A stretch of 64,000 nucleotides of DNA from NCBI GenBank assembly GCA_050309735.1, contig JBNRMS010000017.1:8432-72431 (forward strand), given 5' to 3'. Under the pieces are notes generated by a model. That model did not search any database. It saw nothing but the letters and a program-made list of their open reading frames with translations, and had not been told where the DNA came from. Origin of the DNA: Eubacteriales bacterium (GTDB taxonomy: Bacteria > Bacillota > Clostridia > Oscillospirales > CAG-272). Of the stretch, positions 1 to 64,000 are shown one piece after another. The position numbers and the translations under genes were made by a program. Every line of letters begins with the position of its first letter. The stretch's first letter is position 1.

Positions 1-156
1 TTCCATATCCGCCCGACCGAAAAGATATCAATATTATTATCAAGGGCAGATATGTAATCCGCCCTGCCGGCTTGTCAAATATTAATAAGGTCACATCATA
101 AACACACAAACACAATATAAATTCAACCAAGCATTTACTGCATATAGGAGCCACAC

Positions 157-1662
157 ATGGAAAGACGAATCAAAATTTTTGACACAACCCTGCGCGACGG
201 CGAGCAGTCGCCGGGCTGCAGCATGAATATCGGCGAAAAAATCGAAATCGCAAAACAGCTTGAACTGCTGCGTGTCGACATAATCGAGGCAGGGTTCGCC
301 ATATCCTCGCCGCTCGACTTCAAATCGGTTGAAGCGATATCAAAAAATATAAAGGACTGTGCCGTTGCCTCGCTCGCCCGCGCGGTTGAAAAGGATATCG
401 ACGCGGCATACGAAGCGGTGAAGTCGGCCGTCTCGCCGAGGATTCACACCTTTATAGCCACCTCACCCGTACATATGCAGTATAAGCTGAAGATGACGCC
501 CGACCAGGTGGTCGAGCGGGCGGTGGCCGCGGTTGCGTATGCTAAGAAATTTGTCTCGGATGTCGAATTTTCGGCTGAAGACGCGATGCGCTCCGACCCC
601 GCCTTCCTTGCCCGGGTTGTTGAGGCGGCGATAAGGGCGGGCGCTACAACAGTTAATATCCCGGATACGGTGGGATATGTCGTTCCCGAGGAAATGGCGA
701 GAATGATAAAATATTTGAAAGAAAATGTGCCGAGTATCGACCGGGCGACAATCTCGGTTCACTGCCATAATGACCTTGGAATGGCGGTGGCCAATTCGCT
801 TGCCGGTGTTCTTGCCGGTGCAGATCAGGTTGAGTGCACTGTAAACGGCCTTGGTGAGCGGGCGGGAAACGCGGCGCTTGAGGAAGTGGTGATGGCGATA
901 AAAACCCGCCGCGCCATGTTCGGCTGCTATACCGATATAGAAACAAAGCAGATAAACCGCACAAGCAAGCTGGTCTACAATATCATCGGGCAGACCGCCG
1001 CGATAAATAAGCCGATAGTCGGTGCAAACGCCTTTGCGCACGAGGCCGGAATTCATCAGCATGGGGTTATGGCCGAGAGAAGTACATATGAGATAATGTC
1101 GCCGGAGGATGTCGGAATTGCCAAGACTTCGCTGGTGCTCGGCAAGCACTCGGGGCGCCATGCCATAAAAGAGCGACTGCTCGAAATGGGCTATACCTTC
1201 ACAGAGGAGGAGCTGAGTCTATATTATGAAAAGGTGAAGGCTCTTTCCGAGAAGAAAAAGTTTATCGGAAACAATGATCTTGAAACGATAGTCAATAACC
1301 GCGAGCGCTCGCAGAGCGTTTATCAGCTTGAGTATTTTGACGTCCATACCACTCGGGGCTCACGCGCCACCTGCGTGATAAGACTGAGGAAGGAGGGTGA
1401 GGTGCTTGAGGAGGTTTCGCTCGGTGACGGTCCTATCAACGCAGCCTATGCGGCAATCGACAAAATTACGGGCAACCTCTGCGACGAACTTTCAAATTAC
1501 GCTATTCACTCGGTTTCGGGCGGAAACGACGCGCTCGGCGAGGTGACTGTTAAGCTAAGAGCGGGCGAGCGGACGGTGACCGGGCGGGGGCTTTCAACCG
1601 ACATTATTGAATCAAGTATTCTTGCATATGTAAACGGCATAAACAAGCTGCTCGAAGTCTAA
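157..1662 (+). CDS. leuA: 2-isopropylmalate synthase
   Basis: 501-aa ORF. N-terminal IFDTTLRDGEQSPG aldolase signature and HCHNDLGMAVAN metal site, followed by a LeuA C-terminal regulatory domain. First gene of a leu cluster. Confidence 0.9.
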   Translation: MERRIKIFDTTLRDGEQSPGCSMNIGEKIEIAKQLELLRVDIIEAGFAISSPLDFKSVEAISKNIKDCAVASLARAVEKDIDAAYEAVKSAVSPRIHTFIATSPVHMQYKLKMTPDQVVERAVAAVAYAKKFVSDVEFSAEDAMRSDPAFLARVVEAAIRAGATTVNIPDTVGYVVPEEMARMIKYLKENVPSIDRATISVHCHNDLGMAVANSLAGVLAGADQVECTVNGLGERAGNAALEEVVMAIKTRRAMFGCYTDIETKQINRTSKLVYNIIGQTAAINKPIVGANAFAHEAGIHQHGVMAERSTYEIMSPEDVGIAKTSLVLGKHSGRHAIKERLLEMGYTFTEEELSLYYEKVKALSEKKKFIGNNDLETIVNNRERSQSVYQLEYFDVHTTRGSRATCVIRLRKEGEVLEEVSLGDGPINAAYAAIDKITGNLCDELSNYAIHSVSGGNDALGEVTVKLRAGERTVTGRGLSTDIIESSILAYVNGINKLLEV

Positions 1663-1678
1663 GGGGGAGGCAGATATT

Positions 1679-3262
1679 TTGAACAGACAAAGAATAGAAA
1701 TACTTGACTCAACCCTGCGGGACGGAGCGCAGGGCGAGGGAATATCCTTCTCTGTCAATGATAAAATTCATATCGTAAAAACTCTTGACAATCTTGGGGT
1801 TGACTATATCGAAGCCGGAAATCCCGGCTCAAATCCAAAAGACCTTGAGTTCTTTGAGCGTGCCTCAAAGCTTTTGCTCAAGCGCTCAAAACTCTGCGCC
1901 TTCGGGAGCACACGGCGGCACGGTGTTGCCCCGTCCGAGGACGCAAATATCAAGTCTCTCCTTGCGGCGTCAACTCCGGTGGTTGTGATATTCGGCAAGT
2001 CGTCCGACCTTCATGTCCGCGAGATACTTAAAATCAGCCCTGAGGAAAACCTTCAAATGGTGCGCGATACGGTGGAATACCTCAAGCAAAACTCAAAAGA
2101 GGTGATATTCGACGCCGAACACTTTTTCGACGGCTATTTCTCCTCGCCCGAGTATGCCATGAGCGTCCTTCGCGCGGCCGCCGAGGGCGGTGCCGACGCC
2201 CTTGTTCTCTGCGATACAAACGGCGGCACGCTGCCGCTCGATATAGAGAAGATAACAAGGCAGGTTGTGGGGGTCTTTCCGGACAGGAAAATCGGAATAC
2301 ACTGCCACAACGACACCGACTGCGCCGTTGCAAACTCAATGCTCGCGGTGGGAGCGGGCGCGCTTCATGTTCAGGGAACGCTGATCGGAATCGGGGAGAG
2401 ATGCGGAAATGCCAATCTCTCGGCCATAATCCCGAATCTTGTTCTCAAACGCGGGTATGACTGCGCAGCAGACCTCTTGCTCCTTTCCGAAACAGCCGGC
2501 AAGATTGCGGAGATATCAAACACGCCGCTTGGCGGAGGCCGACCCTATGTCGGCTCGGGCGCATTTGCGCACAAGGCCGGAATGCATATCGACGGAGTGC
2601 TCAAGCTGCCTAAATCCTTTGAGCATATCGACCCGTCGGCAGTGGGAAACAAGCGCAGATTTTTGATGTCCGAGGTTTCCGGGCGCAGCACGGTGCTCAA
2701 TAAAGTAAAAAACTTCATCTCAGGGCTTGACAAGGACTCGGCCGAAATTTCGGCGATTCTTGAAAAGCTCAAGGAAATGGAGCATTATGGCTACCATTTC
2801 GAGGCGGCAGACGCCAGTTTTGAGCTGCTCGTCAAGCGTGTGCTCGGGATGTACCGCCCCTCCTTCAGGATAGTGCTCTATAAAACAATGGGAGAATTCC
2901 CGTTTCCCGAGGGCGGGATGCCGGCGTCGGCAACAGTCAAGGTTGAGGTCGACGGAAAAGAGGAGATAACAGCGGTGATGGGCGAGGGGCCGGTAAACGC
3001 CCTTGACCTCGCACTGCGAAAGGCGCTGGTCGTCTTTTATCCTGCCATTCGCAATATGCGCCTTATCGACTACAAGGTTCGCGTTCTTGAGCAGAACAGC
3101 TCAACGGCGGCGCGTGTGCGTGTGCTTATCGAAACTGCCGACGAAAATTCAACCTGGACGACTGTCGGCGTGTCAAACGACATACTTGAGGCGAGCCTTA
3201 TCGCACTGGTTGACTCGTTTGAATATAAATTATCCATGAAAGAGGAGAGTGCGCATGAATAA
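1679..3262 (+). CDS. cimA: citramalate synthase-type (LeuA-related) enzyme
   Basis: 527-aa ORF with [18 protein letters not shown] and [13 protein letters not shown] motifs; its length and sequence style fit the citramalate-synthase branch. TTG start 8 nt after a GGGGGAGG RBS. Lies between leuA and leuC. Confidence 0.75.
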
Positions 3263-4526
3263 AATGACAATGACCCAAAAAATCCTCGCTGCCCATGCGG
3301 GCAAGGCATCGGTGAGGGCGGGCGAAATAGTGCTTGTCGGGGTCGACATGGTGCTCGGAAACGACATTACCTCGCCCGTGGCGATAAACGAGTTCTCGCG
3401 CATGGGGCGCGATAAAGTTTTTGACGGCTCAAAAGTTTCGCTTGTGATGGACCATTTCGCCCCGAACAAGGATATCAAAGCAGCCGAGCAGTGCAAGGCT
3501 TGCCGCGAATTTGCCTCTGAGATGGAGATTGAGAACTATTTTGAGGGCGGCGAGATGGGAGTTGAACACGCGCTTCTGCCCGAGCGCGGTCTGGTTACGG
3601 CCGGCGACCTTATAATCGGTGCCGACTCGCACACCTGCACCTATGGGGCGCTCGGCGCCTTCTCAACCGGTGTCGGTTCGACCGACATGGCAGTCGGTAT
3701 GGCGACCGGCAGGGCATGGCTCAGAGTTCCGTCTGCGATGAAATTTAATCTTTTTGGCAAGCTCGGAAAATGGGTCACCGGCAAGGATGTTATACTTCAT
3801 ATTATCGGGATGATAGGAGTTGACGGTGCGCTTTACAAGTCAATGGAATTTACCGGGGAGGGTATTGGCACTCTGTCGGTCAGCGACAGGCTCTGCATGG
3901 CCAATATGGCTATTGAAGCCGGGGCGAAAAACGGCATATTCCCGGTCGACGACAGGACAATTGATTATCTTAAGGCGGCCGGCGCTAAGCTTCCCGTTAT
4001 ATACGAGGCAGACGAGGGCGCCGAATACGAGGCCGTCTATGACATTGACCTCTCGAAAATAAAGCCGACCGTTGCTTTCCCGCACCTGCCCGAGAACACG
4101 CGCACCTTTGATAAGATTGATGAAATCAAAATTGATCAGGTGGTAATAGGTTCCTGCACAAACGGGAGATACGAGGATCTTGCCGCCGCCGCGTCGGTAC
4201 TCAAGGGAAGGCACGTGGCAAGAAATGTTCGTGCGATTATCATTCCCGCCACCCAGAAAATTTATCTTGACGCGATGGAAACCGGCCTTTTAAAAATCTT
4301 CATCGAGGCGGGTGCCATTGTTTCGGCACCGACCTGCGGCCCCTGCCTTGGAGGACACATGGGAATCCTTGCCAGAGGCGAGAGGGCGGTGGCGACTACA
4401 AACCGCAATTTTGTCGGACGGATGGGCCATCCTGAGTCAGAAGTCTATCTTGCAAGCCCTTATGTCGCGGCAGCAAGCGCTGTGACGGGTAAAATATCAA
4501 GCCCTGAGGAGGTAATGGGAGAATGA
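3255..4526 (+). CDS. leuC: 3-isopropylmalate dehydratase large subunit
   Basis: Aconitase-family large subunit with GADSHTC and CGPCLG Fe-S ligand motifs. I moved the start to the ATG at 3255, 8 nt after GAGGAG (the track ORF starts at GTG 3249). Confidence 0.9.
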
Positions 4527-5020
4527 AGGTCAGCGGAAAAACATTTAAATACGGAGCCAACGTCGACACAGACGTTATAATCCCGGCAAGATACCTCAAC
4601 ACAACCGACAAGAAAGAGCTTGCCGCCCACTGCATGGAGGATATAGATCGCGATTTTGTTAAAAATGTAAGGGTCGGCGATATAATTGTCGCAGGGCGCA
4701 ATTTTGGCTGCGGCTCTTCGCGGGAGCACGCGCCGATAGTCATAAAAGAAAGCGGAATTTCGCTTGTTATCGCCGAGAGCTTCGCGCGGATTTTTTACAG
4801 AAATTCAATCAATATTGGCCTTCCGATAGTCGAATGTCCAAAGGCCGCTCGCGAAATTGAGGCGGGCGACACCGTCGAGATGGATTTCGACACAGGCCTT
4901 ATAAAAAATATTACGCAAAACAAAGAGTACAAGGCACAGCCCTTCCCGGACTTTATACAGTCGATAATCAGGTCGGGCGGGCTTGTAGAGGCGGCGAGGG
5001 CGGGGGTTCTCGGCGAATAG
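4523..5020 (+). CDS. leuD: 3-isopropylmalate dehydratase small subunit
   Basis: 165-aa aconitase swivel domain ([13 protein letters not shown]). ATGA start/stop overlap with leuC. Confidence 0.9.
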
Positions 5021-5116
5021 CCTCGGGGCGTTGTGCCGTAGATTGACCTGCAGGTGTCATCTTGGCCACCCGAGAGCAGATGAGTAATAGTGAATAAAGA
5101 ACGGAAGGTATAGATT

Positions 5117-6166
5117 ATGAAGCTTGACATAGCCCTCCTTAAGGGCGACGGAATAGGACCTGAGGTGGTTGACAGAGCAATTGAGGTTCTCGACCGGGTG
5201 GCCGCAAAATTCGGTCATGAAATAAAATACACCCCTCTTCTTGCCGGCGGCTGCGCTATTGACGAGATAGGCGAGCCGCTGCCGGCTGAGACTGTTGACA
5301 GATGCCTTGAGAGCGATTGTGTGCTGCTCGGCGCCGTTGGTGGGCCAAAGTGGGACAATCTGCCCGGACATCTGCGTCCTGAGAGGGCGCTGCTCGGCAT
5401 AAGGGGTGCGCTCGGTCTTTTTGCGAATATCCGCCCGGCTAAGCTCTATCCGGCTCTGGCCGACAGGTGTCCTCTGCGCGGAGGTGTTGATTTTGACATG
5501 GTAATCGTGCGCGAGTTGACCGGCGGGATGTATTTTGGTGAGAGCGGCCGTCGCGAGGGGAAATATGGCCCCGAGGCTTATGACACCGAGTGCTACAGCG
5601 TGGCCGAAGTAGAGCGGATCGGTCGCGTGGCCTTTGAGAGTGCCATGAAGCGGAGAAAAAAGGTTACAAGCATTGACAAAGCGAATGTTCTCGAGAGCTC
5701 CCGCCTCTGGCGCGAGACTATGCACCGGCTGGCCGCCGAATACCCGGAGGTTGAATATTCGGATATGCTTGTCGATAATGCGGCAATGCAGCTCATAAGG
5801 GATCCTGTGCAATTTGACGTTATCGTAACCTCAAATATGTTCGGAGACATCCTCTCGGACGAGGCCTCCCAGCTCACCGGTTCTATCGGAATGCTGCCCT
5901 CGGCCTCGCTCGGCGAGAGGAAGCGCGGCCTATATGAACCGATTCACGGCTCTGCTCCCGATATCGCCGGCAAAAACATGGCAAATCCGATAGCAACCAT
6001 ACTCTCATCTGCCATGATGCTGCGCTACACTTTCGGACTTGTCGCCGAGGCAGAGTGTATCGAGCGCGCGGTTGAAGAGACTCTTAGCGCCGGACAGATC
6101 ACTAAAGACCTTGGCGGCACGCTCGGAACCGACGAGATAACCGCAAAGATAATAAGCCGAATCTGA
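5117..6166 (+). CDS. leuB: 3-isopropylmalate dehydrogenase
   Basis: 349-aa isocitrate/isopropylmalate dehydrogenase family protein ([26 protein letters not shown] signature). Confidence 0.9.
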
Positions 6167-6181
6167 TTTTTAATATACAAT

Positions 6182-6390
6182 ACTAAACACCGATTAAAAC
6201 ATTAAGCTAACAAGGGATGCGCCGGGGGGACTTCCCCCAAAAAGTTCCCCCGCCCCTCTCAAAAACCTTTCGAGCATTTGGCACAGCTAAATTTGGGAGC
6301 ATGCCACCCCGGCCCCGGCCGGGCCCCACATCCCTCTTTGGGGTCGGGGTGAGGCAATCGGAGTTAAATGTTATAATGAGGTAATAGCAT
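6182..6390 (+). repeat. Intergenic repeat family B, full-length copy B1
   Basis: Starts 15 nt after the leuB stop. Shares ..TTAAAACATTAAGCTAA.GAGGGATGCGCCGGGGG.ACTTCCCCC..AAGTTCCCC..GAGCATTTGGCGCAGCTAAATTTGGAGCATGCC..GGCCGGGCCCCACATCCCTCT..GGGGTGAGGCAATC..AATGTTATAAT with the copy at 49109-49330, and shares both ends with 16961-17080. Confidence 0.75.
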
Positions 6391-6507
6391 ATAAGGCTAA
6401 AGATATGCCGGGGAAAGCTTTCAAAAGAAGGTTTTCCCCACGTGTGTCCGAGGAGAATAACAGATTAAGAATTTCTTATTTTTGTCAAAAACCGACCTTT
6501 TAACTCC

Positions 6508-6536
6508 TTGACAGGAAGGGGGGCGTATGTTATAAT
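6508..6536 (+). promoter_or_regulatory. Sigma-A type promoter (TTGACA-17-TATAAT, TG-extended)
   Basis: TTGACA at 6508-6513, a 17-nt spacer ending in TGT, TATAAT at 6531-6536. About 40 nt upstream of the lipoprotein gene. Confidence 0.55.
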
Positions 6537-6577
6537 TTTCATAAAGAATAACAGGTCGTAAAAAAAGGAGTATGAAA

Positions 6578-7255
6578 ATGAAGAAGCTCGCAGCGCTCTC
6601 CCTCGCGCTTTTATTTGTGATATCGCTCTCCTCTTGCAAGGGCGGAACGGGAGACACCGAAACATCTGACAGCGCGGACGGGTCTACATCATATAAAGTC
6701 GTAACAACCTCGCCCGAGACAACGGCGCAGGACACCACCGCAGACACCACTGCACAAACCACCGAGGACACCACACCGAGTACAACCGAGCCGCCCGTGC
6801 TAAGCTTTACGCCGGTTGATAAAACGGCTTATGTCATTGTCGATAATGTCTATGTGCGCACCGCCCCCGCAACAACCGGGAATGTAGGCGTGGCAACGCT
6901 GCATTATGGCGATGATATAAAGTGCGTTGGGATAAGCGACAATTGGTTTAAGGTGATTTATGCCGATAAGGAGCATTATATTTCGGCGTCCTGCCTTACG
7001 TTTGATAATATAACAGGCGACGATGTCGAGGCCGTAAACGACACGGTTTATGTCAATGTCGACGTTCTGACTCTGCGCCGCGGCCCCTCGGGTGATACAG
7101 AGCCGATGGGTTATGCCTCGAAGGGCGATGCACTGACGCGGGTCGGCAAAAACGAATATTGGAGCAAGATAACACATAATGGCAATATTTATTATGTCGG
7201 CAACAGCGCGATATCAACAACCCCGGTGGAGGTAACGACCACTGCAGGAAACTAA
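6578..7255 (+). CDS. Lipoprotein with Thr/Ser-rich linker and two SH3b-like domains
   Basis: Signal peptide with lipobox LSSC. Low-complexity T/E/D linker, then two copies of the AYV..NVYVRTAP..G / LTLRRGPS..YWSKI bacterial SH3 pattern. Start set at ATG 6578, 7 nt after AGGAG. Confidence 0.7.
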   Translation: MKKLAALSLALLFVISLSSCKGGTGDTETSDSADGSTSYKVVTTSPETTAQDTTADTTAQTTEDTTPSTTEPPVLSFTPVDKTAYVIVDNVYVRTAPATTGNVGVATLHYGDDIKCVGISDNWFKVIYADKEHYISASCLTFDNITGDDVEAVNDTVYVNVDVLTLRRGPSGDTEPMGYASKGDALTRVGKNEYWSKITHNGNIYYVGNSAISTTPVEVTTTAGN

Positions 7256-7269
7256 GTAATATAAAACCT

Positions 7270-7308
7270 GCCGCCCCGGTGCATTTTGCACCGGGGCGGC
7301 GTGTTTTA
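7270..7308 (+). terminator. Rho-independent terminator
   Basis: 13-bp perfect stem GCCGCCCCGGTGC/GCACCGGGGCGGC with loop ATTTT, followed by GTGTTTTA. Confidence 0.7.
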
Positions 7309-7422
7309 TGTCATATATGTGAGGGAAATGTTTGTTTTTAAATCCGGCGAAAATTCTTGACAATCCCATGAACGCATGATAACATAATATCGGAAATAAA
7401 TAGCGAGCAAGGGGGCATTTGC

Positions 7423-8280
7423 ATGAACGACGGCAGCAACAGAGGGCGCACCTACGGCATGATTAACCAACTAAAAAACAGCGGCTCGAATGTGAGCGAT
7501 ATGGTCGATTATGAAAAGCTCACTCCAAAGGAGAGGAAAAGACGATTTATAAAAAGCCGCACCGCTCGCGAGCACTACCGCAAATATGGCAAGAAGGACT
7601 CCGCTCTCGCTTCTCTTGTTTTTCAGGAGGCGATGGTAAGTCTTTTTGCGATTTTATATTTCGGGGTTTTTGCTCTTGCGATTGGTCTTGGCGCCGTTGG
7701 ATTTATCATTGTGGCAGGGCCTTTTATGGGAACGCTGCTGGCTATTTTGTTTATCTCGGTTATTATATCCCCGCAGGTAAAAAGGGTTGCAAAACGGCTC
7801 TCCTTTCGCTCAAAGCTAAAGAAAATGTGCGAAAAAAAGGGGCTGCGGCTTTATTTTTACGGCAGTCCTCTCGCCTCTCTCTATCGCCCGCGGGGGCGGG
7901 CGGATTTTGCGGTCGAGACTGGCGATATACTCTGGGAGGTTATGTTTTTTCCGGCGCCGAGCCGGGTGTCGGCCGTCACCTTCGGTTCGCCCGAGTATGC
8001 CACAGTTGCCACACGCATACTTAAGAGCCGGATAACACTGGCGCTCGGTAGCAAGGAGCGCTTGCGCCGGCGCGACTATCGCTTTGAGGCGGGCGCGAAT
8101 ATAAAGTCAAAAAAGGTTTTCAAGGTTCTTTTGCTCAATCCGGTGCCTTATCTGCTCAAATATTACGACGCAAAGGACAAAAAGATTATCGAGGGCGGCT
8201 CAGGCATTGAATTTTTCGGATATTGTGCCTATTCAGGCAGCGCGTTTATCAATATTATAGAGAGGACTTTGAAAGATTAA
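7423..8280 (+). CDS. Hypothetical membrane protein
   Basis: 285 aa. Basic N-terminus, two long hydrophobic segments (SLVFQEAMVSLFAILYFGVFALAIGLGAVGFIIVAGPFMGTLLAILFISVII), and a roughly 170-aa basic C-terminal domain with no motif I recognise. GGGGG RBS 7 nt upstream. Confidence 0.55.
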   Translation: MNDGSNRGRTYGMINQLKNSGSNVSDMVDYEKLTPKERKRRFIKSRTAREHYRKYGKKDSALASLVFQEAMVSLFAILYFGVFALAIGLGAVGFIIVAGPFMGTLLAILFISVIISPQVKRVAKRLSFRSKLKKMCEKKGLRLYFYGSPLASLYRPRGRADFAVETGDILWEVMFFPAPSRVSAVTFGSPEYATVATRILKSRITLALGSKERLRRRDYRFEAGANIKSKKVFKVLLLNPVPYLLKYYDAKDKKIIEGGSGIEFFGYCAYSGSAFINIIERTLKD

Positions 8281-8426
8281 TCTTTTATACTGCCTAATTG
8301 GTGGGCGTCGCATCGCACACGAAAGAGCCGAATCGGCGAGCGGTTGAGATATTAGTTTTATCGGATAAAATAATAAGAGCCGGGAATGCGCCGGCTCTTA
8401 ATCTATCATTAAATTATTAAGTAAAA

Positions 8427-10531
<2,105 letters not shown>

Positions 10532-10655
10532 TTAAGTATAGCACAGAATGCCCTCCCGGTCAATTGTGCGATGTGAAGAAAGGTGGTTGGGATTGTGGAC
10601 AAAACGCGACGATAAATTCAATATTGTGACTAATATCTGAATTTTATTTTTGCCC

Positions 10656-10685
10656 TTTACAAAAGAGGGGGTAGGATGATATAAT
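10656..10685 (+). promoter_or_regulatory. Candidate promoter (TTTACA-18-TATAAT, TG-extended)
   Basis: TTTACA at 10656-10661 and TGATATAAT ending at 10685. About 95 nt upstream of hpf. Confidence 0.45.
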
Positions 10686-10780
10686 ATTATTGACTAACCG
10701 GAGACGGTATAACCCATAATAAAAGCAAGATTACCGGGACAAACGCTCTCCGGGAAGAAATAAGACAAGGAGGCGCGAAT

Positions 10781-11311
10781 ATGAAAATCACAGTAGTCGG
10801 CAGACATATGACGGTCGATGAAAATCTCAAGTCTCTTGTAGCCAAAAAGCTGTCGCGTTTTGACAAGTATTTCGTGAACGAGGGAGAGGCCACAGTCACA
10901 TTCAGCAGAAAGCGCAACAAAGAAAATCTTGAAATCACCATTAACGCCGCGAGCACCCTGTTCCGCAGCGAGGTTGACGACGAAACCTTCCAGAATGCGC
11001 TTGACCGCTCGATAGAAGCTATCGAACGGCAGATCAGAAAGAACAAAACCCGCCTATCAAAGCGGCTGCGCGAGGGTGTTTTCGACGAGCCCGGTTTTAG
11101 CTACAGCGAATCGGTCGAGGAAGAGGAGAGCGAGTTTGTCATAAGGACAAAGAGCTTTAAACTCAAGCCCATGTCGGCCGAGGAGGCGATTCTTCAGATG
11201 AACCTGCTCGGGCATCAGTTCTTTGTCTTTGAAGATCAGGACAGCGGAGACCATTGCGTGGTCTACGCCAGAAAAGACGGGGCATACGGCCTTATTGTGC
11301 CCGAAAAATAA
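10781..11311 (+). CDS. hpf: Ribosome hibernation promoting factor, long form
   Basis: 176 aa. Sigma-54-modulation/RaiA N-domain (MKITVVGRHM.V...L) plus the C-terminal dimerisation domain (KPMSAEEAILQMNLLGHQFFVF). Confidence 0.9.
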   Translation: MKITVVGRHMTVDENLKSLVAKKLSRFDKYFVNEGEATVTFSRKRNKENLEITINAASTLFRSEVDDETFQNALDRSIEAIERQIRKNKTRLSKRLREGVFDEPGFSYSESVEEEESEFVIRTKSFKLKPMSAEEAILQMNLLGHQFFVFEDQDSGDHCVVYARKDGAYGLIVPEK

Positions 11312-11326
11312 ATAATTAACATACCC

Positions 11327-11356
11327 GGGTGCCGCGCTCTGCGCGGCACCCTTTTT
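11327..11356 (+). terminator. Rho-independent terminator of hpf
   Basis: 11-bp stem GGGTGCCGCGC/GCGCGGCACCC, 3-nt loop, TTTTT tail. Confidence 0.8.
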
Positions 11357-11363
11357 ACCCCTC

Positions 11364-11392
11364 TTGTATTTTTGTTATCATCGGTGTATAAT
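11364..11392 (+). promoter_or_regulatory. Candidate promoter (TTGTAT-17-TATAAT)
   Basis: TTGTAT at 11364-11369 and TATAAT at 11387-11392. Followed by a roughly 120-nt structured leader before the flavodoxin-like gene. Confidence 0.5.
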
Positions 11393-11513
11393 AATGTCAG
11401 AATCAAAGGGTTAAGGGAAAACAAGTTTTCCTTTAAATAACCAGCTTGTGTCCCCGCGGTATGGGTGACGGCGGCACAAGCTCGGATAAGAACAGAAAGG
11501 CATGGTCATAAAT

Positions 11514-12029
11514 ATGAAAATTCTCATAGCCTACGTGTCAAAATCGGGAACCACGAAAAAATGCGCTGGGATGCTTGCCGAAAAACTGCCGACGCACAAT
11601 GTCACAATAGCCAATCTGGAAAAGGAAAACCCGGATATTTCGGGATATGATTTTGTGGCAGTCGGAGGACCTGTGAGATACGGAAAGCTCTGCGGGGAAA
11701 TGGCACAATATATCAGCAGAAATGCCGAGGAACTCAAAAAAATACGGGCGGGTTATTTCATCACCTGCGGCTATGTCGATAGCGGCGATGAGTATATACA
11801 CAAGCTGATTTCGCCCGACCTTATTGAGCGGGCAGATGCCGCCGCCTGTTTTGGCGGGGAGCTGATATTAAAAAATCTGAAGGGGTGGGACAGGTTTGTC
11901 GCCCGAATAATTGTCAGCTATGTGCTTGACGACGGCAAGCGAGACGGCGAGGAAAAGGTGCGCAGTCTGCCCGAGATAATGCCCGACAGCATAAGTCGTT
12001 TTGCCGACGCAATAGCCGAGAGGTTTTAA
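11514..12029 (+). CDS. Flavodoxin-domain protein
   Basis: N-terminal MKILIAYVSKSGTTKKCA flavodoxin-like FMN-loop pattern; about 170 aa. The start could also be ATG 11502. Confidence 0.6.
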   Translation: MKILIAYVSKSGTTKKCAGMLAEKLPTHNVTIANLEKENPDISGYDFVAVGGPVRYGKLCGEMAQYISRNAEELKKIRAGYFITCGYVDSGDEYIHKLISPDLIERADAAACFGGELILKNLKGWDRFVARIIVSYVLDDGKRDGEEKVRSLPEIMPDSISRFADAIAERF

Positions 12030-12055
12030 TGCTTGATATCGAGGCGAATTGATAG

Positions 12056-12832
12056 TCATGACCCGGTTGACTTATAGCGCCGCAAACCGATGCGGAAAAA
12101 ACCATAACAGGGCAGGATAAAAAGGAGCGCTATCAGCGGCAAAAACATATAAAGTATGTTCTCCACCCTGCCGAGCAAATACAAAAGGGGATAATACTGA
12201 AATAGAGCCAGAGGTATAACATAGGTGAGAAATTTCAGAATCCCGTCCCCGTAAATCGAGAAGGGATAGCGGCCGAATTCGCGTCCGCCGTGTGTTAGTA
12301 TATTCATAAATTCAAGGCCTTCGGTTGTGAAAAAGGCGAATGAGGCGTATAAGAGGTACAGACCGAAAAAGATAACCGAGCCGCAGGAAATCATCAGTAT
12401 GAGCGTTAATGCTTTATCGGGCGTCCATGTTACGCCGCTTTTCGGTATGGCATAGCACAATACCGCCGCAGCCTGAATAAATATGCCCAGCCGCAAAAAC
12501 TCGATGTGCGACGCCAGAACCTGAAAAATTATGCCGCGCGGCCGCACAAGGGCGCGGTCAAACTCGCCGTTGCCGAGCAGCCGGGGGAAAATATCAAAGC
12601 CGCGGGCAAAAACCTCGGCAATAGAAAAGGCCATTGTCACCACCGAGGTGCATAAGAGAGTTTCTGCGAGCGTGAACCCTTCTACCTCGTTAAAACGCGA
12701 AAACATGAACAGAACGCTGAGGACGGTTGCAAAAGACATTATAATTCGGGCGATTACATTCAGTATAAATGTAGTTTTGTACTGCATTTGGCTCATAAGG
12801 TGCATTGAGAAAAACTTGAAATAAAGCTTCAT
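12056..12832 (-). CDS. ABC-2 family transporter permease
   Basis: 258-aa polytopic membrane protein, last gene of a three-gene operon with an ABC ATPase. Confidence 0.65.
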   Translation of the reverse strand: MKLYFKFFSMHLMSQMQYKTTFILNVIARIIMSFATVLSVLFMFSRFNEVEGFTLAETLLCTSVVTMAFSIAEVFARGFDIFPRLLGNGEFDRALVRPRGIIFQVLASHIEFLRLGIFIQAAAVLCYAIPKSGVTWTPDKALTLILMISCGSVIFFGLYLLYASFAFFTTEGLEFMNILTHGGREFGRYPFSIYGDGILKFLTYVIPLALFQYYPLLYLLGRVENILYMFLPLIALLFILPCYGFFRIGLRRYKSTGS

Positions 12833-12835
12833 ACA

Positions 12836-13633
12836 TTATCCCCCCTGCGTGACGACCCGACCGAGCGAGTGTCTCATTAAGAGCTTCCCAAAAATCATCA
12901 TCACCGCAAACCAGAATATTTGCAGCCCCACCCCGTATATGGCATCAATGCCGGCTATGTCGCCGCTGTAAATCCTCAGCGGCATATTCTGCATGGCCGC
13001 GAAGGGCAAGAGCTCGGCGACCTTTCTTATCGGCTCGGGGAAAAAGGGAATAGGTATATATCCTCCGGCGAGAAAATCTGCGAGGATAACGAAAATCACA
13101 TTGTAACGGCTCATGGTGTAAAAGGCAGACATATAGTCTATTAAGCAATATGCGGTGACGGCCAGCATTGCGGCAGGCGCCGAGATGAGGAAGAGCCCGA
13201 GTTGAAAGAGATCGGGCGGCAGCGTCATTCTGAAGGGTTCGGGCAGGATAAAGGCGACAATCAATATCGGGGCGCACCTAAGGGCTGCTCTTGAGACCCT
13301 GTCGGCTATTGTTTCAAAAAACCAGCGGTTGTATATGCCCATCGGTCGTGCCAGGTCGTATGCAATATTTCCGCTGACAATTGTTTCGACTACCCTGCCG
13401 CCCACTCCCCAGGGCATAAAGAGAGCTAAAAAGGCCTGCTGAATCCATATGTAGGAGACAAGATGCGAAAACTCCATCGGAAATGCGGCGGGATTTGCCC
13501 GGTAGAAGGCCGAGAAGGCCAGTATCTCCATAAATCCCCACGCAAACTGGGTTGTTAACCCGGCGAGCGCCGCCGCGCGATATTGCAGTCCGTTTATGAA
13601 GCGAATGCGAAAGAGCGAGAAATACTGCTTCAT
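12836..13633 (-). CDS. ABC-2 family transporter permease
   Basis: 265-aa polytopic membrane protein. Its start overlaps the ATPase stop by 4 nt. Confidence 0.65.
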   Translation of the reverse strand: MKQYFSLFRIRFINGLQYRAAALAGLTTQFAWGFMEILAFSAFYRANPAAFPMEFSHLVSYIWIQQAFLALFMPWGVGGRVVETIVSGNIAYDLARPMGIYNRWFFETIADRVSRAALRCAPILIVAFILPEPFRMTLPPDLFQLGLFLISAPAAMLAVTAYCLIDYMSAFYTMSRYNVIFVILADFLAGGYIPIPFFPEPIRKVAELLPFAAMQNMPLRIYSGDIAGIDAIYGVGLQIFWFAVMMIFGKLLMRHSLGRVVTQGG

Positions 13634-14604
13634 ATTTCATACTCCCGGTAAAGCGCGGCCACCATTTCCTCGGCGCTGATGCCCGACACCGAGACGTCGT
13701 TAAGCTCGGTCTCGGCTCCGAGGCGCGAGATTGCGGAAGAAACAGAGATTACCGACGGGTCGAGCAGAATAACAAGCCGCCCCTCCTTTGCTTCTGTAAC
13801 CGTCATCCCCTCAGAAACCTCGGGCGACCTGCCGCTGTATTCGACAATGAGCGTTTTCTTTTCGGACGAATGCTTTTTTAGCTCGTCAAGGCTACCGTCG
13901 AGCAGTATTCTGCCTTTGCCGATAAGAAGAATGCGCTCGGTGAGCGCTTCGATGTCCTGCATATCGTGCGTGGTTAGAATAACGGTTGTGCCATGCTCGG
14001 CATTCAGCTTCTTGATAAAACTGCGAACGGCGATTTTTGACACCGCGTCAAGCCCTATTGTCGGCTCATCTAGAAATAAAATTCTGGGCATATGCAGAAG
14101 AGAGGCGGCAATCTCGCAGCGCATTCGCTGCCCAAGACTGAGTTGCCGCGCCGGCGTTTTCAGTATCTCCCCCAAATCAAGAAGCTCGCACAACTCCTCA
14201 AGACTTCTTTTGTATGTTATCTCATCTGTTCTATAAATGTCGCGGATTAGCTCAAAGCTGTCGATAATCGGCACATCCCACCAGAGCTGGCTGCGCTGGC
14301 CGAACACAACCCCGATCTCGCGGACATGGGCAACTCTGTCGCGCCATGGAACCCGGCCGTCGATTTTGCAGTGGCCGCCATCGGGCGTCAGAATGCCGCA
14401 CATGATTTTGATGGTTGTGCTTTTTCCGGCTCCGTTCGGCCCGATATAGCCGACCATCTCACCGTCGCCAACCTTGAAGCTCACGTCTTTTAGCGCGTCG
14501 ATTCTGGTGTATTCCTTTTTAAACAGAGATGCGAGCGCGCTGCCAAAGCCCGCGCCGCGCCGCGCAACCTTGAAGGTTTTGCAGATTCCGCTAAGCTCGA
14601 TCAT
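13630..14604 (-). CDS. ABC transporter ATP-binding protein
   Basis: Walker A GPNGAGKST, signature LSLGQRMR, Walker B ILFLDEPT. Start set at MIELSG, which has an AGAGGAAG RBS (the track ORF is 16 codons longer). Confidence 0.9.
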   Translation of the reverse strand: MIELSGICKTFKVARRGAGFGSALASLFKKEYTRIDALKDVSFKVGDGEMVGYIGPNGAGKSTTIKIMCGILTPDGGHCKIDGRVPWRDRVAHVREIGVVFGQRSQLWWDVPIIDSFELIRDIYRTDEITYKRSLEELCELLDLGEILKTPARQLSLGQRMRCEIAASLLHMPRILFLDEPTIGLDAVSKIAVRSFIKKLNAEHGTTVILTTHDMQDIEALTERILLIGKGRILLDGSLDELKKHSSEKKTLIVEYSGRSPEVSEGMTVTEAKEGRLVILLDPSVISVSSAISRLGAETELNDVSVSGISAEEMVAALYREYEI

Positions 14605-14753
14605 TTTCTCACTTCCTCTTTTAAAATTTATCTCCTCCGCTGCCCGGGGCACGGCAGTCGCGATATACTCCGGGCGGCATAAAGGCCGAAAAAAGCGGCA
14701 GACACAGCCGCATCCGTAGAGGATGCGGCGCGCTTATTTTGGGTGACCCTATG

Positions 14754-14782
14754 AGTATATCCGAGCGCGGGAATTTTGTCAA
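14754..14782 (-). promoter_or_regulatory. Candidate promoter (TTGACA-17-TATACT) of the ABC-2 operon
   Basis: Minus-strand TTGACA at 14782-14777 and TATACT at 14759-14754. The roughly 140-nt leader contains the hairpin at 14707-14729. Confidence 0.5.
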
Positions 14783-14923
14783 TTGCTTTTTATAAATATT
14801 TTTACATATAAATGTAAACTTGTGATGAAATCTTGAAATCTGTAAGAAACCATTGACGGAAATGAAATAATGTGTAACATGAAAATGCCGGTGCGCCGGT
14901 AAAACACAAAGCGGAGGATTATT

Positions 14924-15343
14924 ATGCGTAAACTATTAACCGTTCTTATCTTCTCGGTTATAGCTCTTTTAGTGTTTTCGTCCTGCTCGCCGGGGAATTC
15001 GAGCGAAAAGGGAGAGGGAGGCACCTCACCCGACAACGGCTACCCGTCGGGCAGCGTGCAGTTTATCTATTTGTTCCAAGATGGAAAGCTATATGCCCCG
15101 ACCTATCAAGACTACGACTGTATCCGCGACGGAGACGCTTATATCAGGGGAAGCAATTTTGAGATTGTCGGCGAAACGGTCGGCGAGGACAACGAGGAGA
15201 TACCGACCGAGGAAATGGTTGCAAGCCGCCTGCCTGTCGGCACGCCGATTTATCGCGAGCGCTTCTCGGGCGATATTTTTATACTGCGTGAGGATAATAT
15301 GCTTATGCGGTGCTTTGAAGTTAAAAAGACAACTCCCGGTTAA
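14924..15343 (+). CDS. Small hypothetical lipoprotein
   Basis: 139 aa. Signal peptide with lipobox FSSC. GGAGG RBS. Confidence 0.6.
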   Translation: MRKLLTVLIFSVIALLVFSSCSPGNSSEKGEGGTSPDNGYPSGSVQFIYLFQDGKLYAPTYQDYDCIRDGDAYIRGSNFEIVGETVGEDNEEIPTEEMVASRLPVGTPIYRERFSGDIFILREDNMLMRCFEVKKTTPG

Positions 15344-15361
15344 AATCCGGTAAAAATAGAG

Positions 15362-15400
15362 AGCGGGGCACGGGCGAGAGCCTGTGACCCGCTTTATTTG
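15362..15400 (+). terminator. Rho-independent terminator
   Basis: Long GC stem GCGGGGCACGGGC-GAGA-GCCTGTGACCCGC followed by TTTATTTG. Confidence 0.6.
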
Positions 15401-15420
15401 CCTTATTTGCGTTAAAAACA

Positions 15421-15449
15421 TTGATTATTGCCGGGTTATAGGTTATAAT
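15421..15449 (+). promoter_or_regulatory. Candidate promoter (TTGATT-17-TATAAT)
   Basis: TTGATT at 15421-15426 and TATAAT at 15444-15449. Its position excludes the TTG at 15452 as the start codon. Confidence 0.5.
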
Positions 15450-15487
15450 ACTTGAAAGACAAATCTTTGGGGTTTACCGGTGAGCAG

Positions 15488-16912
15488 ATGAACAAATACC
15501 GCAAGCTGATGAGAGACACAGTAATATTAGGATTTGGAACCTTCGCATCGAAGGTTCTTGTTTTGCTGCTTATCCCGCTCTACACCTCAAGGCTAAACCC
15601 CGGACAGTTTAACCTTGCCGAGCTTATCTCGCAGACCGCCAATCTCCTAATCCCACTCGCCTCGGCAGGTGTTTGCGACGGTCTTTTCCGCTTCACCCTA
15701 GGCTCGGCGGCTGATAAACCCTCGGTTTTTAAAAATGGTCTCACCGTTCTTGCCATCTCAACGGCGCTCTTTCTTGCGCTCTCGCCGCTGCTCCTTCTGA
15801 TAGAATATTTTCGCGGCTATGTCTGGCTTATCATATCCTATGTCCTCGCGGCTAATCTCCACTCGGCGCTCGCGCAATATCTGCGCGCCTGTGACCGCAT
15901 GAAGCTTTTTGCCGCGCAGGGAATACTGAATACCGCACTTGTGATATCCTTCAATCTTGTCTTTCTTCTCGGCTTTGACATGGGGGTCATCGGATATGTA
16001 CTCTCGGTGGTTATATCTGACATTATTGTTTCGGTTTTTCTTATTGTTTATACAAAACTCTGGCTTGATTTTGGCTCGGGCAGGATTAGCCTGTCGCTGA
16101 CCCGTGATATGCTCAGATACAGCGTTCCGATGATACCAACCGTTATCTTCTGGTGGGTTACCAATGTGTCGGGGCGATATTTTGTAACCTGGTTTTGCGG
16201 CGAGGAGGCGGCCGGATTGTTTACCGCCGCATATAAAATTCCGACTCTGCTCACGCTTATCACCACCGTTTTTTATGAGGCGTGGCAGTTCTCGGCCGTC
16301 AAGGATGCCGAGGAGAAGAAGCAATCAAAATTTTTCGGGAGCGTGTTCAGCTATTATTCAAGCCTGATGTTTATGGCAGGAGCGGGGGTTGTGCTTTTGT
16401 CCCGGGTTTTTGTGTCGCTGCTCTTTGCTAAGTCATATTCGGGTGCGTGGTCATATATCCCGGCGCTCTCTGCGGCGGCGGTTTTCTCGGCGCTGACCAC
16501 TTTTATGGGCAGTGTTTATCTGGTCAAGAAAAAGAGCGAGCTGTCGTTTATGACCTCGCTGCTCGGGGCGCTGACAAACCTTGTGCTGAATCTCACTCTT
16601 ATTCCGCTCCTTGGCGCTCAGGGTGCCGCGGTGGCGGCGGTGGCGAGTTTCTTTACCGTCTTTATCATTCGTGCCGTGTCTGTACAGAAGCACCTCGTTT
16701 TTTTTGTCAACTATTTGCGCCTGTCGGTCAACACTGCTTTGCTCTTTTTGATGTGCGCGGTCACAGTGATTGCCTTCCCATATTGGTGGATAGTCAGCTC
16801 GGCGCTCATGGCGCTGATGCTTGCCGTCAACGCAAGAACGCTTCTTCGGTGCGCCGTCGGCGCGATACGGCAGCTTGGCTTCTCAAGACCGGCGCCTGAC
16901 AGGTCATCCTAA
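15488..16912 (+). CDS. MOP-superfamily polysaccharide/oligosaccharide flippase (Wzx/SpoVB-like)
   Basis: About 474-aa protein with around 12-14 hydrophobic spans. The N-terminal pattern LMRDTVILGFGTFASKVLVLLLIPLYT is typical of the Polysacc_synt family. Start moved to ATG 15488. Confidence 0.7.
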   Translation: MNKYRKLMRDTVILGFGTFASKVLVLLLIPLYTSRLNPGQFNLAELISQTANLLIPLASAGVCDGLFRFTLGSAADKPSVFKNGLTVLAISTALFLALSPLLLLIEYFRGYVWLIISYVLAANLHSALAQYLRACDRMKLFAAQGILNTALVISFNLVFLLGFDMGVIGYVLSVVISDIIVSVFLIVYTKLWLDFGSGRISLSLTRDMLRYSVPMIPTVIFWWVTNVSGRYFVTWFCGEEAAGLFTAAYKIPTLLTLITTVFYEAWQFSAVKDAEEKKQSKFFGSVFSYYSSLMFMAGAGVVLLSRVFVSLLFAKSYSGAWSYIPALSAAAVFSALTTFMGSVYLVKKKSELSFMTSLLGALTNLVLNLTLIPLLGAQGAAVAAVASFFTVFIIRAVSVQKHLVFFVNYLRLSVNTALLFLMCAVTVIAFPYWWIVSSALMALMLAVNARTLLRCAVGAIRQLGFSRPAPDRSS

Positions 16913-16960
16913 AGCAATGATTCTGAGGAACATTAGGGAAATCTCAGCGTCTTTATTTAT

Positions 16961-17080
16961 ACTAAGCACCAATTAAAACATTAAGCTAATGAGGGATGCG
17001 CCGAAGGGAACTTCCCCAGAGAAGTTTCTCCCCAGACCCCTGGGGGAACTTTCAAACAATGAGGTAATAGTGTTATATAA
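16961..17080 (+). repeat. Intergenic repeat family B, internally deleted copy B2
   Basis: Has the B 5' end (ACTAAGCACCAATTAAAACATTAAGCTAATGAGGGATGCGCC..GGGAACTTCCCC..) and the 3' end (AATGAGGTAATAGTGTTATATAA). It lacks the central roughly 100 bp found in B1 and B3. Confidence 0.7.
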
Positions 17081-17098
17081 ATAACGGAGGGAATTTCT

Positions 17099-18295
17099 AT
17101 GAATTCAAGCAAGGCTATCCTATTCCTGACTGTCCTGTTGCTCCTCTTGCTTTGTCTGACGGGTTGCGCTAAATCCGAGTTCAGGGCACTTGTGGTAAGA
17201 GTTTCGGCAGACTCTGTTTTAGTAATCCCCGAGACCGGCAGCCCGCCGACAGGCTCGGCTGACCTTATCAGTTTCAGCACCGCCGGGCTTGGCCTCACGC
17301 TCAGGGCCGGTCAGATAATCCTGATAGAGTATGACGGGGCCGTTATGGAATCCTATCCCGGGCAGATAAGGGCGAGCGGGGTGAAGATAATCGGCGAGGC
17401 CGGGGCGCTGCCGATTGAGAAATTGACCGAGATGATCTGGGCGCCGCCGGCTAATTCCGAGGACGCAAAGCTGACCTTTGGGCTCGGCGGCAGGTTTTCA
17501 ACCATCTCCGAGACAGGGCCGGTATACTACGGACAATATAGAATCGAGCAAATCACCGGCGGTGCGCCCGGCGAGGTCGCTCTCATAATCGAGGGCACAG
17601 GAAACAAGGATTACAACGGCACCCGAGGCGCAAGAATCGTTGAATATAACGACACTCAATATCTCTTTATCGGCGATAAGTTTTATTATGCCGCAGAAGA
17701 GTCGGCAGGCGTCGGCGAATCCACCGGATATGTCGTTGACAAACCTGTGATTTATCTTTACCCCACCGAGCCGATATGGGTTAATGTCAGGCTTTTCTTT
17801 GACGGCCAACTGACTGCAACCATTCCCGAATATCCGGCCGGAGGCTGGGATGTTTTAGCGCAGCCCGACGGAACGATTATATCCCCCGACGGCATAAGCT
17901 ATCCTTATCTTTTCTGGGAAGGGATGCCAAATCACCTGCTTGAGATAACGCAGGGATTTTGCGTCGCCGGGGAGGACACCGAGAGCTTTCTTCGCGAGAA
18001 ACTCGCACAGCTCGGACTGATTAGTGCCGAGGCAGAGGAGTTTATCGAATTCTGGCTGCCTCGCATGCAGGGCAGCCCATATAACCTTATTCAGTTTCAG
18101 ACAGACGATTACACCGACATGGCAAGGCTCAAAATCACTCCCGCGCCCGACTCGCTCCTGCGTGTTTTTATGACATACCAGCCAACCGTTTCATATGCCG
18201 AGATACCCGAGCAGGAGCTTGCCGGCTTTGAGAGACGCGGCTTTGCCGTTGTCGAATGGGGAGGGTGCGAGCTGCCGGCGTCGGCGAATGATTGA
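17099..18295 (+). CDS. Hypothetical lipoprotein
   Basis: 398 aa. Signal peptide with lipobox LTGC. GGAGGG RBS 7 nt upstream. No recognisable catalytic motif. Confidence 0.6.
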   Translation: MNSSKAILFLTVLLLLLLCLTGCAKSEFRALVVRVSADSVLVIPETGSPPTGSADLISFSTAGLGLTLRAGQIILIEYDGAVMESYPGQIRASGVKIIGEAGALPIEKLTEMIWAPPANSEDAKLTFGLGGRFSTISETGPVYYGQYRIEQITGGAPGEVALIIEGTGNKDYNGTRGARIVEYNDTQYLFIGDKFYYAAEESAGVGESTGYVVDKPVIYLYPTEPIWVNVRLFFDGQLTATIPEYPAGGWDVLAQPDGTIISPDGISYPYLFWEGMPNHLLEITQGFCVAGEDTESFLREKLAQLGLISAEAEEFIEFWLPRMQGSPYNLIQFQTDDYTDMARLKITPAPDSLLRVFMTYQPTVSYAEIPEQELAGFERRGFAVVEWGGCELPASAND

Positions 18296-18424
18296 AGTGT
18301 GAGGGCGATTGTGGTGATATGAGCGGCATTGTGTTGTTGCGCTTGAAGTCCGCAATGACAGCGTGTCTTTGAGGTTGTACGGGGGCGCGATAGCAAAAAA
18401 GAGAGTATTTTTAGAACGATAGAT

Positions 18425-18530
18425 GTAGGGGAGCACAATGTGCTCCCGCCGCTTCCGGAATTATCGGAAACCGGCAAACATGATAAATGGATTATATCAA
18501 AAACAGGGGGAGCACATTGTGCTCCCCTAC
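18425..18530. repeat. Pair of 23-bp inverted repeats, each itself a hairpin
   Basis: GTAGGGGAGCACAATGTGCTCCC (18425-18447) and its exact reverse complement (18508-18530) flank 60 bp. Located between two convergent genes. Confidence 0.8.
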
Positions 18531-18647
18531 GAATTTTTATTAAGTTTATGGCAAGCCGCGTGTTCCGTAAGAGTCTTTGCTGAATTTGCGGAAAGCCGCG
18601 CGTTTTGTGAGAAGATTGGCGTTTGGTATGAATTTTCCCTCAAGCCC

Positions 18648-19595
18648 TTATCTTTTTTGCGCGAGAGCCGAATAGCTCTCAGAAAAGCGGAGCTTGAAGT
18701 CGGCGTCGGGCATATCGTATCCGGCATCGAGCATCGCCTCAACTACGGCGCCGTAAACCGGGGGAACATCGGCAAGGATCATTATCGCACGGGGCGAGCT
18801 TCTCTCGCGCACCGATACAGAGTATTCAGGGAAGGCCGAGAAAAGTCCGCCGCCCATTACAACCTTGAACCCGCCCTCAAAATGCCGCTCGGCAGCGATT
18901 GTCAGCTCTGCGAGATTGTCGACGGCGGCATCATATATCTGCTCGCAGACGCGGTCTCCAAGTCTGCGCCCCTCAAAGACATTATGCGCCAGCGACGCGA
19001 TAAATGGGCGACCGCCTCTGTAAATTTCTTTAAGGCGGTTTGCCGGGTGGTCGCCCAGCTCTTTTGTGATCATTTCGGTAAGTATTGTGGGCTCGCCCCG
19101 CCCGTCGTATTCGCGGAAAATCATCCGAAGGGCCTCGCGCCCCAGAACAAACCCGCTGCCTCCGGTGTCAATAAGATAGCCCTTTCCGCCGATGTGCATG
19201 GGCTGTTTGCCCGCAATTCTTATATATAGCGTTGCCCCCGTGCCGGCAATCATGCCGCAGCCGTCCTCAGTCCCGAGCATACTTGAGACAAGATTCGGTC
19301 CGTCGTCATATATCCTTATGCTGCGAGCAAGCCCCTTGGGGGCAAGAAAATCGTATAAGTATCCGCCGAGGTGGCAAATTCCGGCAATCCCGCCGTTAAT
19401 GGCGGTTATCTCCTCGGGGAAGCCGGCGCGCACCCGCTCGATGGCCCCGTGAATTCTCGCTATTGCCTCATCGGTTCCTATGTCAAGTCCGTTAGCTCCC
19501 TTTGATATGTCGCGGCGGTGAACTCTTCCGGTATTGTCGAGTAGAATTGTGTCGGTTTTGGAGCCGCCTGAGTCGATGCAGATAAAATAATCCAT
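18648..19595 (-). CDS. BadF/BadG/BcrA/BcrD-type ATPase (N-acetylglucosamine-kinase-like)
   Basis: N-terminal ICIDSGGSKTD phosphate-1 motif of the ASKHA fold and a later DTGGSGF motif. Start set at ATG 19595, which has a GAGGTGG RBS. Confidence 0.7.
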   Translation of the reverse strand: MDYFICIDSGGSKTDTILLDNTGRVHRRDISKGANGLDIGTDEAIARIHGAIERVRAGFPEEITAINGGIAGICHLGGYLYDFLAPKGLARSIRIYDDGPNLVSSMLGTEDGCGMIAGTGATLYIRIAGKQPMHIGGKGYLIDTGGSGFVLGREALRMIFREYDGRGEPTILTEMITKELGDHPANRLKEIYRGGRPFIASLAHNVFEGRRLGDRVCEQIYDAAVDNLAELTIAAERHFEGGFKVVMGGGLFSAFPEYSVSVRERSSPRAIMILADVPPVYGAVVEAMLDAGYDMPDADFKLRFSESYSALAQKR

Positions 19596-19668
19596 GAAAA
19601 CCACCTCTTTTTTATTAATAAATCCGAGATAAATAAAAGTCCTGAGCCGCCTGACTTTGCTTGTGTGA

Positions 19669-19844
19669 ATTATATCATAGTCGCAAGTGAATTTCTCCCG
19701 TGCGCTTCTTTACCGTTGCGACATCGCAGCTTTCGAAGAAAGCTGCCCGCGTGCATATTATATCATAGACGCAAGTGAATTTCTCCCGTGCGCTTCTTTA
19801 CCGTTGCGACATCACAGGTTTCTCCGAAACCTGCCAATGTGCAT
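19669..19844 (-). repeat. Two tandem 88-bp units of structured repeat family A (A1, A2)
   Basis: Units 19669-19756 and 19757-19844 are nearly identical. Each holds hairpin P1 (19726-19746 and 19815-33) and the P2 arms GTCGCAA/TTGCGAC. A third copy lies at 40784-40870. Confidence 0.85.
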
Positions 19845-19873
19845 ATTGTATCATCTAATATAAAAAAAGTCAA
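19845..19873 (-). promoter_or_regulatory. Promoter abutting repeat A2 (TTGACT-17-TACAAT)
   Basis: Minus-strand TTGACT at 19873-19868 and TACAAT at 19850-19845. The sequence TTGACTTTTT..TA.AATATGCACATTGGCAG is shared with 40755-40797. Confidence 0.55.
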
Positions 19874-19991
19874 CCGAGATACGTTTAATCAAGCACCTCA
19901 AAATTTGCCGATGGCTTGAAATGTTATCTTGCTTGTGGTATAATGAGGGAAGAAAATATAAGTTTAAGCGTACGGAAAGGAATATTCATAT

Positions 19992-21227
19992 ATGAAGAAA
20001 ATAAGATTCGCGGTGGTTGGTCTTGGAAACCGGGGCTGGGGACTTATGCGAAAGGCTATAATGCCTGTTGAAGGGGTTGAGATAGTCGGCCTCTGTGACC
20101 TTTATCCCGACAGAATTGAGAGGGCGGGCGAATATGTCGCTGAGAAAACCGGGAAGCGCCCCTTCGGGTGTACTGATTACCGCGAAATGCTCGTCGCAAC
20201 AAAGCCCGACGCGGCACTTATCGCCACCGGGTGGGGGGCACATACCGAGATTGCGCTATTCTGCATGGAGCGCTCTATTGCCGCGGCGGTCGAGGTGGGG
20301 GGCGCTTATTCTGCCGACGAGTGCTGGAGCCTTGTCGACACCTACGAAAGAGTACGCACTCCGATAATGCTGATGGAAAATTGCTGCTTCAACAAGGGAG
20401 AGCTGCTTGCGACGGCGCTTGCGCGCGACGGGCTGTTTGGCGAGATAGTCCACTGCTCAGGGGCATACGCGCATGATCTGCGGCACGAAGTTCTCTCAAG
20501 TGAGGAAAACCGCCACTATCGCCTGCAATATTATAAGGATTACAACTGCGAGAATTATCCGACTCACGAGCTCGGCCCGATTGCCAAGCTGCTCAATATA
20601 AACCGCGGCAATCGAATGGTATCGCTCGTCTCGGTGGCGAGCTCGGCGCGCGGCTTTGCCGAATATATAAGGAGCCGCCCCGACACGATAAACAAAAACC
20701 GCATCGGCGAGATATATCGGCAGGGTGACATTGTCAACACGCTTATCACCTGCGAGGGGGGAGAGACAATTTCTCTGCGGCTTGACACCTCGCTCCCCCG
20801 AACCTATAATCGCGAATTCACCGTGCGCGGCACTAAGGGAATGTACGAGATGGGCAACAACATGGTTTTTCTTGACGGCATGAAGGAATATTTTGACACC
20901 ATGAAGGGATATCTCACCTATCAGGACAACGCGCGGGAGTATGAGGAGAAATATCTGCCCGAGGAGTGGCGGAAGATGAGCGAGGAGGGGGCAAGGTCTG
21001 GTCACGGCGGGATGGATGGGGTTGAGTTCCGCGCGTTTTTTAGGGCGCTGAGAGAGGGCTGCGAGATGCCTATTGACGTTTACGACATGGCGGCATGGAA
21101 GAGTATAACATATTTAAGCGCTAAATCTATTGCCGAGGGGGGAGCACCGCAGGAGATGCCCGATTTTACGCGCGGGGCATACCGAAACAGGCCGCCGCGT
21201 GACGTAATTGACCTGTCTTTAAAATAA
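19992..21227 (+). CDS. Gfo/Idh/MocA-family NAD-binding oxidoreductase (GH109-like architecture)
   Basis: N-terminal Rossmann pattern KIRFAVVGLGNRG. 411 aa with the C-terminal alpha/beta domain typical of this family. Confidence 0.75.
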   Translation: MKKIRFAVVGLGNRGWGLMRKAIMPVEGVEIVGLCDLYPDRIERAGEYVAEKTGKRPFGCTDYREMLVATKPDAALIATGWGAHTEIALFCMERSIAAAVEVGGAYSADECWSLVDTYERVRTPIMLMENCCFNKGELLATALARDGLFGEIVHCSGAYAHDLRHEVLSSEENRHYRLQYYKDYNCENYPTHELGPIAKLLNINRGNRMVSLVSVASSARGFAEYIRSRPDTINKNRIGEIYRQGDIVNTLITCEGGETISLRLDTSLPRTYNREFTVRGTKGMYEMGNNMVFLDGMKEYFDTMKGYLTYQDNAREYEEKYLPEEWRKMSEEGARSGHGGMDGVEFRAFFRALREGCEMPIDVYDMAAWKSITYLSAKSIAEGGAPQEMPDFTRGAYRNRPPRDVIDLSLK

Positions 21228-21365
21228 AAATTTATTAAGCAAGACAAAAGTGCACCAAAGCTATTTGCTTGGCGGCGACAAGACAGTGCGCCCGCCCCGT
21301 TTTCTTTAATTTGAGAGTCTTCTTGAGCGCCAAAAACAACAGGTTTTCCATTGATTTGCGAGCCT

Positions 21366-21383
21366 TTGTTAATTATTTGTCAA
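21366..21383 (+). promoter_or_regulatory. Candidate Rex operator 1
   Basis: TTGTTAATTATTTGTCAA compared with the clostridial Rex consensus TTGTTAAnnnnTTAACAA (2 mismatches). Upstream of adhE. Confidence 0.4.
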
Positions 21384-21444
21384 ATATCACAAAAAGGCAT
21401 ATTAAACTAATTTAAAATACGGGATTTTAACATGTCGCACAATA

Positions 21445-21473
21445 TTGACAATTAATTAACAATAGGATATAAT
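21445..21473 (+). promoter_or_regulatory. adhE promoter (TTGACA-17-TATAAT) overlapped by candidate Rex operator 2
   Basis: TTGACA at 21445-21450 and TATAAT at 21468-21473. TTGACAATTAATTAACAA (21445-21462) matches the Rex consensus with 2 mismatches and a perfect second half-site. Confidence 0.55.
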
Positions 21474-21550
21474 GATGTCGGATAATAAATAATAATGTAT
21501 CCGCACACATTTAAACTAAAAATCAAAATCCATGAAAGGGTGTATTTAAT

Positions 21551-24169
21551 ATGGAAAAACTGAACAGCACGCCTGTCGACAACATCGAGGCGCTCGAATC
21601 CGAGATAGCGAAAGTGCGCGCCGCCCAGAAAATCTTTGCCGGATTTAATCAGGAGATGGTAGACAAAATTTTCTTTGCCGCCGCCGTCGCCGCCAATAAA
21701 GAGCGGGTCTCGCTTGCAAAGCTTGCAGTCGAGGAAACCGGTATGGGAGTGGTTGAAGATAAGGTTATCAAGAATCACTATGCCTCCGAGTACATCTACA
21801 ATGCATACCGCGATACCAAAACCTGCGGAATTATCGAGGAGGATAGTGCATATGGCATCAAGAAGATTGCCCAGCCTCTGGGCGTTATCGCCGCAGTTAT
21901 CCCAACGACAAACCCAACCTCAACCGCAATCTTCAAAATCCTGCTCGCGCTTAAAACGCGCAACGGTATTATAATCAGCCCCCATCCCCGCGCTAAAAAA
22001 TGCACTATTGCAGCGGCAAAGATTGTGCTCAGGGCGGCTCTTGAAGCCGGCGCGCCCGAGGGCATTGTTTCGTGGATAGACACCCCCACGCTTGAGCTGT
22101 CAAATCTTGTTATGAAAGAGTCGGATGTGATTCTTGCAACCGGTGGCCCCGGCATGGTGAAGGCCGCCTATTCGAGCGGCAAACCCGCCATCGGCGTCGG
22201 CGCCGGAAACACACCGGCCATTATAGACGACACAGCTGACATTAAGCTTGCGGTCAACTCGATAATTCACTCCAAAACCTTTGATAACGGCATGATTTGC
22301 GCGTCTGAGCAGTCGGTTATAGCGCTTGACGGGGTTTACGAGCAGGTAAAGAGCGAATTTGCCGCGCGCGGCTGCTATTTCCTCAATCCCGAGGAGATAG
22401 AGAAGGTCAGAAAAACCATCATAATCAATGGTGCGCTTAACGCTAAAATCGTCGGACAAGGGGCTCCTAAAATTGCCGCAATTGCGGGTGTTGAGGTTCC
22501 AGAGAATACAAAGATTCTCATCGGCGAGGTTGAGAGCGTTGAGCTTTCGGAAGAATTTGCGCATGAAAAGCTCTCGCCTGTTCTGGCGATGTACCGCGCA
22601 AAAGATATCGACGACGCCTTTACAAAGGCCGAGCGCCTGATTGCCGACGGCGGCATGGGTCACACTTCCTCAATATATATTAACGAGGCCACCGAGGGGG
22701 CAAAGCTCGACGAATTTGCCGCGCGCATGAAAACCTGCCGGATACTGGTAAACACCCCCTCCTCGCATGGCGGTATCGGCGACCTTTACAACTTCAAACT
22801 TACCCCGTCACTGACGCTTGGCTGCGGCTCATGGGGAGGCAACAGTGTTTCCGAAAATGTCGGCGTAAAGCAGCTGCTCAATATAAAAACGGTTGCCGAA
22901 AGGAGAGAAAATATGCTCTGGTTCCGCACACCCGAGAAGATTTATATCAAAAAAGGCTGTCTGCCGGTGGCTCTCTCGGAGCTTGGCGGCGTGCTCAACA
23001 AAAAGAAGGTCTTTGTTGTTACAGACAGTTTCCTTTATAAGAGCGGCATGATAAAGCCTGTCACCGACAAGCTTGACGAAATGTCGATAAGGCACACCGC
23101 TTTTTACAATGTCACCCCCGACCCGACACTTGCCTGTGCCATGGAGGGAGCGGCTATGATGAGCGATTTTGAGCCAGACTGCATAATCGCCGTCGGCGGC
23201 GGCTCGGCTATGGACGCGGCTAAGATTATGTGGGTTCTCTATGAGCATCCCGAAGTAAACTTTGATGACATGGCAATGCGCTTCTCAGACATCCGCAAGC
23301 GTATCTACACCTTCCCGAAGATGGGTGAGAAGGCCTACTTCATCGCCATCCCAACCTCGGCCGGAACGGGCTCGGAGGTAACCCCCTTCGCGGTTATAAC
23401 CGACGAAAAAACCGGAATCAAGTATCCGCTTGCCGACTATGAACTGCTTCCCAACATGGCAATAGTCGACGCCGACCTGCACATGACAGCGCCGCGCGGG
23501 CTTACCGCAGCCTCGGGCATCGATGCGGTGACCCATAACCTTGAGGCATATGCCTCGATGCTTGCCACCGACTATACAGACGGACTTGTCCTTCGCAGCC
23601 TTAAAATGATATTTGAATATCTGCCCCGCGCCTATGATAACGGCGCAAATGATAGCCTTGCCCGCGAGAAGATGGCAAACGCGGCGACAATGGCGGGAAT
23701 GGCCTTTGCAAACGCCTTCCTTGGCATCTGTCATTCGATGGCGCACAAACTAGGCGCCTTCCACAACCTGCCTCACGGTGTTGCAAACGCGCTGATGATA
23801 GGCGAGGTGATTCGCTTCAACGCGGCCGAGGTTCCGGTTAAGATGGGCACCTTCCCGCAGTACGATCATCCGCACACACTTGCTCGCTATGCTGAGGTTG
23901 CCGATTATCTCGGTCTTGGCGGCGAGAGTGACGAGGATAAGCTTGAGAGACTAATCGAGGCGATCGACGCGCTTAAAGAGAAGGTCGGAATCAAGAAGTC
24001 TATTGCCGAATATGGTGTTGATGAGGCGGATTTCCTTGAGCGGCTTGACCAGATGACCGAGCAGGCCTTCGACGACCAATGCACCGGAGCAAACCCGCGC
24101 TACCCGCTGATAAGCGAAATCAAGCAGATGTACCTCAACGCATACTACGGAACGCACAAAAAAGTTTGA
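21551..24169 (+). CDS. adhE: Bifunctional acetaldehyde-CoA/alcohol dehydrogenase
   Basis: 872 aa. N-terminal aldehyde dehydrogenase domain plus a C-terminal iron-containing alcohol dehydrogenase domain (GGGSAMDAAK, HSMAHKLG). Confidence 0.95.
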   Translation: MEKLNSTPVDNIEALESEIAKVRAAQKIFAGFNQEMVDKIFFAAAVAANKERVSLAKLAVEETGMGVVEDKVIKNHYASEYIYNAYRDTKTCGIIEEDSAYGIKKIAQPLGVIAAVIPTTNPTSTAIFKILLALKTRNGIIISPHPRAKKCTIAAAKIVLRAALEAGAPEGIVSWIDTPTLELSNLVMKESDVILATGGPGMVKAAYSSGKPAIGVGAGNTPAIIDDTADIKLAVNSIIHSKTFDNGMICASEQSVIALDGVYEQVKSEFAARGCYFLNPEEIEKVRKTIIINGALNAKIVGQGAPKIAAIAGVEVPENTKILIGEVESVELSEEFAHEKLSPVLAMYRAKDIDDAFTKAERLIADGGMGHTSSIYINEATEGAKLDEFAARMKTCRILVNTPSSHGGIGDLYNFKLTPSLTLGCGSWGGNSVSENVGVKQLLNIKTVAERRENMLWFRTPEKIYIKKGCLPVALSELGGVLNKKKVFVVTDSFLYKSGMIKPVTDKLDEMSIRHTAFYNVTPDPTLACAMEGAAMMSDFEPDCIIAVGGGSAMDAAKIMWVLYEHPEVNFDDMAMRFSDIRKRIYTFPKMGEKAYFIAIPTSAGTGSEVTPFAVITDEKTGIKYPLADYELLPNMAIVDADLHMTAPRGLTAASGIDAVTHNLEAYASMLATDYTDGLVLRSLKMIFEYLPRAYDNGANDSLAREKMANAATMAGMAFANAFLGICHSMAHKLGAFHNLPHGVANALMIGEVIRFNAAEVPVKMGTFPQYDHPHTLARYAEVADYLGLGGESDEDKLERLIEAIDALKEKVGIKKSIAEYGVDEADFLERLDQMTEQAFDDQCTGANPRYPLISEIKQMYLNAYYGTHKKV

Positions 24170-24188
24170 TGAATAAGGGGGAATCAGG

Positions 24189-24938
24189 ATGAAACTTGAT
24201 AATATTATTGCAGAGAGAACCAACAAAACCATATACCGTGACGGCGATGCGGTGATTAAGGTCTTTGGCGAGGGTTTCGCCAAGTCGGATATTCTAAACG
24301 AAGCGCTCAATCAGGCGCGTGTAGAGGAAACCGGACTCAATATCCCGCGAATCCGCCAGGTTTGTATGACAGACGGGAAATGGGCGATAGTTTCCGACTT
24401 TATCGAGGGAGAGACGCTTGACAGTCTTATGGCCAAGAATCCCGAAAAAACAAACGAATATCTGAATCTTTTTGTCGATATCCAGCTTCATGTACAGTCT
24501 AAAAAATCTCCCCTGCTTCCCCGCCTGCGCGACAAGATGTTCCGCAAAATTTCACAGACCTCGCTTGACGCCACAACGCGCTATGACCTGTCAATGCGGC
24601 TTGAGTCTATGCCTAAGCACGACAAGCTCTGTCACGGCGACTTCAATCCCTCAAACATTATTATAAAGAGCGACGGCACGCCCTATGTTATCGACTGGTC
24701 ACACGCCACTCAGGGCAATGCCTCGGCCGACGCCGCCCGAACCTACCTTCTCTTCTGGCTCGCGGGCGACTCTGAGAAGGCCGAAAAATATATGCGCCTC
24801 TTCTGCAAAAAGAGCGACACCGCCCGGCAGTATGTCGAGAAGTGGCTTCCTATAGTCGCCGCCTCACAATCGGTCAAGGGCAATCCCAACGAGAGAGGAC
24901 TTCTGCTCTCATGGGTGCATGTGGTTGATTATCAGTAA
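24189..24938 (+). CDS. Aminoglycoside/choline-kinase-like phosphotransferase family protein
   Basis: Brenner motif CHGDFNPSNIII and the downstream IDWSHA. 249 aa. Begins 19 nt after adhE. Confidence 0.7.
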   Translation: MKLDNIIAERTNKTIYRDGDAVIKVFGEGFAKSDILNEALNQARVEETGLNIPRIRQVCMTDGKWAIVSDFIEGETLDSLMAKNPEKTNEYLNLFVDIQLHVQSKKSPLLPRLRDKMFRKISQTSLDATTRYDLSMRLESMPKHDKLCHGDFNPSNIIIKSDGTPYVIDWSHATQGNASADAARTYLLFWLAGDSEKAEKYMRLFCKKSDTARQYVEKWLPIVAASQSVKGNPNERGLLLSWVHVVDYQ

Positions 24939-24955
24939 ATCTAATAAACAAACAA

Positions 24956-24985
24956 ACGCAGGGGCAGGATTGCCTCTGCGTTTTC
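24956..24985 (+). terminator. Terminator hairpin between convergent genes
   Basis: ACGCAGGGGCA-GGAT-TGCCTCTGCGT followed by TTTTC. Confidence 0.6.
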
Positions 24986-24990
24986 TCTGT

Positions 24991-27747
24991 TTAATATCCC
25001 TTCTTGCCTACGAAAAAGCGCCATAGCAGCTTGCGGATAAATTCGGCGGGGAAGACGAGAAGCGAGATAAGGGCGGTTGTGAGCAGTTCGCGCGGGGTGA
25101 GGGGGGCGGTTCGGAGAACGCTGCCGCCGAGATAGACAAATATAAGCTGCACCGCAAGCACCGAGAGCATAATCAGGATGAAGCCGCGGTTTCCGCCAAT
25201 CCCGGCAAAAAGGCGCAGGCGGTCGGTTCTGGCGTTGAAGCAATTGAAGACCGAGGAGAAGATAAAGAGCGCGAAAAAAGCGGTTAAAAAATAGATATTG
25301 CCGGGCGACGGCCTGAATTTTGACACAACTGCGGGCAGCTTTAGAAAAGCTATGCAGAGCGCAATCGTGAATCCGCCGAGAAATACAATTTCGTTGACCA
25401 TATATGCGTTTAGAATAGGTTCGTCGCGCCGCTTTGGCCTCTCCTTCATGCAGGAGGGAAGGGCGCGCTCGCCCGCAAAAGCAAGACCGCCGAGCGTGTC
25501 GATTATTATATTTATCCAGAGCATTTGAACGACAGTAACAGGTGTGTCGATCCCGATAAAGGGGCCGGCCATCGAAACACCGACGGCGCAAAAATTAATG
25601 GTGAGCTGAAGGGTAATAAATTTTCTGATGCTCTTGAAAATATTTCGCCCGTAGAGTACAGCTTTTGTGATTGTGGCAAGATTGTTGTTAAGGATTATAA
25701 TATCTCCGGCTTCTTTGGCAACCTGCGTTCCGCAGCCCATTGCAAATCCGATGTCGGCGCGGCGTAGAGCAGGGGCATCGTTTATACCGTCGCCTGTCAT
25801 CCCGACCACAAGCCCCAGCTCCTGCGCTACCCGAACAAGCCGGCTCTTATCGGACGGCAGCGCCCGCGCGAGAACACCGAGGCGGGGAAGTATTTCTTTG
25901 AGTTTCATGTCGGACATGGCCGAAAGCTCGGAGCCGACAAGTACAATATCAACCCCGCCGCCGAGAATTCCGGCCGAGCGCGCGACCGAGGCGGCGGTAT
26001 CCCGGCTGTCACCGGTAATCATTACAACCTGAATCCCCGCCCCCCGCAGCTCTGATACCGAGAGGGGCGCCTCTCGGCGCAGTCTGTCGTCAAGCACGAC
26101 AAGGCAGACAAAGACAAGAGGGCCGAGTGCCGACAATTCGAGCTTCCCGCCTGCTCCACCCGGGCTCTCGGCTATTAGTATTACCCGACAACCCGTTAAA
26201 TTCAGCTCGCGGACAAGGCGGGAGAGCTGCTCGGTGTCGGCAGCCGCCCTGCCTCCGCCGGGCAGGTATGACTGTCGGACATAGGGGAGCAGTAGCTCGG
26301 GCGCACCCTTTATCAGCGTCACCCTCTCCCGCCCGCCGACTGCGGCGGCTGAGTATTTGTGCGCGCTATCAAAGGGCAGGCGCGAGAGGGTGCGCCAACC
26401 GGTCGGCCTTTCCCTGCCGGCAGCGGCAAGCAGGGCGCGGTCGGTTGAGTTGCCCCCGCTTATTGTTCCGCCCTCGTATGTCGCAGAGCTGTTCAGAAAA
26501 GCCGAGAGGATAAAGCGCTCATGAATAAAGGAATTCTTTTTTTTCAATTCGCCGGCGCCGGTATATTTCTTGCCCTCGCCCGAATATATCTCGCCCACGG
26601 CAAGCCTGCCCTCGGTCAGCGTTCCGGTTTTGTCTGTGAAAAGTATGTTCATGCTTCCGGCCGCCTCAATTCCGGCCGGCTTGCGGACTAAAACATTATC
26701 ACGCACCATGCGCCGTATATTTGCCGAGAGAACTACGGCTATCATCATCGGCAGCCCCTCGGGAACCGCAACGACAATCACGGTCAAGCCAAGCGTGAGC
26801 GCGTGAATCAGCGTGCTCCACATAAAGCGCCAATCGGACAGCTTCATTATGATAATGTCGCTCCTAAAGCCGCTGTCGCGGGCGATAACATCGAAAAGAT
26901 AGGCCGCCGCCACAAGGGCGGCAAGGATATAGCCGAGTTTGCTTATCTGCCCTGCCAGTTTAGCAAGACGAAGTTTAAGAGGGCTGTCGCGCCGCTCCTC
27001 CTGAATCTCGCGCGAGATTTCGCCAAGCAAGGTGGCGTTGCCCACCGACGTTATCACCGCCTCTCCCTCGCCCGACATCACCGCGCACCCCCCAAGGAGC
27101 GCCGAGGGGGCGGAGGGGTCGACCCGCCTGTCGGCCGACGGGGATTTTTCAACCTCGCGGCTCTCTCCTGTCATAGCCGACTGGTCAACCATGAGCGAGC
27201 CCGAGATAATAAGTCCGTCGGCCGGAACTCTGTCGCCGGGCGAGAGCAGGACGCAGTCGCCTACCACCACCTCTGCCGATTTTATTCGGTGGATTCTACC
27301 CTCCCGCCGAACACGGCAGTATTCCTGACCCGCCTCGGCATTAAGCTTTTCAAAGGCGGCCTCGCCGCCGTACTCCGAGAGGGTTGAGATGAGGGTGGCG
27401 AGGAAAACCGACGCTGCGATTCCGGCGCATTCGACCCAGTCGCCCCCCCGGATTGTAAAGATTATATTAATCGCCAGCGCGGCGATAAGAATTCTTATAA
27501 CCGGATCCCACATATTGCGGAAAAAATATGCGGCAAAGCTCTTTTTTTTCTTTCGGCTCATGATATTCGCGCCGTATCTCTTGCGCGAGGCGACAACCTC
27601 GGCCTCACATAGACCGCCGCGCGGCGGCAAAAGTGGGGAGACTCCGCCCACTGTCCTTGTCCGCACGGCTCTGGCTTCGCCGCCCGATTGCTGTCGGCCT
27701 ACCCCTGCTTGAGAAATCACCCTTTCTTTAACCCCAACGCCGCCCAT
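24991..27747 (-). CDS. Cation-transporting P-type ATPase (Ca2+/PMCA-like, P2 type)
   Basis: 918 aa with DKTGTLT phosphorylation site, TGES actuator motif, MITGD, GDGINDAPAL hinge, and N-terminal GL.EAEV..R...YG.N. Confidence 0.85.
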   Translation of the reverse strand: MGGVGVKERVISQAGVGRQQSGGEARAVRTRTVGGVSPLLPPRGGLCEAEVVASRKRYGANIMSRKKKKSFAAYFFRNMWDPVIRILIAALAINIIFTIRGGDWVECAGIAASVFLATLISTLSEYGGEAAFEKLNAEAGQEYCRVRREGRIHRIKSAEVVVGDCVLLSPGDRVPADGLIISGSLMVDQSAMTGESREVEKSPSADRRVDPSAPSALLGGCAVMSGEGEAVITSVGNATLLGEISREIQEERRDSPLKLRLAKLAGQISKLGYILAALVAAAYLFDVIARDSGFRSDIIIMKLSDWRFMWSTLIHALTLGLTVIVVAVPEGLPMMIAVVLSANIRRMVRDNVLVRKPAGIEAAGSMNILFTDKTGTLTEGRLAVGEIYSGEGKKYTGAGELKKKNSFIHERFILSAFLNSSATYEGGTISGGNSTDRALLAAAGRERPTGWRTLSRLPFDSAHKYSAAAVGGRERVTLIKGAPELLLPYVRQSYLPGGGRAAADTEQLSRLVRELNLTGCRVILIAESPGGAGGKLELSALGPLVFVCLVVLDDRLRREAPLSVSELRGAGIQVVMITGDSRDTAASVARSAGILGGGVDIVLVGSELSAMSDMKLKEILPRLGVLARALPSDKSRLVRVAQELGLVVGMTGDGINDAPALRRADIGFAMGCGTQVAKEAGDIIILNNNLATITKAVLYGRNIFKSIRKFITLQLTINFCAVGVSMAGPFIGIDTPVTVVQMLWINIIIDTLGGLAFAGERALPSCMKERPKRRDEPILNAYMVNEIVFLGGFTIALCIAFLKLPAVVSKFRPSPGNIYFLTAFFALFIFSSVFNCFNARTDRLRLFAGIGGNRGFILIMLSVLAVQLIFVYLGGSVLRTAPLTPRELLTTALISLLVFPAEFIRKLLWRFFVGKKGY

Positions 27748-27898
27748 ATTCCCCGTCTCATCCTTTCCGCGGAACAGAAAACGCCCCGCATAACACCGTA
27801 TATCGCTACAGTATGTATATTCGGGACGTGCTTATTAAATGATATCGGGAGCAAGAAAAGGGGGGCGGCGAGCAGGCGTCGGAGCCGCACAAAACCAT

Positions 27899-27922
27899 CC
27901 CCGTGTTTCTAGAAACACGGGG
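27899..27922 (-). terminator. Perfect 24-bp palindrome hairpin
   Basis: CCCCGTGTTTCTAGAAACACGGGG lies downstream of the lipoprotein gene that ends at 28041. T-rich on both sides. Confidence 0.5.
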
Positions 27923-28040
27923 ATATAAGTTTTATGAAACGAACATATGCTCTACTACTCTTCTCACTTAGCTTCTTTTATTTTAGCGATCTGTTCGGCC
28001 GTCAGCGCCAACCTCGGCATTCCCGGAGGCACCGCTGTGT

Positions 28041-28616
28041 TTACCCTGTAACCTCGAAATAGGCGAAGAGCGGCGTGCAGGTTTTACCTACATAAACAAT
28101 TGCCCTGTATTCCCCGGCTGTTAGTTTTGGGAAAATTCTTTTTTTCTTTATTGTTACATGTGCTCTTTCGCTCCCTGAACCGAAGTAATGCCATTCATTA
28201 TCGGTGTAAAGATAGTGAATCCGCTCCCACACATTGCCGCTTAGCCGTTCTATTCTCGGGGTATTGCAATAATAAAATGTATCGAACCCTTGCCCCGCCC
28301 CCGTGTCAAAACGGGTCAATATTTCAGCATTAACGCATTCTACCTTTATAATAATTTTCTCAATATCTTTGCTATACTGCCCACATTCGGGATAACAAAT
28401 AAAATCGTCGCCGCTGTATATCACATCGGGAAAGCCTTCGGGGTATGTCGGATCGGGACTTCCGTCGGGATGGTCTTTCCAATTATCATAAAATTCAGGC
28501 GGGTAACCGAGTCTCATCCATTCGTCAAGATTATGCGGTGTATTATCATTTTTTTTACAAGAAGCGAAAGGCACACACATAGCGACTGCCATGCATAAAA
28601 GAACAAACTTTTTCAT
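28041..28616 (-). CDS. Hypothetical lipoprotein in an AT-rich islet
   Basis: MKKFVLLCMAVAMCVPFASC signal peptide and lipobox. The gene and its flanks are visibly AT-richer than the surrounding genes. Start moved to the M of MKKF. Confidence 0.6.
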   Translation of the reverse strand: MKKFVLLCMAVAMCVPFASCKKNDNTPHNLDEWMRLGYPPEFYDNWKDHPDGSPDPTYPEGFPDVIYSGDDFICYPECGQYSKDIEKIIIKVECVNAEILTRFDTGAGQGFDTFYYCNTPRIERLSGNVWERIHYLYTDNEWHYFGSGSERAHVTIKKKRIFPKLTAGEYRAIVYVGKTCTPLFAYFEVTG

Positions 28617-28944
28617 AAAATTATACATTGAAAGCCTAAACGTTACACGCAGGCAAGTTTTGCTGTTGTGCATGGTTCCTACCTCCGTCTTTCATATTAT
28701 TTTGTTGTCATTATGTATCTTTTCCATATTTTATCACTACGCCAAGGGTTTGTCAATGATTTTAATCAAAGCTTGTATGTTTTCACTATAATGTTTGTAC
28801 GTTTTCACTATAAAATTTGTGACATTAACATCATTTATAAGGTCGAGATTTGTCTTTCTCTCTTTTTTGCCGAACGCTTTTTCATTTTATTGCCGCTATA
28901 GCTTTCTCAAAGGTCGGCGGGAAAACTAAGTTTTTTACAAGTAA

Positions 28945-28981
28945 AATCCGGTTGAAAGCGTTTTTATCTTTCAACCGGATT
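28945..28981 (-). terminator. Terminator of the symporter-ligase operon
   Basis: 14-bp perfect stem AATCCGGTTGAAAG/CTTTCAACCGGATT about 25 nt after the ligase stop, followed by a T-run. Confidence 0.7.
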
Positions 28982-29006
28982 TTGTTTATCATGCAATAAA
29001 AGTCAG

Positions 29007-30650
29007 TTATTCCGCCTCAATCTCGTTCTGCGCCGCAACAAGGCTTGTTCCGCAATATTTTTCGCGGAGCTTGGGCTTTTCAATCTTGCCGGTGGGGTTG
29101 CGGGGTACAATATCGAAGATTATTTTCCTCGGCCGTTTATAGCGGGGCAGGGCAAGGCAGAATTCATCAAGCTCGGCCTCGGTGAGCAACTCGCCCGGCT
29201 TAACCTCGACTATCGCCGCGGCAATCTCGCCCAGACGGACGTCGGGCAGTCCTATCACCGCTGCGTCTTTGATCATATCGTGTTTTCTGATGAAGTTTTC
29301 GATTTCAACCGGATAGAGGTTTTCTCCGCCCGTGATAATAACGTCCTTCTTGCGGTCTACAAGGAAGATGAAGCCGTCTTCGTCCTCGCGCGCCATATCT
29401 CCTGTCAGAAGCCAGCCGTCTTTGAGAATTTCGGCGGTTGCAGTTTCGTTCTTATAATAGCAGCACATGACGCCGGGCCCCTTTACGCAGAGCTCGCCGA
29501 CCGAGCCACGCGGTGTGGGTTTGCCGGCTCGGTCGATAATTTTGGTTTCCCAACCAAACCCAGCCTTTCCTATCGCGCCGACCTTATGTATATTTTCGAC
29601 CCCGAGGTGTACGCAGCCGGGTCCTATAGATTCGGACAGGCCATAGTCGGTGTCGTATTCGTGGTGCGGGAAAACTGCCTTCCAGCGCTTGATCAGTGAG
29701 GGCGGAACCGGCTGGGCGCCGATGTGCATAAGACGCCACTGCGAGAGGTTGTAGTCATCAGGATTAATATCGCCCCGGTCTATCGCATCAAGTATGTCCT
29801 GAGCCCACGGCACAAGCAGCCAGACTATGCTGCACCTCTCCTCTGAGACTGTGCGAAGAATCCATTCAGGCTTTGCGCCCTTTAGCAGCACCGAGCGCCC
29901 CCCGACAAGCAAGCTGCCAAACCAGTGCATTTTTGCGCCGGTGTGATAAAGGGGCGGGATGCAGAGAAAAACGTCGTCATGGGTCTGGGAGTGGTGGGTT
30001 TGCTCGACTATGCAGGAGTGGACGAGCGCCGAGTGCTTATGCAGAATAGCCTTTGGGAAGCCGGTCGTGCCCGAGGAGAAATAGATAGCTGCGTAGTCGT
30101 CGTCGCAGATGTCTATGTCGGGTGCGCGCGAGGTGGCGTAGGTGACAAGCTTGTTGTAGCTCTCGGCAAAGGTAGGGCAGTCGTCTCCTACATAGAAGCG
30201 GTGTTTAACCTTTGGAATCCGGTCGCTTATCTCCTCGACCCGGCCGACAAACTCGGGGCCGAACACCAGAACATCGGCGTCGGACAGGTCGGCGCAATAT
30301 TTTATTTCGTCGGCGGTGTAGCGATAGTTCATCGGAACGGCAAGAGCGCCCGACTTGAGAATGCCGAAATAAATCGGTAGCCATTCAAGGCAGTTCATCA
30401 AAAGGATCGCAACTTTGTCGCCCTTCTTAATGCCGCGCGAGAGCAGCAGATTCGCGAAGCGGTTGGCTTTTTTATCGAAGTCGCCCCAGGTCATCTCTGT
30501 GCGAAAGGGGGCGTTTGCATTTGCCTCGATAAGGGCATATTCCTTCCAGGTAACCTGTTTTTCGTCGGGCAGGGAAGGGTTAATCTCGACAAGGGCAACC
30601 TCGTCGCGGTAAAGCAGGGCGTTCTTGGCGAGAGTTTGGGTAATCGGCAT
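29007..30650 (-). CDS. AMP-forming acyl-CoA synthetase/ligase
   Basis: AMP-binding motif YFSSGTTGFPKAI, TGD motif LLTGDMAREDEDGFIFLVDRKKD, and a C-terminal PRNPTGKI. Start set at MPITQ (AAAGGAA RBS), 28 nt after the symporter stop. Confidence 0.9.
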   Translation of the reverse strand: MPITQTLAKNALLYRDEVALVEINPSLPDEKQVTWKEYALIEANANAPFRTEMTWGDFDKKANRFANLLLSRGIKKGDKVAILLMNCLEWLPIYFGILKSGALAVPMNYRYTADEIKYCADLSDADVLVFGPEFVGRVEEISDRIPKVKHRFYVGDDCPTFAESYNKLVTYATSRAPDIDICDDDYAAIYFSSGTTGFPKAILHKHSALVHSCIVEQTHHSQTHDDVFLCIPPLYHTGAKMHWFGSLLVGGRSVLLKGAKPEWILRTVSEERCSIVWLLVPWAQDILDAIDRGDINPDDYNLSQWRLMHIGAQPVPPSLIKRWKAVFPHHEYDTDYGLSESIGPGCVHLGVENIHKVGAIGKAGFGWETKIIDRAGKPTPRGSVGELCVKGPGVMCCYYKNETATAEILKDGWLLTGDMAREDEDGFIFLVDRKKDVIITGGENLYPVEIENFIRKHDMIKDAAVIGLPDVRLGEIAAAIVEVKPGELLTEAELDEFCLALPRYKRPRKIIFDIVPRNPTGKIEKPKLREKYCGTSLVAAQNEIEAE

Positions 30651-30678
30651 TTGTGTGAGTGTTCCTTTCTGAGTTTTA

Positions 30679-32217
30679 TCAGGCGCCCTCGCCGTCAAGT
30701 TCGGATATCGGGCGGTTGTAGCAGGCGAAGGCATCGTCTATGAATTTTTTATCAGGCGCTTTTGTAAACAGGCTTACCAGCGGCACTATTATAAAGCCCG
30801 AGAGCATAGCAAATGCGCCGCAGTTTATGGGCGACTGAAGTATTTCGGGGAAGCTTGATTTAAAAAGCATATTTGCAATCATCAGTGTTACGCTGAAGCC
30901 AAAACAGACAAAGGCCGCCGCCTTTGTGCTGCGCTTCCAGTAAAGGCTGAAAAGATAGGGCGCGAGGAAGGAACCGGCAAGGGCGCCCCATGAGATTCCC
31001 ATGAGCTGGGCGATATGTGCGAAATTGAATTTATACTGGAGAATGGCGATAGTTGCCGAGATAATTATGAAAAATGCGATAAGAACGCGAATATAGAGCA
31101 TTTGCTGCTTTTCCTTCATGTTCTTGATGATGTTTCCCTTAATGAGGTCAAGTGTCAGTGTCGAGCTTGAGGTCATCACGAGCGCCGAGAGGGTTGAAAT
31201 TGAGGCAGACAGCACAAGAATAACCACAAGACCAATGAGAATAGGGCCGAGATTTTCAAGCATGGTGGGGATTATTATATCGTATCCTCCCGAGGAAATG
31301 TCGATATCAAATATCCGGCCGAAGGCGCCGAGAAAATAGCAGCCGCCGGCGATTATAATTGCAAAGAGGGTTGAAATAAGCGTGCCGTTTCTAATCGCGG
31401 CCTCGTCCTTAACGGCATAAAATCTGCCTATCATCTGAGGCATTCCCCATGTTCCGAGCGATGTAAGGACTATAACTCCGAGCAGCGAGAGCGGGTCTGC
31501 CCCGAAAAAGGAGGCGAATCCGCCGGGGTTAACCCCCTCTGCGCTGACATTTGAGAGCTTTGCGACAGCCTCGGTGAATCCTCCCTGCACATTCAGCAGC
31601 GCAAAGATAACCGCGACTATACCCGCGAGCATGATGATGCCCTGAATAAAGTCGTTAACCGCCGTGGCGACATATCCGCCCAGCACGACATAAACACAGG
31701 TCAGCGCCGACATCAGGACTATGCACCAGGCGTAGTCAATACCGAATGCCATTGTAAACAGGCGGGAGAGACCGTTGTAGAGCGAGGCGGTGTAGGGGAT
31801 GAGGAAAACAAAGACTATTAGCGAGGCGGCGATTTTAAGCGCGCGGCTCGAATAGCGTTTGCCAAAATAGTCGGGCATAGTTTTGGCGTCGAGCCGGTGT
31901 GTGATTATCCGGGTTCTGCGCCCGAGCACTATCCAGGGGAGCATCGAGCCGAGAAAAGCATTTCCAAGGCCTATCCAGGTTGAGGCGAGTCCGAATTTCC
32001 AGCCGAACTGTCCGGCGTATCCGACGAATATAACTGCTGAAAAATAAGATGTTCCGTAGGCGAAAGCGGTGAGCCAGGTTCCCACTGCGCGCCCGCCGAG
32101 CACAAAGCCCGACACATTTCCCGCGCGGGTGCGGCACCGTATGCCAACATAGATTGTGACCGCGAAAAAGAGGGCGAGCATGGCGACCTTGATTATCATA
32201 GCGGCTGTTTCTGACAT
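30679..32217 (-). CDS. Sodium:solute symporter (SSS) family transporter
   Basis: About 512-aa polytopic protein. N-terminal SSS pattern FVLGGRAVGTWLTAFAYGTSYFSAVIFVGYAGQFGW. Start set at MSETAAM, which has an AAGGAAGGA RBS. Confidence 0.8.
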   Translation of the reverse strand: MSETAAMIIKVAMLALFFAVTIYVGIRCRTRAGNVSGFVLGGRAVGTWLTAFAYGTSYFSAVIFVGYAGQFGWKFGLASTWIGLGNAFLGSMLPWIVLGRRTRIITHRLDAKTMPDYFGKRYSSRALKIAASLIVFVFLIPYTASLYNGLSRLFTMAFGIDYAWCIVLMSALTCVYVVLGGYVATAVNDFIQGIIMLAGIVAVIFALLNVQGGFTEAVAKLSNVSAEGVNPGGFASFFGADPLSLLGVIVLTSLGTWGMPQMIGRFYAVKDEAAIRNGTLISTLFAIIIAGGCYFLGAFGRIFDIDISSGGYDIIIPTMLENLGPILIGLVVILVLSASISTLSALVMTSSSTLTLDLIKGNIIKNMKEKQQMLYIRVLIAFFIIISATIAILQYKFNFAHIAQLMGISWGALAGSFLAPYLFSLYWKRSTKAAAFVCFGFSVTLMIANMLFKSSFPEILQSPINCGAFAMLSGFIIVPLVSLFTKAPDKKFIDDAFACYNRPISELDGEGA

Positions 32218-32294
32218 AAAATATTCCTTCCTTAAATAATTTCCGCGGGTATTCCCGCTGATTTTACGGGATAAAATCCCGATTCTCGGAGGAC

Positions 32295-32600
32295 ATAAAA
32301 AACGCCCTCCGTATCTAAATGATACAGAGGACGACAATTCGATTGCCGTGTTACCACCTCAGTTTATCGAAGCCTCGCGGCTCCGACCTCATCGGGTACG
32401 ATAATACCCCTCCGCGCTAACGGGCGGTCCCGTCGGAGCCTACTTGTGATTGAAGGGGGCTGACACGCACCCGTCGCAAACTTTCGGTCCGCTCCTCGCG
32501 GAATGTATTCGCCCTGCCTTGCATTGCCGCCTTTCACCATCCGGCGGCTCTCTGAAATGCGCGGGCAGGCCTACTTATTTCCGGTCACTGCATTTATGGC
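32295..32600 (-). promoter_or_regulatory. T-box riboswitch leader, apparent Tyr (UAC) specifier
   Basis: Minus strand. Stem I with AGUA, AGAGAG bulge and GGUGAAAGG distal loop. Specifier loop GCGAA-UAC-A (codon = plus 32505-32507). T-box AAACUGAGGUGGUAACACGG (32365-32346). Terminator 32333-32295 competes with the antiterminator. Confidence 0.85.
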
Positions 32601-32603
32601 GAA

Positions 32604-32632
32604 ATTATAACATCATTTTTCGAGCTTGTCAA
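32604..32632 (-). promoter_or_regulatory. Consensus promoter of the T-box operon (TTGACA-17-TATAAT)
   Basis: Minus-strand TTGACA at 32632-32627 and TATAAT at 32609-32604. Confidence 0.65.
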
Positions 32633-32727
32633 CTGTAGGTTATAACCAAAGATGCCTCCCCTTTTTGTGAATTATGACGGAAATTCTTAAAATTATCGCT
32701 CCGGGGGACTTTGTTTTTGGCTGTCTA

Positions 32728-32756
32728 TTGAAAAAAGAAAGGCCTTTTGTTATAAT
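32728..32756 (+). promoter_or_regulatory. Candidate promoter (TTGAAA-17-TATAAT, TG-extended)
   Basis: TTGAAA at 32728-32733 and TGTTATAAT ending at 32756. A roughly 160-nt leader separates it from the 609-aa lipoprotein gene. Confidence 0.5.
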
Positions 32757-32916
32757 TATAACCAAATATCACATTTCTCAATATTGGGATGGGAAGCTTG
32801 GAAGGAATCAGGCTTTCTTTCAATTTAACAGGCAAATTAACAGGCTTTGTGTCTTGGCCGACAAGCTACGGCGCAAATCTTAGCTGCTTGGCTAAAAGAA
32901 AGGTATGGTTTTTTGA

Positions 32917-34746
32917 ATGAATAAGAAAAACACCGCAAATATCCTTGCCGCACTGCTTGCACTTTTGCTGCTCACCCTGCCTCTTTCGTCCTGCGCTGGG
33001 GATGGGGCAGACGGGCTCTCGGCCTATGAAATTGCTCTGAAGAAGGGAATGACAACGGCTCGATCCGAGGAGGAGTGGCTGGCAACCCTTCGGGGCGAGG
33101 CGGGAAAATCTGCCTATGAGCTTGCCGTGGGCGCCGGATTTGAGGGAACGCTTGAGGAGTGGCTCGCCTCGCTGCGCGGCGCCGATGGCAAGGACGGCGC
33201 CGACGGCAAGGACGGTGCGAGCGGGAAATCGGCATACGAGGTGGCTGTTGCTGCGGGCTATACCCGAACCGAGGCAGAGTGGGTGGCAGAGTTGCTCGGC
33301 TCGCGTACCGAGCCCGGCACCGGCACCGGTGTAGGCATCTCGACAGTTTACATAAACGCCGAGAAGCATCTCATAGTGCGCCTGACAAACAACACGATAA
33401 TCGATGCGGGATATGTCGGGGCGAACCCCGGCTCGTCGGGCGTCACCGGCGGGCAGACCGACCCTGCAATCGGAACTATTGACAGCGAGGGATACACTAT
33501 TGTCAACCAAACAGTGGCTGTTATTGCTGGAAATCTCAATCTGCGCTCCTCGCCCGATTCGTTGAGCAGCGCGAATATCCTTAAGGTTTTGAGCGAAGGC
33601 GATGAGCTTGTCCGAGTCGGCATAGGAACGGGAGACATCACATGGAGCAAGATAATGTATGAGGGAAAGGTCTGTTATGCGTCGACAAGATACCTTGAGG
33701 TTGTGTCGCGCACGGGAGATATTGATTTGACGGGGATTGAAATTCCTAAGGTCAATCTGATGGATTCGTATACGCTCATGGTCGGCGTAAAGACCTGCTT
33801 TGTGATCGACCAGTTCACCGTGGGCTTATCGTCGGATATGTATCCCTCTTTCACCTACAGCGGAACCGGCACAAAGCAAATGACCGCAGGCTCGCTTGCC
33901 ATAACTCCGACAGTTGCCGAGACGGCCGACCTCGTCTTTAATATACGCAAATATATTAACGGCAACCTGACGGTTATCTATTCAAAAAATGTCAAGCTTA
34001 TCTCAATAAGTCCCCAGAATCTGTCGCTCAGAGGACTTATTATCGGCGACAGCCGGATATCGGACGGAACTATTGTAGACACGCTCAAGTCAAGTATGTC
34101 CTCCTCGCTGACCCTTATCGGAACACTCAAAACCGGCTCGGGCAATGCCCACGAGGGGAGGGGGGCGTGGTCAGCTGCCAATTATGCGACCTATTCAAAG
34201 ACCTCAACCTCAAACAACCCCTTCTACAATCCCGCAAAAAGCAAATTTGATTTTGCCTATTATCTGACAAGCACATCGCAGCCGGCGCCCGATTTTGTTG
34301 TCTTTAATCTCGGCGCCAACGATAATTATAACTCGCTCTCGATAGTTTACTATCGGGATATGGTAGACTCAATTCTTGATTACAATAATTCGTCGGGCAA
34401 ATCTGTCAAAATTCTGATAATGACCGAATATCTCGCCCCGCTCGACGGCTATATTCTCTCGGCAGGGAACCCCGATATCGCACTGAAGCGCGAGCTGCAA
34501 TTTGAATATTTCAATATGCAGTTTGCCGCCTTCGGAGGGCGCGAGAGCGAGGGGATTTATCTTGTTCCCACCCATATCGCGGTAGACAACACGACCGACC
34601 GGATAACCTCGGATGCCATGGTTTCAACCCGGGCTGGCGTCTATGTTAAGGCGATAAGCGATATAATTCACCTCTCGGCCTCGGGTTATAAGAAGGAGGC
34701 AGATGTGCTTCGCGGATATATTAACTCAATATTTGCGGCAAATTAA
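32917..34746 (+). CDS. Mosaic lipoprotein: tail-fibre-like repeats + short collagen-like G-X-Y run + SH3b + SGNH/GDSL hydrolase
   Basis: Lipobox LSSC. Three G(K/L)SAYE.A...G....EEW...L.G repeats with GADGKDGADGKDGASGKS between them. An SH3b-like segment (LNLRSSP..ITWSKIMYEGKVCYAS). C-terminal SGNH blocks IIGDSRI, LGANDN and DIIHLS. Confidence 0.6.
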   Translation: MNKKNTANILAALLALLLLTLPLSSCAGDGADGLSAYEIALKKGMTTARSEEEWLATLRGEAGKSAYELAVGAGFEGTLEEWLASLRGADGKDGADGKDGASGKSAYEVAVAAGYTRTEAEWVAELLGSRTEPGTGTGVGISTVYINAEKHLIVRLTNNTIIDAGYVGANPGSSGVTGGQTDPAIGTIDSEGYTIVNQTVAVIAGNLNLRSSPDSLSSANILKVLSEGDELVRVGIGTGDITWSKIMYEGKVCYASTRYLEVVSRTGDIDLTGIEIPKVNLMDSYTLMVGVKTCFVIDQFTVGLSSDMYPSFTYSGTGTKQMTAGSLAITPTVAETADLVFNIRKYINGNLTVIYSKNVKLISISPQNLSLRGLIIGDSRISDGTIVDTLKSSMSSSLTLIGTLKTGSGNAHEGRGAWSAANYATYSKTSTSNNPFYNPAKSKFDFAYYLTSTSQPAPDFVVFNLGANDNYNSLSIVYYRDMVDSILDYNNSSGKSVKILIMTEYLAPLDGYILSAGNPDIALKRELQFEYFNMQFAAFGGRESEGIYLVPTHIAVDNTTDRITSDAMVSTRAGVYVKAISDIIHLSASGYKKEADVLRGYINSIFAAN

Positions 34747-34847
34747 CAGTGCGTTCACAGGCAGGGCAAAGACCGGCATTGACAAAAGACGCTTTTCGGG
34801 GTAAAATAAGCTCAAGCACACTCTTTTATGTTAAGGAAATTATTAAA

Positions 34848-35954
34848 ATGAAAAAAATCGCTCTATTTATAATTGCGGCTCTTCTCCTGGTGGCCACCCT
34901 CGCCTCGTGCGGCACCGACCGAGGTGAGGGCAAAGACGAAACCGACATATATGATTTGATTGACAGCATATCTCGCGCACTTGAGGACGGTTCTTATAAC
35001 ACCTCGCCCGGCATAATCACTCCCGAGCTTGAGTTTCGGGCATATGATTCCTATGCCGAGGTTATCGGCTGCAAAAACGCGATAGGAGAAGTCGAGATTC
35101 CGGGCGAATATGAGGGAAAACCCGTGACCAAAATCGCCGCCGAGGCCTTCGCCGATTCGCGCAGCATAACAATGATAAGACTGCCCGAGGGGCTTCTTGA
35201 AATTGGCGACAAAGCTTTCTTCGGCTGCGTGTCGATTGCCGAAATAATAATACCCGACACTGTTAAAAAAATCGGAGACTATGCCTTCTTCGGTTGCTTT
35301 GCTCTCGGTTCGGTCGAGCTTGGCGCCGGCGTTGAAACTATCGGCACCGAAGCTCTCGGATACTGCTTGTCGCTCTCGCAAATAAAGGTGGACGTGTCAA
35401 ATGCCGCTTATTCGGATATCGACGGCGTGCTTATGAGCGCCGACAAAACAGTGCTTGTTTCTTACCCGGCCGGGAAGCCCGGCGGAGAATACACCATACC
35501 CGACGGCGTTTTAACCGTCAATAATTTCGCCTTTGCCTATGCGCAGAATCTTGTGCATATAACAGTTGGCGACACGGTTAACTCGCTTGGCGACAACACC
35601 TTCCGCCAGTGCGCGGCGCTCGAGAGCGCAACCCTTGGGAGCGGACTTACCCATATCGGAGCCAACACCTTTGTGAGCTGCACATCACTTACAAAACTCA
35701 CCATATCCGAGGGCGCTGTGACAATAGGATATCTTGACGGCGAGGCCGAGCGCGGCGGCAGTTTCTCGGGCTGCGTGGCTCTTGCCGAGATAAATCTGCC
35801 CTCAACCATCACTGCAATCTATGCTCAAAGCTTTAGCGATTGCAAAGCTCTTAAAACAATAAATTTCGCCGGCAGCTCTTCTGATTGGAATGCGATAACC
35901 CGCGGCGCCGGAAACGACGCTCTGAGTTCGGCTTCGGTTAATTACGGAAAGTAA
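34848..35954 (+). CDS. BspA-type leucine-rich-repeat lipoprotein
   Basis: Lipobox LASC. Repeated I.IP..V..IG..AF..C..L..I units typical of the LRR_5/BspA family. Start moved to MKKIALF, which has an AAGGAA RBS. Confidence 0.75.
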   Translation: MKKIALFIIAALLLVATLASCGTDRGEGKDETDIYDLIDSISRALEDGSYNTSPGIITPELEFRAYDSYAEVIGCKNAIGEVEIPGEYEGKPVTKIAAEAFADSRSITMIRLPEGLLEIGDKAFFGCVSIAEIIIPDTVKKIGDYAFFGCFALGSVELGAGVETIGTEALGYCLSLSQIKVDVSNAAYSDIDGVLMSADKTVLVSYPAGKPGGEYTIPDGVLTVNNFAFAYAQNLVHITVGDTVNSLGDNTFRQCAALESATLGSGLTHIGANTFVSCTSLTKLTISEGAVTIGYLDGEAERGGSFSGCVALAEINLPSTITAIYAQSFSDCKALKTINFAGSSSDWNAITRGAGNDALSSASVNYGK

Positions 35955-35973
35955 GCCCGAGGGAGATGCTGAG

Positions 35974-36010
35974 GGCCGGGGGGAACTTTAAGGAAAAGTT
36001 CCCCCCGGCC
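35974..36010 (+). repeat. Short family-B hairpin (B5) acting as a likely terminator
   Basis: 15-bp perfect stem GGCCGGGGGGAACTT/AAGTTCCCCCCGGCC located 20 nt after the LRR gene stop. Confidence 0.7.
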
Positions 36011-36209
36011 CCTCGCTTTGTCGCTTTGTTTTTGTCTGTCTCTGTCCGGATTTGAGGCATGATGCAAAGCGACGGGCTTTTGGGAGTGCCTTAGATAAAA
36101 AACCGAGAACAAAACTGAGAATAAAACTGTTTGCCATCAATGAATGAAATACGCTTAAAGGATGAGAAAATAGCATATGACAGCAAAACAAGAACAAGTC
36201 CTATAATCC

Positions 36210-36238
36210 TTGACATTGCATATCAATATTGTTATAAT
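36210..36238 (+). promoter_or_regulatory. Consensus promoter (TTGACA-17-TATAAT, TG-extended)
   Basis: TTGACA at 36210-36215 and TATAAT at 36233-36238. About 45 nt upstream of the kinase-like gene. Confidence 0.6.
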
Positions 36239-36282
36239 ATATATCTATCATCAAAAAATCTGACACAAAAGGGAGGCCGTAT

Positions 36283-37032
36283 ATGCACATAACGATCACC
36301 GGAAAAACCGGCAGCGGAAAGACCACCATCAGCAAACTCATCCGCGACGAAATGGGCTATGAGCGCTATAGCACGGGCGAATATTTGCGTGAGATCGCTC
36401 AAAAGATGGGTGTCGATATGGTACAAATGAACCAGATAACAAAAGACGACCTCTCATATGACCGGCTTATAGACAGTGCCGTAGAGCGCATTTCAAAGGA
36501 GCGCGCCGGTGACAATATAATCTTCGATTCGCGCATGGCATGGCATTTCGCGGGTGACAGCTTCCGCATATTTATCACGATTGACCCCGATATCGCTGGG
36601 CGACGGGTTTTTGATGACCCGCGCGCTGAAGAGCCCTACAAAAGCCCCGAGGAAGCGACGCTCCAGCTAAAGCGTCGGAGCGAGGCCGAAAATATGCGCT
36701 TCCGCACGATATACGGTGTTGATAACTTCGATTACGCGAACTTTGATCTTATTATTGACTCAACCTATGCCGAGCTCCCGGACTATATCCCTATAATAAA
36801 AGATTCGCTCGCCGCCTATACGGCAGACCGCGAAAACTACCGGCGCCGCATATATATTTCTCCCAAGGCGCTCTACCCTGTTGAGCACTGCTGCACCGGC
36901 GGGGGCCGAGAAATCATAATAGTCCCCTATCGTGACAAGCACTATATTGTCTCTGGCCATGCTCGCGTTACAGAGGCGCTCCGAGCCGGCGAAAAATATG
37001 TCGTCGCCGATATTCCCGGGGAGAACATTTGA
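36283..37032 (+). CDS. Cytidylate-kinase-like P-loop protein fused to a compact ParB/Srx-like C-terminal domain
   Basis: N-terminal ITITGKTGSGKTTISKLI Walker A and a CMK-like-family layout (..FDSRMAWH..IDP..R..R..NFDLIIDST). The C-terminal 70 aa read I.ISPKALYPVE..IIIVPYRDKHYIVSGHARVTEALRAGEKYVVADI, which resembles the ParB box II (Y.I..G..R..A....G). Confidence 0.55.
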   Translation: MHITITGKTGSGKTTISKLIRDEMGYERYSTGEYLREIAQKMGVDMVQMNQITKDDLSYDRLIDSAVERISKERAGDNIIFDSRMAWHFAGDSFRIFITIDPDIAGRRVFDDPRAEEPYKSPEEATLQLKRRSEAENMRFRTIYGVDNFDYANFDLIIDSTYAELPDYIPIIKDSLAAYTADRENYRRRIYISPKALYPVEHCCTGGGREIIIVPYRDKHYIVSGHARVTEALRAGEKYVVADIPGENI

Positions 37033-37265
37033 AATAAAACAGTTTTTTCAAACAAAGCGCGATTGCCTGCAAGGCATGATTATTAAGTGAATAAAGAATT
37101 GCGGACATGGGTTCGCGCTTTCTTTGGGCAAAAAACACTTTGACGCGCTGAATTGTTACAACGCTATCTTGACAACCGTTTAAATTTGTAGTAAACTATA
37201 TTCAACTGTGCCGGGCTGCTGTCTGGGTGCAAATACATTTTTATTTAGAAGGTATGGTTATAGTT

Positions 37266-38072
37266 ATGAAACGTATTTTTTCTTTTGTTTTTGCTTGCAT
37301 TTTCCTCGCGGGCATTCTCGTCTCTTGCGCAGGTTCGGACTCTGACTACGGCGAGATAAAGAAGGCCGGAAAGCTGGTGATAGGCATCACCATTTATAAG
37401 CCCATGAATTATTATGAGAGCGACGGCAAAACTCTGACCGGTTTTGACACCGAATTCGCAAAGGCCGTTTGCGAGAAGCTTGAGATAGAGCCGGTTTTCC
37501 AGGTTATCGACTGGGATATGAAGGAGACCGAGCTTAAGGCGAGAAATATAGACGCTATCTGGAACGGTCTTACCGTTACCGAGGAGCGCCGCGAAAATAT
37601 GGACTTCACCAATACATATCTCTTCAACCGCCAGTGCGTCGTTATAAACAAGAAGGACGCCGATAAATTCGCCACATCGGCGGGTCTTGTTGGTGCGCTT
37701 GTGACTGCTGAGGGCGGTTCGGCCGGCGAGAGTGCGATTGAGGCAGACGAGAATCTCTCAAAGGCAAATTACACCGCTTCCTCCTCGCAGTCTGAAGCCC
37801 TTGTTGCTCTGAACGCCGGCAACTTTGACGCCGTTGTGCTCGACTATACGCTTGCCAGAGCCAGTGTCGGCAAGGGAGATTATACCGATCTTATGATAGT
37901 TGAGGAAATTGAGCTTGAGGACGAGGAGTACGCAATTGGCTTCCGCGTCGGCTCGGATATGACAGAGAAGGTCAACGCCATTATCGACGAGCTTATAGCC
38001 GACGGAACTCTTGCCGCCATTGCCGCCAAATACGATATGACAGAGCTTTACGAGGCGGCTGTTTCAAAATAA
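37266..38072 (+). CDS. Polar amino-acid ABC transporter substrate-binding lipoprotein
   Basis: Lipobox LVSC. SBP_bac_3 pattern (KLVIGI...P..Y....G...GFD.E.AK.V...L....F..IDW......L....ID.IWNG.T.T.ER). Confidence 0.85.
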   Translation: MKRIFSFVFACIFLAGILVSCAGSDSDYGEIKKAGKLVIGITIYKPMNYYESDGKTLTGFDTEFAKAVCEKLEIEPVFQVIDWDMKETELKARNIDAIWNGLTVTEERRENMDFTNTYLFNRQCVVINKKDADKFATSAGLVGALVTAEGGSAGESAIEADENLSKANYTASSSQSEALVALNAGNFDAVVLDYTLARASVGKGDYTDLMIVEEIELEDEEYAIGFRVGSDMTEKVNAIIDELIADGTLAAIAAKYDMTELYEAAVSK

Positions 38073-38134
38073 GGCGCAGGGTGCGCTCTTGCATAATCTA
38101 AAAAGAAAAATAAACGCAAAGTTGATGTTATAAA

Positions 38135-38815
38135 ATGAGTTTTTGGGAAATTACCCTTTTTCTGCTTGAGGGATTCGGCACCACGCTGCTGCTCTTCGCG
38201 CTGACGCTGGTTATGTCGCTCCCCCTCGGCCTTGTTTTCACCTTCGGTGCGATGTGTCGCTTCAAGCCACTGCGCTGGCTGACGCGGGGGTTTGTCTACA
38301 TAATCCGCGGAACTCCGCTTCTTCTTCAGCTTATGATAGTGGTTTATCTTCCCGGCCTTGCCCTCGGTCACCCGCTTACGCGCTGGCCGATTTTTGGCGG
38401 GAATGTGGCCCTGGCATATTTCACAGGGGTGCTTTTCGGTTTCGTTATAAATTACGCCTGCTACTTCTCAGAGATATACCGCGGCGGCATCGAAAATATT
38501 CCGCGCGGACAGTTTGAGGCGGGGCAGGTTCTGGGGATGACCAAATCTCAAATTTTCTTCCGCGTGGTTCTCCTGCAGGTGATAAAAAACATTCTCACCC
38601 CCATCTCGAATGAGACAATCACCCTTGTCAAAGACACTGCGCTCGCGCGCACACTGTCGGTTGTCGAGATTCTCTTTTGCGCCGAACAGGTGCTTGTCGC
38701 CGAATTTATCATCTGGCCGCTTTTCTATACAGGTCTCTTCTATCTCGCCTTCAACACTCTGCTGACCATTTTTTTCAACTATTTTGAGAAGAAGCTCAGC
38801 GTTTTCCGTGCATAA
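38135..38815 (+). CDS. Amino-acid ABC transporter permease (His/Glu/Gln/Arg family)
   Basis: 226 aa. Contains the EAA-loop region EAGQVLGMTKSQIFFRVVLLQ. Confidence 0.85.
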   Translation: MSFWEITLFLLEGFGTTLLLFALTLVMSLPLGLVFTFGAMCRFKPLRWLTRGFVYIIRGTPLLLQLMIVVYLPGLALGHPLTRWPIFGGNVALAYFTGVLFGFVINYACYFSEIYRGGIENIPRGQFEAGQVLGMTKSQIFFRVVLLQVIKNILTPISNETITLVKDTALARTLSVVEILFCAEQVLVAEFIIWPLFYTGLFYLAFNTLLTIFFNYFEKKLSVFRA

Positions 38816-38835
38816 GGCCAAGGGAGGTGAGAGTA

Positions 38836-39651
38836 ATGCCGATACTTGAAGTTAAAAACCTGCAAAAACATTTCGACGACACCGATGTGCTGAAAAATAT
38901 CAGCTTCACGCTTGAGCGGGGTGAGGTTCTTGCCATCATCGGCTCGTCGGGGAGCGGGAAGACAACCCTGCTCCGCTGCCTGAATTTCCTTGTCCGGCCC
39001 GATAGGGGGCAGATTTATGTCAACGACAAACTGCTGCTCGACGCCGACGACAAAAACACGCAGAACGAGGACGAGATACGCCGCAACCGGCTGCATTTCG
39101 GACTGGTCTTTCAGGCTTTCAACCTTTTCCCGCAGTACACCGTAAAACAAAATATAACCCTTGCACCCACACTTGCCCTTAGAGACGAGATAAGGGCGAT
39201 AAGAGCCGAGGAGGGTGCGTCTTTTGCGAGGGCTCACCGCGCAGAGCGGTACAGAGAGATAGACGCCAAGGCAGATGCCCTGCTTGAGCGCGTCGGCCTG
39301 ACCTCTAAGCAAAATGCCTATCCCTGCCAGCTCTCGGGCGGACAGCAGCAGCGCGTGGCAATCGCCCGCGCGCTCGCCATGACCCCCGACATACTCTGCT
39401 TCGACGAGCCGACCTCGGCTCTTGACCCAGAGTTAACCGGAGAGGTTCTCTCGGTTATCCGCGGCCTTAAGTCGACAGACAGTACAATGATTGTCGTAAC
39501 CCACGAAATGGAGTTCGCTAAAAATGTCGCTGATAAAGTAATATTTATGTCAGACGGGGTAATTGCCGAGGAGGGCCCTCCCGCCGAGCTTTTCAACAAC
39601 CCCAAAACCCCCGCGCTGCAGGGCTTTCTCAAGCGTGCGGGCGATGCTTGA
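38836..39651 (+). CDS. Amino-acid ABC transporter ATP-binding protein
   Basis: Walker A GSSGSGKTT, signature LSGGQQQRVAIARAL, Walker B ILCFDEPTSALD. Between the Q-loop region and the signature motif it carries roughly 20 more residues than typical GlnQ-like proteins. Start at ATG 38836, after AGGGAGG. Confidence 0.9.
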   Translation: MPILEVKNLQKHFDDTDVLKNISFTLERGEVLAIIGSSGSGKTTLLRCLNFLVRPDRGQIYVNDKLLLDADDKNTQNEDEIRRNRLHFGLVFQAFNLFPQYTVKQNITLAPTLALRDEIRAIRAEEGASFARAHRAERYREIDAKADALLERVGLTSKQNAYPCQLSGGQQQRVAIARALAMTPDILCFDEPTSALDPELTGEVLSVIRGLKSTDSTMIVVTHEMEFAKNVADKVIFMSDGVIAEEGPPAELFNNPKTPALQGFLKRAGDA

Positions 39652-39733
39652 TAGTGAGCGGGCTGTTTTTCGCTATTTATCATTTTTCATGTCTGAATCA
39701 ATATAGTATAAACCAAAAAACAGGAGAGTTCCC

Positions 39734-40576
39734 ATGTCAGAATCAATCCGCATGGTAGTCAAAATAGGCTCGATGGCCCTCATTCGCAAAGAGGAAAACG
39801 ACATCGACTATAATATAATATCCCGCCTTGGCCGCGAGCTCGCTCCGGGCGATATACTTGTCTCCTCGGGAGCCACCGAAATCGGGCGCCTTGACTATAT
39901 AAAGCGCACAGGCACCTCGCTTGTCGGCGACCCCGACGAGGATAAAACCGACTATGCCGCCCAAGGGCAGGTCATTCTGATGTCGCATTATCGCCAGTTT
40001 ATAAAGCCTGAATATTCGGTGCGCCAGGTTTTAGTCGAGCACACACATTTCAACCGTCCGGAGAAGCGCGCCCATATAGCCTCGCTCCTTCGGCGCGCCG
40101 CCGGGCAGGGCGCGATACCTATTATAAATTATAACGACCCGGTGTCGGACGAGGAAAACCGCAAAATGGAGCTGTCGGCGCTGCGCCATGAGGCCGAGGG
40201 GATTGTTGAGTGTGTCGATAACGACGAAACCGCGGCTGCCGTGGCAGACCTTGTCGGAGCAAAACTCCTTGTTATTCTGACCTCCACCGAGGGAATATAT
40301 AAAGACCCCGCAGACCCGTCGACACTGGTGCGTGAGGTTACCGGAAAAACCCCGGATGAGCTTGAGCAAAACATCCGCCTCTTGCAAGAGAGCTGTGTCG
40401 GCGCAAGCCGAGCGGGGGCGCACGGTGCAAGGGCAAAGCTTGAATACATGATTATGCCGGCGCGACGGGGCACCCGAATTATAATAGCCCATTCGCGACA
40501 CCCTCTCTCGGGCCTGATAAAGGGCAGCATACCCTGCACAAGGATAGGTCTGGCAGACAACAGTTACAACGATTGA
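39734..40576 (+). CDS. Amino-acid-kinase-family protein (glutamate-5-kinase-like)
   Basis: VVKIGSMAL..., VSSGATEIG and VDNDETAAAVADLVGAKLLVILTSTEGIYKDP follow the ProB/AAK pattern. There is no PUA domain and no adjacent proA. Confidence 0.55.
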   Translation: MSESIRMVVKIGSMALIRKEENDIDYNIISRLGRELAPGDILVSSGATEIGRLDYIKRTGTSLVGDPDEDKTDYAAQGQVILMSHYRQFIKPEYSVRQVLVEHTHFNRPEKRAHIASLLRRAAGQGAIPIINYNDPVSDEENRKMELSALRHEAEGIVECVDNDETAAAVADLVGAKLLVILTSTEGIYKDPADPSTLVREVTGKTPDELEQNIRLLQESCVGASRAGAHGARAKLEYMIMPARRGTRIIIAHSRHPLSGLIKGSIPCTRIGLADNSYND

Positions 40577-40635
40577 TTAAATTATTTAAACTATATAAAA
40601 GACATGGCGAAATTTGCCACCTACCCGGACAAACA

Positions 40636-40671
40636 AGCCGTTCAGTGCGATAGGGCATTGAACGGCTTTTA
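40636..40671 (+). terminator. Rho-independent terminator
   Basis: 9-bp stem AGCCGTTCA/TGAACGGCT with a 14-nt loop and a TTTT tail. Confidence 0.55.
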
Positions 40672-40754
40672 CTTATCAGGGTAAAAACAGGATGGCTTTA
40701 TGCTATTAATATTTCAATTATATTGTCAGCAATGCATAAATCAAAAAATACAAT

Positions 40755-40783
40755 TTGACTTTTTATGTGAAATATTATATAAT
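40755..40783 (+). promoter_or_regulatory. Promoter abutting repeat A3 (TTGACT-17-TATAAT)
   Basis: TTGACT at 40755-40760 and TATAAT at 40778-40783, immediately followed by the ATGCACATTGGCAG start of the repeat. Confidence 0.6.
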
Positions 40784-40870
40784 ATGCACATTGGCAGCTT
40801 TCGAAGAAAGCTGCGATGTCGTAACGGCGAGCTAGGGCATGGGAGAAATTCACTTGCGACTATGATATAC
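40784..40870 (+). repeat. Structured repeat family A, copy A3
   Basis: Reverse-complement match to 19669-19844. P1 is GCAGCTTTC-GAA-GAAAGCTGC (40794-40814). P2 arms are GTCGTAA (40818-24) and TTGCGAC (40854-60). Ends in TGATATAC. Confidence 0.85.
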
Positions 40871-40932
40871 ATTATTATTTTTTTCAGACTCGCGTTTTGC
40901 GTGATAAGATTACAGTTTACGGAGGTAAAAGT

Positions 40933-42330
40933 ATGCCACATACAAAAAGGAACTATTCTGAAATAACAGATGAAATAAGAAATCTTGCCGGGCGCTGCAT
41001 AAGCGGCAGCAATATAACCCCGTCTATGTATACAGACTACAATGTTTTTCGCGGATTGCGCGATTTAAATGGCAAGGGGGTTCTCACCGGCCTTACAGAA
41101 ATATCCGAGGTATATGCCAAAAAGATTAAGAACGGCAAGGAGATTCCCTCTCGCGGAAAGCTTTTTTATCGGGGGTATGACATTGAGGAACTTGTCTCAG
41201 GCTTCATGAATGATAAGCGCTTCGGATTTGAGGAGATAACATATCTTTTGCTCCTCGGTGATCTTCCCACCGCCGAGGAACTTGAGTCCTTCCACGCGAC
41301 ACTGGCAGGCTACCGCTCGCTGCCAACCTCTTTTGTGCGCGATTTGATAATGAAGGCACCGAGCATGGACATGATGAACTCGATGGCGCGAAGCGTGCTG
41401 ACAATGTATTCATACGACAAAAATCCCGACGACGCGAGCATTGAGAATGTTATGCGCCAGTGCCTGCAGCTTATCGCGACCCTGCCCATGATGGCGATTT
41501 ACGGCTATCAGGCCTTTGATTATTATATCGACGGCAGCCGGAGCTTCTTTATACACGAGCCCGACACCTCACTGTCCAACGCCGAGAATATACTGCATAT
41601 GCTGCGCATTGACAGCAAATACACAAAACTTGAGGCAAATGTTCTCGATCTCTCGCTTGTGCTTCATGCCGAACATGGCGGCGGAAACAATTCAACCTTT
41701 GCAACCCGTGTGGTTTCCTCGTCGGGCACCGATACATATTCGGCGATAGCGGCGGCACTCGGTTCGCTAAAGGGGCCCAAGCACGGCGGGGCCAATATCA
41801 AGGTTTGCCAGATGTTTGATGATATGAAAGAGAAGGTGGGCGACTGGGAGGACCAGGATGAAATTGAAGCCTATCTCCGAAAACTGCTGCGCAAGGAAGC
41901 CTTTGATCGCTCGGGGCTTATTTACGGCTTCGGTCACGCGGTCTATTCGCTGTCCGACCCGAGGGCGGTTATCCTTCGTCGCTTTGTAAGAAAGCTGTCT
42001 GACGAGAAGGGGCGGAAAGACGAATTTGCTCTTTATTCGGCGGTTGAAAAAATTGCGCCGCGCATGATATCAAGCGAGCGCAAAATGTATAAGGGTGTTA
42101 GTGCAAACGTAGATTTTTACAGTGGATTTGTCTATGATATGCTCGGTCTTCCCGAGGAGCTTTACACTCCACTCTTTGCAATCGCCCGCATTGCCGGATG
42201 GAGCGCGCATCGCATAGAAGAGCTGATTTACGGCGGGAAGATAATCCGTCCGGCTTATAAGAATGTATGCCCGAGAAGGGAATATCGTCCGCTCGCCGAG
42301 CGGGGGAGGGGAGATGAGGAAGATATCTGA
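40933..42330 (+). CDS. Citrate synthase
   Basis: LHAEHGGGNNSTF, GFGHAVY and the C-terminal citrate-synthase fold pattern. Start set at ATG 40933, after GGAGGT (the track ORF starts at TTG 40897). Confidence 0.85.
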   Translation: MPHTKRNYSEITDEIRNLAGRCISGSNITPSMYTDYNVFRGLRDLNGKGVLTGLTEISEVYAKKIKNGKEIPSRGKLFYRGYDIEELVSGFMNDKRFGFEEITYLLLLGDLPTAEELESFHATLAGYRSLPTSFVRDLIMKAPSMDMMNSMARSVLTMYSYDKNPDDASIENVMRQCLQLIATLPMMAIYGYQAFDYYIDGSRSFFIHEPDTSLSNAENILHMLRIDSKYTKLEANVLDLSLVLHAEHGGGNNSTFATRVVSSSGTDTYSAIAAALGSLKGPKHGGANIKVCQMFDDMKEKVGDWEDQDEIEAYLRKLLRKEAFDRSGLIYGFGHAVYSLSDPRAVILRRFVRKLSDEKGRKDEFALYSAVEKIAPRMISSERKMYKGVSANVDFYSGFVYDMLGLPEELYTPLFAIARIAGWSAHRIEELIYGGKIIRPAYKNVCPRREYRPLAERGRGDEEDI

Positions 42331-42348
42331 TTTCCCGCCCGCCCTGCT

Positions 42349-43557
42349 CTAATTTACGGCATCCCCGAATATCTCGCTGAAAACCTTCTGGCAATAGCTG
42401 TATGAGAAGAGCGGGTCGCGTTTCTGCACAAGAGCGTTTGCCGCGGCAAGCTCCTCGGAATAATCATAAAATGAATAGACTGTTATCCCCGCGTAGCCCT
42501 CGTTGAGTTGTGTCACAATCGGGATTACAGACGCCTCGCTGACATACACCTCTCGATCCTCGCCCCGCGACAGTCTAATCAAAGCCATACCGCCGAGCAT
42601 ACGGTTGCACACCCCGCGGCCGGTCTCGGCGGTTGAATTCACGAAATTTCCGAGCGACCAAAAGACCGGCATAGTCCGGCCATCTTCCTCGTACCACTCT
42701 AACGGCTGAATCACGTGCGGGTGTGTGCCGATGACCAGATCGGCGCCGCACTCAAAGAAAAGTTTGCACCATAGCCGCTGACCCGACGACGGTGAATGTA
42801 CATACTCAATCCCCCAATGCGGGCAGACTACGACAAAGTCGGCAATCTCTTTTGCCTTTTTTATATCCTCTCTCACGGTCTGCTCGTCAAGCAGGCTGAC
42901 TATCCACGGCATATCGGAAGGAATCGGATTGCCGTTTGTGCCATAGGTGTAATTGAGCAGAGCGACCCTAAATCCCTTCCGCTCGACCACACATATGCCG
43001 GCCGACTCATCTTCTGTGAGGGCGGTGCCGGCTATTTTTATTTCGGGATAGTGCTCGGCAAAATAGGAGCGGCAGGCGATTACTCCGGATTTGCCTTTGT
43101 CAAGTGTATGATTTGTAGCCTGCAAAACGACATCAAAGCCGGCCCACGCAATGGCATCTGCAACCTCAAGGGGAGCGTTGAAAAGGGGGTAGCCCGAGAG
43201 GCCGAACTCCTCGCCCGCGAGCGGGGTTTCCTGGTTGATAATTGAGATGTCTGCCGAGGATATCTGGTCGCGCAGCTTTGCAAAAATGTGGGTGAAGTCA
43301 TAGCCCCCGCCCGGCTTCTCGCCGCTCATTTGAACAAAGCGGTGAAGGAGGAGATCTCCGGCCATGAGGATTGTTATGCTCTCGGAACTGTCGGCGGTCA
43401 GGGCAGCAGATTTGTCGGTTGTCGGTTCGGTTTGGTGTAGGGTTGCGCTGTCTGAGACATGCTCCTTGCATTTCTCGCACGCAAGGGCAGAGGAGCAGGA
43501 GGACAGGGCGAAGATTAACAAAATAATTGAAAATAGCTTTTTTAGGTGTGAGGTCAT
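42349..43557 (-). CDS. CapA-family (PGA_cap) metallophosphatase-like lipoprotein
   Basis: Lipobox LSSC. Motifs ILMAGDLLLH, ATNHTLDKG, CPHWGIEY and GTHPHVIQP. Confidence 0.8.
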   Translation of the reverse strand: MTSHLKKLFSIILLIFALSSCSSALACEKCKEHVSDSATLHQTEPTTDKSAALTADSSESITILMAGDLLLHRFVQMSGEKPGGGYDFTHIFAKLRDQISSADISIINQETPLAGEEFGLSGYPLFNAPLEVADAIAWAGFDVVLQATNHTLDKGKSGVIACRSYFAEHYPEIKIAGTALTEDESAGICVVERKGFRVALLNYTYGTNGNPIPSDMPWIVSLLDEQTVREDIKKAKEIADFVVVCPHWGIEYVHSPSSGQRLWCKLFFECGADLVIGTHPHVIQPLEWYEEDGRTMPVFWSLGNFVNSTAETGRGVCNRMLGGMALIRLSRGEDREVYVSEASVIPIVTQLNEGYAGITVYSFYDYSEELAAANALVQKRDPLFSYSYCQKVFSEIFGDAVN

Positions 43558-43835
43558 TGTTTTCTCCGGGGGAATATAAAGTTTTTTGCTTGACAGGAGG
43601 CAAGCGTAATGTTTTTCACCCGCCCTTCGTTAAGCGACTTTTGGCGGCCTTGATTTATCATCGCCTTCGGTCGGGCGAATAATTCAAGAAAAAATCATGA
43701 AATGAATAAAGTGGCAGCTGAGTAATTATGAAGAAAGGTCAAAAATGGAACATTTAATGGCTCTATAACGTCATATAGAGCAAAAGTAAACTCGCCGCAG
43801 CATCAAATTCTAATAATTTTGGGGGATACATTATT

Positions 43836-46800
43836 ATGAATCAAAAGCAGTACATAAATCCGGGAAAGAATACTGTAATCCGCGCCGCCTGCGTTTTTCT
43901 GTCGGCGCTGATTCTTCTTGGCGTTATTTTCCCGTTCGTAAATTTGAATAATGACAAAGGCGAGCCCGAGGGCTTTGTCTTTTCGGGCTCAGCCTTCACC
44001 TCAGACGGAGTAAACGACCTGCCCGAGGAGTTGTCCTCGGTGAGCGTGACGGCTAATAACGACCGCTCGGCGATAATCCCGGTCGATTCATATTTCACAA
44101 TCAAAACAACGGGCGCAACCGACCCCGAAACCCTCTCAAAATATCTGACCGTGACCCCGACTGTATCCTTCACTCTTAGCACACTGTCGCCGACCGAATT
44201 TCTTCTCACCCCCGCCGCCCGGGAGCTTGACGCCGGCAGGATTTACAGCTTTACGCTCGGCAACCCTGAAAATCCGGTCAGCAGCTACACTTTTCAGACC
44301 GAGAGCGAACTGGCCGTCAAAAGTCTGCTTCCGGCAGATCTTGCGGTGGGTGTTCCTCTCAACGCAGGAATCGAAATTGCCTTCACCGAATCTGTAAGGA
44401 ATGTAAAATTTGAAAATTATATAAGCATATTGCCGAAAATTAAGGGGAATTTTGAGCTTTACCCCGACGGGCGCACTGTGGTTTTTGTTCCCGACGAAAA
44501 TCTCGCTCCGAACACTGTTTATACAGTGCAGGTGAAACAAGGGATAACCTCCTCCTCGGGCAGAGAGCTCAAGCAAGCTCATGAGGCAAAATTCCGCACC
44601 GGAACCGAAGAGACATCGAGCGGCAAGGAGACTATGAAAATATACTCCGAGAACACCAAGACTATATTCTCGCCCCACGAGTATCCGACTATTTATTACA
44701 ACCTATCAAATATAGATAGAAAAACACCCAAACAGAGCGACATCGCAGTTGAGATTTGGCGATACAGCTCTGCAGACGATGCGATATCTGCCATGAAGGA
44801 CTATGAAGGGCAGCGCGCCAACTATCTATATTCCGAGGATAATTATCTTTTCCCGACTAAGGGACTGACGAATGTCGGCAGCTATAATATAGCCCCGGTG
44901 AGCACAGGCAGCAACAACTATTCTGTTCAGTCATATTTTTCGCTCCCGCAGCTTGAGGAAGGGATATATCTTGTTAACTATATTGTATCCGGGCAGTGGG
45001 GCGGCGGCGAATACAAGAAAAGTATGCAGACCATAATTCAGAGCACAAACCTGCGGGTTCATACCGAGAGCAGCTACGGAAATACGCTTTTCTGGGTCAA
45101 TAACCTAAAAGACAGCCGACCCGACCAAGCGTCCGCCGGCCCGGCAGCCGGAGCAACCGTCACCGCCCAATGCTTTAATCGGATTAATTCCTGGAATACC
45201 GAGGGCGGGGCAGCGTCCTACACGACGCTTACCGGCATAACAGACGCCAGCGGACTGGCAATTATTGAGAACGGCGACACAAACGCGGCATATGTGAAAA
45301 TTGAGCATGGCGGCGAGGAGACAATAATCCCCCTTTTGGCAAATGCCGATGCTGAGATTAAATATTTCTGCAAATATATATTCACAGACCGCGAGGTTTA
45401 TTTTCCGGACGACAGTGTTAATTATTACGGAGTCCTCACCCCCGGCGGTGAAGAGGTGCTGCCCTCCCGGCTCTATGTCTATGTCGGCAGTATACCCTAT
45501 GGGTCGGTGGCTCTTGGCACCGACGGCTCCTTCTCGGGCAACATACCAATCGAGAACTACACAGGGTACGCCCTTTATATCAGGTTTTGCACGTCGGATG
45601 GAGCGCTTGTCGCCTCGAAATATGTAAGGGTGACGCAGGAGGATAAGCCGGTTTATCGCGCATCACTTAGCTTTGATAAGCTTTTCTATGAGTTTGGAGA
45701 TACAATCACCGCCACCGTTACTGCCTCCTTTTTTGACGGTACCCCGGCGCCCGGTCTTCGCTTCAGGATGAGAGCCGACAACCCTTTTGTATATGACGGT
45801 GAAGTTGTCACCGGTGCCGACGGGAGTGCTTCGATAAGCATAAAAACGACGGCATACCCCGGCGCAAACTCGACATATCCAATTTCGATATGGGTTTCTG
45901 CCTACTTGACGGGATATGAAACCTCCTCGCTTAGTCTTTACAAATCGGTTTATTATTTTCACAGCGAAAACCAGCTTCGCACCGAGCGGATAAACGGCGA
46001 CTATTCGGAGGTTTACCTCAATAAAACCGATACCACACGCCTTAGGACTCAGGCTGACCTCAACTATCCCGCCTTCCCCGAGAATATATACGGAGCCCCG
46101 GCTCGGGGCAGCGTGAAGGTTAGCCTCATAAAGCGAGAGTTCTTGCGGGTGAGAACCGGCACAAGATACGACCCGATAACCAAAACCACAATAGAAGACT
46201 ACACAACCCGGTTGTCCGACAGCGTGATAAGGAGCTACACGGCCGAATTTGAGGACGGCAAAATCAGGCTTGAGCATATGAGCGCCGAAGGTTTTAACGG
46301 ATACTATTTTTATGAGATATCCTACTATGACGCCAAGAACGGCGCAGATTATGTGTTGGCAGTCTATGCTCTTAAGAATAATTACAGGCTGCATGATAAC
46401 GATTCGTGGTACTACTACAAAATTATAACAGACAAAGAGGCATACTCGGAGGGCGATACCGTCAGCGTCTCATATCTTTACAACGGCATAGCGCCAAAGG
46501 GCAAGATTCTCTACACGCTTTACGATTCAGAGGGCTTTGCCGGTAGCATGGTTGGAGAGTCGGACTTTAGCTTCAGGTTCACCGACAGCATGGCGCTCTT
46601 CTGCCAGGTATATGCCACAGCTCTTGACGGCTCGGAGTTCAAAACGCAGTCCGGGCATATCAGGTACGATTACGAGGCCGACAATATACTCGCGGTCGAA
46701 GTCCTGCCCGACAAAGAATCCTACGCGCCCGGCGAGGGGGCGGCGGTTAGACTGCGCGTGACAGATAAAGAGGGGCGGCCGGTTGCGGGAGTTGTCCTTC

Positions 46801-49103
46801 TCTCGGTGGTAGACGAGGCCTGCTTCGCGCTCGGCGATCAGACACTCTCGCCCCTTGGTTCTTATTTCTCCTCGGTCGGCGGCTCGCAAAGGCTTCCTTA
46901 TGACCTGCTTTCGAGTTATTACTCTGATTATTGGTATTACTACGGCTACAGCTCCCCGATAATCTCGATATCGGTTAACGGGAGATTTAATATATTCCGC
47001 GAGATATCGATAAACAACGAGACATTATACTATCTCACCGACAGCGTGGCAGCCGAGGCGGCGGATAGTCAAAAAGCACCTCAGAATAGCGGGTCGGCTG
47101 AGAGCGCTATATATATCCGCGAAAACTTCTCCGACAACCCGGTTTTTGAGGTAATAAAGCTGGGAGAGGACGGTACGGCACTCTTTAGCTTCACAGTTCC
47201 GGACAATATCACCGAGTGGAGAATAAGTGCGCTTGCATATGGCAATATCTCCTCGCAGAAGGTTACCGAGCGCAAGCTCGGCAGCCGAGTGTCGGGCGTG
47301 ATATGCACTCTCCCCTATTTTATCAATCTCTCGGCCTGCGAATACTATATCGAGGGAGACGACGTCACCCTCTCAGCGCGCTCCTACGGCAGAGCGCTCG
47401 TCAGCTCACAAGCCGTTGAATACAGCGCTACTGTCTATGATGGCGCGGGCAAGAGAGTAGGCAGTCTCAAGCTTTCGAGCAAGAGCGGCGAGCAGGCTTG
47501 GTTCAATTTCGGCAGACTGCCGACAGGCAGCTACAGCGCCGAGGTGAGCGCTGTTTGCGGCAAATACAGCGACGGCGTCCGGGTGAACTTCTCTGTGGTG
47601 GTAAGCGGCAATATAGTCGACGTTCGGCGCGATATATCAATTGACCAAATAAAGACGCTAACACCCCTTACCTATCCGCTCACTCTCTCCTTCTACAACT
47701 CGGCCTACGACAAATATATAGACGCTCTGAATCAAATCAACCGCAATTATAGCGACGCGCGGAGCGATGCGCTGGCGGCTCGCTATGTAGCGCTCACAGC
47801 ATCCGAGAAGCTTTTCGGCTTGGGCGGCATAGGGTCGACCGCCGAAATTTCTGCAACCCTTAATTCAAGGGGGAGCGGACTTATTCCCCTTCTTGAATAC
47901 AGCGAGGGCGACATTGAGCTTACGGCCAAGATCTGCGCTGTTGCCCCCGAGGCGCTCTCAAGCTATCGCAAGGCTGATATAATAAATACGCTAAGCTCCT
48001 ATATCGACGCCAAGAAATATACCGACCCGACCGAGCTTGCCGCCGCCCTCCTTGCCCTTGGAGCGCTGGGTGAGCCGGTGCTCGACCGGGTATATCATAT
48101 CGCTTCAAGCCACACCTCCTTCACCGTTGAGACAAAGCTCTATCTTGCGGCGGCTCTTACCTATATAGGCGACTTTTCAGCGGCAAACGAGCTTCTCGCG
48201 CTGATAAAAACCGAGGCGGGCAGCGAGGCCGAGGGCGGCGAATATTACATCAAAGGCGATAACACCGAGGAGAGCATAAAGCTCACCTCGCTTGCCCTTC
48301 TCACCGCCTCCCGGCTCTCTCGAATTGATGCCGAGAAGATGATACGATATCTGCGCACTCATGTTTCCACACTTGAATACTACGGCCTTGAGATTGCCGC
48401 TTATGTGAAATATTTCATGCCGACCGAGAGGGTCGAGTCGCTGCTCTCCTACCGCTTCGGCGAGGGTGAGGTTGAGAAGGTTTCCGTTCGTGCCGGCGGC
48501 GCATATGTGCTGAGGCTGACAAAAACCGGATTTGATTCGCTCCAGATCCTTGAGGCAGACCCGTCCCTTCGTGTGCGCGCCGCATATGGCGGCTCGCTGG
48601 CCGACGCCACAGACGGCGGGCAGAAAACAGGCGAGCTGACCATTACCAAAACCATAACCCCCCACGATGCTGCGGGAGGACTTTATAAGGTGACGATTAG
48701 CTTCAGCGGCAAAACAGACCGAGCATATTCAAGCTTCAGTGTCTCGGACTGCATTCCGACCGGCGCGCGATTTGTGTCAAATCATATTGGCTATAACGAC
48801 GGCTGGGTGACCGTTTCCGGTTCAAAGCAGATGAGTGCCTTCATTTATCATGAGGGCGGGCAGAAGATGCGCGCTTCAATCTGGATCTCGGCACCGTATA
48901 TGAAAAAGGCAAAATGGAATGAAATAGTACCCGAATATAGTTTCTCGGGCAGCCTTTCCTATATCATACGGGGGGCCGTGACAGGTTCTTTTGTGACCGA
49001 GGAAACCCTGATTCAAAATTTCACTACCGGCAGCTATGCCGTCAGCGATCGGATGTACATTACAATCGGAGACGGTAAATGGACTGTTGACAGCATAGAA
49101 TAA
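43836..49103 (+). CDS. Alpha-2-macroglobulin-family giant surface protein (no thioester motif)
   Basis: 1755 aa. N-terminal signal anchor. SbsA/BIg-like N-terminal domain (LLPADLAVGVPLNAGIEIAFTE..V). A2M_N-like VVLLSVVDEACFALGDQ. A2M signature FSDNPVF...LGEDGTA.FSFTVPDNITEWRISALAY. Helical TED-like repeats. I found no CxEQ motif. Confidence 0.65.
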   Translation: MNQKQYINPGKNTVIRAACVFLSALILLGVIFPFVNLNNDKGEPEGFVFSGSAFTSDGVNDLPEELSSVSVTANNDRSAIIPVDSYFTIKTTGATDPETLSKYLTVTPTVSFTLSTLSPTEFLLTPAARELDAGRIYSFTLGNPENPVSSYTFQTESELAVKSLLPADLAVGVPLNAGIEIAFTESVRNVKFENYISILPKIKGNFELYPDGRTVVFVPDENLAPNTVYTVQVKQGITSSSGRELKQAHEAKFRTGTEETSSGKETMKIYSENTKTIFSPHEYPTIYYNLSNIDRKTPKQSDIAVEIWRYSSADDAISAMKDYEGQRANYLYSEDNYLFPTKGLTNVGSYNIAPVSTGSNNYSVQSYFSLPQLEEGIYLVNYIVSGQWGGGEYKKSMQTIIQSTNLRVHTESSYGNTLFWVNNLKDSRPDQASAGPAAGATVTAQCFNRINSWNTEGGAASYTTLTGITDASGLAIIENGDTNAAYVKIEHGGEETIIPLLANADAEIKYFCKYIFTDREVYFPDDSVNYYGVLTPGGEEVLPSRLYVYVGSIPYGSVALGTDGSFSGNIPIENYTGYALYIRFCTSDGALVASKYVRVTQEDKPVYRASLSFDKLFYEFGDTITATVTASFFDGTPAPGLRFRMRADNPFVYDGEVVTGADGSASISIKTTAYPGANSTYPISIWVSAYLTGYETSSLSLYKSVYYFHSENQLRTERINGDYSEVYLNKTDTTRLRTQADLNYPAFPENIYGAPARGSVKVSLIKREFLRVRTGTRYDPITKTTIEDYTTRLSDSVIRSYTAEFEDGKIRLEHMSAEGFNGYYFYEISYYDAKNGADYVLAVYALKNNYRLHDNDSWYYYKIITDKEAYSEGDTVSVSYLYNGIAPKGKILYTLYDSEGFAGSMVGESDFSFRFTDSMALFCQVYATALDGSEFKTQSGHIRYDYEADNILAVEVLPDKESYAPGEGAAVRLRVTDKEGRPVAGVVLLSVVDEACFALGDQTLSPLGSYFSSVGGSQRLPYDLLSSYYSDYWYYYGYSSPIISISVNGRFNIFREISINNETLYYLTDSVAAEAADSQKAPQNSGSAESAIYIRENFSDNPVFEVIKLGEDGTALFSFTVPDNITEWRISALAYGNISSQKVTERKLGSRVSGVICTLPYFINLSACEYYIEGDDVTLSARSYGRALVSSQAVEYSATVYDGAGKRVGSLKLSSKSGEQAWFNFGRLPTGSYSAEVSAVCGKYSDGVRVNFSVVVSGNIVDVRRDISIDQIKTLTPLTYPLTLSFYNSAYDKYIDALNQINRNYSDARSDALAARYVALTASEKLFGLGGIGSTAEISATLNSRGSGLIPLLEYSEGDIELTAKICAVAPEALSSYRKADIINTLSSYIDAKKYTDPTELAAALLALGALGEPVLDRVYHIASSHTSFTVETKLYLAAALTYIGDFSAANELLALIKTEAGSEAEGGEYYIKGDNTEESIKLTSLALLTASRLSRIDAEKMIRYLRTHVSTLEYYGLEIAAYVKYFMPTERVESLLSYRFGEGEVEKVSVRAGGAYVLRLTKTGFDSLQILEADPSLRVRAAYGGSLADATDGGQKTGELTITKTITPHDAAGGLYKVTISFSGKTDRAYSSFSVSDCIPTGARFVSNHIGYNDGWVTVSGSKQMSAFIYHEGGQKMRASIWISAPYMKKAKWNEIVPEYSFSGSLSYIIRGAVTGSFVTEETLIQNFTTGSYAVSDRMYITIGDGKWTVDSIE

Positions 49104-49108
49104 TATTA

Positions 49109-49330
49109 TCACCTCGTTAAAACATTAAGCTAATGAGGGATACGCTGGGGGAAACTTCCCCCAAGAAGTTTTCCCCAGACCTCCCTCAAGAACTTTTGGA
49201 GCATTTGGCGCAGCTAAATTTGGAGCATGCCGGGCCGCCCCCGGCCGGGCCCCACATCCCTCTCCGGGGGCGGGGTGAGGCAATCTGGTGTTAGGTTCAA
49301 TGTTATAAAATGTTATAATTAGATAATGGT
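49109..49330 (+). repeat. Intergenic repeat family B, full-length copy B3
   Basis: Starts 5 nt after the stop of the giant ORF. Collinear with B1 (6182-6390) along its whole length. Confidence 0.75.
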
Positions 49331-49332
49331 AT

Positions 49333-49372
49333 AAAAAAATGTGGCGGGGAGCTTCTTGATTGAAGCTCCCCG
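49333..49372 (-). terminator. Terminator of the ZIP transporter gene (bidirectional hairpin)
   Basis: 11-bp stem CGGGGAGCTTC/GAAGCTCCCCG with an A7 run on the plus side, which is the T-run on the minus strand. Confidence 0.7.
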
Positions 49373-49456
49373 CGGTTTTCATAGTTGCGACCATGCCCTT
49401 TTTGCTGCCGTGGCGATTGCGCCGCCATTTATAAAGGCAGCAAAGGCGCAAAACTA

Positions 49457-50245
49457 TTATCCCAATGCAACGTCGAGCACCATCATCAGCGAGAAGCCAA
49501 GGGCAACGCTGATTGTCGCGATATTGCTGTGTTCGCCCGTTTGGGATTCGGGAATAAGGTCGTCGACGACAACATAAATCATCGCCCCCGCCGCGAAAGC
49601 AAGTATGTAGGGCAGCACGGGTGTGATGAGCGAGGTCAGAAGGATGGTCAGAAAAGCGCCTACCGGCTCGACCACGCCCGAGAGAAAGCCGTACATAAAC
49701 GAGCGCCGCTTTGAAACACCGTTACTGACAAGCGGCATTGATATTATCGCACCCTCGGGGAAATTCTGAATAGCTATTCCGATAGAGAGCGCAAAGGCCG
49801 CCGCCGGGGTTATGCCTCCGCTGCCGCTCATCATCCCCGCAAACACAACGCCTACCGCCATGCCCTCGGGTATATTGTGCAGCGTGACGGCAAGCATCAG
49901 CATCAGCGATTTGCTGATATTGGAACCTACCCCTTCGGGCTGTTTTGAATCTACATGAAGATGGGGGATTAGCGTGTCGAGCAGGAGCAGGAATAATATT
50001 CCGCCAAGAAATCCTACAAGAGCCGGAAACCACGCGGGCAGCGCCCGCCCCTCGGCCATGTCGATAGCAGGAATCAGGAGCGACCAAATCGACGCCGCAA
50101 TCATAACCCCCGAGGCAAATCCGAGCAGTGCTTTTCGCATTACCGACTTCATCTCCCTTTTAAGGAAAAAGACCATCGAGGCTCCCAGTGTTGTTCCGAT
50201 CAGAGGGATGGTAATGCCTATCATCGCATTTTGAACATTGTCCAT
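49457..50245 (-). CDS. ZIP-family divalent metal (zinc) transporter
   Basis: HNIPEGMAVG and QNFPEGAIISMP motifs in a polytopic protein of about 262 aa. Start set at MDNVQNAM, which has a GGAAAGGAAAAG RBS. Confidence 0.85.
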   Translation of the reverse strand: MDNVQNAMIGITIPLIGTTLGASMVFFLKREMKSVMRKALLGFASGVMIAASIWSLLIPAIDMAEGRALPAWFPALVGFLGGILFLLLLDTLIPHLHVDSKQPEGVGSNISKSLMLMLAVTLHNIPEGMAVGVVFAGMMSGSGGITPAAAFALSIGIAIQNFPEGAIISMPLVSNGVSKRRSFMYGFLSGVVEPVGAFLTILLTSLITPVLPYILAFAAGAMIYVVVDDLIPESQTGEHSNIATISVALGFSLMMVLDVALG

Positions 50246-50367
50246 TTTTTTGCTTTTCCTTTCCGACTTGCTTTGATTGTTTGTTAACATTATTCTACCA
50301 CAAAAAACAGAGAAATCAAGGGGGGAGGCATTCAGGCGGCTTTTTTTGCCTTTTAATTGCCCTCGCC

Positions 50368-50386
50368 CCGATATTATAATATTCGG
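50368..50386. promoter_or_regulatory. AT-rich near-palindrome, copy 1 (candidate operator)
   Basis: CCGATATTATAATATTCGG has a perfect 12-bp palindromic core, ATATTATAATAT. About 120 nt upstream of the ZIP start. A related copy lies at 50516-50535. Confidence 0.35.
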
Positions 50387-50422
50387 TAAAATGCGACAGT
50401 GTTCGCGAAAAATAAAGGTATC

Positions 50423-50463
50423 AAAAAAAGACGCGCGTGTGCTCTGTGCAGAGCACACGCGCG
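50423..50463 (-). terminator. Strong rho-independent terminator
   Basis: 14-bp perfect stem CGCGCGTGTGCTCT/AGAGCACACGCGCG with loop GTGC and a T7 run on the minus strand. Confidence 0.8.
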
Positions 50464-50515
50464 CCGTGGGCAGTGGGTTTGATTAGTATTAACGACAAGG
50501 AGAGCTGAGGCCGCA

Positions 50516-50535
50516 CCGCAAATTATAATGTTCGG
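50516..50535. promoter_or_regulatory. AT-rich near-palindrome, copy 2
   Basis: CCGCAAATTATAATGTTCGG shares CCG..A.ATTATAAT.TTCGGT with copy 1. Contains TATAAT on the minus strand about 55 nt before the terminator hairpin. Confidence 0.3.
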
Positions 50536-50604
50536 TGGATTGCCAAGAAGGGCGCACTGTCCTGCGGAGCAGACAGATTCTGCCGGGAAAAATCGCGATG
50601 CATA

Positions 50605-52524
50605 TCACTCAAGCTCAAACGCTCCGGTATAGAGCTGATAATATGTCCCCCTCTCGGCAAGGAGTTTTTCGTGGCTGCCGCGCTCGATTATGCGGCCGCT
50701 ATCAAGAACCATAATGACATCGGAATTCATAACAGTTGAGAGCCGGTGCGCGATTACAAAGACTGTGCGCCCTTCCATCAGTTTGTCCATCCCGCGCTGG
50801 ACTATAGTTTCTGTGCGGGTGTCGATTGAGGAGGTTGCCTCGTCAAGAATCATAACCGGCGGGTCGGCAACGGCGGCGCGTGCAATGGCTATTAGCTGGC
50901 GCTGACCCTGCGAGAGGTTTGAACCGTTTCCCGATAGTTGTGTATTGTAGCCGTCGGGCAGGCGGGAGATGAAGTCATCGGCTCCGGCAAGGATTGCGGC
51001 AGTGCGGCAGTCGTCGTCGCTGGCATCAAGCCGACCATAGCGGATATTGTCCATAACAGTTCCGGTGAAAAGATTGGTTTCCTGAAGGACGATGCCGAGC
51101 GAGCGGCGCAGATCGGCCTTCTTTATTTTGTTTATATTTATGCCGTCGTAACGGATTTTACCGTCGGCGATGTCGTAGAAGCGGTTTATGAGGTTGGTTA
51201 TTGTGGTTTTCCCGGCGCCTGTTGCGCCGACAAAGGCAACCTTCTGACCCGGGGCGGCATAGACAGAGATATCGTGCAGCACGGGCTTGTCTTTCTCATA
51301 GGCGAAGTCGACATTATAAAAACGCACATCGCCGGCAAGCCGGGTATAGGTTATTGTGCCGTCCGAATGCGGGTGGCGCCAAGCCCAGATGCCGGTGCGC
51401 TCGTCGGTCTCGGAGATGCTGCCGTCCTCGGCGATTTTTGCGTTTACGAGAGTGACATAACCCTGGTCGACCTCGGGTTGCTCGTCCATCAGGGTAAAGA
51501 CGCGGTCAGCTCCGGCCGTGCCCATGACAATAGAATTTATCTGATGCGAGACCTGATTTATATTTCCGGTGAACTGCTTTGTCATATTGAGAAAGGGAAC
51601 GATGATACTAATACCGATAGGCAGACCCGAGAAGCTGAAGTTCGGAGCGTTTGTTATGAGCAGCAGCCCGCCGACCAGTGCGACAAGAACATATAGAACA
51701 CTGCCTATATTCATGATGACCGGGCCGAGGATATTGGCATACGCATGGGCGCGGCGGCTGTCCTCGCAGAGGCTGTCGTTGAGCGCGTTGAAATCGGCTC
51801 GGCTCTCGTCTTCATGGCAGAAAACCTTGATAACGCGCTGGCCGTTCATCATTTCTTGGATAAAGCCCTCAAGCCGTCCGGTTGCTTTCTGCTGGAGCAT
51901 AAAGTATTTTGCTGAGCCTCCCCCCACCTTCTTTGAAACGATAAAAATCGCGCCGACGCCGCCCAGCACAAGCAGGGTCAGCCAGCCGCAGTAATAGGTC
52001 ATAATGCCAAAGAGGGTGAGCACTATCATGCTCGACTGGAGAAGCTGGGGCAGCGACTGTGATATAAGCTCGCGCAGGGTATCGACGTCGTTTGTATAGT
52101 GGCTCATAATGTCGCCGTGCTTGTGCGTGTCGAAATAAGCAATGGGGAGCGCCTGCATATTATCAAAAAGATTTTTGCGAAGCTTATGAAGGAAGCCCTG
52201 CGTGATATAGGTCATGAGCTGAGTCCAGGTCAGCATTGAGAGAATCGAGAGCAAATAAAGGGTTATGAGAAGCAGAATTGAGGGGATAATCTCGGCTCTT
52301 GCCGAGGTCCAGTCGCCGGTTTTATACCATGCCTCTATTACGGTTATAATTTTCTGAATAAAGAGCGAGGGAATGGCAGAGACGGCCGAGGAGAAGAGAA
52401 TGCAAAATATTACAACAGGTATAAGCCCTGGATAATATCTGAAAAGCAGCTTGATAAGGCGCAAAAAAGTGCCCTTCCTGACCATCGGGTTTCTTTTCTT
52501 TTGGGTGCTGAGGGGCTCAGACAT
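50605..52524 (-). CDS. ABC exporter, fused permease/ATPase subunit
   Basis: Six-TM ABC_membrane domain plus Walker A GATGAGKTT, signature LSQGQRQ and Walker B ILDEATSSID. Start at MSEPL overlaps the upstream stop (ATGTCTGA) and follows GGAGG. Confidence 0.9.
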   Translation of the reverse strand: MSEPLSTQKKRNPMVRKGTFLRLIKLLFRYYPGLIPVVIFCILFSSAVSAIPSLFIQKIITVIEAWYKTGDWTSARAEIIPSILLLITLYLLSILSMLTWTQLMTYITQGFLHKLRKNLFDNMQALPIAYFDTHKHGDIMSHYTNDVDTLRELISQSLPQLLQSSMIVLTLFGIMTYYCGWLTLLVLGGVGAIFIVSKKVGGGSAKYFMLQQKATGRLEGFIQEMMNGQRVIKVFCHEDESRADFNALNDSLCEDSRRAHAYANILGPVIMNIGSVLYVLVALVGGLLLITNAPNFSFSGLPIGISIIVPFLNMTKQFTGNINQVSHQINSIVMGTAGADRVFTLMDEQPEVDQGYVTLVNAKIAEDGSISETDERTGIWAWRHPHSDGTITYTRLAGDVRFYNVDFAYEKDKPVLHDISVYAAPGQKVAFVGATGAGKTTITNLINRFYDIADGKIRYDGININKIKKADLRRSLGIVLQETNLFTGTVMDNIRYGRLDASDDDCRTAAILAGADDFISRLPDGYNTQLSGNGSNLSQGQRQLIAIARAAVADPPVMILDEATSSIDTRTETIVQRGMDKLMEGRTVFVIAHRLSTVMNSDVIMVLDSGRIIERGSHEKLLAERGTYYQLYTGAFELE

Positions 52525-54259
52525 TCTCACCGCCTCCTTTCGTCTGCTGCTGATAGATCTCGCGGTATATTTCGTTTGTGGCGAGCAACTTATCATGCGT
52601 GCCCGAGCTGATTATTTTGCCGCTCTCAAGCACTATTATCAGATCGGCGTCGACAACAGACGCCACCCGCTGAGCTATTATAATTTTGGTGGTTTGGGGG
52701 ATATATTCACGCAGGGCGCTGCGAATGCGCGCGTCGGTTCGGGTGTCAACGGCGCTTGTCGAGTCGTCAAGTATCAGAATTTTCGGCTTTTTAAGAAGCG
52801 CTCGGGCAATGCACAGGCGCTGCCTCTGGCCGCCTGAGAGATTTGTGCCGCCCTGCTCTATTTTTGTATTGTACCCGTCGGGGAAGGAGCGGACGAATTC
52901 GTCTGCTTCGGCCAGGCGGCAGGCCTCTATGAGTTCATCATCGGTGGCCTCTTTGTTGCCCCAGCGGAGGTTTTCGGCCACCGTTCCCGAGAAGAGCTGA
53001 TTTTTTTGAAGCACAACCGAAACCTCTGAGCGCAGGGTTTCAAGGTCGTATTGTCTCACATCGACCCCGCCGACCTTGAGATAGCCCTCGGTCACGTCAT
53101 AAAGCCGGGGGATGAGTTGAACCAGCGTTGATTTTCCCGAGCCGGTGACGCCCAGCACCCCCACAGTCATACCCGATTTTATATTCAGATTTATATTCGA
53201 GAGGGCATATTTTTCGGCGCGCTCGGAATATTTGAAGCTCACATCGCAAAATTCGACCGAGCCGTCTGAAAGCTCATAGACAGGATTTTCGGGGTTTCTC
53301 AGTGCCGGCTCCTCTGTGAGCACCTCGGTTATCCTGCGCGCCGATTCGGAAGACATTGTAAGCATCACATATATCATCGAGAGCATCATCAGTGAGTTTA
53401 GGATTTGGAAGCCGTATGTCAGCATAGCCGAGAGCTGGCCAACGTCAAGGTTAAGACCCATGCCGGTGATAACCAGGCGCGAGCCTACAAGCAGGACAAA
53501 AATCATATTAAAATAAAGGCAAACCTGCATAATCGGGCTGACAAGCGCTACTATGCGTCCGGCCTTTGTGAAATCGATCCTGATATCCTCCGAGGCGGCG
53601 GCAAATCTGGCCTTTTCATATTCCTCGCGGACAAAGCCCTTAACGGCGCGCATTGACATCACGTTTTCCTCGATTGACTCATTGAGCTTATCGTATTTCC
53701 GGAAAACCCGCCGGAAAGCCGGCATGGCAAACTTTGCGACCATAAAAAGTCCGAAAATAAGAATAGGAACGACGACTACGAACATAGCCGCAAGCGCCCC
53801 GCCCATGATATATGACATTATAATCGAGAAGGTAAAGACCAGGGGCGAGCGAACCGCCACTCGAATTATCATCATGAAGGCCATTTGGACATAGCTGATA
53901 TCGGTGGTCATGCGGGTGACGAGCGAGGCGGTTGAAAATTTGTCGATATTGCCGAAAGAGAAATTCAGGACGCGATCAAAAAGGTCGTGGCGCAGATTTT
54001 TTGCAAATCCTGTCGAAGCCTTTGCCGAGGTGAAGCCGGCGGCCGCCCCGAAGGCGAGCGAAACGAAGGCCATCGCAAGGAGTATTAGACCGTATTTGAG
54101 GATGACATCGTATTCGCAGCCGTTTTTAATTTCATTTATCAGTCGTGCGATAAAAAACGGGATGAGGCATTCTATGATTGCCTCGCCCGCAATAAAGGTT
54201 GGAGTGAGCAGAGCTGCTTTTTTATATTCGCGTATGCTGCCTGCCAGACGTCTTATCAT
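52517..54259 (-). CDS. ABC exporter, fused permease/ATPase subunit
   Basis: 580 aa. Walker A GVTGSGKST, signature LSGGQRQR, Walker B ILILDDSTSAVD. Likely heterodimer partner of the downstream gene. Confidence 0.9.
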   Translation of the reverse strand: MIRRLAGSIREYKKAALLTPTFIAGEAIIECLIPFFIARLINEIKNGCEYDVILKYGLILLAMAFVSLAFGAAAGFTSAKASTGFAKNLRHDLFDRVLNFSFGNIDKFSTASLVTRMTTDISYVQMAFMMIIRVAVRSPLVFTFSIIMSYIMGGALAAMFVVVVPILIFGLFMVAKFAMPAFRRVFRKYDKLNESIEENVMSMRAVKGFVREEYEKARFAAASEDIRIDFTKAGRIVALVSPIMQVCLYFNMIFVLLVGSRLVITGMGLNLDVGQLSAMLTYGFQILNSLMMLSMIYVMLTMSSESARRITEVLTEEPALRNPENPVYELSDGSVEFCDVSFKYSERAEKYALSNINLNIKSGMTVGVLGVTGSGKSTLVQLIPRLYDVTEGYLKVGGVDVRQYDLETLRSEVSVVLQKNQLFSGTVAENLRWGNKEATDDELIEACRLAEADEFVRSFPDGYNTKIEQGGTNLSGGQRQRLCIARALLKKPKILILDDSTSAVDTRTDARIRSALREYIPQTTKIIIAQRVASVVDADLIIVLESGKIISSGTHDKLLATNEIYREIYQQQTKGGGENV

Positions 54260-54304
54260 TCTTGCATTTTCCTTCCGGGAGTTTTTTGTTTCAATGCTCC
54301 CAAA

Positions 54305-54336
54305 GTGTCATTGCGGGTAAAATCCCGCAATGACAC
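54305..54336 (-). promoter_or_regulatory. 13-bp perfect hairpin in front of the ABC exporter genes
   Basis: GTGTCATTGCGGG-6 nt-CCCGCAATGACAC lies about 45 nt upstream of the exporter start codon, between it and the preceding terminator. Confidence 0.4.
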
Positions 54337-54347
54337 CTTGTAAACAG

Positions 54348-54383
54348 ATAAAAGTTTGAAAGAAAACTTATTTTCTTTCAAAC
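54348..54383 (-). terminator. Rho-independent terminator of the sugar-phosphate isomerase gene
   Basis: 13-bp stem GTTTGAAAGAAAA/TTTTCTTTCAAAC followed by TTTTAT on the minus strand. Confidence 0.7.
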
Positions 54384-54391
54384 AACCGGCC

Positions 54392-55288
54392 TTATGCCTT
54401 TCTGCTATTCTCAGCAAGTGCGATAAGGTGCCGGCCAACGTCGGCCATGAAGCCGAGTGCGGTGGGGTAGAACTGGTCGTCGAAGTTTCTGAGGAAGGCG
54501 CCTTCGGTTTCAAAGGTGAAGTCGCCGGTATAGTTTATTTCGCCAAGAGCCCGGGCAATCTCGCCCCAGTGGAGCAGGCCTGTTCCGGGTAGAAGGTGCT
54601 GATCATCGCGGTAGTTATTGTCATGTATATGAAGCGATTTGAGGCGGTCGTGCCCGAGGGCATGAATCATTTCCTCAGCCTCCCCGCAACCCACAATAAG
54701 GCCAACATGTCCGACATCAAGGCAGGCGACTATATACTCGCTGTCAAGCGTGTCTATGTATCGGATAAACTCCTCGGCGCGCGAGCAGGTGTCGTTAACC
54801 GGGTGTTTGCGGAGCGGGTCAGACCTCCACATGTTTTCAACCGCAATCTTAATTCCGTATTCACGTGCATAGGGGATAAGGCTGCGGTAATACTTCATGT
54901 TTATCTCAAAGATTTCCTCCTCGCGCCCGGCATATGTCATATAATGAATCGGGTGGACTACCGCGATTTGGGCGCCGAGCAGCGCGGTTATCTCAAGCGA
55001 GCGGAGAATGCGCGGGTATGCTATGTCGTCGAAACGCGTTTCCCAGGTTTTGACCGGGAAGGAGAAGGGCGTGTGTGTCTGATTGAATTCGATGCCGATT
55101 TTCTCGGCATACTGTTTTATATACTCGGCGCGCGAGCGGTAGTCATCGGTGTTAAATATATTATCGTCGGCTGTCATTTGATTCAGGGAGTAGTCAAGCG
55201 CGTCGAATCCGGCGTTTTTATAGAGTGTTACAGCTTGTTCGGTTCCGAATCGGCGCTCGGAGTAGCCTATTGTGTTTGATAATTTCAT
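54392..55288 (-). CDS. Sugar phosphate isomerase/epimerase (xylose-isomerase-like TIM barrel)
   Basis: AP_endonuc_2 family pattern (GFDALDY.., IAVENM, LDVGH, LHIHDN). Start set at MKLSNTIGY. Confidence 0.75.
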   Translation of the reverse strand: MKLSNTIGYSERRFGTEQAVTLYKNAGFDALDYSLNQMTADDNIFNTDDYRSRAEYIKQYAEKIGIEFNQTHTPFSFPVKTWETRFDDIAYPRILRSLEITALLGAQIAVVHPIHYMTYAGREEEIFEINMKYYRSLIPYAREYGIKIAVENMWRSDPLRKHPVNDTCSRAEEFIRYIDTLDSEYIVACLDVGHVGLIVGCGEAEEMIHALGHDRLKSLHIHDNNYRDDQHLLPGTGLLHWGEIARALGEINYTGDFTFETEGAFLRNFDDQFYPTALGFMADVGRHLIALAENSRKA

Positions 55289-55434
55289 TTTTTCAATACC
55301 TTTCTTTGAATATGACAAATAATACACATTGGCAATTTTCGCAAAAACCTGCGACTATAAATAGATTGTAGTACTTTTCCCGTTCAATGTCAATACATAT
55401 ATTGCATTCCTCGGCGGCTTAGGCCGTCGGTTTT

Positions 55435-55758
55435 TTAGCATTGACCTCCTGCCCTGCACGCGGTATTATCATCATCGGGCTGCTTGGAAATAATATCGGG
55501 CAGGAGCTCTCTGTTTTTCTTTAACCACGCGTGTGCAAATGGGCAGGTGGCGCTTGCCGTTAGTTTTCTCGCGCGCAAATGCGCTACAAAAGCCTCCATC
55601 ATCCTCCCGGCAATACCCTCTCCCCTGTGAGCCGGATGAACAAAGGTGTGGTTGATAACAGCCTCGCGCTTTTCCGAGAAAACATAGGTCAGCTCTGCTA
55701 AAAGCTCACCGTCCCGGTTAAGACAAAACATCCGCCCGTCCTCGTGTATCCAATTCAT
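55435..55758 (-). CDS. Small GNAT-family N-acetyltransferase (YjdJ-like)
   Basis: 107 aa with HTFVHPAHRGEGIAGRMMEAFV..ATCPFA, the single-domain GNAT pattern. Confidence 0.7.
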   Translation of the reverse strand: MNWIHEDGRMFCLNRDGELLAELTYVFSEKREAVINHTFVHPAHRGEGIAGRMMEAFVAHLRARKLTASATCPFAHAWLKKNRELLPDIISKQPDDDNTACRAGGQC

Positions 55759-56139
55759 ATAAGCCTCCTTATTTTATGAGACATTGCTTGACTTGCCCTC
55801 GCGCGAGTTTCGACGTGGCAGGCTTTTTGGGAACCTGCTAATATTATAATTATATCACATTATCAGCTCTAAAACAATCACAACAACACAAATAAACTTC
55901 ACGAAAAGTGCATCAATATTTTTTTATTCAAACGCATAATTGCCCGCTTTTAACAAACACTAACAGAGCAAGCAAACTGCTTTAAACAGTGTTCGCATAA
56001 GGACAAGTCTGAAAGAAAACAAATTTTATCAGACAACGAGCCCTGTGTTCTTGCCGCAGCAATTTTGTCGCAGCAAAGTTGTCGGCACGCCGGAAAAGAG
56101 ACATAAGGCTCGGCACGATAGAAAGGAATGGTTATATAT

Positions 56140-56697
56140 ATGAAAGCAACAGGCATCGTTCGTAGAATAGACGATTTAGGCCGAGTGGTGATTCCAAAAG
56201 AGATCCGCCGGACAATGAGAATACGGGAAGGCGACCCGCTTGAGATATACACCGACCGCGATGGCGAGGTGATATTCAAAAAATATTCGCCGATAGGGGA
56301 ATTGGCCTCTTTCGCTGCGCAATATGCCGAAACCCTCCATAAAACCTGCTCGATGGCGGTTGTAATCTGCGACCGCGACGCAGTTATCGCAAGTTCGGGT
56401 GTTCCCAAGAAGGAATATAACGACAAACAGCTCTCTGACGAAATGGAGACGATAATCGAGAACCGAGCACTTTATTTATGGCGCGAGGGCGGGGAGAAGC
56501 TTCCGATAATCGCCGACAGCGAAAACCACTATGTAAGCTGCGCAATGCCGATTCTGGCCGAGGGCGATTTAATCGGTTGCGTGGCATCTGTGGCCGATGT
56601 AAACGGTGAGCGCCCGCGTGACATGATAGGGGGTGAGGTTGAGTCTAAGCTGATACAGACCGCGGCCGGCTTTTTGGGCAGGCAGCTTGAGGGCTGA
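56140..56697 (+). CDS. spoVT: Stage V sporulation protein T (AbrB-family regulator)
   Basis: MKATGIVRRIDDLGRVVIPKEIRRTMRIREGDPLEIYTDRDGEVIFKKYSP is near-identical in pattern to the Bacillus SpoVT SpoVT-AbrB domain. A GAF-like C-terminal domain follows. Confidence 0.9.
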   Translation: MKATGIVRRIDDLGRVVIPKEIRRTMRIREGDPLEIYTDRDGEVIFKKYSPIGELASFAAQYAETLHKTCSMAVVICDRDAVIASSGVPKKEYNDKQLSDEMETIIENRALYLWREGGEKLPIIADSENHYVSCAMPILAEGDLIGCVASVADVNGERPRDMIGGEVESKLIQTAAGFLGRQLEG

Positions 56698-56740
56698 TAC
56701 TGATTTTCGATTAATAGGTAAAGTGGATAAAAGAAAGGCC

Positions 56741-56770
56741 GGGGGGGACTTCTTGAGCGAAGTTCCCCCC
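56741..56770 (+). repeat. Short family-B hairpin (B6), likely spoVT terminator
   Basis: GGGGGGGACTTCTTGAGCGAAGTTCCCCCC lies 44 nt after the spoVT stop. Confidence 0.6.
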
Positions 56771-56948
56771 GAATACTCATTTTGTGTATATATCGGCTAT
56801 GGCAAAAACCGGTTTTCTGAATCTATTCCACTCCTCGCGGCGCAGCTCTTACGGCGGGAACAAGAGCTATCTATATTTTCATACAAGGCGGGTGACAAGG
56901 CGAGCATTCTTTTATGAGGCTGATAAGCGGGGAATTTTGTGAAACAAC

Positions 56949-56977
56949 TTGATTTATGGTCGAGTATAGGCTATAAT
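56949..56977 (+). promoter_or_regulatory. Candidate promoter (TTGATT-17-TATAAT)
   Basis: TTGATT at 56949-56954 and TATAAT at 56972-56977. Upstream of comEB. Confidence 0.5.
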
Positions 56978-57045
56978 TATATAATGAAGTTATGTGCCGG
57001 AGCCGCCTGAGAGGGTGCGGCCGCGGAAAGGATAGAGCTACATAA

Positions 57046-57534
57046 ATGAAAAGAGTTACAAAGGAAAATTATTATCTTGATATCGCACGAACGGTTGCCG
57101 AGCGTAGCACCTGCCTGCGGAGAAAATACGGGTCGATAATAGTTCGCAATGATGTAATAGTTTCAACCGGATACAATGGCGCACCTCGGGGCAGAGCAAA
57201 TTGCGATGACCTCGGCTATTGTATGCGCGATAAACTGAATATACCGCGCGGCCAAAGATATGAGCTCTGCCGCTCGGTTCATTCCGAGGCAAATGCAATA
57301 ATCTCGGCCGGGCGCGAGCAGATGCTGGGGGCAACCCTTTATATGGCTTGCGTGTCTCCCGAAGACGGGAGCATTATTCCCGGAACAGACTCCTGCATGA
57401 TGTGCAAGCGTCTGATAATCAATGCCGGAATAGCGCGTGTCGTCGTGCGCGACACAGAAACCGAATACCGCGTTATTGATGTTATTGACTGGGTTGAAAA
57501 CGACGATTCGCTCAGCGGGCGCTTCGGATACTGA
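57046..57534 (+). CDS. comEB: dCMP deaminase (ComEB-type)
   Basis: CMP/dCMP deaminase zinc motifs VHSEANAI and PCMMCKRLIINAG. 162 aa. Confidence 0.85.
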   Translation: MKRVTKENYYLDIARTVAERSTCLRRKYGSIIVRNDVIVSTGYNGAPRGRANCDDLGYCMRDKLNIPRGQRYELCRSVHSEANAIISAGREQMLGATLYMACVSPEDGSIIPGTDSCMMCKRLIINAGIARVVVRDTETEYRVIDVIDWVENDDSLSGRFGY

Positions 57535-57556
57535 TTAAAGTAAGGAAGTGAAGCAT

Positions 57557-58183
57557 ATGAAAATCAGAAAAACAATTCGCGCGGCGGCTGCAGTGCTCCT
57601 TCTTACGCTGATTCTCTCCTCCTGCACTCTCTTTCTTAACACGCTGACCTATGACAAGGACAGGAACCTTTTCACCGATAAAAAAACCGGAATAGCTTAT
57701 ACAAACGCGCCGTCTACCTATGAGCCGGTTGAGGCGGGCGAGGAATACGCGGTGTGGAAGAGCGCGGGGGCGAAGGTTATATTCAGCGAAATAAAGGGGA
57801 TGAACCCGGCCGAGTGGCTCATGGAGGAAGGGAAAACTGTTTTTTACGCTGAGGGTGTCGTGCTGCCCACCCTCTCGGAGATGAAGCCTCATCTTGTATA
57901 TATCTGCATCGAACAGGCATATACAGTCGTGCTCTCAACCATTGAGGATGCCGGGGATATTGCCGAGCTGACAGAAAGATGGGAGAGCGGGGAGTCTGTC
58001 GTCTATCCCGCGATTTCGCCCGACCTTTCCTATCGCATAAAATTTCTCTCACAGGACTATCCCGGGCTTTACTACAGCCTGATTTATGCCAAATACAGCG
58101 ACGGCGGAGCCTACCTATACAGCCGCGACAGTGGCAGATGCGTTGAGGCAGGGGACATAATAAGCTTCACCGTCACGGGCTGA
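57557..58183 (+). CDS. Hypothetical lipoprotein
   Basis: Signal peptide with lipobox LSSC. Start set at ATG 57557, 8 nt after AAGGAAG. Confidence 0.55.
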   Translation: MKIRKTIRAAAAVLLLTLILSSCTLFLNTLTYDKDRNLFTDKKTGIAYTNAPSTYEPVEAGEEYAVWKSAGAKVIFSEIKGMNPAEWLMEEGKTVFYAEGVVLPTLSEMKPHLVYICIEQAYTVVLSTIEDAGDIAELTERWESGESVVYPAISPDLSYRIKFLSQDYPGLYYSLIYAKYSDGGAYLYSRDSGRCVEAGDIISFTVTG

Positions 58184-58196
58184 GCAAACTCGCCAT

Positions 58197-58655
58197 ATGG
58201 AATACGATATAAAACCCTTCGGGGTTGAGCATATAAGAGAGGCAGCCGAGATTGAGGCGCTCTCTTTCTCCGACCCTTGGAGCGAGAGGGGTCTGCTTAT
58301 GCTGACCCGAGAGGGCGCTGCGGCCTATGCTTGTGTCGAGCGCTCGGGTGGCAGGCTTGCCGCCTTCGCCGGAATGGTTACGGTGCTTGACGAGGGGCAG
58401 ATTGTCAACGTGGCAACCCATCCCGATTTCCGGCGGCGGGGCTGCGCGCGCTCGGTGCTCCGGGCGCTGATAGACTATGCAGACGCCTCGGATATAATCC
58501 TTCTCTCGCTTGAGGTTCGCGAGTCAAACTCGGCGGCAATTGCGCTTTATCTGTCCGAGGGCTTTTATGTTGCCGGGCGGCGGCCGGCCTTTTATCGCAA
58601 CCCGAGCGAGGCAGCGCTTGTGATGCTGCGTGATAAAACGGGGAAAATAGTTTAA
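58197..58655 (+). CDS. rimI: Ribosomal-protein-alanine N-acetyltransferase
   Basis: GNAT motif A (VATHPDFRRRGCARSVL), about 150 aa, immediately upstream of tsaD as in many genomes. Confidence 0.75.
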   Translation: MEYDIKPFGVEHIREAAEIEALSFSDPWSERGLLMLTREGAAAYACVERSGGRLAAFAGMVTVLDEGQIVNVATHPDFRRRGCARSVLRALIDYADASDIILLSLEVRESNSAAIALYLSEGFYVAGRRPAFYRNPSEAALVMLRDKTGKIV

Positions 58656-58785
58656 GACGCCATAGTTTGAGGTATAAAATCTTCAAATGCTGTTTTTGCG
58701 CTCTCGGATCTCTTGCGGATTCGGGTAATATAGCAGGTGCCGAAGATGCACCTCTTGGAGCCTAAAGAAAGAAATGGTCATATAA

Positions 58786-59787
58786 ATGTTTGTTTTAGGA
58801 ATAGAAACCTCCTGCGACGAAACCTCTTGCGCCGTCGTAGAGATGGGAGAGCGAGTGCGCGCGATACGCTCGAATATAGTCGCCTCGCAGATAGAAACGC
58901 ATCGCATCTATGGCGGTGTTGTGCCGGAAATCGCGAGCCGAGCGCATGTTGAGGCGGTGAGTGCAATCACCCGCCAGGCGCTTGATTTGGCAGGGGTATC
59001 TCTTGCAGATATCGGCGCTGTGGCGGTGACAACTCATCCGGGGCTTATCGGGGCGCTGCTTGTCGGGGTTAATTTTGCAAAATCGCTTGCCTTTGCTAAC
59101 AATATTCCCCTGGTTCCGGTCGACCACATCAAGGCGCACGCCGCGGCCGCCTATCTCTCGCATCCCACCCTTGAGCCGCCCCATCTCTCTGTTGTGGTGT
59201 CGGGCGGGCACACCTCGATTTACAGGGTCGACTCATATACCGATTTTCACGAGATCGGAGGCACGCGCGACGACGCCGCGGGCGAGGCTTTTGACAAGAT
59301 AGGCAGAGTGATCGGTTTATCTTATCCGGCCGGCGCGGCTCTCGACCTGCTTGCCCGAGACGGTGACGACCGTGCCGTTGAACTGCCCTCGCCCGCTCTG
59401 GCGGGCGACACGCTTGATTTTTCTTTCAGCGGGATAAAGACGGCCGCACTAAACTATATTAATAGTCAAGCTCAAAAGGGAAACGAGATAAATCGCGCAA
59501 ATCTTGCCGCCTCGCTCACCCGTATGATAGTCGAAGCGATAGAAAAGAAGACCGAGGCAGCCTTAGGGCTCACCCGAATGCGAGCCCTTGTGCTCTCGGG
59601 AGGAGTTGCGGCAAATTCGCACTTGCGAGCGGCACTCGCAGCTATGTGCCAGAGGCGCGGGGTGGATTTCGCCGTTCCACCGATAAGCCTTTGCGGAGAT
59701 AACGGTGCTATGGTCGCCGCCGCCGGATATTTTGCCTATCTTGCCGGCGAGCGGGCGGGAAGCGCGCTCAATGCCTCAGCGACATGA
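58786..59787 (+). CDS. tsaD: tRNA N6-adenosine threonylcarbamoyltransferase
   Basis: LGIETSCDETS N-terminus, HI.AH metal motif (VDHIKAHAAAA), GGVAAN. 333 aa. Confidence 0.95.
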   Translation: MFVLGIETSCDETSCAVVEMGERVRAIRSNIVASQIETHRIYGGVVPEIASRAHVEAVSAITRQALDLAGVSLADIGAVAVTTHPGLIGALLVGVNFAKSLAFANNIPLVPVDHIKAHAAAAYLSHPTLEPPHLSVVVSGGHTSIYRVDSYTDFHEIGGTRDDAAGEAFDKIGRVIGLSYPAGAALDLLARDGDDRAVELPSPALAGDTLDFSFSGIKTAALNYINSQAQKGNEINRANLAASLTRMIVEAIEKKTEAALGLTRMRALVLSGGVAANSHLRAALAAMCQRRGVDFAVPPISLCGDNGAMVAAAGYFAYLAGERAGSALNASAT

Positions 59788-59836
59788 GGAAGAGAATTAC
59801 TTGAATTATATAATGAAAAGCGGGTTTTCCACACCT

Positions 59837-59860
59837 GTTTTCCACAGGCCTGTGGAAAAC
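59837..59860. promoter_or_regulatory. Perfect 24-bp palindrome upstream of rex
   Basis: GTTTTCCACAGGCCTGTGGAAAAC, with a third direct half-site GTTTTCCACA at 59824-59833. Lies 38 nt upstream of the rex ATG. Confidence 0.45.
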
Positions 59861-59897
59861 AAACAAAAACCTTCTTACCAACGAAAGGAGCCACCCA

Positions 59898-60647
59898 ATG
59901 GATAATTTTGATTTTGACAGAATAATGGCCGAGGAGAGCGAGCTTGGCGACCTGATTGACAAAAGCGGTTTCAATAAAAGCAATGTCTCCCCGGCTGTGA
60001 TAAAGCGCCTGCCGCGCTATTTCCGCTATCTGCGCGAGCTGATAAGGGGCGGGAAATCGAGGATAAGCTCGGGAGAGCTGTCCGAGATTATGCGGGTTAC
60101 GGCCTCACAGATAAGGCAGGATCTCAATTGTTTCGGCGGCTTCGGTCAGCAGGGCTATGGTTATAATGTCAACTATTTATATGCTAAAATCTGCGAGATA
60201 CTTGGGGTTGGAATGGGTTTTCGAGCCATAATTATCGGCACGGGAAACATCGGATCGGCTCTTGTTCGCAACCCGATGTTCGAGAAGCGAGGGGTTGATG
60301 TTATCGCCCTGTTTGACGTTGACCCGGCGGTTATCGGCAAAAAGGTCGGAGGGATAGAGGTTTTTGATATGGATAGACTTGAGAGTTTTTGCGTTGAAAA
60401 CCACGCCGACATAGCTGTTATGACCCTGCCTAAGGAGGCGGCTCAGCAGGCTGCAGAGCGCGTGGTTAAGTGCGGCATACGCGGAATATGGAATTTCACC
60501 GGAAAGGAATTTGATTTTGATAGGGAGAAAATAATTGTCGAAAACGTTCACCTGGGCGACTCGCTGATGACGCTGAGCTATGAGCTCTGCCGCCTTGCCG
60601 AGGCCGACGCTGCCGCCGGGGAAGGCTCGGATGATAATGAGGATTAA
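59898..60647 (+). CDS. rex: Redox-sensing transcriptional repressor Rex
   Basis: AVIKRLPRYFRYLREL winged-helix N-domain and the Rossmann GIIGTGNIGSAL. Has a roughly 30-aa N-terminal extension (good AAGGAG RBS at the annotated start) and an acidic C-terminal tail. Confidence 0.9.
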   Translation: MDNFDFDRIMAEESELGDLIDKSGFNKSNVSPAVIKRLPRYFRYLRELIRGGKSRISSGELSEIMRVTASQIRQDLNCFGGFGQQGYGYNVNYLYAKICEILGVGMGFRAIIIGTGNIGSALVRNPMFEKRGVDVIALFDVDPAVIGKKVGGIEVFDMDRLESFCVENHADIAVMTLPKEAAQQAAERVVKCGIRGIWNFTGKEFDFDREKIIVENVHLGDSLMTLSYELCRLAEADAAAGEGSDDNED

Positions 60648-61662
60648 TTTTGATTTTTCGGGCGGGTCTGCTTCTTTTCCGGCCGCGGCGGCAGCGAGTG
60701 TCGGTCGCGCATCGGAAACGGCGCTGCGCCTCTTAATCCTGCTTGCCGCCGAGAGCGAGTGTCGCGAGGATTTCGAGGGGAGGGCCGAATATATCGCAAA
60801 AAAACTCAAATGCACGCGCAAGGAGCTTGATATGGCGCTCGGGTTTTGGTGCGGCGCCGGAATTCTGGATGTCGGGCACAATAGCTCCGAAGATGCAGAT
60901 TCAGAGGGCGAGCCTTCTGAAAAGGCCGAGGATGAAAAAACATCGGTCACTGTCGGGGAGAGCGCTTCCCGGCAGTCCGGCAAAAAGAGCGCTAAACTGA
61001 TGCGCGCTGCCGGGATTCCCGAGTACACCTCTGAGGAGCTTGCAGATCTGCTCGAACGTGACCGCGGGGCAACCGGGTTTATTGACGAAGCGCAGCGGCG
61101 GCTCAAGCGAATGTTTAACCCGCGCGAGGTTTCGATTCTCATAGGCCTGCGAGGATATCTTGAGCTTGAGGACGAATACATATTTTTGCTGCTCGACTAC
61201 TGCGCCCGAATCGGCAAAACCAGCATTCGCTATGTTGAAACTATGGCATTCGGAATGTATGACGACGGGGTTGTGGGTGCCGAGGCGCTCGCCGAGGCGC
61301 TCGCCGAGCGCGAGGCGTACGGCGAGTTTGAGGGAAAATTCAAGGCAATGATAGGAGCGAGGGGACGGCGGCTAACCGCGAAAGAAACACGCTTTCTCGG
61401 GCGCTGGAGAGGCGAGATGAAGTACGACTTCCGCATGGTCGAGCTGGCATATGAGAGAACGGTCGATGCAATACACGAGTACAGTCCCGCCTATATGAAC
61501 TCGATTCTTGAGCGCTGGTACGCCGCCGGGATAAGTACACCCGAGCTTGCCGAGGCCGAGCGCGAAAAGAAGCGCTCGGGTTCTGAGGAGAGTAAGAGCT
61601 ATGATATCGACGAATTTATTGAGGCGGCGCTTCGCCGCAGCATGAGTGATTCGGAGGCGTAA
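60637..61662 (+). CDS. DnaD/DnaB_2-domain replication initiation protein
   Basis: Two DnaB_2-type repeats (..EVSILIGLRGYLELEDEYIFLLLDYCARIGKTSIRYVETMAF and ..MVELAYERTV..YSPAYMNSILERWYAAGISTPE). The start overlaps the rex stop and could be 60631 or 60637. Confidence 0.75.
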   Translation: MRINFDFSGGSASFPAAAAASVGRASETALRLLILLAAESECREDFEGRAEYIAKKLKCTRKELDMALGFWCGAGILDVGHNSSEDADSEGEPSEKAEDEKTSVTVGESASRQSGKKSAKLMRAAGIPEYTSEELADLLERDRGATGFIDEAQRRLKRMFNPREVSILIGLRGYLELEDEYIFLLLDYCARIGKTSIRYVETMAFGMYDDGVVGAEALAEALAEREAYGEFEGKFKAMIGARGRRLTAKETRFLGRWRGEMKYDFRMVELAYERTVDAIHEYSPAYMNSILERWYAAGISTPELAEAEREKKRSGSEESKSYDIDEFIEAALRRSMSDSEA

Positions 61663-61707
61663 TTTATATAAAGCCGGGGACGCAACGCTCGCCCCGCGTA
61701 CACGGAG

Positions 61708-62697
61708 GTGCCAATGGGGTATAACAAAGAAAATTACAGGCGGATAAGAGCCGAATTTGAAAATAAATACCGGATTGCAAGAGATGAGGCCGACCGTCGC
61801 CGCGAGGAGGTTTGGCGCTCTGTGCCGGGCGTGCGCGAGCTTGACAGGGAGCTTGGGCGGGTGGGGCTTGAGATAATGGAGGCCGTTATGTCGTCTGGCG
61901 GCGACACCGGGGCGCTGGTTGCCGCAATACGCAAGAAAAACGAGCGCCTCCAGGAGAAGCGGCGCGAGCTGCTTGTTCGCGGCGGCTATCCGGATGACTA
62001 TACCGACGTTCGCTATGCCTGCGATCACTGCCATGACAGCGGATATGCCAACGGACGGATGTGCGAATGTATGCGGCGAGAATTGATAATTGCCGGGTGT
62101 GAATCGTCGGGCATAGGACAGCTTATGCGTGAGCAGAATTTTGATAATTTCTCGCTTGAATACTATAGCAAAAATATTCAGACCTATTCGGAGATGGAGC
62201 GTGTGCTCTCGGTGGCCTTCAAGTTTGCAAACAATTTCACCGAGACCGGCTCGGGGAATCTTGCCCTGATTGGCGGTACCGGGCTTGGGAAAACACATAT
62301 TTCAAGTGCCATAGCGCGGCGGGTTATCGAGCGGGGTTATGATGTGTCTTATGTCAGCGCTCAGGGGTTGATTTCGGATTTTGAGAAGGACCGCTTTGGC
62401 AACAGCAGCACCTCGGGCGGGGGAGGCGAGGTTTCGCGCTATTTTGAGTGCGACCTTTTGATTATCGACGACCTTGGCACCGAGATGACAAATCAGTTCG
62501 TCGTCTCCTGTCTTTACAACGTGATAAACACAAGGCTCAATCTTCGGAAATCGACTATAATCAACACAAATCTTTCGCCCAGAGAACTAGAGGCGCGCTA
62601 CACCGAGCGAATAGCCAGCCGGATTATCGGCGAGTATAAATATCTGAGATTTGTGGGGACAGATGTGCGCGCGCAGAAGCTTGGGCTTAAAAAATAA
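61708..62697 (+). CDS. DnaI/DnaC-like helicase loader ATPase
   Basis: Zn-ribbon CDHCHDSGY..RMCEC, Walker A GGTGLGKTH, Walker B LLIIDDLGTE. Immediately after the DnaD-like gene. Confidence 0.85.
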   Translation: MPMGYNKENYRRIRAEFENKYRIARDEADRRREEVWRSVPGVRELDRELGRVGLEIMEAVMSSGGDTGALVAAIRKKNERLQEKRRELLVRGGYPDDYTDVRYACDHCHDSGYANGRMCECMRRELIIAGCESSGIGQLMREQNFDNFSLEYYSKNIQTYSEMERVLSVAFKFANNFTETGSGNLALIGGTGLGKTHISSAIARRVIERGYDVSYVSAQGLISDFEKDRFGNSSTSGGGGEVSRYFECDLLIIDDLGTEMTNQFVVSCLYNVINTRLNLRKSTIINTNLSPRELEARYTERIASRIIGEYKYLRFVGTDVRAQKLGLKK

Positions 62698-62750
62698 TAA
62701 AATCAAAGGTATAAGCGAATACTAATCGCGTATACCTTTCTTATTTGGAG

Positions 62751-62776
62751 AGGTTATGCGTATAACCTTTATTTTT
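62751..62776 (+). terminator. Rho-independent terminator
   Basis: AGGTTAT-GCGT-ATAACCT followed by TTATTTTT. Confidence 0.55.
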
Positions 62777-62787
62777 AGGAGTTTGAA

Positions 62788-63240
62788 ATGGAGAATACCG
62801 GAACTATTACCCGCACGGGAGAGCTTGCGGGAAAAATTTACAAGAACATGAAAATGGGAGCCGATTCAGTACTGAACCTGCTTCCCAAGGTCGAGGACGA
62901 GCGGCTCAAGTCTCACATGACGGCTCTGATCGACGGTTATGAAAAATATGCGTCTGACGCAAGAGGATTTCTTGTGAGCGAGGGGGTTCCCGCGCGCGAG
63001 GAGGGTGCGATGGCAAAGATGGGTGCGAAAATGGGGATAGGGATGAAAACAATCACCGATTCGAGCACAAGCCGCATTGCCGAGCTTCTGATGGAGGGGG
63101 CTGTGATGGGGATTTGCGATACCACGCGGGTGCTGCATGAGTATGAAAACAAGGATTGCCGCCCTGAGGCACTGCAGCTTGCAAGGGATATAATCGGCTT
63201 TGAGGAGAAAAACTTTAATGAGGCTAAGGGCTTTGTGTAG
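62788..63240 (+). CDS. Hypothetical helical protein
   Basis: 150 aa. TAGGAG RBS. Predicted all-helical, no motif recognised. Confidence 0.5.
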   Translation: MENTGTITRTGELAGKIYKNMKMGADSVLNLLPKVEDERLKSHMTALIDGYEKYASDARGFLVSEGVPAREEGAMAKMGAKMGIGMKTITDSSTSRIAELLMEGAVMGICDTTRVLHEYENKDCRPEALQLARDIIGFEEKNFNEAKGFV

Positions 63241-63288
63241 ATGAGAAGTGCCGATCTTAGCGCGTGAGAGGGCTTTTTTGTGATAGGG

Positions 63289-63320
63289 CAGGCGGGGTGC
63301 TCCCCCGCCTGTTGTTTTTT
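63289..63320 (+). terminator. Rho-independent terminator
   Basis: CAGGCGGGG-TGCT-CCCCCGCCTG followed by TTGTTTTTT. Confidence 0.75.
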
Positions 63321-63382
63321 GTCAAGCCCCAAAGGTGAGCCGCCCTCGGGCTGATGCGAATGATGAATATAGGAAATTTCTC

Positions 63383-63706
63383 TTATTCACAGCCCTCCGC
63401 TGTCTGCTCGCTCTCGGGCTGATGAGCCTCTTTTCGGGTTTTTATTTCATTTTCGATTTTTTTCTTCTCGGCACGAAGTTTGTCGATCTGGGCAATTATA
63501 ATGCTTGACTTTTCGGGGTTTTCGGAATTTTCCTTTTGAGATTTATAGACAAGGCGTCCGAGTTTTTCGTATTCCTCGCACAGGCGAAGCTTTATTCCTT
63601 GAATCCGCAGCCTTGCTGTGGCAGCATCGGCCACTTCTCCGGCCTTGAGAGCCGCTTTTGACGCTATCTTAGTGGCGTCTGTTTTGAAATCTTCCCATCC
63701 GGACAT
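63383..63706 (-). CDS. Hypothetical coiled-coil protein
   Basis: 107 aa. Start at MSGWEDF, 8 nt after GGAGGT. Heptad-like charged sequence. Confidence 0.5.
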   Translation of the reverse strand: MSGWEDFKTDATKIASKAALKAGEVADAATARLRIQGIKLRLCEEYEKLGRLVYKSQKENSENPEKSSIIIAQIDKLRAEKKKIENEIKTRKEAHQPESEQTAEGCE

Positions 63707-63840
63707 GCTATGTACCTCCATTAATCAGATGTGTGTGTTCTTATCATTATTATATAATTTTTCTGGCGGAAAGTAAACAGTTTCGCGAAAAAAGATGTCC
63801 TCCGCGCGATTGCGCGGAGGACGCGGGTATTGTGTGTCGT

Positions 63841-64000
63841 TTATTTCAGGGAGGAGACAAACTTTGATATGGCGGTTTCGTAGGTTTTTATGCCGGTTGC
63901 GAGCGTGGGCTCAATAAGCTGTGTATCTTCTGTTTGTGTGGCTATTTCCGCGAGGAAGCTGTTGGGGTCATATACCTGCGAGGAGATGACGCGCTCGAGA
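63841..64000 (-). CDS. C-terminal fragment of an unidentified CDS that continues beyond the window
   Basis: Open minus-strand frame to the window edge, ending ..TGIKTYETAISKFVSSLK* with stop TAA at 63843-63841. Product not identifiable. Confidence 0.35.
   Translation of the reverse strand, partial: LERVISSQVYDPNSFLAEIATQTEDTQLIEPTLATGIKTYETAISKFVSSLK

Follow-up and report, generated by a model that had tools for sequence, protein, structure and literature searches.

A Tandem 88-nt Repeat Between the −10 Box and the Leader of Unrelated Genes in a Clostridial Genome: A Candidate Promoter-Embedded Repeat

Introduction

REPs are imperfect palindromes of 20–40 nt with a 5′ GTAG, which are usually located after genes, form inverted doublets and are linked to a RAYT transposase. 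Correia elements are present in hundreds of copies; they have long inverted repeats at their termini, contain an IHF site and duplicate a TA target. For stem-loops that stabilize mRNAs at the 5′-end, a distance rule applies. The Correia repeat-enclosed elements, cited in PMC3575422, are MITEs of Neisseria which contain promoters or give rise to them. Putative mobile promoters (PMPs) were described by Matus-Garcia, Nijveen and van Passel (2012; PMC3575422) and are defined by an identity of at least 80% over at least 50 nt between the −150..−50 regions of non-paralogous genes of one genome. They form an operational class and do not denote a mechanism. In addition, stable hairpins a few nucleotides from the 5′-end serve as stabilizers of Firmicute mRNAs, as in the aprE and ermC leaders (PMC7509114).

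The DNA analyzed in this study is a stretch of 64,000 nucleotides from Eubacteriales bacterium (GCA_050309735.1, JBNRMS010000017.1:8432-72431), hereafter called the window. Protein homologues place the organism among the sparsely sampled Oscillospiraceae-like Clostridia. An initial annotation of this DNA had described a repeated 88-bp element with a hairpin (P1) and a helix (P2), here referred to as family A. It was thought to be fused to its own promoter and to represent a structured cis-regulatory RNA or a promoter-carrying mobile module.

Repeat Units and Genomic Context

Two tandem units of 88 bp at 19669–19844 and an inverted third copy had been reported, and TRF as well as a repeat search of the window concur with this arrangement. 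TRF detected an array with a period of 88 and 2.1 copies at 19669–19854 (88% matches, score 295). The repeat search returned the direct repeat D3, in which 19669–19756 and 19757–19844 share 89% identity. The distal unit A2 (19757..19844, minus strand) contains P1 at 19814–19834, the proximal unit A1 (19669..19756, minus strand) contains it at 19726–19746, and both units have a length of 88 nt and end with TATGATATAAT. They are followed by TCACAC (19663..19668, minus strand), with which a third, partial unit begins (compare ATGCAC). This hexamer belongs to a match of the boundary segment X (see below) at 19663–19679.

The copy A3 was found at 40784..40871 on the plus strand in the 88-nt frame (P1 at 40794–40814; nhmmer E=2e-27). 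It is connected to the array by two inverted matches. The first of these (I1; 19759–19873 versus 40755–40869, 115 nt, 82% identity) reaches past the 88-nt unit into the upstream promoter, and the second (I2) comprises 97 nt with 85% identity. For an 18-mer derived from the unit, 3 occurrences were counted in the window and 0.05 were expected. Read toward the adjacent gene, the order of motifs in every full copy is ATGCAC, GGCAG-hairpin P1, GAT, GTCGYAA ... TTGCGNC and TATGATATA, as initially annotated. The core of about 68 nt consists of the GGCAG-hairpin P1, GAT, GTCGYAACGG, a variable block of about 13 nt and then GGGAGWAATTCACTTGCGAC.

The array is located in the divergent intergenic region between a BadF ATPase gene (start 19595) and a GH109/Gfo-Idh-MocA gene. 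The gene downstream of the array (18648..19595, minus strand) encodes a BadF/BadG/BcrA/BcrD-type, N-acetylglucosamine-kinase-like ATPase (Pfam PF01869, 1.6e-18), and its homologues bear the name N-acetylglucosamine kinase. Downstream of A3, a citrate synthase is encoded at 40933..42330 on the plus strand (Pfam PF00285, 4.4e-121). The two gene products are functionally unrelated (PF01869 versus PF00285). The unit lies at −149 to −62 relative to the start codon of the citrate synthase gene and at −161 to −74 for the BadF gene. A separate REPIN-like doublet is present in the window at 18425–18530. Ordinary chromosomal housekeeping genes, including leuABCD, ligA, hpf, adhE, transporters, spoVT and dnaB/dnaI, account for the other scanned ORFs of the window (minimum length 90 aa), and no match to a transposase or recombinase family was found among the scanned ORFs of this size in the 64 kb.

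A relic copy, W4 (ATACACATTGGCAATTTTCGCAAAAACCTGCGACTATAAATAG), was identified at 55322..55364 on the plus strand (nhmmer E=0.009 for unit positions 2–33). The exact 10-mers CACATTGGCA and CTGCGACTAT are retained in this copy, P1 has decayed to a dG of merely −0.9 kcal/mol and the P2 region is missing, which would be consistent with a deletion between TGCGA repeats. W4 is located antisense in the 5′-UTR of an AP_endonuc_2 gene (54392–55288, minus strand). It abuts the −10 hexamer (55365–55370) of the minus-strand promoter TTGACA-17-TACAAT, whose −35 hexamer is found at 55388–55393. With respect to orientation, all three full copies read toward their downstream gene, whereas the relic is oriented opposite to its own.

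The nhmmer profile search of the window and the relatives' contigs resulted in 3 full copies, 1 weak partial copy (W4) and 1.5 sister copies. The copy census covers the 64-kb window with 4 copies and two 4–5-kb sister contigs, of which one contributed 1.5 copies. Within the searches made, family A is a lineage-restricted repeat that two genomes are known to carry. The sister contig terminates in a neighboring repeat.

Promoters and the Boundary Segment X

The promoter scan confirmed the annotated sigma-A-type promoter TTGACT-17-TACAAT abutting the outermost unit of the array (19873 to 19845 on the minus strand; 10/12 plus TG). Together with the upstream TG, its −10 box forms the extended −10 motif TGATACAAT. 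This BadF promoter is identical at 41 of 43 positions in the sister genome (contig L013), and its −35 region and the start of the spacer (TTGACTTTT..ATAT) are common to the 65% BadF orthologue L014. The promoter of the citrate synthase gene, TTGACT-17-TATAAT, is located at 40755..40783 on the plus strand (promoter scan 11/12). Both promoters are regarded as native to their genes, as discussed below.

According to the initial annotation, each unit also ends in a perfect extended −10 motif. This was found for A1 and A2, which end in TGATATAAT, whereas the end of A3 is TGATATACA. The −35 elements belonging to these internal extended −10 motifs are poor.

At every unit boundary a segment of 17–20 nt, X (TATGATAYAAT-ATGCAC-ATT), could be identified, with 5 matches versus 0.12 expected. 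It spans the stretch from the extended −10 through the discriminator to the predicted +1, and 18 of its 20 positions are identical to the native core promoter of the citrate synthase gene in the sister. The core of the repeat is bracketed by direct copies of X, each locus having the structure X-core-X(-core-X). The flanking repeats amount to the 9–11-nt extended −10 at the BadF locus and either to CATT (4 nt) or to X with 7 nt deleted at the citrate synthase locus. In 3 of 3 loci, the repeat is located at or just past a native consensus −10 hexamer, directly against it for BadF and the relic and 6–9 nt after it for citrate synthase. At both full loci, it sits between the native −10 and the native 5′-UTR.

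Comparison With Related Genomes

The closest relative (GCA_964367925.1), referred to as the sister, shows 93–94% protein identity, about 92% coding DNA identity and a divergence of 18.5–24% at 4-fold sites. Its citrate synthase promoter (contig L018; 94% protein identity) was found to be TTGACT-17-TGATATAAT-ATGTGCATT-ATATTTTTTT and does not contain the element. The same architecture without the element is present in an 81% outgroup (L020; TTGACT-17-TGATAAAAT-ATAGCAT). For an 83% citrate synthase orthologue the upstream region is unrelated, and no element was found in it. The citrate synthase promoter is thus a filled site in the window and an empty site in the sister. The alignment with the empty site reveals a clean insertion of 82 nt in the window after ATGCACATT (about 40793–40874), with a junction that is ambiguous over CATT(A). 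The empty site shows that the element is an indel, located past the −10 and ahead of the native leader. Since the −35, the spacer, the −10 and the first transcribed bases occur free of the element in L018 and L020, the citrate synthase promoter is native. The polarity of the event is ambiguous: either the window lineage gained the repeat, or X-X recombination removed it precisely from the sister.

At the BadF locus, the sister contig L013 has the same promoter and a full distal unit B1 (161–248), which is 89.8% identical to A2. In the proximal unit B2 (249–296), the 3′ half of P2 is missing along with the terminal −10 motif, owing to a gap of 59 alignment columns. An assembly artefact was ruled out, as the identical arrangement is present in this independent sister assembly. 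The BadF orthologues with 65% (L014) and 61% identity lack the element. The native 5′-UTR of the BadF gene (AAGCAAAGTCAGGC...) starts 3′ of TCACAC, at position 19662. After removal of the 176-nt array and TCACAC from the window, promoter and leader are colinear with L014, the array-free −10 being directly followed by AAGCAAA..CAGGC. This stretch is identical to L014 at 17 of 22 positions, a score reached by 1 of 2000 shuffles. The colinearity argues that the BadF promoter is native to its host gene. The assumption of an element fused to its own promoter could therefore not be maintained, since both promoters are native and are seen without the element in relatives. As judged from the genomes compared, the repeat is dispensable, the sister having no copy at the citrate synthase locus and a truncated proximal unit at the BadF locus, and more distant relatives lacking it.

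Hairpin P1 and Helix P2

On the sense strand, P1 was determined to be GCAGCTTTC-TTC-GAAAGCTGC in A1, GCAGGTTTC-GGA-GAAACCTGT in A2 and GCAGCTTTC-GAA-GAAAGCTGC in A3. It is a perfect 9-3-9 DNA palindrome with a 9-bp stem, stable on both strands, and its dG ranges between −9.9 and −11.9 kcal/mol in all five intact copies. A loop that differs in the three copies on a stem that is kept, as described before, is evident in the sequence. The loop TTC of A1 is the exact reverse complement of the loop GAA of A3, and P1 of A2 closes with a G.U pair. Between A1 and its orthologue B2, 5 contiguous bases differ at the tip of the hairpin. The outer half-sites GCAG...CTGC and TTT/AAA are invariant across the intact copies.

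The stem carries a double change (CAGC/GCTG versus CAGG/CCTG), which had been annotated as compensatory. In six sequences, two-sided changes were found at two pairs (C-G>G-C and C-G>U-A), in addition to one G-U pair. The C-G>G-C change is common to the orthologues and was counted as one event, and the C-G>U-A change is located in the proximal unit of the sister. A test for covariation resulted in two covarying pairs for P1 with weak statistics, the score being reached by 38 of 500 shuffles (a weak control on six sequences only), and in none for P2. Template switching in inverted repeats with arms of at least 9 bp has been described to homogenize the arms and to invert the spacer, including flips between GAA and TTC (PMC8604942). 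Furthermore, it can yield apparent compensatory changes in a single step (PMC8794818). The reverse-complementary loops of A1 and A3 and the contiguous difference between A1 and B2 both correspond to this documented signature. The compensatory pair in P1 is therefore real, but it is weak evidence for an RNA function, because the loop has flipped within a perfect palindrome and template switching can account for the changes.

For P2, the annotated sequence order is present and the change in A3 gives a G-U pair on the sense strand as stated. On the other hand, P2 of A2 carries a U.U mismatch (GTCGCAA / TTGCGTC) that had not been mentioned. Across the six sequences the helix shows 0 covarying pairs, one wobble and one mismatch, and it is lost by deletion in two copies. 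Its formation costs 1.5–6 kcal/mol relative to the MFE, and it is not part of the RNAalifold consensus. The folds of the full predicted 5′-UTRs are not more stable than those of shuffled controls (z = −0.5 and −0.7), P1 alone survives in the centroid of these folds, and no fold sequestering the RBS was detected in them. A scan of both full loci found no terminator-like site within any unit. P1 was shown to be the sole robust structure of the repeat.

Age and Sequence Constraint

A3 is equidistant (82–83%) from A1, A2 and the sister unit B1, and its differences are concentrated at unit positions 45–57. The difference in P1 between distal and proximal unit is common to both species. Taken together, the equidistance of A3 and this shared difference indicate that the family is older than the species split. 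The equidistance also favors either an old copy or an unsampled source copy for A3.

The orthologous units differ at 10.2% of their positions (9/88), which is about half of the rate at 4-fold sites (binomial P = 0.025 to 0.0009). The promoter and leader flanks at the BadF locus are conserved even better, with 6 differences in 88 positions. The lower-than-neutral divergence of the units therefore points to at most modest constraint, and a general constraint on promoter regions could explain it.

Searches for Related Sequences

The suggestion that family A does not belong to any known riboswitch class was corroborated by Rfam 15, in which no match over the element was found at gathering thresholds or at E<=10. 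For the GTDB representative genomes, the exact word GGGAGAAATTCACTTGCG gave 12 matches, all of them chance matches covering 18–21 nt only. The copy in the sister differs from this word by one base, so that it could not have been caught by the GTDB scan. In the JGI metagenomes the word AATTCACTTGCGNCTATGATA resulted in 2 chance matches, and in IMG/VR in 0. A blastn search of the 221-nt locus against plasmid and phage collections returned no match. An 88-aa ORF across A3 had no match in large protein collections. The only match of a 45-aa antisense ORF, P0241, was rejected as unrelated; it is GC-rich and repeats with a period of about 70 aa.

Interpretation of the Repeat Family

With a probability of roughly one half, we consider family A to be a dispensable, lineage-restricted promoter-embedded repeat of the putative-mobile-promoter or MITE-like type, and not a riboswitch. 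Its location at promoters and the lack of a terminator agree with the initial annotation, in which a promoter-linked duplicative module was preferred to a terminator-type REP. Copies may be gained and lost by recombination, slippage or template switching between the direct repeats of X and the −10, without a dedicated transposase. The X-core-X structure could be due to a target duplication of 9–20 nt as well, whereas the exchange between direct repeats would additionally account for the tandem arrangement, the precision of the empty site and the deletions within units. Simple models of a 9-bp duplication or a 4-bp duplication (CATT) each need an extra event to account for both X-flanked loci. 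Within the P1 palindrome, template switching would keep the arms complementary and flip the loop.

In such a promoter-embedded repeat, the TGATATAAT of each unit would re-create an extended −10, by which the gene would gain two or three tandem start sites. Transcription starting 7 nt past any of the −10 boxes would begin on a purine, at unit position 7, and P1 (−10 to −12 kcal/mol) would follow at a distance of 4 nt from the predicted 5′-end. We infer from these predictions a tandem-promoter effect and a 5′-stabilizer effect of the units. The net effect would be a constitutive tuning of expression and mRNA stability instead of ligand sensing.

A related explanation is that family A is a non-autonomous MITE, which is moved in trans by a transposase encoded elsewhere, inserts in TGATAYAAT-like −10 targets and duplicates 9–11 bp. 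The element proper would then be ATGCAC...GCGACTA with a length of about 79 nt. A duplication of 9 bp is typical of several IS families, and the units are indeed flanked by direct repeats of the extended −10 (GATGATACAAT / TATGATATAAT at the BadF locus, TATTATATAAT / TATGATATA at the citrate synthase locus). The filled and empty sites at citrate synthase and the location within about 9 nt of a −10 hexamer in 3 of 3 loci, in both orientations, fit to this model too. Nevertheless, it is unlikely, as terminal inverted repeats were not found. The ends match at about 8 of 16 positions by eye, the only inverted matches reported at these coordinates (I1 and I2) are those between copies, and the palindrome P1 is internal. 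At the citrate synthase locus, an extra deletion of 7 nt would be required, and the first 9 nt (ATGCACATT) would have to resemble the native ATGTGCATT by coincidence in 7 of 9 positions. Furthermore, a transposase is missing among the scanned ORFs of at least 90 aa in the window, related copies were found neither in the word scans of GTDB, JGI and IMG/VR nor by BLAST against plasmids and phages, and the copies are old and decaying, not recent and identical. A variant that we regard as decidedly improbable is a site-specific mobile module, which homes to the −10/transcription-start segment of strong sigma-A promoters in either orientation and duplicates the core promoter. Here, the melted or AT-rich −10 or the 17–20-nt X may serve as attachment site for a hairpin- or single-strand-dependent integration, and the module would spread as cassettes of a −10 and a 5′ hairpin that can be stacked in tandem.

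The other explanations assign a function to the hairpin itself. A structured cis-regulatory leader RNA, whose fold of P1 and P2 senses a signal and controls the downstream gene, would account for the three full copies facing their downstream gene with transcription predicted from consensus promoters. It would also fit the pairing of P1, kept through two independent two-sided changes and one G-U, the G-U pair on the sense strand in P2 of A3, the variable interior of P2 between conserved flanks and the orthologous divergence of about half the 4-fold rate. This reading is very improbable, and the pattern of presence and absence largely refutes it. The repeat is absent from the citrate synthase leader of the sister and from all more distant orthologues, and the downstream genes are functionally unrelated, which does not support the structured RNA initially proposed. 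P2 is half-deleted in the proximal unit of the sister, absent in the relic, and has 0 covarying pairs, 1 mismatch and a cost of 1.5–6 kcal/mol above the MFE outside the RNAalifold consensus. In addition, the covariation statistics are weak (38/500), the 5′-UTRs fold with z values of −0.5 and −0.7 and without a terminator, no Rfam match was obtained even at E<=10, and the relic is antisense to its gene. Alternatively, P1 could be a DNA operator centered at about +15 from the predicted start, at which a dimeric repressor blocks transcription, and the spread of the module would build a regulon. In all full copies the perfect 9-3-9 palindrome immediately follows the −10/+1, where a roadblock would classically be placed. 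This position and the invariant outer half-sites GCAG...CTGC and TTT/AAA in the intact copies are in line with this. However, the half-sites differ within one genome (CAGC versus CAGG), mirrored on both arms, as expected for maintenance by hairpin formation or template switching and not for protein contact. Since the target genes are unrelated as well, an operator is highly unlikely. P1 is not known to resemble the Firmicute operator consensus sequences of CodY, Rex, CcpA cre, CIRCE or the Spo0A box.

Several further candidates were rejected. An intrinsic terminator or attenuator does not apply in either orientation, as there is no U-tract. Open reading frames for a small ORF or leader peptide exist, but none is conserved in frame between the units, because the unit length of 88 is not divisible by 3. 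By eye, the integron attC consensus RYYYAAC/GTTRRRY does not describe the core sites, and the arms of a Xer/dif-like site are unmatched as well. For a retron or CRISPR, no associated genes are present in the window.

If the reading as a promoter-embedded repeat is right, family A is a compact natural case of promoter and leader rewiring by a module of about 80 nt between −10 and leader, which multiplies the −10 and lets the mRNA begin with a stable hairpin. For the discovery of RNA motifs, the family is a reminder that two-sided changes are weak evidence when copies are few and the motif is a DNA palindrome. In practice, assemblies of uncultured Clostridia are interrupted at repeats of this kind, which can also be taken wrongly for riboswitch candidates.

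Comparison With Described Systems

Family A shares with REP, BIME and REPIN sequences the short intergenic hairpins, stems that stay complementary despite drift and the tandem or clustered arrangement. It differs from REPs and REPINs by its location inside promoters, its length of 82–88 nt, the head-to-tail orientation and the lack of GTAG, and is thus not assigned to them. A PATE of the IS200/IS605 type has similar subterminal hairpins at its two ends, which a single Y1 transposase recognizes. Family A is not assigned to this type, as P1 (GCAGCTTTC/GAAAGCTGC) and P2 (GTCGCAA/TTGCGAC) have no sequence in common, and P2 is weak.

The similarity to Correia elements comprises the size (about 100–150 bp for the latter), the intergenic position next to genes, the supply of a −10 (or −35), the hairpin in the transcript and the presence or absence between close relatives. 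In contrast to them, family A has no detectable inverted termini, its flanks are 9–20 nt of −10/X sequence, it forms tandem arrays and it is known from two genomes.

With the stabilizer stem-loops of the aprE and ermC leaders, family A has the predicted position of the hairpin in common. P1 would start 4 nt past the predicted +1, which is 7 nt after the −10, with a dG of −9.9 to −11.9 kcal/mol. The stabilizers are single, gene-specific and experimentally established, whereas in family A the hairpin belongs to a repeated module, and both its transcript start and any influence on half-life are predictions.

The PMP definition describes family A well, as I1 (115 nt, 82%) and I2 (97 nt, 85%) exceed its limits and the genes belong to PF00285 and PF01869. 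Like the PMPs, the family is not associated with an IS, is without an Rfam match and has no known mechanism of movement. It differs from them in that the −35 and −10 are native to each gene, with the repeat placed past the −10 and ahead of the leader; a −10 is re-created where the repeat ends on its 3′ side. What the loci of family A share is a module of leader plus −10, and not a whole promoter.

Hairpins Possibly Related to P1 in and near the AP_endonuc_2 Leader

The relic family A copy W4 (55322-55364, + strand) lies antisense within the 5′-UTR of the AP_endonuc_2 gene (54392-55288, − strand). For comparison with the window at 55289-55400, the orthologous AP_endonuc_2 leader of the 81% outgroup (contig L020, 18590-18700, minus strand) was used. 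There, the promoter TTGACA-17-TACAAT is present as in the window, followed by a different hairpin, GGCAG...CTGCC. Since the outgroup leader combines the same promoter with this hairpin, W4 may have been native to this leader for a long time, as a hairpin akin to P1 (the 9-bp-stem hairpin of the family A repeat), rather than an inserted copy. About 450 nt from W4, upstream of a GNAT gene, lies a P1-like hairpin (GGCAGGCTTTTTGGGAACCTGC, 55817-55838) that matches the family A profile only weakly (E = 0.27) and may or may not be related to that family.

The Divergent Promoters and a Second Intergenic Repeat Family

The promoter of the divergent GH109-like gene was located at 19916-19944 (+ strand; TTGAAA-17-TATAAT with TG, a near-consensus extended −10). 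It is arranged back-to-back with the BadF promoter, with 42 nt between their −35 boxes. Just upstream of the BadF −35 box, homology between the window and the sister species is lost, and a family B repeat is found there in the sister.

Besides family A, the intergenic regions hold a larger repeat of approximately 215 nt, family B, with copies at 6180-6394, 49103-49336 and 16959-17018 and hairpins at 8445-8494, 35975-36033 and 56742-56778. Outside the window, it was found in the sister species (contig L013, 17-121), whose contig terminates within the repeat, and in the 65%-identity relative (L014, about 1590-1640). The family contains G-run hairpins (GGGGGGAACTT..AAGTTCCCCCC), and one end carries a −10-like motif, TGTTATAAT, similar to the GH109 promoter at 19933-19961. 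No match to Rfam was obtained for family B at gathering thresholds.

Further Structured Elements

A REPIN-like inverted doublet (18425-18465/18490-18530) occupies the space where two genes converge, 17099-18295 (+) and the BadF gene at 18648-19595 (−). Its 41-nt arms are 80% complementary; both open with GTAG and continue with the palindrome GGGAGCACAATGTGCTCCC.

At 32324-32597 (− strand) there is a T-box leader (Rfam RF00230, 105 bits). The genes downstream of it encode a member of the sodium:solute symporter family (30679-32337) and an AMP-binding enzyme (29007-30734) rather than an aminoacyl-tRNA synthetase.

Follow-up and report, generated by a model that had tools for sequence, protein, structure and literature searches.

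The closest described counterpart of the leader analysed here is that of Bacillus subtilis tyrS, a class I T-box with the UAC specifier. Both comprise a Stem I with the K-turn, the GAA-UAC-A element, the AG bulge, and the distal loop, as well as Stem II/IIA-B, Stem III, a T-box sequence with the UGGU bulge, and a competing antiterminator and terminator. Unlike tyrS, the T-box found in the window (the whole 64 kb stretch of DNA that was analysed) governs a transporter and a CoA ligase, and not a tyrosyl-tRNA synthetase. The T-box regulon has so far comprised aminoacyl-tRNA synthetases, de novo biosynthesis, and amino-acid transporters, and the targets of Tyr T-boxes in the B. cereus group include the NhaC-family BA4353, tyrosine biosynthesis genes, and phenylalanine hydroxylase (PMC2494555). 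As with other T-box-regulated transporters and biosynthesis genes, uncharged tRNA would switch on genes that make more of the cognate amino acid available, and the specifier can be used for annotation (PMC2494555), but in the window the T-box would control how a carboxylic-acid precursor is taken up and activated with CoA. Neither an ANL ligase nor an SSS carrier was found among T-box targets in the literature examined. The riboswitch itself is canonical, and the pathway placed under its control appears to be new to the T-box regulon.

Reductive carboxylation of arylacetates is documented in rumen bacteria and methanogens (PMC6827263, PMC6737245), and where an AMP-forming arylacetate-CoA ligase is encoded beside indolepyruvate:ferredoxin oxidoreductase (IOR), a biosynthetic role has been argued for (PMC13285125). 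Similarly to the iorAB-PaaK(-ACT) clusters described for methanogens and Bacteroides (PMC13285125, PMC6737245), the ligase described here clusters with iorA, in 38 related loci, and the proposed chemistry is the same, leading from an arylacetate through arylacetyl-CoA and arylpyruvate to the amino acid. In contrast to those clusters, the window ligase belongs to another ANL subfamily (FadD/4CL-like, 547 aa, with no PaaK match), comes with a putative dedicated SSS importer and a tRNA-sensing riboswitch, and lacks adjacent ior genes. The ligase shares the ANL fold and motifs with FadD5, FadD13, feruloyl-CoA synthetase (8wev), and 4-coumarate-CoA ligase (5bsm), whereas its genomic context is aromatic 2-oxoacid metabolism rather than beta-oxidation or phenylpropanoid synthesis. 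In turn, the symporter resembles the SSS carriers PutP, PanF, and ActP/MctC in its PF00474 domain, a family with pantothenate, acetate, and monocarboxylates as carboxylate precedents, although it is an equivalog of none of them. PhaJ of Pseudomonas, an SSS-type phenylacetate permease, is another precedent for a carboxylate substrate; the symporter is not its equivalog either. The features of the locus are collected in Table 1.

Table 1. Elements of the T-box operon, with positions in the window
Feature	Position	Strand	Basis
Sigma-70-type promoter	32604..32632	(-)	TTGACA 32632-32627, 17-nt spacer, TG-extended TATAAT 32609-32604
T-box leader RNA, full-length class I transcriptional type	32324..32597	(-)	RF00230
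Stem I: K-turn region, Specifier Loop (AGUA ... GAA-UAC-A), AG bulge, distal loop	32491..32590	(-)	Sequence and covariance-model (CM) alignment
Stem I motif AAUAAGUAGG	32579-32570	(-)	Read directly in sequence
AG bulge AGAGAG of Stem I	32553-32548	(-)	Read directly in sequence
Stem I distal loop GGAUGGUGAAAGG	32542-32530	(-)	Read directly in sequence
Specifier codon UAC (Tyr)	32505..32507	(-)	CM alignment; conserved purine A next, at 32504
T-box sequence AAACUGAGGUGGUAACACGG with UGGU bulge	32346..32365	(-)	Sequence and CM match
Antiterminator helix GAGG[UGGUAAC]ACGGCAAU-CGA-AUUGUCGU-CCUC	32327..32360	(-)	Folding, dG -11.1 kcal/mol
Intrinsic terminator, 13-bp stem, 5-nt loop, U6 (hairpin 32333-32303, U6 32302-32297)	32297..32333	(-)	Folding and terminator-like site listing
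Sodium:solute symporter (SSS family), 512 aa, RBS AAGGAAGGA upstream (ATG 32217, stop 30679)	30679..32217	(-)	PF00474
AMP-forming acyl-CoA ligase (ANL superfamily, FadD/4CL-like), 547 aa (ATG 30650, stop 29007)	29007..30650	(-)	PF00501 and PF13193
Operon-end hairpin terminator, 16-bp stem, then UUUUACUUG	28943..28983	(-)	Folding

Mechanistically, the leader is one of the canonical transcription-attenuating T-boxes; its specifier is UAC (Tyr) and its bulge UGGU. An earlier, sequence-only reading of this DNA had proposed a search of the leader region with the Rfam T-box model. In a search of the whole 64 kb window with Rfam covariance models, the only match was RF00230, which covers the leader over model positions 1-219 of 219 with a significant score of 105.0 bits (E 4e-22; the gathering score is 93) and aligns UAC at the Specifier position, as the three positions ahead of the conserved purine in GAA-UAC-A. 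The tRNA-elbow platform of Stem I, consisting of the AG bulge and the distal loop, is present, and the promoter, the best of the region in the promoter scan, matches the consensus in 12 of 12 positions, with a TG ahead of the -10 element. Thus, the consensus promoter and the tyrosine specifier claimed in that reading are both borne out, and all of the features that it listed are found within 2 nt of where it had placed them. Its terminator/antiterminator pair is correct with regard to both structures and their shared CGUCCUC, but the U-run ends at 32297 and not at 32295. The terminator hairpin, with 13 pairs and dG of -21.2 kcal/mol (z -6.8), was equalled by 0 of 200 shuffles, and the antiterminator that competes with it is weaker (-11.1 kcal/mol); as CGUCCUC is common to the two structures, they are mutually exclusive. 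The variable residue of the UGGN bulge, if U, pairs with the discriminator A73, as in tRNA-Tyr (PMC7778990), and binding of uncharged tRNA-Tyr is predicted from these sequence features to result in read-through.

The symporter stop codon and the ligase ATG are separated by 28 nt, in which the site scan detected no terminator-like or promoter-like site, so that the claim of a symporter-ligase operon also stands. The hairpin at the operon end has dG of -22.9 kcal/mol (z -5.9), and 0 of 200 shuffles were as stable. The mechanically called open reading frames, 30679-32337 and 29007-30734, over-extend the symporter and ligase genes, respectively.

The ligase matches PF00501 with 248 bits (E 1.7e-73) and PF13193 (AMP-binding_C) with 40.6 bits, and its motifs SSGTTGFPK, YGLSE, TGD, and PTGKIEK are readable, among them A10 with its catalytic Lys. 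It misses all curated NCBIfam cut-offs, that of PRK06187 among them (410 bits, cut-off 476). The nearest solved structures are those of FadD5, FadD13, feruloyl-CoA synthetase (8wev), and 4CL (5bsm, 3a9u), with the best matches at E 6e-70 to 3e-56 and about 30% identity. The PaaK phenylacetate-CoA ligase family (TIGR02155), characterized by a length of about 430 aa and a C-terminal AMP-binding_C_2 domain, was considered and rejected for the window ligase, for which the complete Pfam output contains no PF14535 match and the best 25 of 108 NCBIfam families do not include TIGR02155. Since the ligase is FadD/4CL-like and not PaaK-type, with only this level of identity to solved structures, its specificity cannot be read by homology.

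The symporter, a member of the TC 2.A.21 family, matches PF00474 over residues 38-437 with 194.8 bits (threshold 22.8, E 3e-57), and its score against TIGR00813, 179.7 bits, is marginally under the cut-off of 184. The nearest NCBIfam families are PutP (186 bits, cut-off 515) and PanF (168 bits), and all scores are under the curated cut-offs. An ActP/MctC-type monocarboxylate carrier was rejected, with 49.6 bits against the 1099 required for TIGR02711 (ActP) and 74.1 against 670 for NF058657 (MctC); the ActP/MctP analogy drawn in the sequence-only reading is therefore not upheld, as PutP and PanF score higher. A related SSS gene, with 50% identity, is located in another PaaK-ACT cluster.

The locus was compared with 80 fetched genome loci of gut and rumen bacteria that encode ligase orthologues, sharing about 70-85% identity with the window ligase. 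A homologous T-box leader (185-283 bits in nhmmer) precedes the ligase, whether or not a symporter gene is also present, in 21 of them, and the Rfam gathering score was reached by all 12 related leaders tested, the scores for these and the window ranging from 100 to 124 bits. The order of elements is T-box-symporter-ligase in 11 loci, T-box-ligase in eight, and T-box-ligase-symporter in two, and a homologous SSS gene adjoins the ligase in 29 of the 80. Since the T-box directly precedes the ligase in the absence of the symporter in eight loci, and the ligase comes first in two more, the ligase is the primary conserved target, with the symporter being optional. All 22 leaders (the window and 21 others) carry the specifier UAC, within AA-UAC-A/C, as well as invariant AGAGA and G-UG, and 16 of the 17 pairs in the helices on either side of the Specifier Loop show compensatory changes (RNAalifold). 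UGGU and the terminator hairpin are found in the window and in 20 of the 21 related leaders; in the remaining one, L078, the motif script detected no UGGU. The T-box loci are spread across the ligase tree, and the linkage between the T-box and the ligase is thus not an accident of a single lineage. About 70% of the orthologous loci have neither a T-box nor another Rfam element. Numerous orthologues stand alone in a genomic setting unrelated to this one, as in R. albus and R. flavefaciens.

The ligase is also linked to the genes of IOR. Where at least 1.9 kb of downstream sequence is available, 38 of 70 loci contain iorA (TIGR03336 equivalog, 750 bits, cut-off 651); it is directly adjacent in 33 and usually accompanied by iorB. 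Among the T-box loci with enough downstream sequence, 12 of 18 have iorA and 11 of these also iorB. Of the 59 loci for which 4.3 kb or more of downstream sequence is available, 22 have a PaaK-type ligase (c4, 534.9 bits, below the cut-off of 646) and 19 an ACT-pair protein. A PaaI-like thioesterase is located near the ligase in six loci, and at one locus (L003) the cluster is closed by a class I/II aminotransferase. It is in the related loci, and not in the window, that the ligase is linked to iorA and iorB; no ior, aro, or aromatic aminotransferase genes were found within the 64 kb of the window.

We propose, with a probability of about 0.6, that this Tyr T-box operon salvages an aryl acid, most likely 4-hydroxyphenylacetate, into tyrosine via IorAB. 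Accumulation of uncharged tRNA-Tyr would stabilize the antiterminator, allowing RNA polymerase to read into the two-gene operon. The SSS symporter would then import the aryl carboxylate, excreted by other gut or rumen anaerobes, and the FadD/4CL-like ligase would convert it to the CoA thioester, to be reductively carboxylated by IorAB to 4-hydroxyphenylpyruvate, from which an aminotransferase would produce tyrosine. The genes of IorAB, which immediately follow the ligase gene in many relatives, are presumably located elsewhere in the source genome, as would be that of the aminotransferase. A switch that turns genes on when the cognate amino acid runs short suits a supply pathway and not catabolism (PMC2494555), in line with the putative anabolic direction of IOR. 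A route from an aryl acid to tyrosine had already been suggested in the sequence-only reading, and it gains support from the UAC T-boxes preceding the ligase orthologues and from the recurrence of iorA, while 4-hydroxyphenylacetate is a substrate that we infer for both the ligase and the symporter. Slightly less firmly, we lean towards a view in which the FadD/4CL-like family is dedicated to activating 4-hydroxyphenylacetate with CoA, as part of a tyrosine salvage route composed of the SSS importer, the ligase, IorAB, and an aminotransferase. Several observations count against the salvage of 4-hydroxyphenylacetate: the symporter being closer to PutP and PanF than to permeases known to carry monocarboxylates or phenylacetate, the type of the ligase, the gene content of the window, the loci devoid of a T-box, the solitary orthologues, and a Tyr-only signal placed over ligase-iorAB-paaK-ACT loci, the enzymes of which are expected to serve Phe and Trp as well.

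With the same T-box and pathway, the ligase (and the symporter) could instead be broad, acting on phenylacetate, indoleacetate, and 4-hydroxyphenylacetate, and tRNA-Tyr charging would then be just the starvation signal that this lineage uses for aromatic-acid salvage in general. Seven T-box loci have a single Tyr T-box in front of the ligase, iorAB, paaK, and ACT genes, with no second T-box in the six of them that were scanned with Rfam; moreover, IOR enzymes accept all three arylpyruvates, and the PaaK-type enzymes of Bacteroides are described as arylacetate-CoA ligases (PMC13285125). However, the pairing of two distinct ligases in a single operon suggests that their specificities are divided, and no Phe or Trp variant of the specifier occurs in any of the 22 leaders, making such breadth rather unlikely. 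It is improbable that the ligase activates another acid with the tyrosine skeleton (3-(4-hydroxyphenyl)propionate, p-coumarate, or 4-hydroxyphenyllactate), leading to tyrosine without reductive carboxylation by IOR. Feruloyl-CoA synthetase and the 4-coumarate-CoA ligases are indeed among its nearest solved relatives, and phenylpropanoids of the C6-C3 kind are plentiful in plant-fed guts, but it is iorAB, PaaK, and ACT that recur near the ligase rather than any dehydrogenase, hydratase, or lyase, and we know of no established anaerobic route from p-coumarate-type acids to tyrosine.

Import of tyrosine itself (or of a peptide or amino acid) by the symporter, with the co-transcribed ligase unrelated to tyrosine supply, would agree with the best NCBIfam score being that of an amino-acid carrier, PutP, and with the common occurrence of T-box-regulated amino-acid transporters (PMC2494555), but it is quite improbable in view of the ten loci in which the T-box is followed immediately by the ligase, eight of them lacking the symporter. 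The discriminator A73 is shared by tRNAs other than tRNA-Tyr. A specifier shifted in frame, to AUA (Ile) or ACA (Thr), a possibility that TBDB considers for T-boxes (PMC7778990), or a decayed relic that terminates or reads through constitutively, is very hard to reconcile with the canonical location of UAC, which the CM alignment and all 22 leaders place at the 3' end of the loop, immediately ahead of the conserved purine, and with structural modules that are all intact in leaders scoring as highly as those listed above.

If the salvage of an aryl acid into tyrosine is correct, the operon would provide the first regulatory evidence for the biosynthetic direction of bacterial IOR operons, and the T-box regulon would be widened to the scavenging of fermentation end-products of neighbouring microbes. 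The ligase family of this salvage pathway would then be a widespread, hitherto uncharacterised one in gut and rumen anaerobes.

The leader RNA on the minus strand, which heads the operon of the SSS-family symporter gene and the AMP-forming acyl-CoA ligase gene, is an ordinary RF00230 RNA: a canonical, Tyr-specific T-box of the transcriptional type, which works in the same way as a tyrS leader. Its alignment to the Rfam covariance model (CM) spans model positions 1-219 of 219, and T-box is the sole Rfam family found at its gathering score within the 64 kb window. In the CM alignment, UAC fills the three positions directly 5' of the conserved purine, which lies at the 3' end of the Specifier Loop (GAA-UAC-A). 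The antiterminator fold (-11.1 kcal/mol) has the segment CGUCCUC in common with the terminator, which is the usual T-box layout. The bulge of the antiterminator is UGGU, and the discriminator of tRNA-Tyr is A73. By the rule that N of the UGGN bulge pairs with the discriminator (PMC7778990), U matches A73. The T-box, its UAC specifier, the consensus promoter, and the alternative folds of terminator and antiterminator had all been proposed in the sequence-only reading and are borne out here. A perfect palindromic hairpin, GCGGGAAUACCCGC, is located at 32245-32258, between the T-box terminator and the ribosome-binding site (RBS) of the symporter; the 79-nt spacer as a whole folds no significantly better than shuffled sequences (z -1.8).

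Positions and properties of the elements of the T-box operon (window coordinates)
Feature	Position	Strand	Properties
Promoter TTGACA-17-TATAAT	32632-32604	minus	12/12 positions match; TG precedes the -10 element
T-box (RF00230 match)	32597-32324	minus	105.0 bits; gathering score 93; E 4e-22
Specifier UAC	32507-32505 (plus-strand numbering)	minus	
Terminator	32333-32303 + U6	minus	-21.2 kcal/mol; z -6.8; 0/200 shuffles as good
Symporter gene	ATG 32217, end 30679	minus	512 aa; RBS AAGGAAGGA
Ligase gene	ATG 30650, end 29007	minus	547 aa
Operon-end hairpin	28983-28943	minus	16 bp; -22.9 kcal/mol; z -5.9

The symporter and ligase genes, for both of which the mechanically called ORFs are too long, lie 28 nt apart, and a scan of this gap revealed no promoter-like and no terminator-like site, in agreement with the two-gene operon proposed earlier. 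The symporter belongs to PF00474 (Pfam, E 3e-57), with its highest NCBIfam scores for PutP (186 bits) and PanF (168 bits) and only 50-74 bits for ActP and MctC, all of them far under the equivalog cut-offs; the earlier analogy with carriers of the ActP/MctP type is therefore not upheld. The ligase consists of AMP-binding and AMP-binding_C domains (Pfam), its best family is PRK06187 (410 bits against a cut-off of 476), and its nearest solved structures are those of FadD5, FadD13, feruloyl-CoA synthetase, and 4-coumarate-CoA ligases (E 6e-70 to 3e-56). The enzyme does not belong to the PaaK (phenylacetate-CoA ligase) type. On the 3' side of the operon terminator, a separate promoter-like TTGACA-17-TAAAAT (28756-28728, 11/12 matches) is followed by a gene (within 28041-28756) whose 210-aa product, a putative lipoprotein, matches no Pfam family; this gene is outside the T-box operon.

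The window, like the locus of its closest relative, L001, contains the minimal T-box-symporter-ligase unit only. Among its 46 ORFs, a Pfam search found no ior, aro, tyrA, or aminotransferase genes, and the pathway partners would presumably be encoded elsewhere in this genome. The other genes include leuA/cimA-leuCDB, ligA, adhE, Ca-ATPase, citrate synthase, spoVT, and tsaD; SpoVT, together with the nearest relatives, identifies the host as a spore-forming member of Clostridia. The cluster at 157-6166 comprises leuA, a second HMGL-LeuA_dimer protein (citramalate-synthase-like), leuC, leuD, and leuB, with its upstream leader cut by the window edge, so that a T-box there would not be visible. A 1755-aa ORF occupies 43836-49103 on the plus strand.

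The ligase family is very tightly conserved, with hundreds of database proteins at least 74% identical, which come from MAGs of Clostridia, Oscillospiraceae, and Acutalibacteraceae. When one genome per GTDB species was scanned, at least 599 relatives came up, and the comparison was continued with the best 80 loci (70-84% identity), among them those of Ruminococcus albus and R. flavefaciens, as well as of MAGs labelled Lentisphaerae, Victivallales, and Thermoguttaceae, taxon labels that may carry binning errors. The orthologues in these other phyla (L048, L052, and L075 in Lentisphaerae/Victivallales; L066 and L071 in Thermoguttaceae) are 70-71% identical to the Clostridia protein, which suggests either that the gene has recently moved horizontally between gut and rumen bacteria or that these MAGs contain binning errors. 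A search with a profile built from the first recognised leaders showed that 21 of the 80 loci have a leader homologous to that of the window 5' of the ligase (185-283 bits), and Rfam confirmed a T-box in all 12 leaders tested (99.8-123.7 bits).

Clustering of all ORFs of the 80 loci revealed four recurrent same-strand genes downstream of the ligase, encoding both components of indolepyruvate:ferredoxin oxidoreductase (IOR), namely IorA (TIGR03336, 750 bits, over the 651 cut-off) and IorB (NF005325, 290 bits, over 230), a PaaK-type ligase (TIGR02155, 535 bits, under 646, with PF14535 present), and an ACT-pair protein (PF19571). Where the downstream sequence reaches at least 1.9 kb (70 loci), iorA is present in 38 and directly adjacent in 33; of the 18 T-box loci whose downstream sequence is long enough, 12 have iorA, and 11 of these also iorB. 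Where it reaches at least 4.3 kb (59 loci), the PaaK-type gene occurs in 22 and the ACT-pair gene in 19. A symporter gene of the same SSS subfamily adjoins the ligase in 29 loci (36-76% identity), and the terminal gene of one locus, L003, encodes a class I/II aminotransferase. Near the ligase in six loci (L037, L045, L048, L060, L072, and L080, R. flavefaciens included) lies a gene for a hotdog thioesterase of the PaaI-like type (TIGR02286; 57 bits, under the cut-off), which is compatible with proofreading of aryl-acetyl-CoA. Members of the Amidohydro_2 family (PF04909) include aromatic-acid decarboxylases and hydrolases. Such a gene is inserted between symporter and ligase in the Tyr T-box operons of L031 (2935-3726), L032, and L047, and another lies downstream in L077; a possible role of its product is to release the imported acid or to modify it.

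The known substrates of IOR are phenyl-, 4-hydroxyphenyl-, and indolepyruvate, and the methanogen enzyme has been proposed to run in reverse, for biosynthesis. The operon thus described has two genes under a Tyr T-box, and the linkages of T-box with ligase and of ligase with iorAB are conserved; genes that are on when tRNA-Tyr is uncharged should supply tyrosine. The genes that T-boxes switch on are those through which more of the cognate amino acid becomes available (PMC2494555, PMC7778990). An AMP-forming arylacetate-CoA ligase next to IOR indicates the biosynthetic direction (PMC13285125), and for rumen bacteria and methanogens the reductive carboxylation of aryl-acetates has been documented (PMC6827263, PMC6737245). 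Upon tyrosine starvation, 4-hydroxyphenylacetate would be imported via the SSS carrier and converted by the ligase, as its presumed substrate, to 4-hydroxyphenylacetyl-CoA, from which IorAB, with reduced ferredoxin and CO2, would form 4-hydroxyphenylpyruvate, to be turned into tyrosine by an aminotransferase. We assign to this whole scheme a probability of about 0.6. A ligase of broad specificity for arylacetates, merely sensed through tyrosine, is the likeliest of the rivals, though itself unlikely; IOR itself accepts several arylpyruvates, and an Rfam search for a second T-box (Phe, Trp) in the 12 tested T-box loci, T-box-ligase-iorAB-paaK operons included, found none. Rather improbable is a different tyrosine-skeleton acid as the substrate of the ligase, an enzyme that has 4-coumarate-CoA ligases among its nearest structures and iorA among its recurrent neighbours.

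Among the T-box loci, the order is T-box-symporter-ligase in 11, T-box-ligase in 8, and T-box-ligase-symporter in 2, and these three arrangements indicate that the ligase is the conserved riboswitch target and the symporter an optional partner. That the symporter, the first gene after the T-box in the window, imports tyrosine while the function of the ligase is unrelated therefore appears quite improbable. In all 22 leaders (that of the window and its 21 homologues) AA-UAC is read, followed by A in 21 and by C in one, and AAUAC is invariant in their alignment. RNAalifold recovered the helices below and above the Specifier Loop and the distal hairpin, with both sides changed in at least one sequence for 16 of 17 pairs. 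UGGU and the terminator hairpin are read in the window and in 20 of the 21 related leaders, the motif of L078 not being found by the script; that the T-box is mis-read or decayed is hardly credible. In a neighbour-joining tree, T-box loci are scattered over several ligase clades, interleaved with T-box-less loci, and about 70% of the orthologous loci have no T-box or other recognisable RNA element; in an Rfam scan of 11 loci (10 with no T-box before the ligase, and L043), no element was found upstream of ligase or symporter. In L032, an OLE RNA (11974-12609; RF01071, 487 bits) follows the T-box operon at a distance of a few kb.

L043 carries another T-box (1815-2050, 95.7 bits) with the Specifier Loop AA-CUC-A (Leu), which precedes a gene (2111-4657) for a fusion of a xylose-isomerase-like TIM barrel with an AMP-binding ligase. 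This gene is split in the MAG; the intact family has 840 aa and is common in Ruminococcus and Oscillospiraceae. The T-box is missing from four other loci that encode the fusion; the association is thus not a conserved one, and a general theme of T-boxes with acid-CoA ligases was dropped. In L083 (4001-10258) and L084 (289-6546), the gene of the 840-aa fusion is clustered with those for a PaaK-type ligase, for an ACT-pair protein, and for an SSS symporter that shares 50% identity with that of the window, apparently another aryl- or alkyl-acid activation module.

That anaerobes make Phe, Tyr, and Trp from aryl-acetic acids has been known to rumen microbiologists since the 1960s; to our knowledge, the bacterial genes of this route, its working direction, and its regulation are poorly defined. 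The T-box targets in Wels et al. (PMC2494555) are tRNA ligases, amino-acid biosynthesis genes, and amino-acid transporters, those for Tyr being an NhaC-type carrier, tyrosine biosynthesis genes, and phenylalanine hydroxylase, whereas a CoA ligase and an SSS carrier, present in the window operon, are absent from that list. A full-text literature search for T-box with acyl-CoA ligase or indolepyruvate found no report, a mention in Vitreschak et al. 2008 being possible. The canonical riboswitch mechanism is already known, as is, physiologically, the pathway chemistry; what appears new is the regulon membership, through which an abundant ligase family that has no name of its own gains a functional label. 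With a Tyr T-box in the window and 21 loci, and iorA in 12 of 18, the T-box serves as a built-in functional label. It provides a testable annotation for this ligase family and for an SSS subfamily, both so far named generically, and an argument that Clostridia use IOR anabolically. The proposed scheme would also offer a concrete cross-feeding link, from 4-hydroxyphenylacetate released by tyrosine fermenters to tyrosine in other bacteria, which would bear on the gut pools of 4-hydroxyphenylacetate and p-cresol.
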